From Candidatus Omnitrophota bacterium (GTDB lineage Bacteria; Omnitrophota; Gorgyraeia; Zapsychrales; JANLHA01), in contig OY759724.1 in NCBI GenBank assembly GCA_963662715.1, positions 3,030,001 through 3,062,000 of the forward strand: a stretch of DNA of 32,000 bases. The letters run 5' to 3'. This document shows, piece after piece, positions 1-32,000 of the stretch; within the stretch, counting starts at the first letter, position 1, and the number at the start of each line of letters is the position of its first letter. Below the pieces are notes generated by a model. It ran no database searches. It had not been told where the DNA came from and saw only the letters and a list, made by a program, of their open reading frames with translations. The position numbers and the translations under genes are program-made.

Positions 1-321
1 GGGCCTATGACAGGGCGTGGTGCGGGTTATTGCGCCGGTTATTCTGTGCCAGGATTTATTAATCCAATTTCAGGTAGAGGTAGTGGATTTGGATTCGGAC
101 GCGGCTTTGGCAGAGGACGCGGCTTAGGTCGTGGTTTTGGCTGGCGCGGAGCTGGTTATCCTTATGCCTATGGGAGTCCTTATCCTGCGGTTCCTTATGC
201 GCCAGAAATGACCCCTCAACAAGAAACAGATATGTTGAAAGGTCAGGCTAAGGTTATGCAGGACGAAATTAATGCTATCAATGAACGTATAAAAGAATTA
301 GAGTCCAACTCAAAATCTTAA
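1..321 (+). CDS. DUF5320-like Gly/Arg-rich protein with C-terminal coiled coil (5' end cut by window edge)
   Basis: The frame is open to position 1 (GPMTGRGAGYCAGY...), so the true start is upstream. It has RG/GFG repeats, a P/Y-rich linker and a heptad-like tail (QAKVMQDEINAINERIKELES). This architecture matches my memory of DUF5320. Confidence 0.75.
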   Translation, partial: GPMTGRGAGYCAGYSVPGFINPISGRGSGFGFGRGFGRGRGLGRGFGWRGAGYPYAYGSPYPAVPYAPEMTPQQETDMLKGQAKVMQDEINAINERIKELESNSKS

Positions 322-341
322 ACAATACAGGAAAATGCAAG

Positions 342-393
342 ATAGGTGGAAATAGGCGAAAATGGTTTATTTCCACCTATAACCTCATTTTTT
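342..393 (+). terminator. Candidate intrinsic terminator after the DUF5320 gene
   Basis: Perfect 13-bp stem ATAGGTGGAAATA (342-354) / TATTTCCACCTAT (368-380) with a 13-nt loop. A TTTTTT run at 388-393 lies 7 nt from the stem, somewhat further than in a canonical terminator. Confidence 0.5.
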
Positions 394-538
394 ATGGAGA
401 ATAAAATTTAATAATAGTCTCCGATGGGGTATTTTTTAATTTTCGTTATTAATATAAGTATTTTGTAGCATATTTAACGAAATCAACAAATATATTTTGA
501 AATGTTTTGAACAAGTATCATTAATGGGGGAAATATAA

Positions 539-712
539 ATGGCAGTTAAAATCGATAATGATAAATGTACAGGATGCGGTGCTTGTGTCGATATCTGCGG
601 TGTTACTGCTATAACAATAGAAAGCAATAAGGCCGTTGTAAGTGAAGAATGTGTTGAGTGTGGCGCATGCATTAGTCAGTGTCCTAATGAAGCAATATCG
701 TTTTCAAATTAA
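539..712 (+). CDS. 2x[4Fe-4S] ferredoxin, 57 aa (not in ORF track)
   Basis: My translation is MAVKIDNDKCTGCGACVDICGVTAITIESNKAVVSEECVECGACISQCPNEAISFSN. It has two CxxCxxCxxxC(P) motifs, a GGGGG purine tract upstream of the ATG and a TAA stop at 710-712. The listed antisense ORF 436..672 is its shadow. Confidence 0.85.
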   Translation: MAVKIDNDKCTGCGACVDICGVTAITIESNKAVVSEECVECGACISQCPNEAISFSN

Positions 713-724
713 GGAGGTGTGCAT

Positions 725-1135
725 TTGAAAGTTGCTATTTCGACTGATAATAATTTCGTATCGGCTCATTTTGGTAGATGTCCGTCTTTTACGATCATTG
801 ACTTAGAAGATGGAAAAGTTGTGAAACAAGAAACTATTGATAATCCCGGTCATGAGCCAGGTTTAATCCCAAAACTTCTCAACGATAAAGGAGTCCAGTG
901 CATTATTGCCGGTGGTATGGGAATGCAAGCAACTGGCTTTTTTCAGAAATACGGCATCGAGACTGTCGTTGGTATACAAGGAATAATAAGTGACGTTGTC
1001 AAAAAATTGCAAGATGGAACATTGGAAGGCGCCGAAAGCCTTTGCAAACCAGGTGATGGAAAAGGCTATGGATTAGATAAAACAGTGTGTGATCACCCAC
1101 ATGAAGAGGGTTGTGAGCATGAAGGAGGTGAGTAA
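725..1135 (+). CDS. NifB/NifX-family (Nitro_FeMo-Co, PF02579-like) cluster-binding protein
   Basis: KVAISTDNNFVSAHFGRCPSFTIIDL...IIAGGMG is typical of this domain. The ORF track starts at GTG 719, only 1 nt after the GGAGG at 713-717. TTG 725 gives 7-nt spacing, so I prefer it. The Cys/His/Glu-rich C-terminal tail is notable. Confidence 0.8.
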   Translation: MKVAISTDNNFVSAHFGRCPSFTIIDLEDGKVVKQETIDNPGHEPGLIPKLLNDKGVQCIIAGGMGMQATGFFQKYGIETVVGIQGIISDVVKKLQDGTLEGAESLCKPGDGKGYGLDKTVCDHPHEEGCEHEGGE

Positions 1136-1503
1136 TGAAAATCTGCATAACATCTGAAGGAAATAATTTCGACTCAAAAGTAGATCAGCGTTTTGGAAGG
1201 TGCCAATATTTTATTTTTGTAGATACAGACACTTCTGAATTTGAGGCTGTTCAAAATCAAAATGTTGACGGTATGGGTGGTGTTGGCGTTCAATCCGGTC
1301 AGCTTATGGCCGAAAAGCAAACCAAAGTTATTATTACGGGGAAAGTCGGTCCTAATGCATCTCAGACTTTAGAATCAGCAGGCATTGAAATTATTCTTGA
1401 TGTTGATGGCACTGTTAAAGACGCGCTTGAACGCTTCAATAAGGGGGAACTTAAGGTTACTAAAGGACCAAATGCAGGTGAAAAAGCAGGGCTAAACAAT
1501 TGA
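1135..1503 (+). CDS. NifB/NifX-family (Nitro_FeMo-Co) cluster-binding protein, paralog 2
   Basis: MKICITSEGNNFDSKVDQRFGRCQYFIFVD...VIITGKVGPNA matches the family. Its ATG overlaps the upstream TAA by 1 nt (TAATG), suggesting translational coupling. Confidence 0.85.
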   Translation: MKICITSEGNNFDSKVDQRFGRCQYFIFVDTDTSEFEAVQNQNVDGMGGVGVQSGQLMAEKQTKVIITGKVGPNASQTLESAGIEIILDVDGTVKDALERFNKGELKVTKGPNAGEKAGLNN

Positions 1504-1518
1504 TGCCGTATTTAAACA

Positions 1519-1917
1519 ATGATAGAGAAAAAGATTTATTATCACGATACAGATGCCATTGGCATTGCTTATCACGCTTCTTATTTAAAAATTTTAGAAG
1601 AGGATAGAACTGAATTTTTTGAATCACAAGGAATTTCGGTTAAAGAGTTGCATAAAAGTGGCAAGCATTTTGTTATTAAAGATTTATATATTCGATATAA
1701 GCATCCTGCCAAATTTGGTGACGTAGTTGTTTGTGATTCGAGTATTAGAAAAATAACAGCAGCTCAAATTTTCTTTTCCCAAAAAATATTTAATAAAGCG
1801 AATAATGCCCTTCTTGTCGAAGCGGATATTATTTTAGTTATCGTCAATGAACAGTTGCATCCTGTGTTAATACCGGAAAATATAAATTCGTTATTATTAA
1901 ATGAAGTAATAACTTAA
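1519..1917 (+). CDS. Acyl-CoA thioesterase, YbgC/4HBT hot-dog family
   Basis: The N-terminal YYHDTDAIGIAYHASYLKILEEDRTEFF matches the catalytic Asp region of YbgC/FadM-type thioesterases. The length (132 aa) is typical. Confidence 0.8.
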   Translation: MIEKKIYYHDTDAIGIAYHASYLKILEEDRTEFFESQGISVKELHKSGKHFVIKDLYIRYKHPAKFGDVVVCDSSIRKITAAQIFFSQKIFNKANNALLVEADIILVIVNEQLHPVLIPENINSLLLNEVIT

Positions 1918-1931
1918 TCAGGAGGTGCAAA

Positions 1932-2111
1932 ATGCCAGGTGGTGATGGAAGAGGTCCAACAGGACAAGGTCGTGGTTTTGGCGGAGGGAACCCGGGGCCA
2001 GGGGGAGAATGTGTTTGCCCTAATTGCGGACAAAGGGTTCCGCATCAACAAGGAGTACCTTGTAATTCAGTAAACTGCCCAAAGTGTGGAAATAAGATGA
2101 CAAGAGGATAA
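1932..2111 (+). CDS. Gly/Arg-rich N-terminus fused to a 4-Cys zinc ribbon, 59 aa (not in ORF track)
   Basis: My translation is MPGGDGRGPTGQGRGFGGGNPGPGGECVCPNCGQRVPHQQGVPCNSVNCPKCGNKMTRG. GGAGG lies 6 nt upstream of the ATG, and the stop is TAA at 2109-2111. The N-terminal MPxGDGxGP...GRG motif resembles DUF5320 N-termini. Confidence 0.75.
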   Translation: MPGGDGRGPTGQGRGFGGGNPGPGGECVCPNCGQRVPHQQGVPCNSVNCPKCGNKMTRG

Positions 2112-2199
2112 TGGGGTTTCGGCATGTTGTAAGAATGCTGTAATCGTTTATCAATGGATATACCGTTGTCTATGATGTTTTCATATATATGGAAACATC

Positions 2200-2350
2200 T
2201 AAGGCATAGGTGATGCCTTAATTTAAGCGGGAATTCCCCGTCTGTGAAGGCGGGGATGTGAGCAAATCCAGCGACATTGCAGTCGCTGGACAAGCAACGC
2301 TTGAAATTATAGATTAAATTAAGTACCACGGCTGTGAAGCCGTGGGTATC
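2200..2350 (+). other. Cluster of four stable stem-loops in a 287-nt gap (candidate structured RNA or REP-like hairpins)
   Basis: Four stems are visible. TAAGGCAT/ATGCCTTA is at 2200-2220. CCCCGTCT-GTGA-AGGCGGGG is at 2236-2255. TCCAGCGAC-ATTGCA-GTCGCTGGA is at 2267-2290. CCACGGCT-GTGA-AGCCGTGG is at 2326-2345, followed by a T-rich stretch. Strand is inferred from the GNRA-type GUGA loops. Confidence 0.45.
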
Positions 2351-2398
2351 TATTTTAAAGAAAACTTAATTTTATTACGCATGGGAGAATATATTTAA

Positions 2399-3247
2399 AT
2401 GATTATATCAGTAGCGAGTGGTAAAGGAGGTACGGGAAAAACAATAGTTACGACAAGTTTGGCATTATCTATATCAAATGCCCAGATTCTTGATTGTGAT
2501 GTTGAAGAACCGAATTCTCATATTTTTATTCAGCCGAAAATTACAAATAAAGAGAAAATATATATTCCTGTCCCTCAGGTAAATGAATCTAAATGTAATT
2601 TTTGCGGGAAGTGTCAAGAAGTTTGTTTTTACAATGCCATTGCTGTTTTAAAAAATAAGGTTATGATTTTTCCGGAATTATGCCATGGATGCGGGTCCTG
2701 TAGTTATTTTTGTCCTCAGGCTGCGATTAAAGAGGTGAATAAAGAAATCGGTGTTGTTGAAATTGGCGAAAACAATGGCGTCCAGTTTGTTCATGGAAAA
2801 TTAAATATCGGCGAAGCAATGGCGCCCCCCCTTATCAGAGCTGTAAAAAATCATATTGACACAAACAAGGTGTCGATTATTGATGCCCCTCCAGGGACGT
2901 CCTGTCCTGTTATTGAATCTATAAAATTAAGTGATTTTTGTGTTTTGGTCACTGAGCCAACACCTTTTGGTTTAAATGATTTAAAGTTGGCCGTTGAGGT
3001 TATGCGGAAATTGAATATACCTTTTGGCGTTGTTGTTAATCGTTCTGATTTAGGTGACGATAAGACTGATTTATATTGCCAAGAGCAACATATTCCTATT
3101 TTAATGCGTATTCCTTTTGAGAAAAAAATAGCTGAAGCCTATTCGAAGGGAAAAACAATTGTAAAAGCTTTACCTGAATATCGAGAGCGCTTTCAACAAT
3201 TGTTTGAGGAAATCAAAAATATTCAACCTAAAAAAAATAATTTGTAA
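2399..3247 (+). CDS. MinD/ParA-superfamily P-loop ATPase with inserted 2x[4Fe-4S] ferredoxin domain (COG1149-type)
   Basis: It has a deviant Walker A (SGKGGTGKT). An inserted CNFCGKCQEVC...CHGCGSCSYFCP segment follows. The Walker B-like IIDAPPGTSCP is also present. Confidence 0.9.
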   Translation: MIISVASGKGGTGKTIVTTSLALSISNAQILDCDVEEPNSHIFIQPKITNKEKIYIPVPQVNESKCNFCGKCQEVCFYNAIAVLKNKVMIFPELCHGCGSCSYFCPQAAIKEVNKEIGVVEIGENNGVQFVHGKLNIGEAMAPPLIRAVKNHIDTNKVSIIDAPPGTSCPVIESIKLSDFCVLVTEPTPFGLNDLKLAVEVMRKLNIPFGVVVNRSDLGDDKTDLYCQEQHIPILMRIPFEKKIAEAYSKGKTIVKALPEYRERFQQLFEEIKNIQPKKNNL

Positions 3248-3261
3248 AGGATATCGTGGAA

Positions 3262-4122
3262 ATGAAACAAATTGTAGTTATAAGCGGGAAAGGCGGAACA
3301 GGAAAAACGGTTTTAACTGCCAGTCTTGCTGCTTTAGCCGATAAAAAAATTATGGCTGATTGCGATGTTGACGCGGCGGATTTGCATTTATTGCTTCAGC
3401 CTGATATTCAGCAACGGCAGGAATTTAAAAGCGGTTTTACAGCAAAAATTAATCAGGATAAATGTGTTCAATGTGGTAAATGTGGAGAAATTTGCAGGTT
3501 TAACGCTATTGCCGAAAATTTTGTCATTGATCCTGTTTCTTGTGAAGGATGCGGATTTTGTCATTTTGCCTGTCCTTCGCAGGCTATAACCATGGAAGAA
3601 AATCTTTCCGGGGAATGGTTTACATCGAACACACGTTTCGGCCCCATGGTTCATGCCAAGTTGGGCATTGCTGAAGAAAACTCAGGAAAGCTAGTCAGTT
3701 TAGTGCGAAAGAAAGCGAAAGAATTAGCGGAGAAAGAAAACAGTCAGTGGGTGATTATTGACGGATCCCCCGGGATCGGGTGTCCGGTTATCGCATCCTT
3801 ATCAGGGGTTGATTGCGCCGTTGTTGTTACTGAGCCGACTCTTTCAGGAATGCATGATGCTTTAAGAGTTATGGAAGTAGCTAAACATTTCAAAATATTA
3901 ACGAAAGTTATTATTAATAAATATGATTTAAATACGGAGATGTCTGAAAAAATAGTTGAGGCATGTAAAGATTTTGATGTTGAAGTGATCGGGAAAATAG
4001 GTTTCGATAAGTCTATTGTGAAGGCAATGGTACAGGGCAAGACCATAGTTGAAGCAGCGGATGAAAATATAAAAAAAAGAGTAACTGAAATTTGGGAAAA
4101 ATTAAGGCAAGGGTTGCAATAA
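3262..4122 (+). CDS. MinD/ParA-superfamily P-loop ATPase with inserted ferredoxin domain (COG1149-type), paralog 2
   Basis: It has SGKGGTGKT, CVQCGKCGEIC...CEGCGFCHFACP and IIDGSPGIGCP. The track start GTG 3256 is only 4 nt from AGGA, while ATG 3262 has better spacing and gives MKQIVVISGKGG, parallel to the paralog. Confidence 0.9.
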   Translation: MKQIVVISGKGGTGKTVLTASLAALADKKIMADCDVDAADLHLLLQPDIQQRQEFKSGFTAKINQDKCVQCGKCGEICRFNAIAENFVIDPVSCEGCGFCHFACPSQAITMEENLSGEWFTSNTRFGPMVHAKLGIAEENSGKLVSLVRKKAKELAEKENSQWVIIDGSPGIGCPVIASLSGVDCAVVVTEPTLSGMHDALRVMEVAKHFKILTKVIINKYDLNTEMSEKIVEACKDFDVEVIGKIGFDKSIVKAMVQGKTIVEAADENIKKRVTEIWEKLRQGLQ

Positions 4123-4145
4123 CATTTTTAAAACAGGAGTTAAAG

Positions 4146-4754
4146 ATGAACGATCTTCAATGGAAATTTTCAGACAAATTTAGAAGCCACTGGATAACAG
4201 TAAAATTTTATAAAGAAAAGCCTGATTTAAAAGAAGCCAGAAGGCCCAAAAATATAAGGTTTTGCGAAGCGACGAGAGAAGCGATGTTTGAACCTGTTCT
4301 TTTAAACAAAAAGGCTATCTCCTGTGCAGGAGCACAATATGCTTTTGGCTGGAAATTAAATGATAAAAATGATTTTCCTGGAGATTGTTATGATAAACGT
4401 CAAACGAAAAATAATATCATAAAATCCATAATCGAACAGACGCCTTATTTAAAGAAGCCTTTTGAATATATAGGATTAAATACCGACGATACCCCTGATC
4501 TTATTATGTCTTATATCCCCCCGGAAGAAATTATGAATTTAATGAAAATATATCAAAATCAAAAGGGAGAGAATATAGATGTCTCTTTTAGTACGATGAT
4601 GTCTATTTGTTCGGGTATAGCCGTTAAGACTTTTTTGGAAAATAAAATTAGTCTTTCTTTTGGCTGTGATGACTCTCGCAAATACGCCGATTTAAGACGA
4701 GAAAATATGGCCATCGGTATTCCAAAGACATTGTTTGATGTTTTTATTGATTGA
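4146..4754 (+). CDS. DUF169 (COG2043-like) protein
   Basis: IRFCEATREAMFEPVLLNKKAISCAGAQYAFGW resembles the conserved DUF169 core. ATG 4146 follows AGGAG. The track start TTG 4092 lies inside the upstream gene and is unlikely. Confidence 0.65.
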   Translation: MNDLQWKFSDKFRSHWITVKFYKEKPDLKEARRPKNIRFCEATREAMFEPVLLNKKAISCAGAQYAFGWKLNDKNDFPGDCYDKRQTKNNIIKSIIEQTPYLKKPFEYIGLNTDDTPDLIMSYIPPEEIMNLMKIYQNQKGENIDVSFSTMMSICSGIAVKTFLENKISLSFGCDDSRKYADLRRENMAIGIPKTLFDVFID

Positions 4755-4775
4755 GAAAAGAAAGGAAATATTTTT

Positions 4776-5132
4776 GTGGCGATTTTAAGGCAAATGTTAA
4801 AGTCAAAAATTCATGGAGCAGTAATTTCTAAAAAAGAATTGCATTATAACGGAAGCATTGGAATAGATAAAAGTTTTCTGAAAAAAGTTGATATGCTCCC
4901 GGGTGAAAAAGTGCAGGTTTTGAATTTTAATAATGGGCAGAGATTTGAAACATACATTATTGAAGAAAAAGAAAATTCAGAAATTATTGCTTTATATGGG
5001 CCTGCGGCGAGATTGGGAGAAATCGGTGACAAAATTTGTGTAATATCTTATGTTTTTTTAACGGATGATGAAACAGACAAATTCTCCCCCAAGGTCATCT
5101 TTATTAATGATAAAAACGAAATAAAGCAATGA
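4776..5132 (+). CDS. panD: Aspartate 1-decarboxylase (pyruvoyl-dependent)
   Basis: MLKSKIHGAVISKKELHYNGSIGID contains the HY-x-G|S self-cleavage site. The ...NGQRFETY...ALYGPAARLGEIGDKI region aligns with E. coli PanD as I remember it. Confidence 0.92.
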   Translation: MAILRQMLKSKIHGAVISKKELHYNGSIGIDKSFLKKVDMLPGEKVQVLNFNNGQRFETYIIEEKENSEIIALYGPAARLGEIGDKICVISYVFLTDDETDKFSPKVIFINDKNEIKQ

Positions 5133-5989
5133 AAACATATTTAGATTGTATCCCCTGTTTTATGAAAACAGCCCTTGAAATGGCAAGGCTTGTTGATGCT
5201 AACGAGATTACGCATAAAAAAATTCTTGATGAAGTCGCAGGGATGATTCCGGATTTTTCATTAGGGTCTTCACCTCCTGAGATGGCGCGCATGATACACA
5301 AAGTCATGGAAAGAAGATTTGGAAATAAAGATATCTATAGAACGATCAAAAAGGAAAGTAACCGAAAAGCGCTGGAATTATACCCAAGACTTAAGAAAAA
5401 AGTGAGTGAGTCAACAGATAAACTGTTAACGGCAATAGAAATTGCGATTACTGGAAATGTCATAGATTATGCGGCAATGAATGCTTTAAAAATAGATGAA
5501 GAGCTAGATAAATTATTTACCAATGAATTTTCGCATATTAACAAAACTATTTTTGATTATGGTCATTTTAAAGATGATTTAATGAAAGCTAAACATATTT
5601 TATATTTAGCTGATAATGCTGGTGAAATTCTTTTTGACAGGGTTTTAATAGAGGAACTTTCTGAAGATAAGGAAGTCATTCTCGCTGTCAGAGATAAACC
5701 GGTTATTAACGATGCTCTTATTGAGGACGCTATTGAATGCGGACTGGATCAAAGAGCAAAAGTTATGTCAAGCGGTGTTGATGCCCCGGGTACGGTTTTA
5801 AAATACTGTTCAAAAGAGTTCATAGAAATTTATAAAAATGCGGATTTGATTATCAGTAAGGGGCAGGGCAATTATAAGGCGTTAAGCCAGGAAAGGGAGA
5901 ATATATATTTTTTGTTTAGGGCAAAATGCCCGGTAATTGCCAGGCATACCGGAACAGAAGTGGGAGATATTGTTTTGCATAAAGGATGA
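5129..5989 (+). CDS. DUF89 / ARMT1-like damage-control phosphatase family protein
   Basis: It has the N-terminal YLDCIPCFMKTALEMARL and the C-terminal GQGNYKALS...FLFRAKCPVIA signatures of DUF89. Its ATG overlaps the panD stop (ATGA at 5129-5132). Confidence 0.8.
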   Translation: MKTYLDCIPCFMKTALEMARLVDANEITHKKILDEVAGMIPDFSLGSSPPEMARMIHKVMERRFGNKDIYRTIKKESNRKALELYPRLKKKVSESTDKLLTAIEIAITGNVIDYAAMNALKIDEELDKLFTNEFSHINKTIFDYGHFKDDLMKAKHILYLADNAGEILFDRVLIEELSEDKEVILAVRDKPVINDALIEDAIECGLDQRAKVMSSGVDAPGTVLKYCSKEFIEIYKNADLIISKGQGNYKALSQERENIYFLFRAKCPVIARHTGTEVGDIVLHKG

Positions 5990-6002
5990 GAAAGATTAAA
6001 TT

Positions 6003-6716
6003 ATGGAAATAAAAGTACTTTTTAACAGCGAGGCAATTAGCAAGAAATTTTCAACAGGGTGGGGATTATCCCTTTTGATTAATGAAAAGATTTTATTTGA
6101 TACCGGAGAAAAAGGTGATTTGTTGCTTAATAATATCAATAATTTTAAGGTTAACCTTAAAAAGATTAAATCTGTCGTGATATCTCACGATCACTGGGAT
6201 CACACAGGAGGGTTATGGAATGTTTTAAAGAAAAATCCTAAACTTGATGTTTTTGGGTGTCCCGGTTTTTCAGAAGAGTTTAAGCGAAAGGTATCAGAAT
6301 TATCAGCACATTTAATCGAAGCTGAACATTTTATGCGAATTAATACCGAAATCTATTCTACAGGAGAAATTGTTGGAACTTATAAAGACAAGAATATTGC
6401 GGAACAATCGTTGATCATTAAAACAAATAAAGGATTTTCAGTTATCACAGGTTGCGCTCATCCGGGAATAATAAATATTCTTAAGAAAATAAAATCGCAA
6501 TTAAGTATTGAAGAGTTTTATTCTGTCATTGGCGGATTTCATTTAAGAGATCACTCTGTCCAGGAAATTCAAACAATTGTTGATCAGTTCCTGAAGTTTA
6601 AAGTCAATAGAGTTGGGGCAACACATTGCAGCGGTGCAGATGCGGAGAAAATATTTCAAGAAGTTTACCGTGATAGATTTTATTCAATGAAAGTAGGTGA
6701 GAGTATAACCATTTAA
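6003..6716 (+). CDS. MBL-fold metallo-hydrolase (COG1237-like)
   Basis: It has the HxHxDH motif VISHDHWDHTGG, plus a later GCAHPG and GGFHL typical of this beta-lactamase-fold subgroup. Confidence 0.85.
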   Translation: MEIKVLFNSEAISKKFSTGWGLSLLINEKILFDTGEKGDLLLNNINNFKVNLKKIKSVVISHDHWDHTGGLWNVLKKNPKLDVFGCPGFSEEFKRKVSELSAHLIEAEHFMRINTEIYSTGEIVGTYKDKNIAEQSLIIKTNKGFSVITGCAHPGIINILKKIKSQLSIEEFYSVIGGFHLRDHSVQEIQTIVDQFLKFKVNRVGATHCSGADAEKIFQEVYRDRFYSMKVGESITI

Positions 6717-6739
6717 AGCAATAAAGGAGAAAGAGTTCA

Positions 6740-8392
6740 ATGGCTTTAAGACGTTTTTTACTTATTACACTCTTTTGTCTAATGACGTTGATTTCGTCTT
6801 TCAATTTTTCGTTTGCCGAAGATTCAAATAATGGTTCGGTTTCTGCTGTTTATATTACAGGAATCGGTTGCGGGAATTGCGCGGTAACAGATCCCAGGCT
6901 ATTTATTGAGACAGTAGATGTTAATCCTGATTTGATAATTTTTGAATATGAGATTTACAAAAACAGAGAGGCGAATCAGGAAACCAAGAATGAATATTTT
7001 AAAAATTATATAAAAGATAATCGTCCGGGAGTGCCTTTTTTGATTCTCAACAAAGAGCAGACTTATATGGGGCGGTTTAATGTAATGAAGGCATCAGAGG
7101 ACATTATTAACATAACCTCAAATGATTATCCGATGCCTGATGGCTCATCAATAAGTTTTCAGGATTTGGATATCACTCATATCCCAGGGAACGTGAAAAT
7201 ATGGACAAAAAACAGGGTGCTTTTATCTGGAGAAGGAGGAGACAATACACTTCTAAAAAAATTCCTTTTAGAAAAAGATTTATCTGTAGCTTTAGATGGA
7301 GTGAATTTTTCAAAGGTTGCTCCACAACCAATCTCTATCTCTCAAGATGAAATTGTTTTTTCTCATGCAGTTAAACTTGACGGCTGGACTTTGCAATGGA
7401 ACGGAGATGATGTAAAACCTGTCATTAAAAAGAAAAAGTCGTTATCAGGGTATCACTTGTACGGGATACTTCTTGTTTTGATTTTTTTAGCAATTGTTCT
7501 ATCTTCGTTTAGAGTCCGAAAAACAGGCAAAGGAATGCCCGTTAAATTCGAATTAAAAGGCCGATTGAGAGATTGTATTATCGCGTTGTCTTCATTTAGT
7601 GCATTAGCGGTATTTTTTGTTTTAGCTAAAGGTGTTACTCCTGATTTATTAGAGAATATGGGATACAAAATGCCTTTGCCTCTTTTTACGTTTTGTATTG
7701 CTCTTGTCGACGGATTTAATCCCTGCAACATGTTTGTTTTAACTTGCCTTTTAGCCCTTCTTGTATCAACATCAGATTCCCGAAAAAGGCTTTTTGCCGT
7801 GGCATTAAGTTTCGTTGGAATGGTGTATATTTTTTATTTCATGTTTATGGCAGCCTGGCTCAATGTTTTTAAATACATCAGTTTTATTGACCCGTTACGA
7901 ATTACTATTGCTTTATTGGCGTTGATTGCGGGATTTATCAACTGTAAGGAGTTGTTCTTTTTCAAAAAAGGAATTTCGTTGACTATTCAGGATCAGCATA
8001 AAGGCCCGCTAATGAAGCGTATCGACAAGATGAAGGAGATTATTCAAAACGGATCTTTTCCATTGTTGATATCATCTTCCATTGCCTTGGCTACTTTTGC
8101 GTCACTTGTCGAATTGCCATGTACGGCAGGATTCCCAATAATTTATACCGGCATATTATCCGGGCGGGGAATGGAGAGCTCACTAAGCTATTATCTTTAT
8201 CTGGTGTTGTACAATTTCGTTTATGTTCTCCCGTTATTAATCATTGTAACCATTTTTATATACACATTCAGAGTGAGAAAAATCACCCAAAGGCAGATAG
8301 AAATAATTAAGTTTATTGGCGGGATTATTATGATTTTATTAGGAATTGTCCTGCTGGTTAATCCGGGATTAATCGGATTGGGAATCGGATAA
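6740..8392 (+). CDS. Membrane protein: signal peptide + extracytoplasmic CxxC domain + DsbD/CcdA-like polytopic thiol-disulfide transporter domain
   Basis: The signal-like N-terminus is MALRRFLLITLFCLMTLISSFNFSFA, followed by GIGCGNCAV. There are about 8 hydrophobic helices, with Cys embedded in GFNPCNMFVL and VELPCTAGFPIIY, reminiscent of the two PC motifs of CcdA/DsbD. Confidence 0.6.
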   Translation: MALRRFLLITLFCLMTLISSFNFSFAEDSNNGSVSAVYITGIGCGNCAVTDPRLFIETVDVNPDLIIFEYEIYKNREANQETKNEYFKNYIKDNRPGVPFLILNKEQTYMGRFNVMKASEDIINITSNDYPMPDGSSISFQDLDITHIPGNVKIWTKNRVLLSGEGGDNTLLKKFLLEKDLSVALDGVNFSKVAPQPISISQDEIVFSHAVKLDGWTLQWNGDDVKPVIKKKKSLSGYHLYGILLVLIFLAIVLSSFRVRKTGKGMPVKFELKGRLRDCIIALSSFSALAVFFVLAKGVTPDLLENMGYKMPLPLFTFCIALVDGFNPCNMFVLTCLLALLVSTSDSRKRLFAVALSFVGMVYIFYFMFMAAWLNVFKYISFIDPLRITIALLALIAGFINCKELFFFKKGISLTIQDQHKGPLMKRIDKMKEIIQNGSFPLLISSSIALATFASLVELPCTAGFPIIYTGILSGRGMESSLSYYLYLVLYNFVYVLPLLIIVTIFIYTFRVRKITQRQIEIIKFIGGIIMILLGIVLLVNPGLIGLGIG

Positions 8393-9414
8393 TGGAACAA
8401 GAATTTTATTCTCGATTATCACAAAAGGCATTATCAGGTGGGTTTTTAACAAAAGAGGATGCCGCTGCTATTTTGAGATCAGAAAAGATTGATCTGTTGC
8501 TATTGTTGAACGCGGCTTATAACGTCCGTAAAAAATATTTTAGCAATCAAGTTAAAATTCACGTTATTAATAATGTGCAAAATGGGCGTTGTTCTGAGGA
8601 TTGCCGGTATTGCGCTTAATCAAAAGAAGCGAATGCAAAAATAAATGAGTATCCCATGAAATCCGACGAGCGAATTATTCAGGAAGCGAAAAATGCTTAT
8701 GAAAACGGTGCGTTTCGATATTGCATGGTTTTTTCTGGCAAGCGAGTGTCAAAAAAACGGGCAGTACGTTTATCAAATTTAATCCGCAAAATCAAATCAA
8801 AATATCCTATTCAGGTTTGTGCTTCTCATGGGCAAGTCGATAAAGAAGTTGCATTGGTTTTAAAAGAAGCGGGTTTAAACAGAATAAATCATAATTTGAA
8901 CACATCACAGCGATATTACCCGCAAATTTGCACAACACATACTTATGAAGACAGGCTTGCGACTTTAAGAACCGCTCGTGAGGTCGGGCTTCAGATTTGT
9001 TCGGGCGTTATTATCGGAATGGGGGAGACAGTGGATGACATTTTTGAATCAGCCTGCGCGTTAAGAGATCTGAAAATAGAATCAATCCCGATAAATTATT
9101 TTATACCGATACCAGGAGTCAAGTTAGATATAAAACCCGATTTAAGCCCGGAATATTGTTTGCGAGTATTATCTCTTTATCGATTTTTAAATCCACGAGC
9201 GGAAATACGGGTAGCAGCAGGCTGGGAAATATATTTTCGAAGTATGCAGGTTATGGCCTTTTATCCGGCAAATTCTTTTTTTATGGAAGGATATCTTAAT
9301 AGTCAGGGGAGTTCCAAGAAGTTTATTTATCAAATGATTAAAGACGCTGGATTTAATATTAACTCTAATTACTCTTTGGATGAGCTTATTGAGGGAAGTC
9401 GAAAAAATGAATAA
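8392..9414 (+). pseudogene. bioB: Biotin synthase interrupted by one in-frame TAA (8617-8619)
   Basis: ORFs 8392..8619 and 8656..9414 are in the same frame. The N-terminal piece ends CSEDCRYCA-TAA-S, where BioB has CxxxCxYCxQS. The C-terminal piece has FRYCMVFSG, INHNLNTSQRYY...TTHTYEDRLATL and QICSGVIIGMGET, matching BioB. Confidence 0.85.
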
Positions 9415-10258
9415 AAATTTTGAAAAAGAAATACAGCAGGAAAAACGCCTTAAAGAAAATTTGGAGAAGATTAAAAATAAATTAATTGTTATCAGCGGTA
9501 AAGGCGGGGTCGGTAAAACAACTGTTGCTGTTAATTTGGCTTACGGGCTGGCTGTTAAAGGGAATAAGGTAGGTATTCTTGACGTGGATATCCACGGACC
9601 CAACATCGCAAAAATGCTGGGAATTGAAGGAAAAAAGCTGGAAGGTTCAGAAGCAGGTATTGAGCCAGTTGAAGTGCTGCCGAATTTAAAAGCTGTCAGT
9701 ATTGCTTTTTTGATAGAAGATCAGGATACCCCTATAGTCTGGAGAGGGCCGCTTAAAATGATTACTATCAAACAGTTTTTAAGTGATGTCAACTGGGGAA
9801 ATCTTGATTATTTAATAGTCGATTTTCCTCCTGGAACGGGTGATGAACCGCTAAGCGTTTGCCAGTTAATTCCGGATGTAAACGGTGCGATAGTCGTAAC
9901 GACTCCACAAGATGTTGCCATATTAGATTCAAGAAAGAGCGTTCAGTTTGCGAAAGAGTTAAAGATCCCGGTTTTAGGGATAATTGAAAATATGAGCGGT
10001 TTTGTATGCCCTCATTGCGAAAAGGAGATTGATTTGTTCGGCACCGGGGGTGGAGAAAAAGCCGCTCACGACTTGAAAGTTCCTTTTATGGGTAAAATTC
10101 CTATGGAACCTGAAATGGTGAAGTCAGGGGATTCAGGGCAACCGTTTATTCATTTTAAAAATGAGACAAAAACAGCGAGTGTTATGAATGAAATAATCAA
10201 TTATATTAGCGACTGTTTGGAAAATAATGAAAAGTTCAAAAAAGTGCATATGGTTTGA
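9407..10258 (+). CDS. mrp: Mrp/NBP35 (ApbC) family Fe-S cluster carrier ATPase
   Basis: It has the deviant Walker [20 protein letters not shown] and the cluster-bridging CPHC motif. ATG 9407 (with GAGGGA 9 nt upstream) is preferred over the track start 9380, which lies inside bioB. Confidence 0.9.
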
Positions 10259-10430
10259 TGTGTGTCCGCTTAAGAGGTTTTATGCGCAGGGCAAATTGGA
10301 TAAAAAATGGATTGAGGATTATTGTTTTGGTGATTTTTTAAAATGTACACGATATAAAATGGAACAAGAAGGTGTTTTTCATCCCGATAATATGATGCCT
10401 GACGGCACAATAGACAAGAGGTTTAAATGA
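10227..10430 (+). CDS. Small Cys-rich protein (67 aa), conserved hypothetical
   Basis: [13 protein letters not shown]...[29 protein letters not shown] resembles a small family I recall from Clostridia and methanogens, which I believe is often mis-annotated. It overlaps both neighbours (mrp end and radical-SAM start). Confidence 0.55.
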
Positions 10431-11203
10431 ATCAGAAAAAATATAAATATATTTATGGTCCGGTTCCTTCCTGGAGATTAGGCAGTTCTTTGGGAATTGA
10501 TCCGGTCTCAAAAGGAAGAAAAATATGCAGTTTTGACTGTATCTATTGTCAGATTGGAAAAGCCGGTTTAATGACAGATGAGCGGGGAATTTTTATTAAT
10601 TGTAGCGATATTATCGAAGAGATTGATTCATTGCCGCCTTTAAAAATTGATTATATTACATTTTCCGGAGCCGGAGAACCGACTCTGGCAGCTAATTTAG
10701 GCAAGATGATAAAAGCTGTGAGGCAGATTAGGAAAGAAAAAGTTGCGGTTATCTCCAATTCTTTTTTATTTTGTAAGGAAGATGTAAGAAGAGATTTACA
10801 ATTAGCGGATTTTGTTATAGCAAAACTTGATGCACCCACACAGGAAGTATTAACGGCTATTAATCAGCCGATAAAAACAATTGATATCGAAAAAATAATC
10901 TCGGGAATAAAGACGTTTAAGAAAATGTATAAAGGAAAATTGGCGTTGCAAATCATGTTTATTGAAAAAAATAAGGAATTTGCCGAAGATATCGCACAGA
11001 TTGCCAGGGAGATTAATCCGGACGAAGTCCAAATCAATACTCCGCTTCGACCATGCGGAGTAAGGCCTTTGCCTGAATTTGAAATTGATAAAATTGAATC
11101 GCTTTTCGAGGGGTTAAAAACTGTTTCTGTATATAAAGCGGAAAGAAAAAAGATTCGTCCACTCAGCGATGAGGAGACATTGAAAAGAAGAGGAAAAATA
11201 TAG
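10427..11203 (+). CDS. Radical SAM protein (small, archaeal-type YGPVPSxRLGxSLGI family)
   Basis: The CxxxCxxC motif is present in the sequence SFDCIYCQIG. The N-terminus is YGPVPSWRLGSSLGIDP, and ITFSGAGEPTL provides the GGE-like SAM motif. Confidence 0.8.
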   Translation: MNQKKYKYIYGPVPSWRLGSSLGIDPVSKGRKICSFDCIYCQIGKAGLMTDERGIFINCSDIIEEIDSLPPLKIDYITFSGAGEPTLAANLGKMIKAVRQIRKEKVAVISNSFLFCKEDVRRDLQLADFVIAKLDAPTQEVLTAINQPIKTIDIEKIISGIKTFKKMYKGKLALQIMFIEKNKEFAEDIAQIAREINPDEVQINTPLRPCGVRPLPEFEIDKIESLFEGLKTVSVYKAERKKIRPLSDEETLKRRGKI

Positions 11204-11679
11204 TGTTTGTTTTTAAAATTAAAAAATACCCGGAAAAAGTTTTACGGGAAAAATGCCGACCAGTACAGGCCGTCACAGAAAGAGAAAAGAATATTTTTCA
11301 GAAAATGTTGCGCACAATGTATCATTTCAAAGGTATAGGGCTGGCAGCTCCCCAAGTAGGCATTACAGAAAGATTGATTGTTGCCGATATCGGTGAAGGT
11401 GCGGTGACTTTAGCTAATCCGCAGATAATTAACGTGAAAGAAAATGATGAGTTAGAAGAAGGTTGCTTAAGTATCCCTCAAGCACAAGTCAATGTATTAA
11501 GGAGTTATGAAATAACGGTTAATGGATTAAATGAAAAAGGAGAATTGCAAGAGATGAAGGTCAAAGGCTTGATGGCGAGAGTGCTTCAGCATGAAATTGA
11601 TCATTTAGAAGGGAAAATGATTATTGATTATTTCCCTTTATGGGAAAAAATTAAATTTGGAATAAACCGAAAGAGGTAA
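11203..11679 (+). CDS. def: Peptide deformylase
   Basis: All three PDF motifs are present: GIGLAAPQVG, EGCLS and HEIDHL. It has a GTG start overlapping the upstream stop. Confidence 0.95.
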   Translation: MFVFKIKKYPEKVLREKCRPVQAVTEREKNIFQKMLRTMYHFKGIGLAAPQVGITERLIVADIGEGAVTLANPQIINVKENDELEEGCLSIPQAQVNVLRSYEITVNGLNEKGELQEMKVKGLMARVLQHEIDHLEGKMIIDYFPLWEKIKFGINRKR

Positions 11680-11680
11680 T

Positions 11681-11947
11681 ATGCCGACTTATCAATATTT
11701 ATGTGAATCTTGTGGCCACCAGTTTGAAAAAATGCAGGGAATGACGGATCCGCGGCTTAAAGTTTGCCCTAAGTGCGGGAAAACTTTAAGCAGATTAATA
11801 GGAACAGGAGGAGGAATTATTATCAAAGGAAGCAGATCCACAATGAGTAATTTAAAAAATGATTTTTCTTCGGGACAAACTTGCTGTGGAAGAGAAGAAC
11901 GCTGCGATACTCCTCCATGTTCGGATGATGGTGTATGTAAAAGGTGA
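11681..11947 (+). CDS. FmdB-family zinc-ribbon protein (CxxC_CxxC_SSSS type)
   Basis: MPTYQYLCESCGHQFE...VCPKCG is the family signature. The C-terminal tail is Cys-rich. Confidence 0.85.
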   Translation: MPTYQYLCESCGHQFEKMQGMTDPRLKVCPKCGKTLSRLIGTGGGIIIKGSRSTMSNLKNDFSSGQTCCGREERCDTPPCSDDGVCKR

Positions 11948-11954
11948 AATCGAT

Positions 11955-12704
11955 ATGGATTTAGCAATTCATCAGCTTATCTATTTTTTGATCGGCTTTG
12001 GGTCGGGGTGGGCTAGCGGCATGTTTGGGATAGGAGGAGGCTCTATAAGGACACCGTTGCTTTATTTTGCCGGTTTACCGTTACGGTCCGCATTCGGTAT
12101 TAATTTTATTGTGATTCCCTTTTCTTCCTTTACGGGCGCATTAACCCATAAAAGAAACATCGCGAACGAAATAGGGATTTGGGTAATTATTGCTGGTGTT
12201 TTTGGTGAATTACTGGGTGCGTATCACGTAGGTCTTATTCCGGTTAAATTTTTAACAATTATATATGTCATTATTTGTTTTGTTGTGGTCTTCGGTATTT
12301 TGAAGGAAAGAATATTTTCTGTTTTTGCCAAAACAAAACAAGCTGACAAAAAAACATTTGCTATAGCTTCATTTTTTGTAAGTTATATTACTGGTCTGAG
12401 GGGCGGAAGCGGAGGACAAATTTTTCCGGCACTTTTTAAAACATTGGGAATGGAAACACGTCAGTCTATTGCTACATCACTGGTCGTATCAATGTTTACT
12501 GCTCTCGGCGCAATTCCTATATATTGGGCAAGAGGAGATTTAGTTTGGTTGCCGGCCATATCGGTTTTAATTGGTTCAATCATAGGAGCAAGAATGGGAA
12601 GCAAATTTTCTTTAAAAACAAAACCAGTATGGTTAGAAAACGGTCTTGCATTAGTTACCATAATTTTGGCCTTTTTAGTTTTGATTAAAGGAGTATTTCA
12701 ATAA
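11955..12704 (+). CDS. TauE/SafE-family anion (sulfite-type) exporter membrane protein
   Basis: It has FGIGGGSIRTPLL and a second half with LRGGSGGQIF, plus about 7-8 TM helices. ATG 11955 is chosen because the track start 11859 lies 89 nt inside the fmdB-like gene. Confidence 0.75.
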   Translation: MDLAIHQLIYFLIGFGSGWASGMFGIGGGSIRTPLLYFAGLPLRSAFGINFIVIPFSSFTGALTHKRNIANEIGIWVIIAGVFGELLGAYHVGLIPVKFLTIIYVIICFVVVFGILKERIFSVFAKTKQADKKTFAIASFFVSYITGLRGGSGGQIFPALFKTLGMETRQSIATSLVVSMFTALGAIPIYWARGDLVWLPAISVLIGSIIGARMGSKFSLKTKPVWLENGLALVTIILAFLVLIKGVFQ

Positions 12705-12729
12705 TGAATAATGAAAACAGGGGGATGGA

Positions 12730-14073
12730 ATGAAAAAAATAGTTGTAATAGGTTGTTCCGGTTGTGGCGCCATGGCGGCCTTAATGTTAAAAAAATTAAG
12801 ACCCTCTTTGGATGTAACAATAATCAGAGAGCCGGAAGAGAAGGGATTATTAACAAGGTGTGCAACACCCTATATCTGTTGCGGCGATGTGATGGTAGAT
12901 GCATCTTATAAAGATGATAATATTTTTACGGAACAAGGAATTAAATTAATAAGTATGAAAGCTGTAGATATATATAAGGATAAAAAGAATGTAAAAACAT
13001 CCGATGGAAATATTTATTCTTATGACAAACTTGTTTTGGCGACCGGCGCTAAACCTGTTATGCCTCCAGTCCCGGGAGTTAATTTGCCAGGGGTTTTTAC
13101 TCTCCGCACAAGCGGTGATGCCGTGAATATTCTTAATTGGATAAATTCTCAACGTGTAAAAAATGTTGTATTGGTAGGTGCCGGTGCAATAGGTATTGAG
13201 AAGGCCTATTTGCTTTCCCGCCGGGGTCTTAAAGTGACACTTGTGGAAATGCAAGCTCATGTTATGCCAACTATTTTAGATAGTGATATGAGTGAAGATT
13301 TGCAGACCTATATGTTGCAGAAAGGCGTGCATCTGAAATTAAATAAAAAGATAATTTCAATTAATGGTCAGGAACATGTGGAGGGAATAAAGCTGGATTC
13401 AGGTGAAGAAATAAACGCGGAAATGGTGGTTATTTCAGCAGGGGCGCGTTGCAATATTGAACTTGCTAAAAATGCGGGATTAGATTTGGGTGATCTTGGG
13501 TTAAAAGTTGATGATTATTTACAAACTTCGGACTCTGATATATTTGCCGGAGGAGATCTTATAGAATACAAAAATCATATTACGGGCAAGCCCATGCTTG
13601 GACAATTACGTCCAAACGCCGTAATTGCGGGCAGGATTATTGCCAAAAATATTTTAGGTTTTGATATTAAATATCCTTCTTTAATTAATAGTTTTTGCAC
13701 TAAATTTTTTGATAAATCAATGGCCGGAGCAGGTATGACCGAATTTGAGGCAAAACAGGAAGGTATTGAAGTTATTGCCGCAAAACAAAAATCTACAAGT
13801 ATGCATTCTATGATGAGAGAGCGCAAGCCGTATGTTGTTAAATTGATATTTGATAAACAAAGTCAAAAATTAATAGGCGGGCAAATTGTCAGTGATTCCG
13901 AGTGCCCGGTAAAATCCATTGATGTTATTGCGATGGCTATAAAATGTAATTTGAAAATATTGGATTTAATTACTTTTAGAGGAGCGGGCCAACCGGAGTT
14001 GTCTCCTGACCCCGGCAAGGAACCCATAGCGTTAGCAGCTGAGAATGTTTTTGCTAAATTGCACAATGGTTAG
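12730..14073 (+). CDS. Pyridine nucleotide-disulfide oxidoreductase, CoA-disulfide reductase / NADH oxidase (single-Cys) family
   Basis: The FAD fold is KIVVIGCSGCGAMAA. The single redox Cys in RCATPY aligns with the (S/N)CxLPY of Nox/CoADR. The NAD fold is VVLVGAGAIGIE...VTLVE, and GGD follows near the C-terminal FAD motif. Confidence 0.8.
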   Translation: MKKIVVIGCSGCGAMAALMLKKLRPSLDVTIIREPEEKGLLTRCATPYICCGDVMVDASYKDDNIFTEQGIKLISMKAVDIYKDKKNVKTSDGNIYSYDKLVLATGAKPVMPPVPGVNLPGVFTLRTSGDAVNILNWINSQRVKNVVLVGAGAIGIEKAYLLSRRGLKVTLVEMQAHVMPTILDSDMSEDLQTYMLQKGVHLKLNKKIISINGQEHVEGIKLDSGEEINAEMVVISAGARCNIELAKNAGLDLGDLGLKVDDYLQTSDSDIFAGGDLIEYKNHITGKPMLGQLRPNAVIAGRIIAKNILGFDIKYPSLINSFCTKFFDKSMAGAGMTEFEAKQEGIEVIAAKQKSTSMHSMMRERKPYVVKLIFDKQSQKLIGGQIVSDSECPVKSIDVIAMAIKCNLKILDLITFRGAGQPELSPDPGKEPIALAAENVFAKLHNG

Positions 14074-14079
14074 AAATTC

Positions 14080-14132
14080 TTGATTTATTTTTGCCTTGTG
14101 GTATTATCATATGCGAATATTTGAATATGATA
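14080..14132 (+). promoter_or_regulatory. Sigma70-like promoter with overlapping inverted-repeat operator upstream of arsR-family gene
   Basis: TTGATT (14080-85), a 16-nt spacer and TG-n-TATTAT (extended -10, 14099-14107) form the promoter. The 8-bp inverted repeat TATCATAT (14105-12) / ATATGATA (14125-32) has a 12-nt spacer and overlaps the -10. AAGGAGG precedes the ATG at 14149. Confidence 0.55.
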
Positions 14133-14148
14133 ATAAAGGAGGCGTGAA

Positions 14149-14424
14149 ATGAATACTTTAAAAAACAAAAAAATTTCTAATTTTTTCAATGCTCTTTCGC
14201 ATCCTGTTCGGGTCGAGATAGTCACCGAGTTATTAAAAGGGACAAAATGTGTCAGCGATATTAAAGAGCTTATAGCGATAAATCAGCCTAATGTTTCTCA
14301 GCATTTATCTATTTTGAAAGCAAAAAATATTGTGGATTGGCAACAGGAAGGTAAAAGGAAGTGTTATTTTTTAAAGAAACCAAAATTAATAAAAAATATT
14401 TTAAACGCACTGCAAAAATTATAA
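14149..14424 (+). CDS. ArsR/SmtB-family winged-helix transcriptional regulator
   Basis: ALSHPVRVEIVTELLKGTKCVSDIKELIAINQPNVSQHLSILKAKNIV is the canonical ArsR HTH region. Only one Cys occupies the ELCVCDL-equivalent position. Confidence 0.9.
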   Translation: MNTLKNKKISNFFNALSHPVRVEIVTELLKGTKCVSDIKELIAINQPNVSQHLSILKAKNIVDWQQEGKRKCYFLKKPKLIKNILNALQKL

Positions 14425-14440
14425 ATAATCGAAGGAAAAA

Positions 14441-14764
14441 ATGCATAAAGTAAATACTAAAAAATGTCTTGGATGCGGGGTATGCATTAATAGTTGTCCT
14501 CAAGGGGCTATATTTATAATCGACGATAAAGCAAGTATTGACTCAGTTAAATGCATTGATTGTGGCAGGTGTGTTCAAGCTTGCCCGCAAGGTGCAATTT
14601 ATTCAGATGGCTCATCAAAGCAGGAGATTATTCCCGGGCAGTCTGTAATGTCTTCAGGATTTGGAATGGGAGGTGGCCAAGGACGCGGTAGGGGGCGTGG
14701 TTTAGGAAGATGCTTGCGCGATGGGAGAGGAAAAGGCAGAGGTGGTGGGGGCAGGAGAAGATAA
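14441..14764 (+). CDS. 2x[4Fe-4S] ferredoxin fused to a Gly/Arg-rich (RGG) C-terminal tail
   Basis: CLGCGVCINSCP and CIDCGRCVQACP are followed by GFGMGGGQGRGRGRGLGRCLRDGRGKGRGGGGRRR. Confidence 0.85.
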   Translation: MHKVNTKKCLGCGVCINSCPQGAIFIIDDKASIDSVKCIDCGRCVQACPQGAIYSDGSSKQEIIPGQSVMSSGFGMGGGQGRGRGRGLGRCLRDGRGKGRGGGGRRR

Positions 14765-14793
14765 ATTTTTAACTAATATTATGGAGGTCAAAA

Positions 14794-15144
14794 ATGCCAT
14801 GGATTAAAGAAGAAAAATGTGTTAGCTGCGGAATTTGTATTGAAAAATGCCCGGTAGATGCTATTTCAATGCAAACTGAAAAAGCACAGATCAATATGGA
14901 GAAGTGTATCCATTGTGGGACATGTCACAGTGTTTGTCCGCAGGAGGCGGTTAGGCACGACGGAGAGAAAATACCTCAATATATAGAACTTAATGTTGAG
15001 AAGACAAAAAAGTTTATGGATCTTTGTGCCAAACATTTAGGTTCGGAAGATGAGGGGAAAAAATGTTTGGAAAGGATGAAAAAAATTTTTAACAAAGAAA
15101 AGCTTATTATAGAAAAAACATTAGAAGAGCTTGATAAATTATAG
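14794..15144 (+). CDS. 2x[4Fe-4S] ferredoxin with helical C-terminal extension
   Basis: CVSCGICIEKCP and CIHCGTCHSVCP are followed by a K/E-rich extension of about 55 aa. Confidence 0.85.
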   Translation: MPWIKEEKCVSCGICIEKCPVDAISMQTEKAQINMEKCIHCGTCHSVCPQEAVRHDGEKIPQYIELNVEKTKKFMDLCAKHLGSEDEGKKCLERMKKIFNKEKLIIEKTLEELDKL

Positions 15145-15194
15145 TATCGGGCATCAAATGAAAAAGGCGTTTAACATAAGGCAGGAAAAGGAAA

Positions 15195-15908
15195 ATGAGA
15201 GAAGCGGGAAAAATTGCATCTAAAATTTTATCTGAACTGAGTGGCGTAATAAAGGAAGGAATTACGGGTATCTACCTTAATAATTTTGCTGAAAATTTTA
15301 TTAAGCAGTATTATCCGGATTTTAATCTATCATCAAAAGGGTACCAAGGATTCCCTGCATCTTTATGTGTTTCTGTCAATGAAGAAATAATTCATGGTAT
15401 TCCTTCAAAAAGGATTATTAAAAACGGAGATTTGGTAAAGGTGGATATTGTGGTAGATCATCAAGGCTGGTTTGCAGACACAGCTATGACATATATGGTG
15501 GGAAATGTAAGCCCGCAATCGAAAAAGCTGGTAAAGACCACCCAAAACGCTTTATTTGAAGCCGTAAATGCGGCAAAGGTCGGCAATACTATAGGAGATT
15601 TAGGATATCTTATTCATGACTGTGCTGCAAGGGAAGGTTTTTCGATCATAAAAGAGTTTGGAGGGCATGGTATAGGCAGAGAAATGCATATGGAGCCGTC
15701 TATTCCAAATTTTGGGAGAAGGGGAGAAGGTTTAAAATTAGAAGAAGGAATGACTCTTGCGATAGAGGCCATGGTTTTTGCGGGAAAATCAGATATTAAA
15801 ATTGCTGATGACGGCTGGACTGTTAAGTCAAAAGATAATTCTATGACAGCGCATTTTGAGCATACTGTTTTAATTACAAAAAATAATCCGGTGATTATTA
15901 CAAAGTGA
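15195..15908 (+). CDS. map: Methionine aminopeptidase type I (N-terminus apparently displaced by a frameshift; see findings)
   Basis: MREAGKIASKIL..., the metal ligands in VDIVVDHQGWFADTAMTY, GHGIGREMHMEP, LAIEAM and HFEHTV are all present. About 13 expected N-terminal residues are encoded in another frame from ATG 15158. Confidence 0.9.
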   Translation: MREAGKIASKILSELSGVIKEGITGIYLNNFAENFIKQYYPDFNLSSKGYQGFPASLCVSVNEEIIHGIPSKRIIKNGDLVKVDIVVDHQGWFADTAMTYMVGNVSPQSKKLVKTTQNALFEAVNAAKVGNTIGDLGYLIHDCAAREGFSIIKEFGGHGIGREMHMEPSIPNFGRRGEGLKLEEGMTLAIEAMVFAGKSDIKIADDGWTVKSKDNSMTAHFEHTVLITKNNPVIITK

Positions 15909-15947
15909 TGAATTTGGCAGAAATATTAAAAAAGATGGATTTCAAAT

Positions 15948-16493
15948 ATGAATAGAGATGAAGGCCTAAATTTAATTAAATCAAAATTAAAAAATAAAAA
16001 TCTTATAAAACATAGTTTGGCCGTTGAAGCCTGCATGATGAGATTGGCTAAAAAATTCGGGCAAAATGAAGAAATGTGGGGGATAGCTGGGTTGCTTCAT
16101 GATTTAGATTATGAAGAAACTAAGGACGATTTTGCAAAGCATGGGTACGTTACCGCTGAGATTTTAGAAAAGGAAGGGATGGATAATCGAATAATAGAGG
16201 CCATTAAAGCTCATCCGGGTCACATTGAAAGAAATACTTTAATAGCAAAAGCCTTGTATAGTGTTGATCCTTTAACTGGGTTGATTGTTGCTGCCGGGTT
16301 AATGCATCCGGATAAAAAATTGGAATCTTTAAACACTGAATTTATTTTTAACAGGTTTAAAGAAAAAAGTTTTTCGCGGGGAGCAAATCGGGAGCAAATA
16401 AAATCCTGTCAGGAATTTGGACTGTCGATTGAAGATTTTGTCGGGATATGTTTAAAAGCAATGCAAGAAATTAGCAGTGTTTTAGGCCTGTAG
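15948..16493 (+). CDS. HD-domain metal-dependent phosphohydrolase
   Basis: HSLAVEACMMRLA...GLLHDLDYE is the H...HD signature. The size (181 aa) is typical of stand-alone HD/HDIG proteins. Confidence 0.8.
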   Translation: MNRDEGLNLIKSKLKNKNLIKHSLAVEACMMRLAKKFGQNEEMWGIAGLLHDLDYEETKDDFAKHGYVTAEILEKEGMDNRIIEAIKAHPGHIERNTLIAKALYSVDPLTGLIVAAGLMHPDKKLESLNTEFIFNRFKEKSFSRGANREQIKSCQEFGLSIEDFVGICLKAMQEISSVLGL

Positions 16494-16513
16494 CATAAGG
16501 AAGATTAAAAAAA

Positions 16514-17053
16514 ATGAGACACGTATTTAAATTCTGTCCTTTATGTAAATGTAAGTTATATCAAAAGACCGTTGAAGACAGGATAAGATTAGTCTGTCAA
16601 AAATGCGGGTGGATAGACTACCAAAATCCTCTGCCAGTGGCTGTTTGTGCGGCAATAAACTCTGAAAGGAAAATACTTATTGTCAGGAGAAATCAGCAGC
16701 CAGGGAAAAATAAATGGGCTTTACCCGGAGGCTTTATTGAAGCGAACGAAAAACCGGAAAAAGCTTGCTTAAGGGAGTTAAAGGAAGAAACAGGTCTGGA
16801 AGGAACATTATTGGGATTAGCCGGCGTTTATTTACGCAGAACCAAAATTTATGGATCGTTAATTGTTGTTGGTTATGCTGTCAAAGTTTTAAAAGAAAAT
16901 ATTTTTCTAAACCATGAGCTGAGGGACGCAAGATTTTTTAGCCGAAAGGATTTGCCGCAGATTCCATTTTCAGCTCATAGGAGGATAATAAAAAAGGTTT
17001 ATGAAGAGGGATTTAGAAATGGAAAAATTCAGTCAAATCTCAAAAGAACTTAA
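16514..17053 (+). CDS. NUDIX hydrolase with N-terminal zinc ribbon
   Basis: The Nudix box is GGFIEANEKPEKACLRELKEETGL. The N-terminus has CPLCKC...CQKCG. Confidence 0.88.
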   Translation: MRHVFKFCPLCKCKLYQKTVEDRIRLVCQKCGWIDYQNPLPVAVCAAINSERKILIVRRNQQPGKNKWALPGGFIEANEKPEKACLRELKEETGLEGTLLGLAGVYLRRTKIYGSLIVVGYAVKVLKENIFLNHELRDARFFSRKDLPQIPFSAHRRIIKKVYEEGFRNGKIQSNLKRT

Positions 17054-17645
17054 AACACATGCTCCTTTTACGATTTTTGGAGCAATTACTGGTATTATTC
17101 TTATAGCGTTTTTTCAAAATCTTCCGGAACATATTTCATTTAATATTTTTTATGTGCTCCATCCTTTACATGTCGTTTTAAGTGCTCTTGTAACAGCTTC
17201 AATGTATGAATTCCATAAATGCGGCGGGCATAGTAAAAAATGTAATATTTGGACTCTCCTTGTTATTGGTTATATCGGCTCTGTAGGGATCGCGACGATA
17301 AGTGATTCTATTATTCCTTACATCGGAGAAATTATCCTCGGCATGCCAAACAGAGGTATTCATTTGGGTTTCATTGAAAAATGGTGGTTAGTAAACCCTT
17401 TGGCCATAGCCGGAATAGCCATTGCTTATTTTAGACCTTCAACAAAGTTTCCGCATGCGGGGCATGTTTTATTAAGTACCTGGGCATCATTGTTTCATAT
17501 GATTATGGCCATAGGACAGCCTTTAAATTGGGTAATGTATGTCGGTATTCTATTTTTTCTTTTTTTGGCTGTTTGGATTCCTTGTTGTGTGAGTGATATT
17601 GTATTTCCTCTTCTATTTATAAAAGAAAAACCAAAGGGGAGATAA
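17019..17645 (+). CDS. Polytopic membrane protein with conserved His/Cys (function unknown)
   Basis: It has about 6 hydrophobic helices. His residues lie in or near helices (HPLHVV, HAGHVLL, FHMIM), and there is a CC pair. ATG 17019 is preceded by GAGGGA at 7-nt spacing (the track start is 17001). It overlaps the Nudix gene by about 35 nt. Confidence 0.55.
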   Translation: MEKFSQISKELKTHAPFTIFGAITGIILIAFFQNLPEHISFNIFYVLHPLHVVLSALVTASMYEFHKCGGHSKKCNIWTLLVIGYIGSVGIATISDSIIPYIGEIILGMPNRGIHLGFIEKWWLVNPLAIAGIAIAYFRPSTKFPHAGHVLLSTWASLFHMIMAIGQPLNWVMYVGILFFLFLAVWIPCCVSDIVFPLLFIKEKPKGR

Positions 17646-17647
17646 AA

Positions 17648-17956
17648 ATGCCAATTATGGAGATTAGCATTGTTCCAGTGGGAACTTCGACAGCTTCTGT
17701 TAGCCAATATGTGGCAAATACAGTAAAAGTATTAAAGAAACAAAAAGGCATCCGATATGAGTTGACATCGATGGGGACGATAGTTGAATCAGATTCATTA
17801 GAGGTATTGTTGAATATCGCGAAAAAAATGCATGATAGCATTTTTAAGTCGAATATTAAAAGAGTGGTAACGACTATTAAGATTGATGATAGAAAAGATA
17901 AAAAATTAACAATGAGCGGCAAAATAAATTCTGTGCAGAAAAAGGTTAAAGAATAA
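17648..17956 (+). CDS. MTH1187/YkoF-family (UPF0045, thiamine-binding-like) protein
   Basis: EISIVPVGTSTASVSQYVANTVKVLKK...YELTSMGTIVES...KRVVTTIKIDDRKDK matches the family consensus as I remember it. Confidence 0.8.
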   Translation: MPIMEISIVPVGTSTASVSQYVANTVKVLKKQKGIRYELTSMGTIVESDSLEVLLNIAKKMHDSIFKSNIKRVVTTIKIDDRKDKKLTMSGKINSVQKKVKE

Positions 17957-17962
17957 AAATTC

Positions 17963-19537
17963 ATGGTCAATTTTACTGGAAAAAGATGCCGATTAAGAAT
18001 TGTTGTTCCTGCATACCCTTCTTTGAATATCTATTCTCATATAGCGGATAAGACTACAGCTTTAGGCCCGGTATGTGTTGCCACTATGGTAAATAAATTG
18101 CCCCAATGGGATGTTGAAGTTATTGATGAAAATAATTTCCGCGGATACGGCCCCCGAAATCAACTCGGAGAAGTCGATCACGAATCTTTACAAAAGACCA
18201 GGCCGGCGGACATTGTTGGTCTGTATGGCGGCTTGACCAGCACGATTCCCCGTCTGTATAACATAGCCCGCTTTTATAAAGACAAGGGAGTTGTGACGAT
18301 TGCAGGCGGGCAGCATTTTGTCGATGAGAATATTTTTGAAGCACTGTCAAACGGCATTGACTTTGTGGTTATCGGGGAGGGGGAAGAAACAATAAAAGAG
18401 CTTTTAATCGCTATACAAAATAAGAATGAAATTAATAACATTAAAGGCATCGCTTATCGGAACGGTAAAGATATTGTCAAAACGACTCAGCGAAAACCAT
18501 TGACTGATTTTGATAAATTACCTTTTCCGGATTTTTCTTTAGTGCGATATGCCAAAATCAAAATTTATCCTGTTGAACGGATTCGCGGTTGCGGTATGAA
18601 TTGCGAATTTTGCACTGTAAAAGGAAAACCTCGCTTTGCTTCTCCTGAACGGCTACTCGAACATATTAGTCATCTTGTTGAAACAAGTGATGCAAGGCAT
18701 TTTTTTATCGTTGATGATCTTTTTGGCCAGCAAAGAAATGAAACAATAAGGTTTTGCAATATATTAAAGGATTATCAGGAAAAGATACATCGAAGGCTGG
18801 ATATAAATGTTCAAATAAGATTAGATAAAGCCAAAGACCATGAATTGCTTTCGGCCATGCGCCAGGCAGGTATTAATATGGTGTCCATTGGGTTTGAATC
18901 GCCCATTAAAGAAGAATTAGAAGCAATGAATAAACATGTGACGCCGGAAGATATGATTCAATTTTCAAAGACATTTCATAAGTTTGGATTTTTAGTCCAC
19001 GGCATGTTTATTTTTGGTTATCCATCGCGGGAAGGCGGAAACATTAATATATCGGCTGATGAAAGGGTGAAAATTTTTCGAAGGTTTATCAAAGAGGCAA
19101 AGATTGACACGATACAAATTTTACTTCCGGTACCTTTACCGGGGACGCAATTAAGAGAAAGGCTTAAAAAACAAGAAAGGATTTATCCCCTTCAGGATGT
19201 CGGATGGGAATATTATGATGGTAATTTTCCATTATTTGAACCTGATAATCCAATGAGCGCTGAACAGATGCAGTCTTGTGTCAGAAAGATTATGGGAAAA
19301 TTCTATCAATTTAAATATTTTTTTAAAATAGGTTTAAATATTTTTTCCTTCCCCGGCTTGATTTTCTTTCTGCACAATATTAAGAAGGGCTGGAGGAAAT
19401 GGTATCGTCCTTGGCGTAACGACCTAATACGTTTTGGCGGGTGGATCATTGTGAAAGGATGGAATGCAAAATTTAAAAAAGATCCTTTTTTAAGAAAATT
19501 ACACAGCGCCAAATTGCATTTATTAAAAAGGCCTTAA
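17963..19537 (+). CDS. B12-binding-domain radical SAM protein (class B-like)
   Basis: It has an N-terminal Rossmann-like B12-domain region (VVIGEGEETIKEL) and a radical SAM motif CGMNCEFCTV. The C-terminal 70 aa are hydrophobic and W/K/R-rich. Confidence 0.8.
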   Translation: MVNFTGKRCRLRIVVPAYPSLNIYSHIADKTTALGPVCVATMVNKLPQWDVEVIDENNFRGYGPRNQLGEVDHESLQKTRPADIVGLYGGLTSTIPRLYNIARFYKDKGVVTIAGGQHFVDENIFEALSNGIDFVVIGEGEETIKELLIAIQNKNEINNIKGIAYRNGKDIVKTTQRKPLTDFDKLPFPDFSLVRYAKIKIYPVERIRGCGMNCEFCTVKGKPRFASPERLLEHISHLVETSDARHFFIVDDLFGQQRNETIRFCNILKDYQEKIHRRLDINVQIRLDKAKDHELLSAMRQAGINMVSIGFESPIKEELEAMNKHVTPEDMIQFSKTFHKFGFLVHGMFIFGYPSREGGNINISADERVKIFRRFIKEAKIDTIQILLPVPLPGTQLRERLKKQERIYPLQDVGWEYYDGNFPLFEPDNPMSAEQMQSCVRKIMGKFYQFKYFFKIGLNIFSFPGLIFFLHNIKKGWRKWYRPWRNDLIRFGGWIIVKGWNAKFKKDPFLRKLHSAKLHLLKRP

Positions 19538-19585
19538 AAAGTAAACAAATGAATATTTTTCGAACAATCGAAAGGGGGCATTTGA

Positions 19586-19903
19586 ATGGAAGTTATTTTG
19601 ACTGATGAAAACTTCGAACAAGAAATAATTAAATCGGATTTGCCATGTTTGGTTGATTTTGGCGCCGATTGGTGTGCGCCTTGCCGCATGGTCGCACCAA
19701 TAATGAAATCAATTGCAAAAGAGTATCAAGGAAAACTGAAGGTTGGCACAGTCAATGTGGATCAAGCACCTAAGACTGCTTCTAAATACGGTATTACAAG
19801 TATTCCCGCATTGTTTCTTTTTAAGAATGGCAAAATAGTCAACAAGGCCGTTGGTGCGGCTCCAAAAGAACAGGTGGTTTCTATGTTTAAAGAATACATA
19901 TAA
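19586..19903 (+). CDS. trxA: Thioredoxin
   Basis: It has the WCAPCRM active site, the cis-Pro region SIPALFLFKNG, and a typical length of 105 aa. Confidence 0.93.
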   Translation: MEVILTDENFEQEIIKSDLPCLVDFGADWCAPCRMVAPIMKSIAKEYQGKLKVGTVNVDQAPKTASKYGITSIPALFLFKNGKIVNKAVGAAPKEQVVSMFKEYI

Positions 19904-19931
19904 ATCAGGATTTAAAGAGGAGGTGTAATTT

Positions 19932-20135
19932 ATGCTTTTTTCATATGAATGCCAAAAGTGCGGACATACATTCGACCTTTTAATCGGTATGACCATGGAA
20001 AAACCGAAGATGGAATGTCCCAAGTGTCAGAGCAAAAATATCGTCAAGCTCATTTCGAAACCCAGCATAAAGATAAATAAATCCGATTCGGGAGGCAGTT
20101 GTTCGACAGGGACTTGTCCGACCTGTATCCCTTAG
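19932..20135 (+). CDS. FmdB-family zinc-ribbon protein (second copy in window)
   Basis: YECQKCGHTFD...ECPKCQS is followed by a C-terminal SGGSCSTGTCPTC tail. Confidence 0.8.
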   Translation: MLFSYECQKCGHTFDLLIGMTMEKPKMECPKCQSKNIVKLISKPSIKINKSDSGGSCSTGTCPTCIP

Positions 20136-20158
20136 TTTTATGAAGTGAGGAATATCTA

Positions 20159-20701
20159 GTGATTAACAGTATTGAATTATGCCTGAAACATAACGGAAGG
20201 GTGGACGGAAAAAAGAAGCTTTTATTTAAGCCGGGGCTTAATATTGTTATTGGCCCTAATGGCTCCGGGAAAAGTTCATTGTTAGAAGCTATCTATAACT
20301 GTCCGGATTGTATAAAACATAATAACGATAAAATGAGATATCATTATTTTAATAGTGAAACGATGAATCCGCATAGATCTGAAAAGCATTTTAAAGGAAT
20401 CAGCGGATCGATTATTCGTGTGCGTGCCATGTTTTCATCTCACGGAGAAACAATGAGGGATGTTTTAAGATATATTAATTTTCACCCCGGCGATTGCCTG
20501 CTTCTTGATGAACCCGAATCAGGGCATGATTTAAAATGGATTTTAAAAATTCGCAAAGGGTTGGATGCAATTTGCAAGAAGGGAACACAGGTTATTATTG
20601 CAACACATCACCCGGTGTTTTGGAATGCGGACAATATTATTGAATTAAAAAAAAATTATCTTAAGAAAACATTAAACACATTAAAGAAGAATCTTCCTTG
20701 A
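20159..20701 (+). CDS. Minimal (180 aa) ABC/SMC-like P-loop ATPase
   Basis: It has Walker A GPNGSGKSS, a signature-like FSSHGE, Walker B LLLDEPESG and an H-loop ATHH. It has a GTG start with GAGGAA upstream. Confidence 0.7.
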   Translation: MINSIELCLKHNGRVDGKKKLLFKPGLNIVIGPNGSGKSSLLEAIYNCPDCIKHNNDKMRYHYFNSETMNPHRSEKHFKGISGSIIRVRAMFSSHGETMRDVLRYINFHPGDCLLLDEPESGHDLKWILKIRKGLDAICKKGTQVIIATHHPVFWNADNIIELKKNYLKKTLNTLKKNLP

Positions 20702-20719
20702 TTAAAAGAGTCAAATTTT

Positions 20720-21100
20720 ATGAAAAATAATGGGAACATAAATATTTCTCAAAATAAGGAAAAACAGAAGCATAATCATCGGCATTCAATAAAGGAAAGG
20801 CTTTTTTTGTTTTTTAAATGGTGGCTTGTTTTTACCGGCATTTATTCCGTCTCTTCTGTATGCCCTTTTTGCGGGAAGGTAGGCTGCCCCGTTGGTCTCG
20901 GAAGCGCTGGGGCCCTTGGAGCCTTTTTTGCTTTATTTATGCAAAATTGGAAACACCTGTTGCAAAAAATTCATTTTTTAAAAAAGGAAAAAACAGAGGT
21001 AACGAAAAAATTCGAAAAAGAAAAATTTTTCGCTAAGGGAGGAGGGGGATATGGAAAAGAAGGATTTGATAATAATCGGCGCGGGTCCGGCAGGTCTTAG
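20720..21100 (+). CDS. Small membrane protein with CPFCGKVGCP motif (hypothetical)
   Basis: A basic N-terminus is followed by two hydrophobic segments flanking CxxCxxxxC. The 3' end overlaps the next gene by 50 nt, so the C-terminal tail and exact extent are uncertain. Confidence 0.45.
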   Translation: MKNNGNINISQNKEKQKHNHRHSIKERLFLFFKWWLVFTGIYSVSSVCPFCGKVGCPVGLGSAGALGAFFALFMQNWKHLLQKIHFLKKEKTEVTKKFEKEKFFAKGGGGYGKEGFDNNRRGSGRS

Positions 21101-21977
21101 TGCGGCAATTTGTGCGACGGATTTGGGCATTAAACCGCTAGTATTAGAAGAAAATATGCCCGGTGGTTTAGCCTCTGAGATTCCTGTGTTGGAAAACTAT
21201 CCGGGTTTTAGTGAAGGAATCAGCGGTAAAGATTTAATAGATAAATTGATTGAACAATGCAACAAAGCCTCGATAGAAATACATCAATTTGAAAAAGTTT
21301 TTAATCTGAAATTTGAAGCAGACGTAAAAATTATTGAAACAGATAAAGCTCAATATAGAACCAATATTGTACTTATTGCTTCCGGAAGGCATCTCAGCAT
21401 GCTTGGTGTTCCCGGTGAAAAAGAATTCAAGGGGAGAGGAGTAAGTTATTGCGCAGTATGCGACCGTGCTTTTTTTAAGGATAGGAAAGTGTCCGTTATC
21501 GGAAAAGATGTTCATGCTGTTGAAGTTGCTTTATATTTAGCTGAATTGGCATCATTAGTGAATTTTATAAATTTAGGTAATTGGCATAAGCCAAATGATA
21601 TTTTCCTGAAAAAATTAGAAGGCCGAAATATAAATGTTCTTTCCGGGGTTGAAGTGAAGGAAATCAATGGAGACATTAAAGTAAAAACTGTGGTTTTATC
21701 GGATAAGGAAACAGGAGATATTCGCGAGATAGAAACAGACGGAGTGTTTTTACAGTTAGAAGAGGAGCCTAATAGTCAATTAGCAAAAAATGCCGGTATA
21801 AAGGTAAACGAAAAAGGGTATATCCTTGTTGATGAGAAAGGAAAAACTAATTTGGATGGTGTTTATGCCGCTGGTGACGTGACGGATGGTTCGGTAAAAA
21901 AAGTAATAACATCTGCGGCCCAGGCATTTGTAGCTGTCAATGATATATTCGAGAAAAATCAAGGAAGGTTTCATTAA
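21051..21977 (+). CDS. Thioredoxin-reductase-like flavoprotein lacking NADPH-binding motifs (FFTR/DFTR-like)
   Basis: The FAD fold IIIGAGPAGLSAA, the redox CAVCD and the C-terminal GVYAAGDV are present. However, the NADPH GGGNxA motif reads GKDVHA, and HRRxxxR reads NLGNWHK. Confidence 0.85.
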   Translation: MEKKDLIIIGAGPAGLSAAICATDLGIKPLVLEENMPGGLASEIPVLENYPGFSEGISGKDLIDKLIEQCNKASIEIHQFEKVFNLKFEADVKIIETDKAQYRTNIVLIASGRHLSMLGVPGEKEFKGRGVSYCAVCDRAFFKDRKVSVIGKDVHAVEVALYLAELASLVNFINLGNWHKPNDIFLKKLEGRNINVLSGVEVKEINGDIKVKTVVLSDKETGDIREIETDGVFLQLEEEPNSQLAKNAGIKVNEKGYILVDEKGKTNLDGVYAAGDVTDGSVKKVITSAAQAFVAVNDIFEKNQGRFH

Positions 21978-21979
21978 AT

Positions 21980-23752
21980 ATGCAGGAAAAGCGCATAGGT
22001 GTTTTTATTTGTCATTGCGGTAAGAATATTGCCGGAGGTGTGGATATAAAGGCTCTTGTCGAAAGCTCAAGAAGTCTTAAGGGAGTCGTCTTTGTTACAG
22101 AAAATAAATTTTCCTGTTCTGAAGAAGGTCAGGTTGCTGTTCAGGGTGCCATAAAGCACGAGCGTTTAGACAGAATTATTGTTGCTGCTTGTGATCCTGG
22201 GTTGCATCTACTGACTTTTCAAAGGTGCGGGCAGAAAGCGGGAATAGATTCTGCCTTCGTAGATTTAATTGATATTAGAAAATGGACAATGCACAGTAGC
22301 CCTCATAAGGTTGATCCTCATCAAGCCTTAGAGAATTGCAAAAGACATATCGAACAAGCTGTAAAAAGGATGCGGTTAAAACGCAAAATCCCCAGGGTTA
22401 CTGTAAAAGTAAACTCTTCGGTTTTAGTTATCGGAGGAGGTGTCGCAGGATTAGAGGCCTCTTTAGATTTGGCGGATAAAGGATACAAAGTACATCTTGT
22501 TGAAAGGCTTGCGACCATCGGAGGCAAAATGGCCCTCCTTTATAAGGTCTTTCCTACAAATGATTGTGCGCCTTGTATATTAGCTCCCAAAACGGCGTAC
22601 GCGAATGTGCATCCGAATATAAATTTGTTGACAAATGCGGAAGTTCAAAGCGTGGAAGGGTATATAGGAAATTACACCGTTATCGTTAATCAAAAACCGC
22701 GTTACATTGACGAAAATAAATGTACTGGCTGTGGGTTATGTATAGAGAAGTGTCCCACAAAAATGGTTGATAACGAATTTTCCGCCGGAATTGGGGAACG
22801 CAAAGCCATCTATATTCCTTATGATCAGGCAATACCCAAAAAGGCAGTTATTGACAGTGCAAGTTGTCTGTATTTTAAAAAAGGGGCTTGCCGGTTATGC
22901 GAAAAAACCTGTCCGGCTCAGGCCGTAGATTTTGAACAACAGCCTAAGTCAATCAAGTTAAAAGTAGGCGCGATAATTGTTGCTACGGGTTTTGATGAAT
23001 ATAATCCTGTGTCGAAAACGGAGTATGGTTATGGACGTTACAAAAATGTTATCACCCAGTTTCAGCTAGCAAGATTTTTAGATATAGACGGCCCTACGAA
23101 AGGAAAACTTTTAAGACCTTCAGACGGCAAAGAACCTAAAAATATTGTTATGATTCAATGTGTGGGCTCAAGGGATGAAAATGCGAATAAATATTGTTCT
23201 GCTGTTTGTTGCATGTATGCCTTAAAGCACGCCCAGATAATAAAAGAGATGGTTTTGCCCAATACCGAAATTTATATTTGTTATATTGACATACGCACCG
23301 CAGGAAAAGATTTTGAGGAATATTATAAATATACAAGGGGATTGGGAATTAATTTTATTCGCGGAAGACCGGCTGAGATAGCAGAAAATGCCAAGACACG
23401 AAATCTTATTTTAAAAGTTGAAGATCCTGATATCAATGCCTTGATTAAAGTCGAAGCGGATTTAGTTGTGTTGTCCTGCGCGACTGTGCCTTCCAAAGGG
23501 ACACAAAATCTTGCCGGGATACTAGGGATACATTTGGATGAAAATGGATTTTTTAAAGAAGTCCATCCTAAACTGCGTCCGGTAGAAACGAATGTCCGCG
23601 GCATTTATATTTGCGGTTCTGCACAGGGCCCCAAAGATATTCCGAATTCAATTGTCCAGGCAAAAGCGGTGGCTTCCTGCGCGGATGGCGAACTAAGAAA
23701 AGGAGAATTAGAACTTCCCGAAGCTATTGTAAAAGCAAATAAAGTCCCTTAA
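21980..23752 (+). CDS. hdrA: Heterodisulfide reductase subunit A-like flavo-Fe-S protein
   Basis: It has the N-terminal IGVFICHCGKNIAG, the FAD fold VLVIGGGVAGLEASLDLA, the ferredoxin motifs CTGCGLCIEKCP and CRLCEKTCP, and GIYICGSAQGPKDI near the C-terminus. Confidence 0.88.
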   Translation: MQEKRIGVFICHCGKNIAGGVDIKALVESSRSLKGVVFVTENKFSCSEEGQVAVQGAIKHERLDRIIVAACDPGLHLLTFQRCGQKAGIDSAFVDLIDIRKWTMHSSPHKVDPHQALENCKRHIEQAVKRMRLKRKIPRVTVKVNSSVLVIGGGVAGLEASLDLADKGYKVHLVERLATIGGKMALLYKVFPTNDCAPCILAPKTAYANVHPNINLLTNAEVQSVEGYIGNYTVIVNQKPRYIDENKCTGCGLCIEKCPTKMVDNEFSAGIGERKAIYIPYDQAIPKKAVIDSASCLYFKKGACRLCEKTCPAQAVDFEQQPKSIKLKVGAIIVATGFDEYNPVSKTEYGYGRYKNVITQFQLARFLDIDGPTKGKLLRPSDGKEPKNIVMIQCVGSRDENANKYCSAVCCMYALKHAQIIKEMVLPNTEIYICYIDIRTAGKDFEEYYKYTRGLGINFIRGRPAEIAENAKTRNLILKVEDPDINALIKVEADLVVLSCATVPSKGTQNLAGILGIHLDENGFFKEVHPKLRPVETNVRGIYICGSAQGPKDIPNSIVQAKAVASCADGELRKGELELPEAIVKANKVP

Positions 23753-23786
23753 CTTTAATTATCGGTGATTTGAGAGGAGATCCGAC

Positions 23787-24041
23787 ATGTTAAAACAAGA
23801 ACAAGAAAAAATGGAAACAAAATGCAAGAAAATTATTGCGGAGCAGTTAGGAGTAAAATTCGAAGAATTAAAGCCAGATGCTTCTTTTGCTGATGATCTT
23901 GGTGCTGATTCTTTGGATTTGGTAGAACTTATTATGGCGTTAGAAGAAGAATTTAGTATTGAAATTCCTGATGAAGAAGCTGAAAAAATCAAAACAGTTG
24001 GCCAGGCAATAGAATATGTAAATAAAAGAATAGAGAAATAA
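23787..24041 (+). CDS. acpP: Acyl carrier protein (canonical AcpP-type)
   Basis: [65 protein letters not shown] is near-colinear with E. coli AcpP, including the DSL phosphopantetheine Ser. GAGGAG lies 7 nt upstream of ATG 23787 (alternative start ATG 23811). Confidence 0.93.
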
Positions 24042-24067
24042 ATATTTTAAAATCAGGAGGGACTGCC

Positions 24068-24337
24068 ATGGCAGAGGTTTATGTGGAAGAATTTATGTCA
24101 CCCGGATGTGTCGGTTGTCCGGTGGTAAAGGAAATGCTTAAAGTTTTATCAGAAGAAGTAACGGGCGAGGTAACGATAGAAGAAGTCGACATCACAGTTG
24201 ATACGGCACGGGCATCTCAATACGGCGTCATGTCTGTTCCGGCTATAGCTATTAACGGTGAGCTTAAATTTATGGGCGTGCCTAAAAAAGAAGAATTAAA
24301 GCAGGCGCTCGTTGAAGGGCTTAAGGCAGATGAATAG
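24068..24337 (+). CDS. Small thioredoxin/glutaredoxin-like redoxin (MJ0307/Thioredoxin_3-like)
   Basis: It has the active site GCVGCP, the cis-Pro region SVPAIAINGE, and a length of 89 aa. Confidence 0.8.
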   Translation: MAEVYVEEFMSPGCVGCPVVKEMLKVLSEEVTGEVTIEEVDITVDTARASQYGVMSVPAIAINGELKFMGVPKKEELKQALVEGLKADE

Positions 24338-24872
24338 TGAAGAAAAAAATAGTGATTTGGGAATAACGGTTTCCATATCGGAATGTGAGCCAAATTTTAA
24401 ATTTGAGGTTTTATCTCATCCTGATGCCAGCGGATTAAATGCCTGCTTCAATTGCGGGACATGTACGGCAGGATGTCCTATTCATGAAGTTTTTCCTGAA
24501 TATAACCCCAGGAAACTGGCAAAGATGGTAAAGCTTGGTATGAAAAAACAGGTTTTAAGCAGCCCCTATATTTGGTATTGCGCTACCTGTCATAATTGCG
24601 AACAACGCTGCCCCCAAAATGTTAAATTTTTCAATATTTTGAATGTCTTGAAAAATTTGGCAGCCAGACAAGGTTATGCGCCGTCCTGCTGGATTCAACA
24701 GACCGAACAAATAGCAAAAACAGGCATAGTCTTTCCGACAGAAGATAGTTGGATCAAAAGAAGACAGGAAATGTCTCTCCCTTTTTTAAATCTAGATGGG
24801 GAAAAGGCAAAGAGAATAATTGAATCAAGCGGGATGAATGAAATTAAATCGAAGGTTAATTTGAATGAGTAA
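24330..24872 (+). CDS. hdrC: Heterodisulfide reductase subunit C-like 2x[4Fe-4S] protein
   Basis: It has CFNCGTCTAGCP and CATCHNCEQRCP. ATG 24330 overlaps the upstream stop, whereas the track start 24312 is a TTG inside the upstream gene. Confidence 0.85.
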   Translation: MNSEEKNSDLGITVSISECEPNFKFEVLSHPDASGLNACFNCGTCTAGCPIHEVFPEYNPRKLAKMVKLGMKKQVLSSPYIWYCATCHNCEQRCPQNVKFFNILNVLKNLAARQGYAPSCWIQQTEQIAKTGIVFPTEDSWIKRRQEMSLPFLNLDGEKAKRIIESSGMNEIKSKVNLNE

Positions 24873-25740
24873 ATATGCTTTATTTTTAGGTTGCACGACC
24901 CCAACTCAGGTACCGCAGTATGAGTTGTCCGCAAGATGGGTTTGTAAATATTTTGGCATTGAATTAATCGATATTAAAGATTTTGTTTGCTGTGGTATTA
25001 ATCAGGTTAATCTGGATATTGAGACAGGTTTTTCCTTGGCAGCTATGAATTTGGCTTTAGCGGAATCCGAAAAATTAGATGTTTTAACGCTTTGCGCCGC
25101 CTGCACCGGCGCCCTGGCTGAAACAATCGAAAAACTGAAGGACGAAGCAAGCAGAGATAAAGTAAACAAAAAATTAAAGACGGTCGGATTAAAATATACA
25201 GGCCAATCTAAAGTAAAACATATATCGAGAGTTCTTTACGAAGATATCGGGTTAGAAACAATAAAAAAGGGAATAAAGAAAGATTTATCCGCACTGCATG
25301 TGGCACCTCATTACGGCTGCCATTATTTAAAACCAAAATCTGCTTTTGGTGATTTTGAAAAACCCGATAATCCCAAAAGGCTTCACCATCTCATTTCGGC
25401 TGCCGGGGCCCATCCTATTGAATATGAGACGCTTGGTTTATGCTGCGGGGGCAAAACTTTTCCTGTTACTAAAAATCTGGCTCATTCATTGGTACAAAAA
25501 AAGTTTGATAATTTGATGGATAAAGAAGCGGATGCGATGGTTCTTCAATGTCAGACTTGTTATCTTATGTATAGCGGCCAACAAAAAGAGATAAATGAAA
25601 ATTATGGCAAACGATATGATTTTCCGGTAATTCTGTATCCCCAGCTTCTCGGATTGGCTCTGGGCGCGGAGCCCAAGAAAGATTTAGGCCTTGATTTAAA
25701 CGAAATTTCAGTAAATCGAATTTTGGATAAGATATTATAA
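24865..25740 (+). CDS. hdrB: Heterodisulfide reductase subunit B-like protein (two CCG domains)
   Basis: The CCG-domain Cys patterns are FLGCT...VCCGIN...CAACTG and HYGCH...LCCGG...CQTC. It overlaps hdrC by 8 nt. Confidence 0.85.
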   Translation: MSKYALFLGCTTPTQVPQYELSARWVCKYFGIELIDIKDFVCCGINQVNLDIETGFSLAAMNLALAESEKLDVLTLCAACTGALAETIEKLKDEASRDKVNKKLKTVGLKYTGQSKVKHISRVLYEDIGLETIKKGIKKDLSALHVAPHYGCHYLKPKSAFGDFEKPDNPKRLHHLISAAGAHPIEYETLGLCCGGKTFPVTKNLAHSLVQKKFDNLMDKEADAMVLQCQTCYLMYSGQQKEINENYGKRYDFPVILYPQLLGLALGAEPKKDLGLDLNEISVNRILDKIL

Positions 25741-25769
25741 ATAAGCGGTAATTGTGACGGAGATAGTGC

Positions 25770-26456
25770 ATGAGCATAAAAGAAAATTATTTGAAAATTA
25801 GAAAAAAAATTCCGGATTATGTCCAGATAGTTTTAGCTGCCAAGATGAAGACTTCTGAAGAAATCAAAGAGGCTATTGATGCCGAAGCAACAATAATAGG
25901 TGAAAATTACGTACAGGAAGCTGAAAAAATATATGAGGCGTTAGGAGAAAAGGCTAAAAAAATTAAATGGCATATGATCGGTCCTTTGCAGAAAAATAAG
26001 ATTAACAAGGCAGTAAAAATTTTTGATTGTATTCAGACGGTTGATTCTATTGAACTCGCTGATGCTATACATAAAAGAGCTGAGGTAATAAAAAAAGAAA
26101 TGTCTGTTTTTATAGAGGTAAATATCGGCAACGAAATGACAAAGGCAGGCGTTAAACCGGAATACGGAGTGGTTGAAAAATTAGCGCTACATATCGCAGG
26201 ATTATTTTATTTAAAATTGGAAGGACTTATGACAATCGGCCCTAGAGTCGGCAACCCGGAAGACATCCGTCCATATTTCAAAGCAGTAAAAGAAATTTTT
26301 GATAAATTGCAGAGCGCGGGTATACCCAATACAGATTTAAAATATTTGTCCATGGGGATGTCCAATTCATACAAAATAGCCATTGAGGAGGGAGCGAATA
26401 TTATAAGGTTAGGAACTATTATTTTCGGAGCGCGCAAATGTGATTTAAGAAACTAA
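25770..26456 (+). CDS. yggS: YggS-family PLP-binding (PLP homeostasis) protein
   Basis: GENYVQEA, WHMIGPLQKNK and LSMGMSNSYKIAIEEGANIIRLGTIIFGAR are colinear with E. coli YggS. Confidence 0.9.
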   Translation: MSIKENYLKIRKKIPDYVQIVLAAKMKTSEEIKEAIDAEATIIGENYVQEAEKIYEALGEKAKKIKWHMIGPLQKNKINKAVKIFDCIQTVDSIELADAIHKRAEVIKKEMSVFIEVNIGNEMTKAGVKPEYGVVEKLALHIAGLFYLKLEGLMTIGPRVGNPEDIRPYFKAVKEIFDKLQSAGIPNTDLKYLSMGMSNSYKIAIEEGANIIRLGTIIFGARKCDLRN

Positions 26457-26494
26457 GGGCATGAGATAAACACGGGTAGTGATGGGGCAAAATT

Positions 26495-27124
26495 ATGAAA
26501 ATAAAACCATTTGAAGAACATGTGGATCAATATGAAGATTGGTTTGAGAAAAATTATTGGGTCTATCAGTCAGAACTTCAGGCAGTAAAAGAATTGTTGC
26601 CTAAGCAAGGAAACGGCATTGAAATTGGTGTAGGAAGCGGTCGTTTTGCAGATCCCTTGGGAATACGTTTAGGTGTTGAGCCTTCGCCTAAAATGAGAGC
26701 ACTGGCAAAAGCTCGAGGGATAGAAGTTATTGATGGAGTAGCCGAAGATATCCTTTTTAAAAATCCTCGATTTGATTTCGTGCTGATGGTCACAACGATC
26801 TGTTTTCTGGATGATATAGAAAAAGCATTTAAAAAAATCCATAGGATTCTAAACCCAAGCGGGCATTTGGTCATAGGATTTATCGATAAAAACAGCCCTG
26901 TTGGAAAGATTTACCAGAAACACAAAAACGAAAGCGAGTTCTATAAAGTTGCAACTTTCTATTCTGTAGATAAAGTTGTGTCTTATTTAAAAAATGCCGG
27001 ATTTAGCAACTTTGTATTTAAGCAGACTATTTTCAAAAATTTAAAAGAAATTAAAGACATTGAACCTATTCAGGATGGTTTTGGTGCGGGTTCTTTTGTC
27101 GTCATTAGAGCTTTAAAGGAATGA
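26495..27124 (+). CDS. Class I SAM-dependent methyltransferase
   Basis: Motif I is GIEIGVGSGRFA, followed by the post-I acidic residue and LNPSGHLVIGF (a Methyltransf_11-like layout). Confidence 0.8.
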   Translation: MKIKPFEEHVDQYEDWFEKNYWVYQSELQAVKELLPKQGNGIEIGVGSGRFADPLGIRLGVEPSPKMRALAKARGIEVIDGVAEDILFKNPRFDFVLMVTTICFLDDIEKAFKKIHRILNPSGHLVIGFIDKNSPVGKIYQKHKNESEFYKVATFYSVDKVVSYLKNAGFSNFVFKQTIFKNLKEIKDIEPIQDGFGAGSFVVIRALKE

Positions 27125-27128
27125 AGGT

Positions 27129-27488
27129 ATGAAAGTCGCAGTCATTGGAGCATCAAATAAACCGCATCGGTATTCTTATCAGGCTGTGGTTCTTTTAAAA
27201 GAAACAGGACACAAAGTTTATCCCATTCATCGAAAAATAAAAGAGATTGACGGGATTCCAGTTGTTCCAACCATTGAAGAGGTTAATGACTTAATTGATA
27301 CGGTTACATTGTATATAAATGCTGTTTTTTCTAATGCTATCGGCAAAGATATTATTGCTAAAAAGCCCAAAAGAATAATTTTTAATCCCGGAGCTGAGAA
27401 TCTGGAATTAGCAAATGAGGCGAGAGAGCAGGGTATAGATACAATTAATGCCTGCACATTAGTTATGCTAAAAACAGGTCAGTTTTAA
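27129..27488 (+). CDS. CoA-binding domain protein (YccU/CoA_binding_2-like)
   Basis: KVAVIGASNKPHRYSYQAVVLLKETGHKVYPIHRK...IDGIPV...FNPGAEN...GIDTINACTLVML matches the family layout. Confidence 0.8.
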   Translation: MKVAVIGASNKPHRYSYQAVVLLKETGHKVYPIHRKIKEIDGIPVVPTIEEVNDLIDTVTLYINAVFSNAIGKDIIAKKPKRIIFNPGAENLELANEAREQGIDTINACTLVMLKTGQF

Positions 27489-27500
27489 GGAGGGAGTAAA

Positions 27501-27665
27501 ATGTCCATAATGAAAATTATTATAGGAATTTTAATCGGAGCATTGCTGGGGAGTGTGATGGGATATTTCGGTAAATGCTCAAGCGGTGTTTGCCCTTTGA
27601 CAAGTACACCGCTAAGAGGGGCTCTTTGGGGAGCTTTCTTGGGATTAATGTTTGGATTAACTTAA
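27501..27665 (+). CDS. Small two-helix membrane protein with GKCSSGVCPLT motif, 54 aa (DUF6132-like; not in ORF track)
   Basis: My translation is MSIMKIIIGILIGALLGSVMGYFGKCSSGVCPLTSTPLRGALWGAFLGLMFGLT. AAGGAGGGAG lies upstream and the stop is TAA at 27663-27665. The antisense track ORF 27520..27762 is its shadow. Confidence 0.7.
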   Translation: MSIMKIIIGILIGALLGSVMGYFGKCSSGVCPLTSTPLRGALWGAFLGLMFGLT

Positions 27666-27685
27666 TGTAAAACGAGGAGGAGAGG

Positions 27686-28024
27686 ATGCTGGAAACAAAT
27701 TTGAAACATTTAGAAACAAAAGATGAGGTAGAAGAATTATTAAAAAATAATGAAAAAGTCATGATTTGCTGTGGCCGAATGGGGCCGATGTGTATTCCTG
27801 TTTATGGGATTATGGAAAAATTAGAATCGCAATATTCACAGATTCAGTTCAGGGATATGGATTTTGATATCCCTGTTGCCTCTTTTATTAAAGATTTGCC
27901 CGAATGTGCTTCGTTTACGGGATTGCCTTTTACGGTCTATTTTAAGAACGGATCGATCGTTAAGGCGACAACCAGCATTCAGAATGAAAAGCAAATAGTT
28001 GATATTTTAGAAAAAATTTTTTAG
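27686..28024 (+). CDS. Thioredoxin-fold protein with atypical CGRMGPMC site
   Basis: The length and secondary-structure-like pattern fit Trx (VMICCGRMGPMCIPV...LPFTVYFKNG). The Cys pair is spaced C-x6-C rather than CxxC. Confidence 0.65.
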   Translation: MLETNLKHLETKDEVEELLKNNEKVMICCGRMGPMCIPVYGIMEKLESQYSQIQFRDMDFDIPVASFIKDLPECASFTGLPFTVYFKNGSIVKATTSIQNEKQIVDILEKIF

Positions 28025-28026
28025 AA

Positions 28027-28524
28027 ATGAGCATGAATGAATCCTTTCATAAATGTTCAAAGTGTGGGAATAATTTGCCGGAAATAAATATTTTCGTTAT
28101 TGACGACGAATATATTTGTATTCATTGTTTATATGGTAAGGCCGAACCTTTCCCGATTTATCCTATAGGTATCGTGCAAAATGATCTAAGGCGTAACAGA
28201 AAAAATTTTGGTACGGTTGGCAAAGGCGGCCTATCATGTATTAAGCTGTTCCCATCACAAAAGCCATTTCTGTATAAAATTGAAGAAGAAAGGTTTTTGA
28301 CGATTGTTTATTATCTTCATCAAGCAAAGCAGATTAAATCAGTCTTTAAAAGAGGATTGGACGGGAAGGAAGTCGGTGTTTTCTCTTCCCGTACGCCGGA
28401 TAGGCTTTCACGCATTGCTATTCAAAATGTTAATCTGGTGAAAGTTGAAGGGACTAATCTTTACGTTGAGGGATTAGATGCTATCAATGGCAGTCCGGTT
28501 TTAGACATAAAACTTAAAATATAG
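28027..28524 (+). CDS. TrmO/TsaA-family (UPF0066) SAM-dependent tRNA methyltransferase-like protein with N-terminal zinc ribbon
   Basis: It has IYPIGIVQND..., SSRTPDRLSRIAIQNVNLVKVEGTNLYVEGLDAINGSPVLDIK (the TsaA signature) and an N-terminal CSKCG...CIHC. Confidence 0.8.
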   Translation: MSMNESFHKCSKCGNNLPEINIFVIDDEYICIHCLYGKAEPFPIYPIGIVQNDLRRNRKNFGTVGKGGLSCIKLFPSQKPFLYKIEEERFLTIVYYLHQAKQIKSVFKRGLDGKEVGVFSSRTPDRLSRIAIQNVNLVKVEGTNLYVEGLDAINGSPVLDIKLKI

Positions 28525-28543
28525 TGATCAAAAAGGGTGAATT

Positions 28544-29116
28544 ATGAAAATATCTATAATTTTTCACAGTGTATGCGCAAATAATTATTTGATGGCTAAG
28601 GCTTTTTATGAAAATTTAAAAATCAAAAAACAAGATGTTTCATTGTTTAGAGTTGCTGATCCCGATTGGGCAGAACAAGAAAGTGTTCCTCTCGTGGCAA
28701 AAAAAAATTTGAGAAATATGATGGCTCTTCCCATGGCTACTCCAGAAGCCATGTTTGAAAGCGATCTTATTATAATGGGTTCGCCGACGTATTTTGGAAA
28801 TGTATCGGCCGAAATGAAAATTTACATGGACTCCATTGCTAAATATTGGATAAAAGCAGAATTAGCAGGGAAAAGGCTTGCTGCTTTTACCTCAACAGGC
28901 AATCCCCAAGGCGGCGGAGACTTGTGTCTTCAGGTTATTCACACATTTGGAATGTATATGGGAATGCTTTGCGTACCTGTTCCAACGACTTTAATTTCAG
29001 GTGCAGATATCCATCCCTTTGGCATCATGCATTATTCCTATTCGAAGTACGGCGAAAAATTAGATAAAAAAACACAAACAGTAATAGAAAATTTTTCTGA
29101 GTATTTAATACAATAA
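28544..29116 (+). CDS. Flavodoxin-like fold protein, WrbA/NAD(P)H:quinone oxidoreductase type
   Basis: KISIIFHS... and GSPTYFGNVSAEMKIYMD align with the WrbA sequence GTPTRFGNMSGQMRTFLD. AAFTSTGNPQGGGD is also present. Confidence 0.8.
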   Translation: MKISIIFHSVCANNYLMAKAFYENLKIKKQDVSLFRVADPDWAEQESVPLVAKKNLRNMMALPMATPEAMFESDLIIMGSPTYFGNVSAEMKIYMDSIAKYWIKAELAGKRLAAFTSTGNPQGGGDLCLQVIHTFGMYMGMLCVPVPTTLISGADIHPFGIMHYSYSKYGEKLDKKTQTVIENFSEYLIQ

Positions 29117-29251
29117 ATCAAAGGTTGATGATATTATTATTTTAAAATTTTTTGATTATAAAAAATGGGGGGTTGAGGGTAATCTCACCATTTCGCTTAA
29201 GAAAAATAATAAATAAAAAAATTAGCCTGCGGCGCTTATAGCAAGATAAAA

Positions 29252-29336
29252 GGTGTTTAACATGGCGCCGTTTTATGTGTGATTTTGGGGTGATTTGTTA
29301 AACATCTAGGAGGTGGTGTTTAACACGTGTTAAACA
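29252..29336. repeat. Four GGTGTTTAACA / TGTTAAACA half-sites including a perfect 20-bp palindrome (operator-like)
   Basis: GGTGTTTAACA occurs at 29252-62 and 29315-25. TGTTAAACAT occurs at 29296-305 and again within 29327-337. TGTTTAACACGTGTTAAACA (29317-29336) is a perfect palindrome. Confidence 0.7.
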
Positions 29337-29525
29337 TTAAGAGAAGCAAGAAATTTTAAAAAACTCGTCGTTGTGCTCTTGACATCTGATGGGCTATATG
29401 GCACACTTGCACTCTATCCGCATTAATAATTACTCTTCGTTGAATCTCAATCCAAAGATGTGGTTTTACTAGAAAATAATCAAGCATCTAGGTTGTAACA
29501 TATATAAAATTTAAAGGATTTAAAA

Positions 29526-29565
29526 GGCCATCCCAGATATCTGGCTTATAGGGGTGGTCTTTTTT
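29526..29565 (+). terminator. Candidate intrinsic terminator in the junction region
   Basis: The stem GGCCATCCC (29526-34) / GGGGTGGTC (29551-59) has two G-U pairs and a 16-nt loop containing the palindrome CCAGATATCTGG. A TTTTTT run follows at 29560-65. The preceding A-run would allow bidirectional function. Confidence 0.45.
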
Positions 29566-29610
29566 CTTGGCCACTTGCTTTAAATTACGCAAAATGCCAG
29601 CCAAGAAAAA
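29561..29610. repeat. 11-bp inverted repeat TTTTTCTTGGC / GCCAAGAAAAA with 28-nt spacer
   Basis: The arms read directly at 29561-71 and 29600-10 and are followed by TTTTTTT. It could be a second hairpin/terminator or a recombination or regulatory site. Confidence 0.5.
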
Positions 29611-29709
29611 TTTTTTTAAAAAAGTATGGCATATTTTTGCAAACAAATGACATATATATGTAGGAGCAAGTTGTACGATAGATCTTTATTTACTTGAAAA
29701 GAGGTTGTT

Positions 29710-29907
29710 ATGCATAGCAACGAAATGAACGCATTATTTGAAATATACAATGAAGCAAAGAACCGGATTTTGTTATATGTTGAAGCTTCTGTGCATCCCG
29801 AGCAATTTAAAGCGCTACGCAAGCTTATTCTTGATGAACTTGGCAGAAGCGGGGCTGAAGGTAAGGTGCGGAATTTATTGAGTGAAAAGGACAGGGCAGG
29901 CAAGTAA
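29710..29907 (+). CDS. Hypothetical small helical protein (mobile-element cargo)
   Basis: An ORF with AGAGG 6 nt upstream of the ATG. I recognise no motifs. Confidence 0.5.
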   Translation: MHSNEMNALFEIYNEAKNRILLYVEASVHPEQFKALRKLILDELGRSGAEGKVRNLLSEKDRAGK

Positions 29908-29938
29908 TGAATAAAGCGAAGGGGGTGGTGTAAAATGA

Positions 29939-30316
29939 ATGAAAAAGAATGAATTTTATAAAATTCAGGCGGAAGCGTTCTGGGATTATGAAAAGAGGTT
30001 TTCGTATAGGAATTTCAATAAACATAACATCAAAGACCCGGTGAAATTCCTACACGGTAACAAGTCCGAGCTAGAGCGAGGTAACTTTAAAGATTACGAC
30101 AGAATAAAACTGTTCAATCAATGGGCAACATCAAAAGACATTACAGGCGCAGACCGTCAGGAAATATGGAAAATAGTGAGAACTACAAAAAAGCAGGATT
30201 ATGTTATCACGGAAGGAAGTGAAGAGTTTATCAGGCTTTCAGAAGTTATCAGCATTTTGCATAATGAGAACATGAAGCAGTTAGGTGATATGCTATCCAA
30301 GAAAAAATGTGGTTGA
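29939..30316 (+). CDS. Hypothetical protein (mobile-element cargo)
   Basis: An ORF with GGGGGTGGTG 8 nt upstream of the ATG. I recognise no motifs. Confidence 0.5.
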   Translation: MKKNEFYKIQAEAFWDYEKRFSYRNFNKHNIKDPVKFLHGNKSELERGNFKDYDRIKLFNQWATSKDITGADRQEIWKIVRTTKKQDYVITEGSEEFIRLSEVISILHNENMKQLGDMLSKKKCG

Positions 30317-30348
30317 CAATAACTGTAAAGCAACGTAAAGTATTTCTT

Positions 30349-30534
30349 ATGAAAATATACACGGTTACAAAAACTGCGGAAAAACTAGGAATATCACGCC
30401 AGTCGCTCCATCAATGGATTAAAAAAGGATGGGTAAAACCTAAATACGATTACAGGAATTATCCTGTATTTACTGCTGACGATATTAAAAAAATTCAGCA
30501 ATGGATGGGAACACTAAAAGAATCATGCGAGTAG
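30349..30534 (+). CDS. MerR/excisionase-type helix-turn-helix DNA-binding protein
   Basis: MKIYTVTKTAEKLGISRQSLHQWIKKGWVKP...FTADDIKKI is the typical Xis/MerR-superfamily HTH. The start is uncertain (the track gives 30307). The 3' end overlaps the recombinase start. Confidence 0.7.
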   Translation: MKIYTVTKTAEKLGISRQSLHQWIKKGWVKPKYDYRNYPVFTADDIKKIQQWMGTLKESCE

Positions 30535-32000
30535 CCATTTACACAAGAGTATCAACAGAAGACCAAGCCCGTGAGGGGACTTCTTTGGAGGTTCAGCGGG
30601 AGTTTCTTGAGAATTACGCAAAGCATCAGGGGTGGTCTATATATTATCCGGAAAAAGGTCGGATTTACGAAGATGACGGTTATTCTGGAAATCTAAGCAG
30701 ACGACCTGCTTTGAATAAACTTCTTAGCCACGCAAACCAGAAAAAATTTGATATTGTACTTGTCTATAAAATCGACCGTTTCGCAAGAAACAACAGGCTT
30801 CTGCTTAATCTTGTCGAAGACCTCGACCAAAGGGGAATAGGTTTTAAATCAGCTACGGAGTCATTTGATACCGTTACTGCCGCCGGCAAAATGGCGCTGT
30901 CAATGCTTGGAACGGTAGCGCAGTTTGAGCGGGACAGGATTATTGAACGGGTATTTCCGGGGATGATAAAAGGCGTGGAGCGAGGGAACTGGCAGGGTGC
31001 AAGATATTCGCCCTATGGATATTTTTATAATAAACAAAAGAAGCTTCTTGAAGTGGTGCCGGAGGAAGCAAATGTTGTAAAAATGATTTATACAATGTAT
31101 CTGTCAGGGCAAAGCACGCCGCAAATAGCAGGGTATCTTTACGATAAAAAATATAAAACCAGAAGCGGCGGGAAATTTCATACAAAACTGGTCGCAGATA
31201 TTTTAAAAAATCAGTTATATATCGGCAATCTTGTATGGAACAAGCATCATTACGATAAGACGAAAAAGACCCTCAAAGGCAATCGCTATGTTAAAAACGA
31301 TCCGGAAAAAGTTGTAATCTCTAAAGGAAAACATATACCGATAATTGACCGGGAAGATTTTGAAGCCGTACAGCAAAAGCTTGAAAAAAGCAGAAAAGGC
31401 ATGGGAAACAGAAAGGGATGTAAAGAATATCCTTTGACAGGTATCATCAAATGCGCTAAATGCGGGCATAATTTCCATGGCTCACTTCTGACAGCATCAA
31501 GGGAAAATAAAAAAACGAAACTGAAAAGAAGATATTACAGATGTTCCGGCAGAGCAACGCACAATGTTAGATGTGATAATGTTTTTGTGAAAGCAGTTGA
31601 GGTAGAGAAAGAAGTTTACAGAATCTTGGAAACAATACGGCTGGAAGATATAAATGAGGCGTTACGGACTTCAGCATCATCAAATAATATAACGGAAGCA
31701 AACGAAGAAGTGATCGACAAGATCCATGAATTGAAGATGGATTTAGCGAAGAATTTAAAAAAGCAAGAAAGGCTCGGGAAAATCTTTACTGAAGGGCTGA
31801 TTGCAATGGAAGCCTACAAGCCCCAGGTCATTCCCCTCAGAGATGAAGAGAAGGAAATAAAAGGTAAAATCAAAAAGCTTGAGCTGAACTTAATTGAAAG
31901 AGAACGTTCAGAAGAATACAAAAAATTAGTAACAGCCGTTATTGAACACATTGACGCAGTCAGGAATATGGACATCGCAGGCAAGAAAGGACTGCTGAAA
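30525..32000 (+). CDS. Large serine recombinase/integrase (3' end beyond window; absent from ORF track)
   Basis: I translated 492 codons by hand from ATG 30525 with no stop. MRVAIYTRVSTEDQ holds the catalytic Ser. It is followed by VYKIDRFARN, GKMALSMLGTVAQFERDRIIERV, a recombinase domain, the zinc ribbon CAKCGHNF...YYRCSG...RC and a K/E-rich coiled coil. The antisense track ORFs 30940..31185 and 31215..31478 are shadows. Confidence 0.92.
   Translation, partial: MRVAIYTRVSTEDQAREGTSLEVQREFLENYAKHQGWSIYYPEKGRIYEDDGYSGNLSRRPALNKLLSHANQKKFDIVLVYKIDRFARNNRLLLNLVEDLDQRGIGFKSATESFDTVTAAGKMALSMLGTVAQFERDRIIERVFPGMIKGVERGNWQGARYSPYGYFYNKQKKLLEVVPEEANVVKMIYTMYLSGQSTPQIAGYLYDKKYKTRSGGKFHTKLVADILKNQLYIGNLVWNKHHYDKTKKTLKGNRYVKNDPEKVVISKGKHIPIIDREDFEAVQQKLEKSRKGMGNRKGCKEYPLTGIIKCAKCGHNFHGSLLTASRENKKTKLKRRYYRCSGRATHNVRCDNVFVKAVEVEKEVYRILETIRLEDINEALRTSASSNNITEANEEVIDKIHELKMDLAKNLKKQERLGKIFTEGLIAMEAYKPQVIPLRDEEKEIKGKIKKLELNLIERERSEEYKKLVTAVIEHIDAVRNMDIAGKKGLLK

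Follow-up and report, generated by a model that had tools for sequence, protein, structure and literature searches.

A conserved bacterial gene module combining HdrABC with a thioredoxin reductase-like flavoprotein and a small thioredoxin

Genes of the locus

The window (the whole 32,000-nucleotide stretch of DNA analyzed here, from an Omnitrophota bacterium) contains a run of forward-strand genes in which components of a thioredoxin system are interspersed with genes for the three subunits of a heterodisulfide reductase (Table 1). A preliminary description of this DNA had listed the ten genes from trxA to hdrB, their spacing, the 2-nt junction between the gene for a thioredoxin reductase (TrxR)-like flavoprotein and hdrA, and the absence of NADPH motifs from that flavoprotein, and on all these points it was accurate. 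Profile searches also upheld its family assignments (Pfam and NCBIfam), with several equivalog scores below cutoff.

Table 1. Coordinates and assignments of the genes from trxA to yggS
Gene or product	Position in window	Strand	Features
trxA	19586-19903	+	classical thioredoxin TrxA, WCAPC
Zn-ribbon gene	19932-20135	+	FmdB-type zinc-ribbon protein; Zn_ribbon_8 1e-12
SMC/ABC-like P-loop ATPase	20159-20701	+	180 aa; AAA_21 6e-14
126-aa ORF	20720-21100	+	Cys-rich, putative membrane protein; no Pfam or NCBIfam match
TrxR-like flavoprotein	21051-21977	+	308 aa; first gene of conserved module
hdrA	21980-23752	+	590 aa; HdrA2 model match
ACP	23787-24041	+	84 aa; DSLD motif; AcpP equivalog
Small thioredoxin	24068-24337	+	89 aa, CVGC, MJ0307-like
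hdrC	24312-24872	+	2x[4Fe-4S]; Fer4_8/Fer4_17
hdrB	24865-25740	+	291 aa; CCG x2
yggS	25770-26456	+	YggS-family PLP-binding protein; Ala_racemase_N 2.9e-20

From trxA to yggS the successive gaps are 28, 23, 18, -50, 2, 34, 26, -26, -8 and 29 nt. The preliminary description took this spacing as an argument for a single transcription unit, but the argument is not specific: the window as a whole holds about 45 consecutive plus-strand genes, with a median gap of 20 nt and 42 of the 53 gaps no longer than 40 nt, so that co-direction and tight packing alone say nothing about a single transcription unit. A pattern scan yielded no convincing promoter or terminator between the genes, with fewer matches than in shuffled sequences, and bears neither way on co-transcription. 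The 126-aa ORF, which shares 50 nt with the TrxR-like gene, has a homologue in locus L088; in relatives its slot is occupied by a 2x[4Fe-4S] ferredoxin gene.

Conservation of a five-gene module

The conserved unit consists of the TrxR-like flavoprotein, HdrA, the 89-residue CVGC thioredoxin, HdrC and HdrB. The gene order TrxR-like/hdrA/small thioredoxin/hdrC/hdrB is found in 10 independent comparative loci in addition to the window's own (L088, L089, L091/92, L003/04, L096, L005, L095, L093/94, L097 and L098), whose hosts span several uncultivated anaerobic bacterial phyla, including Omnitrophota, Aminicenantes and WOR-3. Genes flanking the module vary from locus to locus; in the window it is adjoined downstream by yggS. 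In the comparative loci the spacing within the module is mostly -11 to +17 nt, and the gap from the TrxR-like gene to hdrA is 2-5 nt in half of them (5/10). At least 20 further pairs of TrxR-like and HdrA database entries have longest contigs of equal size, as does the small thioredoxin, and a reverse look-up starting from HdrA recovers the same module partners. As a control, 80 metagenome loci with a canonical TrxR were inspected, and none had HdrA as a neighbor. Sequence identity across the loci is 68-100% for the small thioredoxin versus 50-93% for the TrxR-like protein, and in most loci the module has a classical thioredoxin-domain gene in its vicinity.

The interpretation offered in the preliminary description thus stands in part. 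Its proposal that HdrABC has true partners in a TrxR-like protein devoid of NADPH motifs and a small CxxC thioredoxin is borne out by their synteny in the 10 further loci, and, just as it knew of no described system of such composition, we found none in the searchable literature. The acyl carrier protein (ACP), which it had included in the expected synteny, is not part of what is kept across phyla, and the eleven-gene operon that it envisaged does not hold either. Judging from gene order, HdrABC may physically bind both the TrxR-like protein and this thioredoxin.

The ACP itself scores above the cutoff of the AcpP equivalog (120.8 bits versus 106). An intact copy, placed between hdrA and the thioredoxin gene, is confined to the window, L088 and L089. 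The seven loci that are not close relatives (L003, L005, L093, L095, L096, L097 and L098) lack it, and in the two independent assemblies L091 and L092 its slot holds a pseudogene (DSL changed to DFL, an in-frame stop, start codon lost) surrounded by intact hdrA, thioredoxin, hdrC and hdrB genes. ACP as a core Hdr partner is therefore largely refuted; it is an insert specific to the window's sub-lineage. The set of trxA, Zn-ribbon and ATPase genes is kept, at varying distance, in L001, L088, L089 and L091 and is linked to the module in Omnitrophota only, with 4.7-7 kb of variable genes intervening in L089 and L091. These proteins, like the ACP, are neighbors and not subunits, although trxA-type thioredoxins (TIGR01068, 114.7 bits for the window's TrxA, above the cutoff of 96.8) are probably clients of the module. 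In L001 and L002 the Hdr block has been deleted, as marked by a yggS remnant at L001 8903-9037, and the ferredoxin, TrxR-like and trxA genes are intact.

Protein features and relation to known systems

The TrxR-like protein (Pyr_redox_2, 5.6e-44; TIGR01292, 278.6 bits, below the cutoff of 343), whose ATG is preceded by a GGAGG ribosome-binding site, retains the FAD motif and a CAVC redox disulfide, and its AF2 model (pLDDT 81) has a TM score of 0.83 to low-Mr TrxRs. The canonical GGGxxA site reads GKDVHA and the HRRxxxR site NLGNWHK. Among its 120 best database matches CxxC is invariant, HRRxxxR is missing in 103, and K, N, D or E freely take the place of the second Gly in GxGxxA. This pattern of conservation indicates that FAD binding and the CAVC dithiol have been kept and the constraints for pyridine-nucleotide binding lost; many members of the clade nevertheless retain a formal GxGxxA, so a dinucleotide or deazaflavin donor may exist unrecognised. 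In having the fold of low-Mr TrxRs, FAD and CxxC included, without NADPH-binding residues, the protein resembles the ferredoxin-dependent flavin thioredoxin reductases FFTR and DTR (6gna, 5j60, 6xtf), and likewise the pyridine-nucleotide-independent deazaflavin-dependent TrxR and Thermoplasma TrxR (3cty). Its sequence nevertheless matches NADPH-dependent TrxRs (5e-53) better than it does the solved FFTR/DTR enzymes (about 3e-34), and its gene is the first of an hdrABC cluster. DTR has been described as having a conserved flavin-stacking aromatic residue, which the C-terminal tail of the TrxR-like protein, being unconserved in an 18-sequence alignment, cannot hold. As with FFTR/DTR, a 2x[4Fe-4S] ferredoxin gene adjoins the TrxR-like gene in some relatives (14 nt upstream in L001 and L089), and an Fe-S protein is a plausible reductant, there being established flavin TrxRs that use ferredoxin as electron donor in place of NADPH (PMC8154056).

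The small thioredoxin (Thioredoxin_3, 4.7e-15; the MJ0307-type model TIGR00411, 74.8 bits, below the cutoff of 92.75) is encoded between hdrA and hdrC in every module locus, with a length of 87-91 aa. Its motif EEFMSPGC[VT]GCP is kept in 10 of 10 loci, with Val changed to Thr within CxxC in L096 alone; it has 257 database clusters, and the 120 listed are all of 87-91 aa and free of fusions. It is the best candidate for a dedicated dithiol partner. Translation of hdrC probably begins at the ATG at 24330; the protein would then have 180 aa and its gene would overlap that of the thioredoxin by 8 nt, the same overlap as in the relatives L088, L091 and L003. HdrC (TIGR03290, 1.4e-30, 106 bits, below the cutoff of 160) has eight cluster-ligand cysteines invariant in 10 loci, and HdrB (CCG x2, 2.3e-20; TIGR03288, 240.6 bits, below the cutoff of 345) has two complete CCG motifs, the 10 cysteines of which are equally invariant. 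The CCG motifs supply the ligands for the pair of noncubane [4Fe-4S] clusters at which HdrB reduces disulfides.

HdrA, of 590-597 aa across the module loci, comprises an N-terminal FeS domain, an FAD domain and an inserted 2x[4Fe-4S] ferredoxin domain, and lacks the C-terminal ferredoxin domain by which methanogen HdrA takes electrons from MvhD. It scores 696 bits against the HdrA2 model (cutoff 1100) and matches the methanogen chains 9sfi_A (1e-176) and 5odc_A (5e-173) in alignments that end near residue 580 of their 654-658 aa. All 121 clade sequences keep the equivalents of K409 and of the shared-cluster cysteine C197, and all 121 have Ala at the position of Glu356. The significance of K409 and E356 has been discussed previously, E356 having been proposed as a marker of bifurcating HdrA (PMC12054007).

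The module is thus most like the MvhAGD-HdrABC and Fdh-HdrABC complexes of methanogens (5odc, 9sfi, 8rvu, 7bkb) in the three aligned HdrA domains, the kept K409 and Cys197, the CCG motifs of HdrB (1.5e-57 to methanogen HdrB) and the [4Fe-4S] motifs of HdrC. It differs from them in the missing C-terminal domain, in the Glu356 replacement, in the window's NCBIfam Hdr equivalog scores, all of which fall below cutoff, and in encoding the TrxR-like protein and a thioredoxin instead of MvhD, hydrogenase or formate dehydrogenase. Its hosts, being bacteria, would not be expected to produce CoM or CoB. With FlxABCD-HdrABC of sulfate reducers and other anaerobes it shares a non-hydrogenase flavoprotein partner for bacterial HdrABC, but flxABCD and mvhD do not adjoin the module in any locus read, and its TrxR-like partner lacks a site for NAD(P)H. 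The sulfur-oxidising sHdr-LbpA system likewise comprises an Hdr-like complex and a small carrier protein dedicated to it, and some module loci have the DsrE/TusA neighbors; however, sHdrA has about 350 aa and matches the module HdrA at only 7.5e-40 (6tjr), the module has a single hdrBC pair without lbpA or lipoate genes, and its carrier would be a thioredoxin. The Hdr proteins therefore fall outside the Flx-Hdr and sHdr groups to which the preliminary description had allowed that they might belong.

Proposed function and competing explanations

These observations suggest a bacterial heterodisulfide reductase working on protein thiols. The reading that we prefer, tentatively and with its being wrong a real prospect, is that of a soluble five-protein redox module, independent of pyridine nucleotides and fed by Fe-S clusters, for which thioredoxins are the thiol partners. 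On HdrA the TrxR-like protein would stand in for the hydrogenase/MvhD (or Flx) module. Its FAD would exchange electrons with Fe-S clusters, whether those in HdrA or those in a free ferredoxin, in the manner of FFTR, and would hand electrons via CAVC to a thioredoxin, for which TrxA is a candidate. The HdrBC arm would reduce a second disulfide at the noncubane clusters, with the co-translated small thioredoxin as the best substrate candidate, and at the ferredoxin domain inserted in HdrA the low-potential partner would be ferredoxin. In sum, ferredoxin-level electrons would be coupled to dithiol/disulfide exchange in proteins, with no part for NAD(P)H. As L001 suggests, ferredoxin may reduce the TrxR-like enzyme directly, in which case thioredoxin reduction would not require HdrABC and the coupling would have no evident purpose. 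Further, the substrate of methanogen HdrB sits between its two clusters in a buried site, to which access by the CxxC of a folded thioredoxin is not obvious, and the neighbors DsrE, TusA and TauE, present in several loci, favor sulfur compounds over thioredoxins as clients.

The latter neighbors raise the possibility, in our view unlikely though deserving attention, that the module reduces sulfane sulfur, persulfides or polysulfide. HdrBC would then work on a persulfide, trisulfide or thiosulfonate carried by sulfurtransferases of the DsrE/TusA type and the TrxR-like protein and small thioredoxin would resolve the mixed disulfides formed, with sulfur serving as a sink for ferredoxin electrons or reactive sulfur being detoxified. 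In L003 the DsrE gene precedes the TrxR-like gene by 13 nt, in L089 and L091 it is found within 2.5 kb, and in L005 it lies downstream alongside that of TusA; genes for TauE and for a flavoprotein resembling CoA-disulfide reductase adjoin the module in L003 and lie 7 kb upstream in the window (11859-14073); ArsR-family regulators adjoin it in L096 and L005 and precede trxA in L001, L089 and L091; and SLAC1/TehA-type channels occur in L089, L091 and L096. The sHdr system, too, is supplied by DsrE/TusA cascades (PMC11094781). However, DsrE and TusA are missing from the flanks read in the window, L093, L095, L096, L097 and L098 and hence lie outside the core, whose invariant partners include a thioredoxin and a TrxR-like enzyme but no sulfurtransferase, and, unlike in sHdr, there is neither LbpA nor a second HdrBC pair. 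It is improbable, on present evidence, that the TrxR-like protein instead serves a truly bifurcating Hdr as its mid-potential two-electron input module, in which a dithiol (thioredoxin) or unrecognised cofactor would reduce its FAD and HdrA would split the pair between ferredoxin and a higher-potential HdrB disulfide, or confurcate in reverse. Such a scheme would account for the three conserved arms (donor module, inserted ferredoxin domain and HdrBC; compare Mvh-Hdr), the universal K409 and Cys197, the position of the TrxR-like gene as that of a donor module translationally coupled to hdrA, and the recurrence of thioredoxins of two different types near the module. Against it stand the clade-wide Ala in place of the proposed bifurcation marker (PMC12054007), the want of a known physiological rationale or potentials for thioredoxin-driven ferredoxin reduction, and the retention of the TrxR-like gene without Hdr in L001.

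We consider it very improbable that the phosphopantetheine thiol of the ACP is an Hdr carrier or substrate, comparable to LbpA in sHdr, with trxA to hdrB forming one system, as the preliminary description had entertained. The intact DSLD-bearing ACP of three loci, the 19 synonymous against 11 non-synonymous codon changes between the window and L089, and the CoA-related genes nearby (CoADR-like, 12730-14073; CoA_binding_2, 27129-27488) are in keeping with this idea, but it has to contend with the absence of ACP from 7 of the 10 other loci, its decay in place amid intact genes in L091/L092 and its score as an ordinary AcpP. Least credible of all is a fortuitous juxtaposition, with no functional link, of an ordinary thioredoxin system and an ordinary Hdr in a compact single-strand genome: while the co-directional, tightly packed window and the persistence of the TrxR-like gene without Hdr in L001 might be so explained, chance is contradicted by the lack of HdrA beside the 80 canonical TrxR genes, by the recovery of the same partners from HdrA, and by a five-gene order held across phyla despite differing flanks.

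Extent and conservation of the gene unit

Five genes of the window, encoding a low-Mr thioredoxin-reductase-like (TrxR-like) flavoprotein, HdrA, a small CVGC thioredoxin, HdrC and HdrB, constitute a conserved unit. We read the genomic contexts of nine members of the TrxR-like clade that lacks the NADPH motifs and, approaching from the other side, those of two HdrA homologues; in all of these but one the five genes occur in identical order. The ten related loci bearing this module (L088, L089, L091/L092, L003/L004, L096, L005, L095, L093/L094 from Aminicenantes, L097 from WOR-3, and L098) encode TrxR-like proteins of 303-308 aa, HdrA of 590-597 aa, small thioredoxins of 87-91 aa, HdrC of 165-180 aa and HdrB of 291-300 aa; most spacings between neighboring module genes fall between -11 and +17 nt, and the flanking genes vary by locus. 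At least 20 further TrxR-like/HdrA pairs, together with many small thioredoxins, have matching longest-contig sizes in three search tables, which we take to mean that they are co-located on the same contigs. The 80 loci recovered by a metagenome scan with an 18-sequence alignment all encode canonical TrxRs and were hence reused as a negative control: none of them has an HdrA neighbor, and about eight have a trxA neighbor. Locus L008, at 50% identity, is among these 80 and canonical too (GGGNSA/HRRNQLR). When genome contigs were scanned with the TrxR-like protein alone, the overly specific patterns matched just two unrelated TrxRs, both from Prevotellaceae.

The preliminary description had proposed an eleven-gene operon from trxA to hdrB and on to yggS, in which a thioredoxin system is coupled to an Hdr. 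Our ORF map reproduces its gene list and spacing exactly, Pfam and NCBIfam profile searches recover each of its family assignments, and the five-gene order shared across loci supports its core idea. The TrxR-like protein, the small thioredoxin and the three Hdr subunits all have clear NCBIfam scores, each below the curated equivalog cutoff. The argument for the operon from spacing is weak. The gaps from trxA to yggS are, in order, 28, 23, 18, -50, 2, 34, 26, -26, -8 and 29 nt; packing is tight throughout the window, with 42 of 53 intergenic gaps at or below 40 nt (median 20 nt) and about 45 genes in a row on the + strand, so that spacing is unable to delimit an operon. A pattern scan for promoters and terminators found nothing convincing between the genes, with fewer matches than in shuffled sequence. 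Moreover, the set of trxA, zinc-ribbon and ATPase genes is kept only among Omnitrophota, the nearest named relatives of the window, and 4.7-7 kb of varying gene content comes between this set and the TrxR-like gene in L089 and L091. An operon of eleven genes is not supported. The strand bias of the window is extreme, and GC skew is positive (0.11-0.32) in each 1-kb bin at a GC content of 32-42%.

Coordinates of the genes in the window and of selected features in other loci
Feature	Locus	Position	Strand	Basis or remark
trxA	window	19586-19903	+	ORF map
Zinc-ribbon gene	window	19932-20135	+	ORF map
P-loop ATPase, 180 aa	window	20159-20701	+	ORF map
ORF of 126 aa	window	20720-21100	+	Predicted membrane segment, CPFCGKVGCP motif, no family match
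TrxR-like gene	window	21051-21977	+	ORF map, Pfam/NCBIfam
hdrA	window	21980-23752	+	ORF map, Pfam/NCBIfam
ACP gene	window	23787-24041	+	ORF map; above AcpP equivalog cutoff
Small thioredoxin gene, 89 aa	window	24068-24337	+	ORF map, Pfam/NCBIfam
hdrC	window	24312-24872	+	ORF map, Pfam/NCBIfam; longest ORF, TTG start at 24312
hdrB	window	24865-25740	+	ORF map, Pfam/NCBIfam
yggS	window	25770-26456	+	ORF map
Class-I SAM methyltransferase	window	26495-27124		
Class-I SAM methyltransferase	L003	12401-12964		
Class-I SAM methyltransferase	L095	7312-7869		
Class-I SAM methyltransferase	L096	12519-13076		
Class-I SAM methyltransferase	L098	3476-4033		
ORF of 112 aa	window	27686-28024		CCGRMGPMC motif
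Homologue of 112-aa ORF	L061	9601-9969		
ACP pseudogene	L091	12761-12952		
ACP pseudogene	L092	7003-7194		
yggS remnant, 45 codons	L001	8903-9037		
yggS remnant, 45 codons	L002	1371-1505		

The acyl carrier protein (ACP), which had been put forward as a partner of the Hdr, fares differently from the five core genes: when the proposed synteny (trxB-hdrA-acpP-trx-hdrCB) was checked, the TrxR-like gene, hdrA, the thioredoxin gene, hdrC and hdrB were kept in ten loci, and acpP was not. Only the window and its close relatives L088 and L089 (94% and 81% TrxR-like identity, respectively) have an ACP gene between hdrA and that of the small thioredoxin; it is absent from all seven more distant module loci. 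The protein belongs to the AcpP family (PP-binding domain, GADSLD motif, 120.8 bits against a cutoff of 106), a score that speaks for family membership only. In L091/L092 the same slot is occupied by a decayed ACP gene, identical in two independent assemblies, which has no start codon, contains an in-frame TAG and has the phosphopantetheine-bearing Ser replaced by Phe (DSL to DFL, in DFLD); hdrA, the thioredoxin gene, hdrC and hdrB around it are intact. The ACP is thus a lineage-specific insert that is dispensable to the module, and a role for it in the Hdr module is not supported.

A natural deletion bears on the TrxR-like gene. In L001/L002 (73% identity, several samples), which represent one Omnitrophota lineage, hdrA, the genes for ACP and thioredoxin, hdrC, hdrB and most of yggS have been cleanly removed, so that the yggS remnant is directly 3' of the TrxR-like gene, which is intact. 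At 14 nt upstream of the latter lies a gene for a 2x[4Fe-4S] ferredoxin, with trxA farther upstream; the TrxR-like protein can thus persist alongside a ferredoxin and a thioredoxin in the absence of this Hdr. The ferredoxin gene has the same position in L089, and also in L091, although there a CbiA-Fer4 gene intervenes. The ferredoxins of L001 and L089 (95-101 aa) occupy the slot of the 126-aa ORF of the window, which has a homologue in L088.

The TrxR-like flavoprotein

As had been noted, the TrxR-like protein lacks the NADPH motifs: GKDVHA stands for GGGxxA and NLGNWHK for HRRxxxR. It shares with the canonical NADPH-dependent enzymes (NTRs) the GxGxxG motif of the FAD site (GAGPAG) and the redox CxxC (CAVC), but not their NADPH site, and is accordingly a flavoprotein with a dithiol and without a pyridine-nucleotide site; it scores 278.6 bits against TIGR01292, below the cutoff of 343. 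Its homologues number in the thousands. Among the best 120, HRRxxxR is absent from 103 and the CxxC is present in every one, and canonical TrxRs (GGGNAA/HRRSQLR, Bathyarchaeota) appear only at 53% identity or below. Within the motif-less clade K, N, D or E freely take the place of the second Gly in GxGxxA, so that contact with a dinucleotide pyrophosphate no longer constrains this position. The structure predicted by AF2 (pLDDT 81) shows a low-Mr TrxR fold of two domains; it matches the enzymes of Thermosipho africanus and E. coli (TM-score 0.83) and is of low confidence exactly at the loop (NWHK) that stands in for HRRxxxR.

By sequence the protein is closer to NADPH-dependent TrxRs (5e-53) than to the ferredoxin-dependent enzymes 6gna (3e-34) and 5j60 (7e-34). 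In the ferredoxin-dependent flavin TrxRs (FFTR and DTR), a conserved aromatic residue of the C-terminal tail stacks on the FAD (PMC8154056). In an 18-sequence alignment the tail of the TrxR-like protein past residue 298 is unconserved, implying that it has no such conserved flavin-stacking residue. By its proximity to NTRs and the absence of the aromatic tail, it represents an independent loss of the NADPH site outside the FFTR/DTR clade. FFTR and DTR are reduced by ferredoxin instead of a pyridine nucleotide; for the TrxR-like protein, the ferredoxin gene adjoining in L001 and L089 is indirect evidence of such a donor. On these features, the protein is to be placed neither with the NTRs nor with FFTR/DTR.

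A search for clade-specific residues relative to the canonical neighbors, as potential marks of an interface with HdrA, yielded only I44, E158 and L236. Cys70 was uninformative as a clade mark, as it also occurs in canonical TrxRs. One motif-less sub-clade (P0078-P0119, from Latescibacteria, Aminicenantes and others) has a Cys-x5-Cys (CGKEELC) at the position of the HRRxxxR of NADPH-dependent enzymes; the main motif-less sub-clade has a single Cys there (CLRPRIE), and the lineage of the window has none.

The Hdr subunits and the small thioredoxin

HdrA aligns with the methanogen proteins 9sfi, 8rvu and 5odc (E = 1e-176 to 5e-173) across the N-terminal cluster domain, the FAD domain and the inserted ferredoxin domain; the short HdrA of sulfur oxidizers (6tjr) matches at just 7.5e-40. 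It ends at residue 590, and the alignment to the 654-658-aa methanogen chains stops at about 575-583, where their C-terminal 2x[4Fe-4S] ferredoxin domain begins, so that this domain is absent. In methanogen HdrA that domain connects MvhD with the flavin, taking electrons from MvhD or FdhB; the usual electron-entry domain is therefore missing here. The 120 closest homologues (73-95% identical, 565-599 aa) come from Omnitrophota, Aminicenantes, WOR-3, Aureabacteria, Theseobacteria and Acidobacteriota. At the bifurcating FAD, a stabilizing role toward the reduced flavin has been ascribed to Lys409, which Glu356 is believed to hold in position, and the presence of this pair has been put forward as a mark by which bifurcating HdrA can be told from non-bifurcating HdrA (PMC12054007). 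Of the pair only the Lys is kept: in all 121 sequences (that of the window and the 120 closest) the equivalents of Lys409 and Cys197 are retained, that of Glu356 is Ala (Ala364 in the window) and that of the neighboring Glu354 is Gln. This pattern defines a distinct type of HdrA, whose ability to bifurcate is uncertain.

The active-site ligands of HdrB and HdrC are intact. HdrB (E = 1.5e-57 to 9sfi_C) contains all 10 Cys of the two CCG motifs that ligate two noncubane [4Fe-4S] clusters in the methanogen type, and these are invariant in the ten loci, as are the eight cluster Cys of HdrC; a working disulfide-reducing site is expected from this conservation. All three subunits remain below the curated equivalog cutoffs (HdrA 696 against 1100, HdrB 240.6 against 345, HdrC 106 against 160). 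The hdrC gene overlaps that of the small thioredoxin, and, judging from relatives, its true start is probably the ATG at 24330; the protein would then have 180 aa, and the gene would overlap the end of the thioredoxin gene by 8 nt.

The small thioredoxin is dedicated to the module and, for a protein of 89 residues, is remarkably conserved, being 68-100% identical across phyla as against 50-93% for the TrxR-like protein. Its EEFMSPGC[VT]GCP motif is kept, with a single Val-to-Thr change inside the CxxC (L096). The 120 listed of its 257 database clusters are all 87-91 aa long, and none of these 120 is fused to another domain. It resembles the MJ0307 family (about 85 aa, CxxC) in its CVGC and Thioredoxin_3 match (4.7e-15), and scores 74.8 bits against the TIGR00411 cutoff of 92.75.

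We also considered whether these Hdr proteins belong to a known clade with its usual partners. Genes for FlxABCD, comprising an NADH-oxidizing module and an MvhD-like FlxD, are absent from the flanks of the module both in the window and at every other module locus read. The sHdr-LbpA system has a short HdrA, two hdrBC pairs, lbpA and lipoate-assembly genes, whereas here HdrA is long, the hdrBC pair is single, and no lipoyl-domain gene was found with the module. Judged by gene content and motifs, the module falls outside Flx-Hdr, sHdr and the methanogen Hdr with its customary partners, and we classify it as an Hdr-type complex whose set of partners is new. In agreement with the preliminary description, which knew of no system of this composition, a full-text literature search found no account of hdrABC accompanied by both a thioredoxin and a separate gene of the TrxR-like kind; a prior mention is possible. 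Matches for "thioredoxin reductase" with HdrA concern the fold of HdrA itself.

Possible mechanism and the surrounding redox genes

We propose that the TrxR-like flavoprotein stands in for the Mvh or Flx module on HdrA. It would exchange electrons with Fe-S clusters, by analogy with FFTR and its ferredoxin, and its CAVC dithiol would reduce a thioredoxin. HdrBC would reduce a second disulfide, the best candidate being the co-translated small thioredoxin, and the low-potential partner at the inserted ferredoxin domain of HdrA would be ferredoxin. As a whole this scheme is tentative, and we give it somewhat less than an even chance. A possible, if rather doubtful, reading is that the "heterodisulfide" of this HdrABC is a protein, which would make the complex a ferredoxin:thioredoxin oxidoreductase with two protein-dithiol arms (TrxR-like/CAVC on one side, HdrB/small thioredoxin on the other), possibly bifurcating or confurcating.

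Genes for DsrE, TusA, TauE and a CoADR-like protein recur near the module but are not universal, and a persulfide or polysulfide reductase linked to them is an unlikely interpretation. Slightly less likely again is a truly bifurcating enzyme in which the TrxR-like protein is the mid-potential donor arm, the Glu of the Lys/Glu pair being replaced throughout this HdrA clade. The ACP would act as carrier in the model of the preliminary description, which the loss and decay of its gene make very improbable. With five genes in one order across loci, a chance adjacency of thioredoxin system and Hdr is scarcely credible.

The substrates of HdrABC-like complexes outside methanogens have long been an open question, and the hosts of the module are not expected to make CoM or CoB. 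The two constant candidate partners, thioredoxin and TrxR-like protein, render this question testable with five small soluble proteins. Were the protein-heterodisulfide reading true, it would provide the first defined thiol substrate of a bacterial HdrABC, and a low-Mr TrxR fed by a built-in Fe-S flavoprotein, rather than by NADPH, free ferredoxin or F420H2, would be a new mode of supply. The module would also enlarge the small group of thioredoxin reductases that are independent of NADPH by a lineage of its own. The hosts (Omnitrophota, Aminicenantes, WOR-3, Aureabacteria and Latescibacteria) are phyla without a cultured model, and the module is abundant in metagenomes, its marker thioredoxin forming at least 250 clusters at 90% identity; in sediments and aquifers devoid of oxygen, much of the thiol redox supply may hence run through it.

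The module lies within a loosely conserved anaerobic redox island, because the same gene families recur beside it in other phyla. Upstream in the window (719-15144) are two Nitro_FeMo-Co-domain genes, two CbiA/ParA-ferredoxin (Fer4) genes, DUF169, TauE, a CoA-disulfide-reductase-like flavoprotein (447 aa), an ArsR regulator, two ferredoxins, and thioesterase, ARMT1-like, MBL and radical-SAM genes. Directly upstream of the module in L003 are DUF169, ParA, TauE, a Pyr_redox_dim protein and DsrE; a fused CbiA-Fer4 protein (612 aa) occurs in L091, L097 and L098, and a Nitro_FeMo-Co gene in L095. These other members of the island are likewise uncharacterized. A class I SAM methyltransferase (185-209 aa) adjoins the module in L003, L095, L096 and L098 and lies near it in the window, so that it recurs in unrelated lineages. 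SLAC1/TehA-type channels recur in L089, L091 and L096. The 112-aa ORF of the window shows full-length but only sub-threshold similarity (E = 0.03-0.08) to Thioredoxin and DIM1 and may be a third thioredoxin-fold protein of the region; it adjoins TrmO in all Omnitrophota relatives, and a homologue in L061 is immediately upstream of a canonical TrxR.

Follow-up and report, generated by a model that had tools for sequence, protein, structure and literature searches.

Thioredoxin reductase (TrxR) homologues without an NADPH site have been described before. The ferredoxin-dependent TrxRs (FFTRs) of Clostridia are defined by the lack of both NAD(P)H motifs (PMC10880999), and they provide a precedent for electron transfer from an Fe-S protein to a TrxR flavin (PMC8154056, PMC10880999). 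The cyanobacterial FFTR (formerly DTR; Gloeobacter, PDB 5J60/6XTF) and DDOR are likewise flavoproteins derived from NTRs that lack the NADPH site. The cyanobacterial enzyme has a C-terminal tail whose conserved Trp packs against the FAD of the other monomer (PMC8154056). In DDOR the thioredoxin-binding site is modified, and each subunit carries a second flavin (PMC9025218). In methanogens, a TrxR homologue (DFTR) has switched to deazaflavin (PMC8154056, PMC8498797).

Another group of described systems is built on HdrABC. The complexes HdrABC-MvhAGD, HdrABC-FdhAB, HdrA2B2C2 and FlxABCD-HdrABC follow a modular principle, with a partner or input module bolted onto HdrA. In methanogens, electrons from MvhD enter HdrA at its C-terminal ferredoxin domain (PMC9012536), and reduced ferredoxin alone can run an HdrABC, namely HdrA2B2C2 (PMC5296606). 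Furthermore, the pair K409/E356 at the flavin has been proposed as a marker of bifurcating HdrAs (PMC12054007). Here we describe a locus in which a TrxR-like gene directly precedes hdrA. It is located in a 32,000-nucleotide stretch of an Omnitrophota contig, which is referred to as the window.

The TrxR-like flavoprotein and the region of its NADPH site

The gene and the motifs of its product were assigned as follows:

21051..21977, + strand: TrxR-like flavoprotein, 308 aa (PF07992, 5.6e-44; TIGR01292, 278.6 bits; TrxRs in the PDB, 183 bits)
21078..21095, + strand: FAD-binding GxGxxG motif, GAGPAG, residues 10-15 (G10, G12, P13, A14 and G15 invariant in 49 family members)
21450..21464, + strand: redox-active CAVCD, residues 134-138 (C134, A135, C137 and D138 invariant in 49 family members)
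21501..21518, + strand: GKDVHA, residues 151-156, at the NADPH GxGxxA loop (GGGNTA in E. coli), from alignments to TrxRs in the PDB
21570..21590, + strand: NLGNWHK, residues 174-180, at the 2'-phosphate-binding HRRxxxR, from the same alignments

The open reading frame is preceded by a strong Shine-Dalgarno sequence, GGAGGAGGGGGATATG. Its product matches the Pfam profile over positions 1-291 of 291, and its score for TIGR01292 (thioredoxin-disulfide reductase) is under the curated equivalog cut-off of 343.45 bits. In addition to the motifs listed, the protein has a Phe-Phe thioredoxin dock, F141/F142, which is invariant in the 49 family members, and the C-terminal GD motif (G275 D276). Asp138, next to the redox disulfide, is the acid catalyst. 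The AF2 model (pLDDT 87.6) shows an ordinary TrxR fold without an extra docking domain; its best structural matches are NTRs, and TM values of 0.84-0.89 were obtained against TrxRs in the FR state. By these features the protein is a low-Mr thioredoxin reductase homologue in which the FAD site and the redox disulfide are preserved. A pseudogene or a sequencing error was ruled out by the intact open reading frame, the conserved orthologues and the confident AF2 fold.

When the protein was aligned without gaps to the TrxR of E. coli by HMMER (PDB 1TDF/1TRB/1F6M), VSVIGKDVHAVEVALYLA..VNFINLGNWHKPNDIF came to lie opposite VAVIGGGNTAVEEALYLS..VHLIHRRDGFRAEKIL, and the same register was found in full-length alignments to the TrxRs of M. 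smegmatis, T. africanus and B. cereus. The residues and coordinates of CAVCD, GKDVHA and NLGNWHK were exactly those given in the original prediction, according to which the FAD motifs and CAVCD are kept and both NADPH-binding motifs are lost. GAGPAG, G275 D276, C134/C137 and Asp138 are indeed present, and a mis-registered alignment, named beforehand as a refuting outcome, was not found, since the four reference alignments agree. The loss of both motifs has to be divided into its two parts. For HRRxxxR it is family-wide, as this motif is absent from all ~140 family members; the 94% identical orthologue at locus L159 also carries the same NLGNWHK, and the loss is not a matter of chance or a sequencing artefact. 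The degeneration of GxGxxA is, in contrast, strain-specific. The central Gly of the dinucleotide loop is Asp in the window protein, whereas L159, its nearest relative, has GEGVHA, and of the 144 relatives that lack HRRxxxR, 77 still carry a formal GxGxx[AG] (e.g. GEGSPA). Three of the four nucleotide differences from L159 (160 nt compared) sit in the former GxGxxA codons, which suggests relaxed constraint at these codons.

Residues that are invariant in canonical NTRs are changed throughout the family (numbering of the E. coli precursor): G154 to Glu, H176 to Cys (Asn in the window protein), R177 to Leu, R182 to Glu or Cys (Lys in the window protein), and G245 to Glu in 94% of the family. At the last Arg of HRRxxxR this amounts to a charge reversal, with Glu in 58% of the family. 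Beta-2 also lacks the terminal acidic residue that NADH specificity would require. In the AF2 model the beta-alpha-beta Rossmann unit is predicted to be intact (E146-151, H153-164, E169-174), and residues 180-182 are modelled with a confidence of less than 50. Judged from the replaced residues, the family as a whole has a dismantled NAD(P)H site, while the catalytic and thioredoxin-docking residues are invariant. As far as sequence can tell, the family-wide replacement of NADPH-contacting residues supports the view that the enzyme probably does not use NADPH.

Placement of the family among thioredoxin reductases

Family members were sought in metagenome contigs by alignment of the family-specific NADPH-domain segment; the most conserved peptides of the family, CAVCDxxFF and EIPxLENYPG, are shared with ordinary TrxB. 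The hosts were Omnitrophota, Aminicenantes, Latescibacteria, WOR-3 and Aureabacteria. As a canonical outgroup we used Bacillus and Streptococcus NTRs (33-39% identity), taken from a search of genome contigs with the full-length family alignment. The family was monophyletic (bootstrap 82/100) and, in a tree of family members and canonical NTRs, sister to canonical NTRs of the Bathyarchaeota type (bootstrap 99/100). With these NTRs (TrxB; e.g. P0092) the TrxR-like protein shares its length, its fold, the FAD motifs, CxxC-D and the Phe-Phe dock, at 50-53% identity to Bathyarchaeota NTRs, and the best matches in the PDB, by sequence and by structure, are NTRs as well. It differs from them in its degenerate GxGxxA, the absence of HRRxxxR, the Gly245-to-Glu change, the TIGR01292 score below cut-off and its position in an hdr operon.

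Like the clostridial FFTR (PDB 6GNA), the TrxR-like protein lacks both NAD(P)H motifs, and it is likewise expected to pass electrons from an Fe-S protein via FAD and CxxC to thioredoxin. However, this FFTR is only a distant relative: it scored 122 bits, as compared to 183 bits for NTRs, fell outside the top 50 Foldseek matches and covered residues 1-295 of the query with residues 4-276 of its chain, a stretch that is ~22 residues shorter. Moreover, clostridial FFTR genes pair with trxA, whereas the TrxR-like gene pairs with hdrABC. A PDB search with the motif segment alone returned E. coli TrxR and not FFTR. The cyanobacterial FFTR showed 27% identity and ranked 42-45 among the structural matches; its C-terminal tail is absent from the family, whose members end ~5-12 residues past the last helix and have no conserved Trp. 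Unlike DDOR, the family keeps the thioredoxin-docking F141/F142 invariant. DFTR, judged from its description, is likewise an NTR homologue that works without NADPH, but the family differs from it in its bacterial hosts and in the lack of an F420 context. The TrxR of Thermoplasma acidophilum (PDB 3CTY) was among the best matches (172.8 bits, TM 0.87), although it is archaeal and only 33% identical. This enzyme reportedly works poorly with NAD(P)H, with a physiological donor still unknown, and we know of no Hdr linkage for it.

FFTR and DFTR, to which the original prediction had appealed as precedents, probably do not belong to the same lineage as the TrxR-like family: the tree places the family as sister to NTRs, and the distance to FFTR was judged from the PDB score and the structural ranks. 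On this placement the NADPH site would have been lost independently, in a clade that is sister to canonical archaeal-type NTRs. A strict test for the two motifs was failed by 89 of the 144 nearest cluster representatives at 50% identity, so that TrxB relatives independent of NADPH may be far more frequent than published work implies. Database pipelines label these relatives 'thioredoxin reductase (NADPH)', a name that is probably wrong for the proteins of this family.

The hdr genes and the conserved five-gene module

Directly downstream of the TrxR-like gene the following genes were identified:

21980..23752, + strand: HdrA, 590 aa, methanogen-type, without the C-terminal ferredoxin domain (PDB 9sfi/8rvu/5odc, 580-592 bits)
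23787..24041, + strand: acyl carrier protein (NF002149, 120.8 bits)
24068..24337, + strand: small thioredoxin, 89 aa, MJ0307 type, active site CVGC (PF13192, 4.7e-15; TIGR00411, 74.8 bits)
24312..24872, + strand: HdrC, two CxxCxxCxxxC motifs for [4Fe-4S] clusters, located at residues 45 and 90 (TIGR03290, 106 bits); likely ATG start at 24330
24865..25740, + strand: HdrB, with both CCG Cys motifs for non-cubane clusters (TIGR03288, 240.6 bits; two PF02754 stretches)

The start of hdrA lies 2 nt past the stop codon of the TrxR-like gene. HdrA aligned to the PDB chains from residues 1-583 of the query to residues 1-576 of 654-659, and its match to NF040770 (696 bits) covers positions 1-568 of the 777 in the profile. 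The linked HdrAs are all 590-600 aa long, lack the C-terminal ferredoxin domain at every locus, and in this respect resemble the 'A1-C' class of HdrA (PMC12054007). Their identity across phyla is 70-87%. All Fe-S ligands of the window HdrA are kept (Cys at 11, 13, 46, 71, 196, 199, 248-258, 296-311, 394 and 406-411), and the protein retains the N-terminal cluster, the cluster of the TrxR domain, the inserted 2x[4Fe-4S] domain and the FAD features. K409 is kept as K416, and the place of E356 is taken by Ala (Ala364) in all 37 of the linked HdrAs compared. This replacement suggests an altered, possibly non-bifurcating flavin chemistry, which makes any assignment of the energetics and of a direction of electron flow tentative. 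The CCG motifs of HdrB span residues 10-80 and 152-232, at a TIGR03288 score under the equivalog cut-off of 345. The module has the same HdrA/HdrB/HdrC core as the described complexes, including all cluster ligands. It differs from them in its HdrA, by the missing C-terminal ferredoxin domain and the E356-to-Ala change, and in its partner, which is a TrxR-like flavoprotein with a small thioredoxin instead of a hydrogenase, a formate dehydrogenase, an F420 site or an NADH dehydrogenase.

The order of the genes in the module is TrxR-like, HdrA, small CVGC thioredoxin, HdrC, HdrB. HdrA was found downstream of the TrxR-like gene in 58 of the 60 family loci with enough downstream sequence, and all three loci that were found from the HdrA side, one of them in a WOR-3 metagenome-assembled genome (MAG), had the full module, as did L159 and L161. 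The spacing of the genes was often 2 nt or a -4 overlap, and the pairwise distances of the TrxR-like proteins and the HdrAs were correlated (r = 0.90 over 36 loci). The small thioredoxin gene was always located between hdrA and hdrC, and of its 37 distinct orthologues 36 had CVGC. A TrxR-like gene without adjacent hdr genes occurred in a single Omnitrophota MAG (L001/L002). No TrxR-HdrA fusion was found among the top 120 matches of either protein, and the annotated module loci contained no gene for MvhD/FlpD, Flx, FdhB, GltD, a hydrogenase or an F420 input. Since other motif-less TrxR lineages do not adjoin Hdr (L007, L015, L036 and L160), the Hdr linkage is specific to the TrxR-like family. 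The module was widespread in metagenomes from anoxic lakes, sediments and the subsurface. Together, these findings show that the five genes are a co-inherited, tightly spaced and conserved unit in several uncultivated anaerobic bacterial phyla. The position directly upstream of hdrA, from which HdrA or ferredoxin had been proposed as the electron donor, is thus not accidental. A literature search found no description of the combination of a TrxR-like protein, a small thioredoxin and HdrABC, and the module was apparently undescribed before.

The acyl carrier protein gene, which no module other than those of the window, L087 and L159 contained, represents a lineage-specific insertion. The idea that it is a conserved part of the module, with the phosphopantetheine thiol as substrate of HdrB, was rejected because the gene is confined to these three closest relatives. 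Further genes in the neighbourhood were the following:

14441-14764 and 14794-15144, + strand: two free 2x[4Fe-4S] ferredoxins (Pfam Fer4 families)
19586..19903, + strand: TrxA-type thioredoxin, 105 aa, WCAPC (TIGR01068, 114.7 bits, above cut-off)
26495..27124, + strand: UbiE-like SAM methyltransferase, 209 aa (PF08241, PF13489)

The two ferredoxins are candidate low-potential donors, and a 97-aa ferredoxin is also found in the module neighbourhood of L158. That they could be the detached C-terminal domain of HdrA was unsupported, as the similarity was that of generic 2x[4Fe-4S] proteins and the genes are 7 kb away. An upstream trxA gene likewise occurs in L001 and L159. A similar methyltransferase gene adjoins the module in L001, L003, L005, L157, L158 and L159, and genes for DsrE and TauE are located near the module in L003. 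A sulfur-oxidising sHdr/LbpA system was considered unlikely, since neither genes for lipoate-binding proteins nor duplicated hdrB or hdrC were present at the loci examined. For a small ATPase and ORF126 upstream, a search of PHROGs profiles was uninformative.

Electron donors and direction of electron flow

With middling confidence, we propose that the TrxR-like protein would be a pyridine-nucleotide-independent thioredoxin reductase, encoded by the first gene of the five-gene Hdr module and driven by ferredoxin via HdrA. We infer that the flavoprotein docks on HdrA, which would itself receive electrons from reduced ferredoxin by way of its inserted ferredoxin domain. The FAD would then take up single electrons from an Fe-S cluster of HdrA, most plausibly the N-terminal cluster, which in methanogens is reached via the C-terminal ferredoxin domain and MvhD, both missing here. 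From the FAD, electrons would pass to Cys134/Cys137 and on to the small CVGC thioredoxin of the operon, which would be the substrate of the TrxR-like protein, and probably also to the upstream TrxA, a possible second substrate. HdrBC would reduce, or couple to, a second disulfide, and the net outcome would be an NADPH-free, ferredoxin-driven thioredoxin reduction built into an Hdr complex. Several points count against this model. Co-transcription is no proof of physical docking, the small thioredoxin could be the substrate of HdrB instead of the TrxR-like protein, and dinucleotide binding is possible in the approximately half of the relatives that keep a formal GxGxxA (GEGSPA). The solitary gene of L001/L002, the absence of a fusion among the top 120 matches and the E356-to-Ala change of HdrA are also counted against the model. 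More tentatively, the module may represent a new class of Hdr super-complex, in which an NAD(P)H-blind TrxR replaces the hydrogenase, formate dehydrogenase, F420 or NADH module and the thioredoxin couple serves as the third bifurcating or confurcating arm. As an example, reduced ferredoxin and a weak thiol donor at HdrB could jointly reduce thioredoxin, or the reverse reaction could take place.

Conceivable, though rather unlikely, is a free-standing enzyme resembling FFTR, where soluble ferredoxin would reduce the FAD directly and the hdr genes would merely be co-regulated for thiol/disulfide homeostasis. FFTRs are TrxRs without an NADPH site that take their electrons from free ferredoxin, and the two ferredoxin genes at 14441-15144, the TrxR-like gene of L001/L002 and the ordinary TrxR fold without a docking domain would all fit such an enzyme. 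Yet the linkage to HdrA is near-obligate both ways across several phyla, with 2-nt or overlapping junctions, which is tighter than co-regulation usually needs; the linked HdrA has lost its usual electron-entry domain with no substitute input module encoded; and the other motif-less TrxR lineages are not found beside Hdr. The same lack of any other two-electron donor module, a TrxR-like gene standing where an input partner would be encoded and an HdrA without the MvhD-facing domain could also be read in the reversed direction. The TrxR-like protein would then oxidise the reduced small thioredoxin and feed the HdrA flavin, from which HdrA would bifurcate to ferredoxin and, at HdrB, to a disulfide of high potential. 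In principle, the chemistry of TrxRs can run both ways. [quoted passage not shown]

Similarly low is the probability we attach to NAD(P)H being bound after all, at least by proteins with GEGSPA, which would make them ordinary NTRs or an NAD(P)H-oxidising input to HdrA like FlxA or the GltD insert. The GxGxx[AG] of 77 of the 144 relatives, the predicted intact Rossmann unit and the pipeline annotation would agree with this, but they are set against the absence of HRRxxxR from every member, the Glu at its last Arg in 58%, the Glu at the canonically invariant Gly245 in 94%, a beta-2 without the terminal acidic residue of NADH-specific enzymes, the Asp at the central loop Gly of the window protein and the TIGR01292 score under cut-off. 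We consider it very improbable that another hydride donor such as F420H2 takes the place of NADPH. Methanogen DFTR provides the model for such a switch, but the hosts are bacteria of the Omnitrophota, Aminicenantes, Latescibacteria and WOR-3 type, which to our knowledge are not F420 users, the loci examined contain no F420-related gene, and the tight linkage to Hdr would be left without explanation.

Ferredoxin-driven thioredoxin reduction through HdrA is our preferred reading, and the module touches two open questions: how thioredoxin is reduced in strict anaerobes without an NADPH-dependent enzyme, and what role HdrABC plays in bacteria without coenzyme M or B. With its five genes the module is small enough to be cloned, and it brings along a candidate substrate of its own in the CVGC thioredoxin. 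Should the flavoprotein dock on HdrA, it would be a new kind of Hdr partner module and a third independent route of TrxB away from pyridine nucleotides, after FFTR and DFTR. If the super-complex proves true, a physiological partner would be identified for a bacterial HdrABC, and Omnitrophota, Aminicenantes, Latescibacteria, WOR-3 and Aureabacteria would have an NADPH-free, energy-coupled thiol redox hub.

The TrxR-like protein and the loss of its NADPH motifs

The original prediction, based on alignment by eye to E. coli TrxB, was that the TrxR-like protein retains CAVCD and the FAD motifs, while GGGNTA is replaced by GKDVHA and HRRDGFR by NLGNWHK. The features concerned are:

21051-21977, + strand: TrxR-like ORF (308 aa), preceded by a strong ribosome-binding site and containing region 21450-21590
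Residues 134-138: CAVCD
Residues 151-156: GKDVHA
Residues 174-180: NLGNWHK

HMMER alignments to solved TrxRs ran without gaps through this stretch and placed GGGNTA/GGGDSA on GKDVHA and HRRDGFR/HRRDEFR on NLGNWHK, at the predicted positions, which excludes that a mis-registered alignment had hidden intact motifs. Retained in the protein were GAGPAG as N-terminal FAD motif, the GD motif, the two redox Cys with the neighbouring Asp, and the Phe-Phe pair on which thioredoxin docks in E. coli TrxR; none of these varied across 49 relatives. Its Pfam Pyr_redox_2 match spanned the full profile, and with 278.6 bits it scored under the curated cut-off of 343.45 for the NCBIfam thioredoxin-disulfide reductase equivalog. 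A structure model, which the prediction had proposed to inspect for an occluded NADPH pocket, was confident (AlphaFold2, 49 sequences; pLDDT 87.6) and kept the beta-alpha-beta unit of the second Rossmann domain; its confidence dropped exactly at residues 180-182, in the former HRRxxxR loop. Since the HMMER register, retained motifs, NCBIfam score and AlphaFold2 model all agree, the alignment by eye was right. Judged from its sequence, the protein has the catalytic apparatus of a thioredoxin reductase but no NAD(P)H site.

Among 5.8 billion proteins searched, the TrxR-like protein had a tight family of relatives, most of them unnamed; the named hosts, which rest on a minority of database entries, were Candidatus Omnitrophica/Omnitrophota, Aureabacteria, Latescibacteria and Aminicenantes. 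HRRxxxR was missing from 144 sequences obtained by protein search and from metagenome loci, 77 of which still fitted GxGxx[AG]. Clade 1 (Omnitrophota type) usually carried GEGSPA and CLRPRIE, and clade 2 (Latescibacteria/Aminicenantes type) GEDRRA and CGKEELC, while NLGNWHK marked a small sublineage that includes the window protein. The orthologue in locus L159, 94% identical to it, has GEGVHA instead of GKDVHA. Only four nucleotides differ between the two over 160 nt around the motifs, and because three of these lie in adjacent codons of the old dinucleotide loop (GAA GGT GTC in L159, AAA GAT GTT in the window), this loop seems to drift freely under relaxed constraint.

Columns invariant in 27 canonical NADPH-dependent TrxRs (NTRs) and replaced among 137 family members (E. 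coli precursor numbering; a part of all such columns)
G154: Glu
H176: Cys
R177: Leu
R182: Glu or Cys
G245: Glu in 94% of the family

Four of these five columns lie in the two NADPH motifs, and the charge at the last Arg of HRRxxxR is reversed. The acidic residue at the end of beta-2 that NADH use would lead one to expect did not appear in this comparison. The original inference that the enzyme probably does not use NADPH is thereby extended, and the family as a whole has probably abandoned this cofactor. Clade 2 (e.g. P0103, P0116 and L120) has Cys at both the former His175 and the former Arg181, which correspond to residues 174 and 180 of the window protein. This C-x5-C, as in CGKEELC, is reduced to its first Cys in clade 1, and the window sublineage has Asn; the pair could provide the former NADPH pocket with a new site for redox chemistry or a metal.

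Relation to other TrxR relatives

When 1.84 billion representatives of 50%-identity clusters were scanned in full with HMMER, the family consisted of P0016 and P0242 as its two clusters, and scores fell steeply after them. Among the 144 representatives closest to it (P0241-P0389), 89 failed the strict GxGxx[AG] plus HRRxxxR test. Motif-degenerate TrxB relatives thus seem very common in metagenomes, which makes the bare loss of motifs less surprising; such proteins are routinely annotated as NADPH-dependent. TrxR homologues of Thermoproteota/Bathyarchaeia were likewise devoid of the NADPH motifs (L007:8001-8861, GNSNEA; L015:8001-8855, GNNEEA; L036:8001-8924, GGGQEA; HRRxxxR missing), and these look like a further independent motif-less lineage.

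The proposed alignment and phylogeny were run with NTRs, and the ferredoxin-dependent (FFTR), DTR and DDOR types were compared outside the tree. In this neighbour-joining tree of 96 non-redundant sequences (100 bootstraps; FFTR and deazaflavin-dependent (DFTR) references not included), the motif-less family was monophyletic with 82/100 bootstraps, and it formed a joint clade (99/100) with its sister group, Bathyarchaeota-type TrxRs, whose GGGNxA and HRRxxxR are canonical and which share 50-53% identity with the window protein. The clostridial FFTR (PDB 6GNA) matched the window protein with 122 bits, compared with 183 bits for the M. smegmatis NTR, and has about 22 residues fewer over the aligned span. 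NTRs were also the top structural matches (Foldseek, PDB), whereas the Gloeobacter FFTR ranked 42-45 at 27% identity and 6GNA was absent from the top 50. Cyanobacterial FFTR/DTR, as described in PMC8154056, have a C-terminal tail with a Trp stacking on FAD, which the family lacks. The thioredoxin-binding residues altered in DDOR (PMC9025218) are unaltered in the family. Because of the canonical sister group, the weak FFTR match, the missing DTR tail and the retained residues, we consider the NADPH site to have been lost independently, in a family that by these comparisons belongs to neither DTR nor DDOR and probably not to FFTR. The FFTR and DFTR precedents originally named also lack the NADPH motifs, but the family probably lies outside the FFTR lineage.

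The five-gene module and its neighbours

The TrxR-like gene had been placed directly upstream of hdrA. Indeed, the two are 2 nt apart, and the window order is TrxR-like, hdrA, ACP gene, small thioredoxin, hdrC and hdrB:

21980-23752: hdrA
23787-24041: gene for a canonical AcpP-type acyl carrier protein, inserted after hdrA and before the small thioredoxin gene
24068-24337: small thioredoxin, MJ0307-type, active site CVGC

Family loci were collected from metagenomes via alignment of a family-specific segment and by exact-protein lookups. Where at least 700 nt followed the TrxR-like gene, hdrA came directly next in 58 of 60 loci, often after 2 nt or with a 4-nt overlap, and was followed by the small thioredoxin, hdrC and hdrB in the same order wherever the sequence continued. 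The two exceptions (L001/L002) are one contig of one Omnitrophica MAG from two sources. All three lookups started from HdrA (one WOR-3 MAG, two unassigned contigs) returned the same five genes, and an hdrA start also lies downstream of P0242, which at 45% identity diverges most among the family representatives. The other motif-less TrxR lineages (L007, L015, L036 and P0243) did not adjoin hdr genes. Over 36 loci, pairwise distances between the TrxR-like proteins correlated with those between the HdrAs (r = 0.90). The small thioredoxin hardly varied around FMSPGCVGCP, 36 of 37 sequences having CVGC. The ACP gene was ruled out as a core part, being confined to the window and its two closest relatives, L087 and L159. 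A disulfide substrate formed by the phosphopantetheine thiol of the ACP is conceivable, but nothing supports this.

Several other genes recur nearby. A UbiE-like SAM-dependent methyltransferase (~190-210 aa; weak match to the DVU_1556 family) lies at window 26495-27124, L001:8159-8791, L003:11401-11964, L005:6312-6869, L157:476-1033 and L158:8469-9053. Clade-2 modules are accompanied by a 349-351-aa protein with a C-terminal thioredoxin domain (L005:11505-12554, L157:8534-9583, L158:2588-3643). A TauE-type sulfite exporter is encoded together with a CoA-disulfide-reductase-like flavoprotein (447 aa; TIGR03385, 269 bits, under cut-off) at window 11859-14073 and L003:4501-6988, in L003 directly upstream of the module with a DsrE protein; these neighbours may point to a link with sulfur or low-molecular-weight thiols. 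The cluster at window 719-4754 encodes two Nitro_FeMo-Co (DUF) proteins, a thioesterase, two CbiA/ParA-Fer4 P-loop proteins and DUF169, and genes of these types are again found around the module in L003, L005, L156 and L157. Between trxA and the TrxR-like gene (20159-21100) lie a 180-aa truncated SMC/ABC-type ATPase, recurring in L001, L087 and L159, and a 126-aa Cys-rich ORF with CPFCGKVGCP, a putative membrane protein that overlaps the TrxR-like gene start and had no family match. A 524-aa B12-binding radical SAM protein (17963-19537) directly precedes trxA, an arrangement kept in L001 at 80% identity and present in L159.

Proposed electron flow through the module

Alignments of the window HdrA with solved methanogen HdrAs (580-592 bits) stopped at about residue 576 of ~655, and the ferredoxin domain (2x[4Fe-4S]) at the C-terminus is missing. 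Every linked HdrA was 590-600 aa long, with all remaining cluster ligands conserved. In the methanogen complex, this domain conducts electrons from MvhD to the flavin (PMC9012536). Lys409 was retained, and Glu356, which positions Lys409 and is a proposed marker of bifurcating HdrA (PMC12054007), was Ala in 37/37 linked HdrAs. The annotated module loci contained no MvhD/FlpD, hydrogenase, Flx, FdhB, GltD or F420-type genes; the sole module-encoded redox-substrate sites were the TrxR-like CxxC, the inserted ferredoxin domain of HdrA and the HdrB active site. The TrxR-like protein is co-inherited, and tightly spaced, with an HdrA from which the domain that normally admits electrons has gone.

FFTR is a precedent for electron transfer from an Fe-S protein to a TrxR flavin. 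Here, reduced ferredoxin would charge HdrA, the flavoprotein would dock on HdrA and exchange single electrons with one of its clusters, and electrons would leave via Cys134/Cys137 to the small thioredoxin, probably also to the upstream WCAPC TrxA. A dedicated small thioredoxin shares the operon, and ferredoxin alone can drive an HdrABC (PMC5296606). We give this reading as a whole about an even chance. A free FFTR-like enzyme, with hdr merely co-regulated, would share the absent NADPH motifs with FFTR, but the almost constant linkage to hdrA speaks against it; we consider it rather unlikely. Reversed flow, with reduced thioredoxin as donor for bifurcation, meets an HdrA in which the proposed bifurcation marker is replaced; it appears improbable. 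Residual NAD(P)H use is equally doubtful: GEGSPA-type members may have leftover dinucleotide binding, but the HRRxxxR charge is reversed and the acidic NADH residue is missing. F420H2 as donor would resemble DFTR, and with no F420-type gene in the module loci we regard it as very improbable. The Glu356 to Ala replacement hints at a changed flavin chemistry that may not bifurcate and, like the choice of HdrB substrate, would bear on the energetics of the module.

TrxB homologues without NADPH motifs are already known, namely FFTR, DFTR, DTR and DDOR. An operon of TrxB-like protein, HdrA without the C-terminal ferredoxin domain, thioredoxin, HdrC and HdrB was not found in the Hdr and thioredoxin literature searched, including an Omnitrophota genome study, the HdrA classification and work on HdrA2. 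The module opens the role of a bacterial HdrABC to direct testing.
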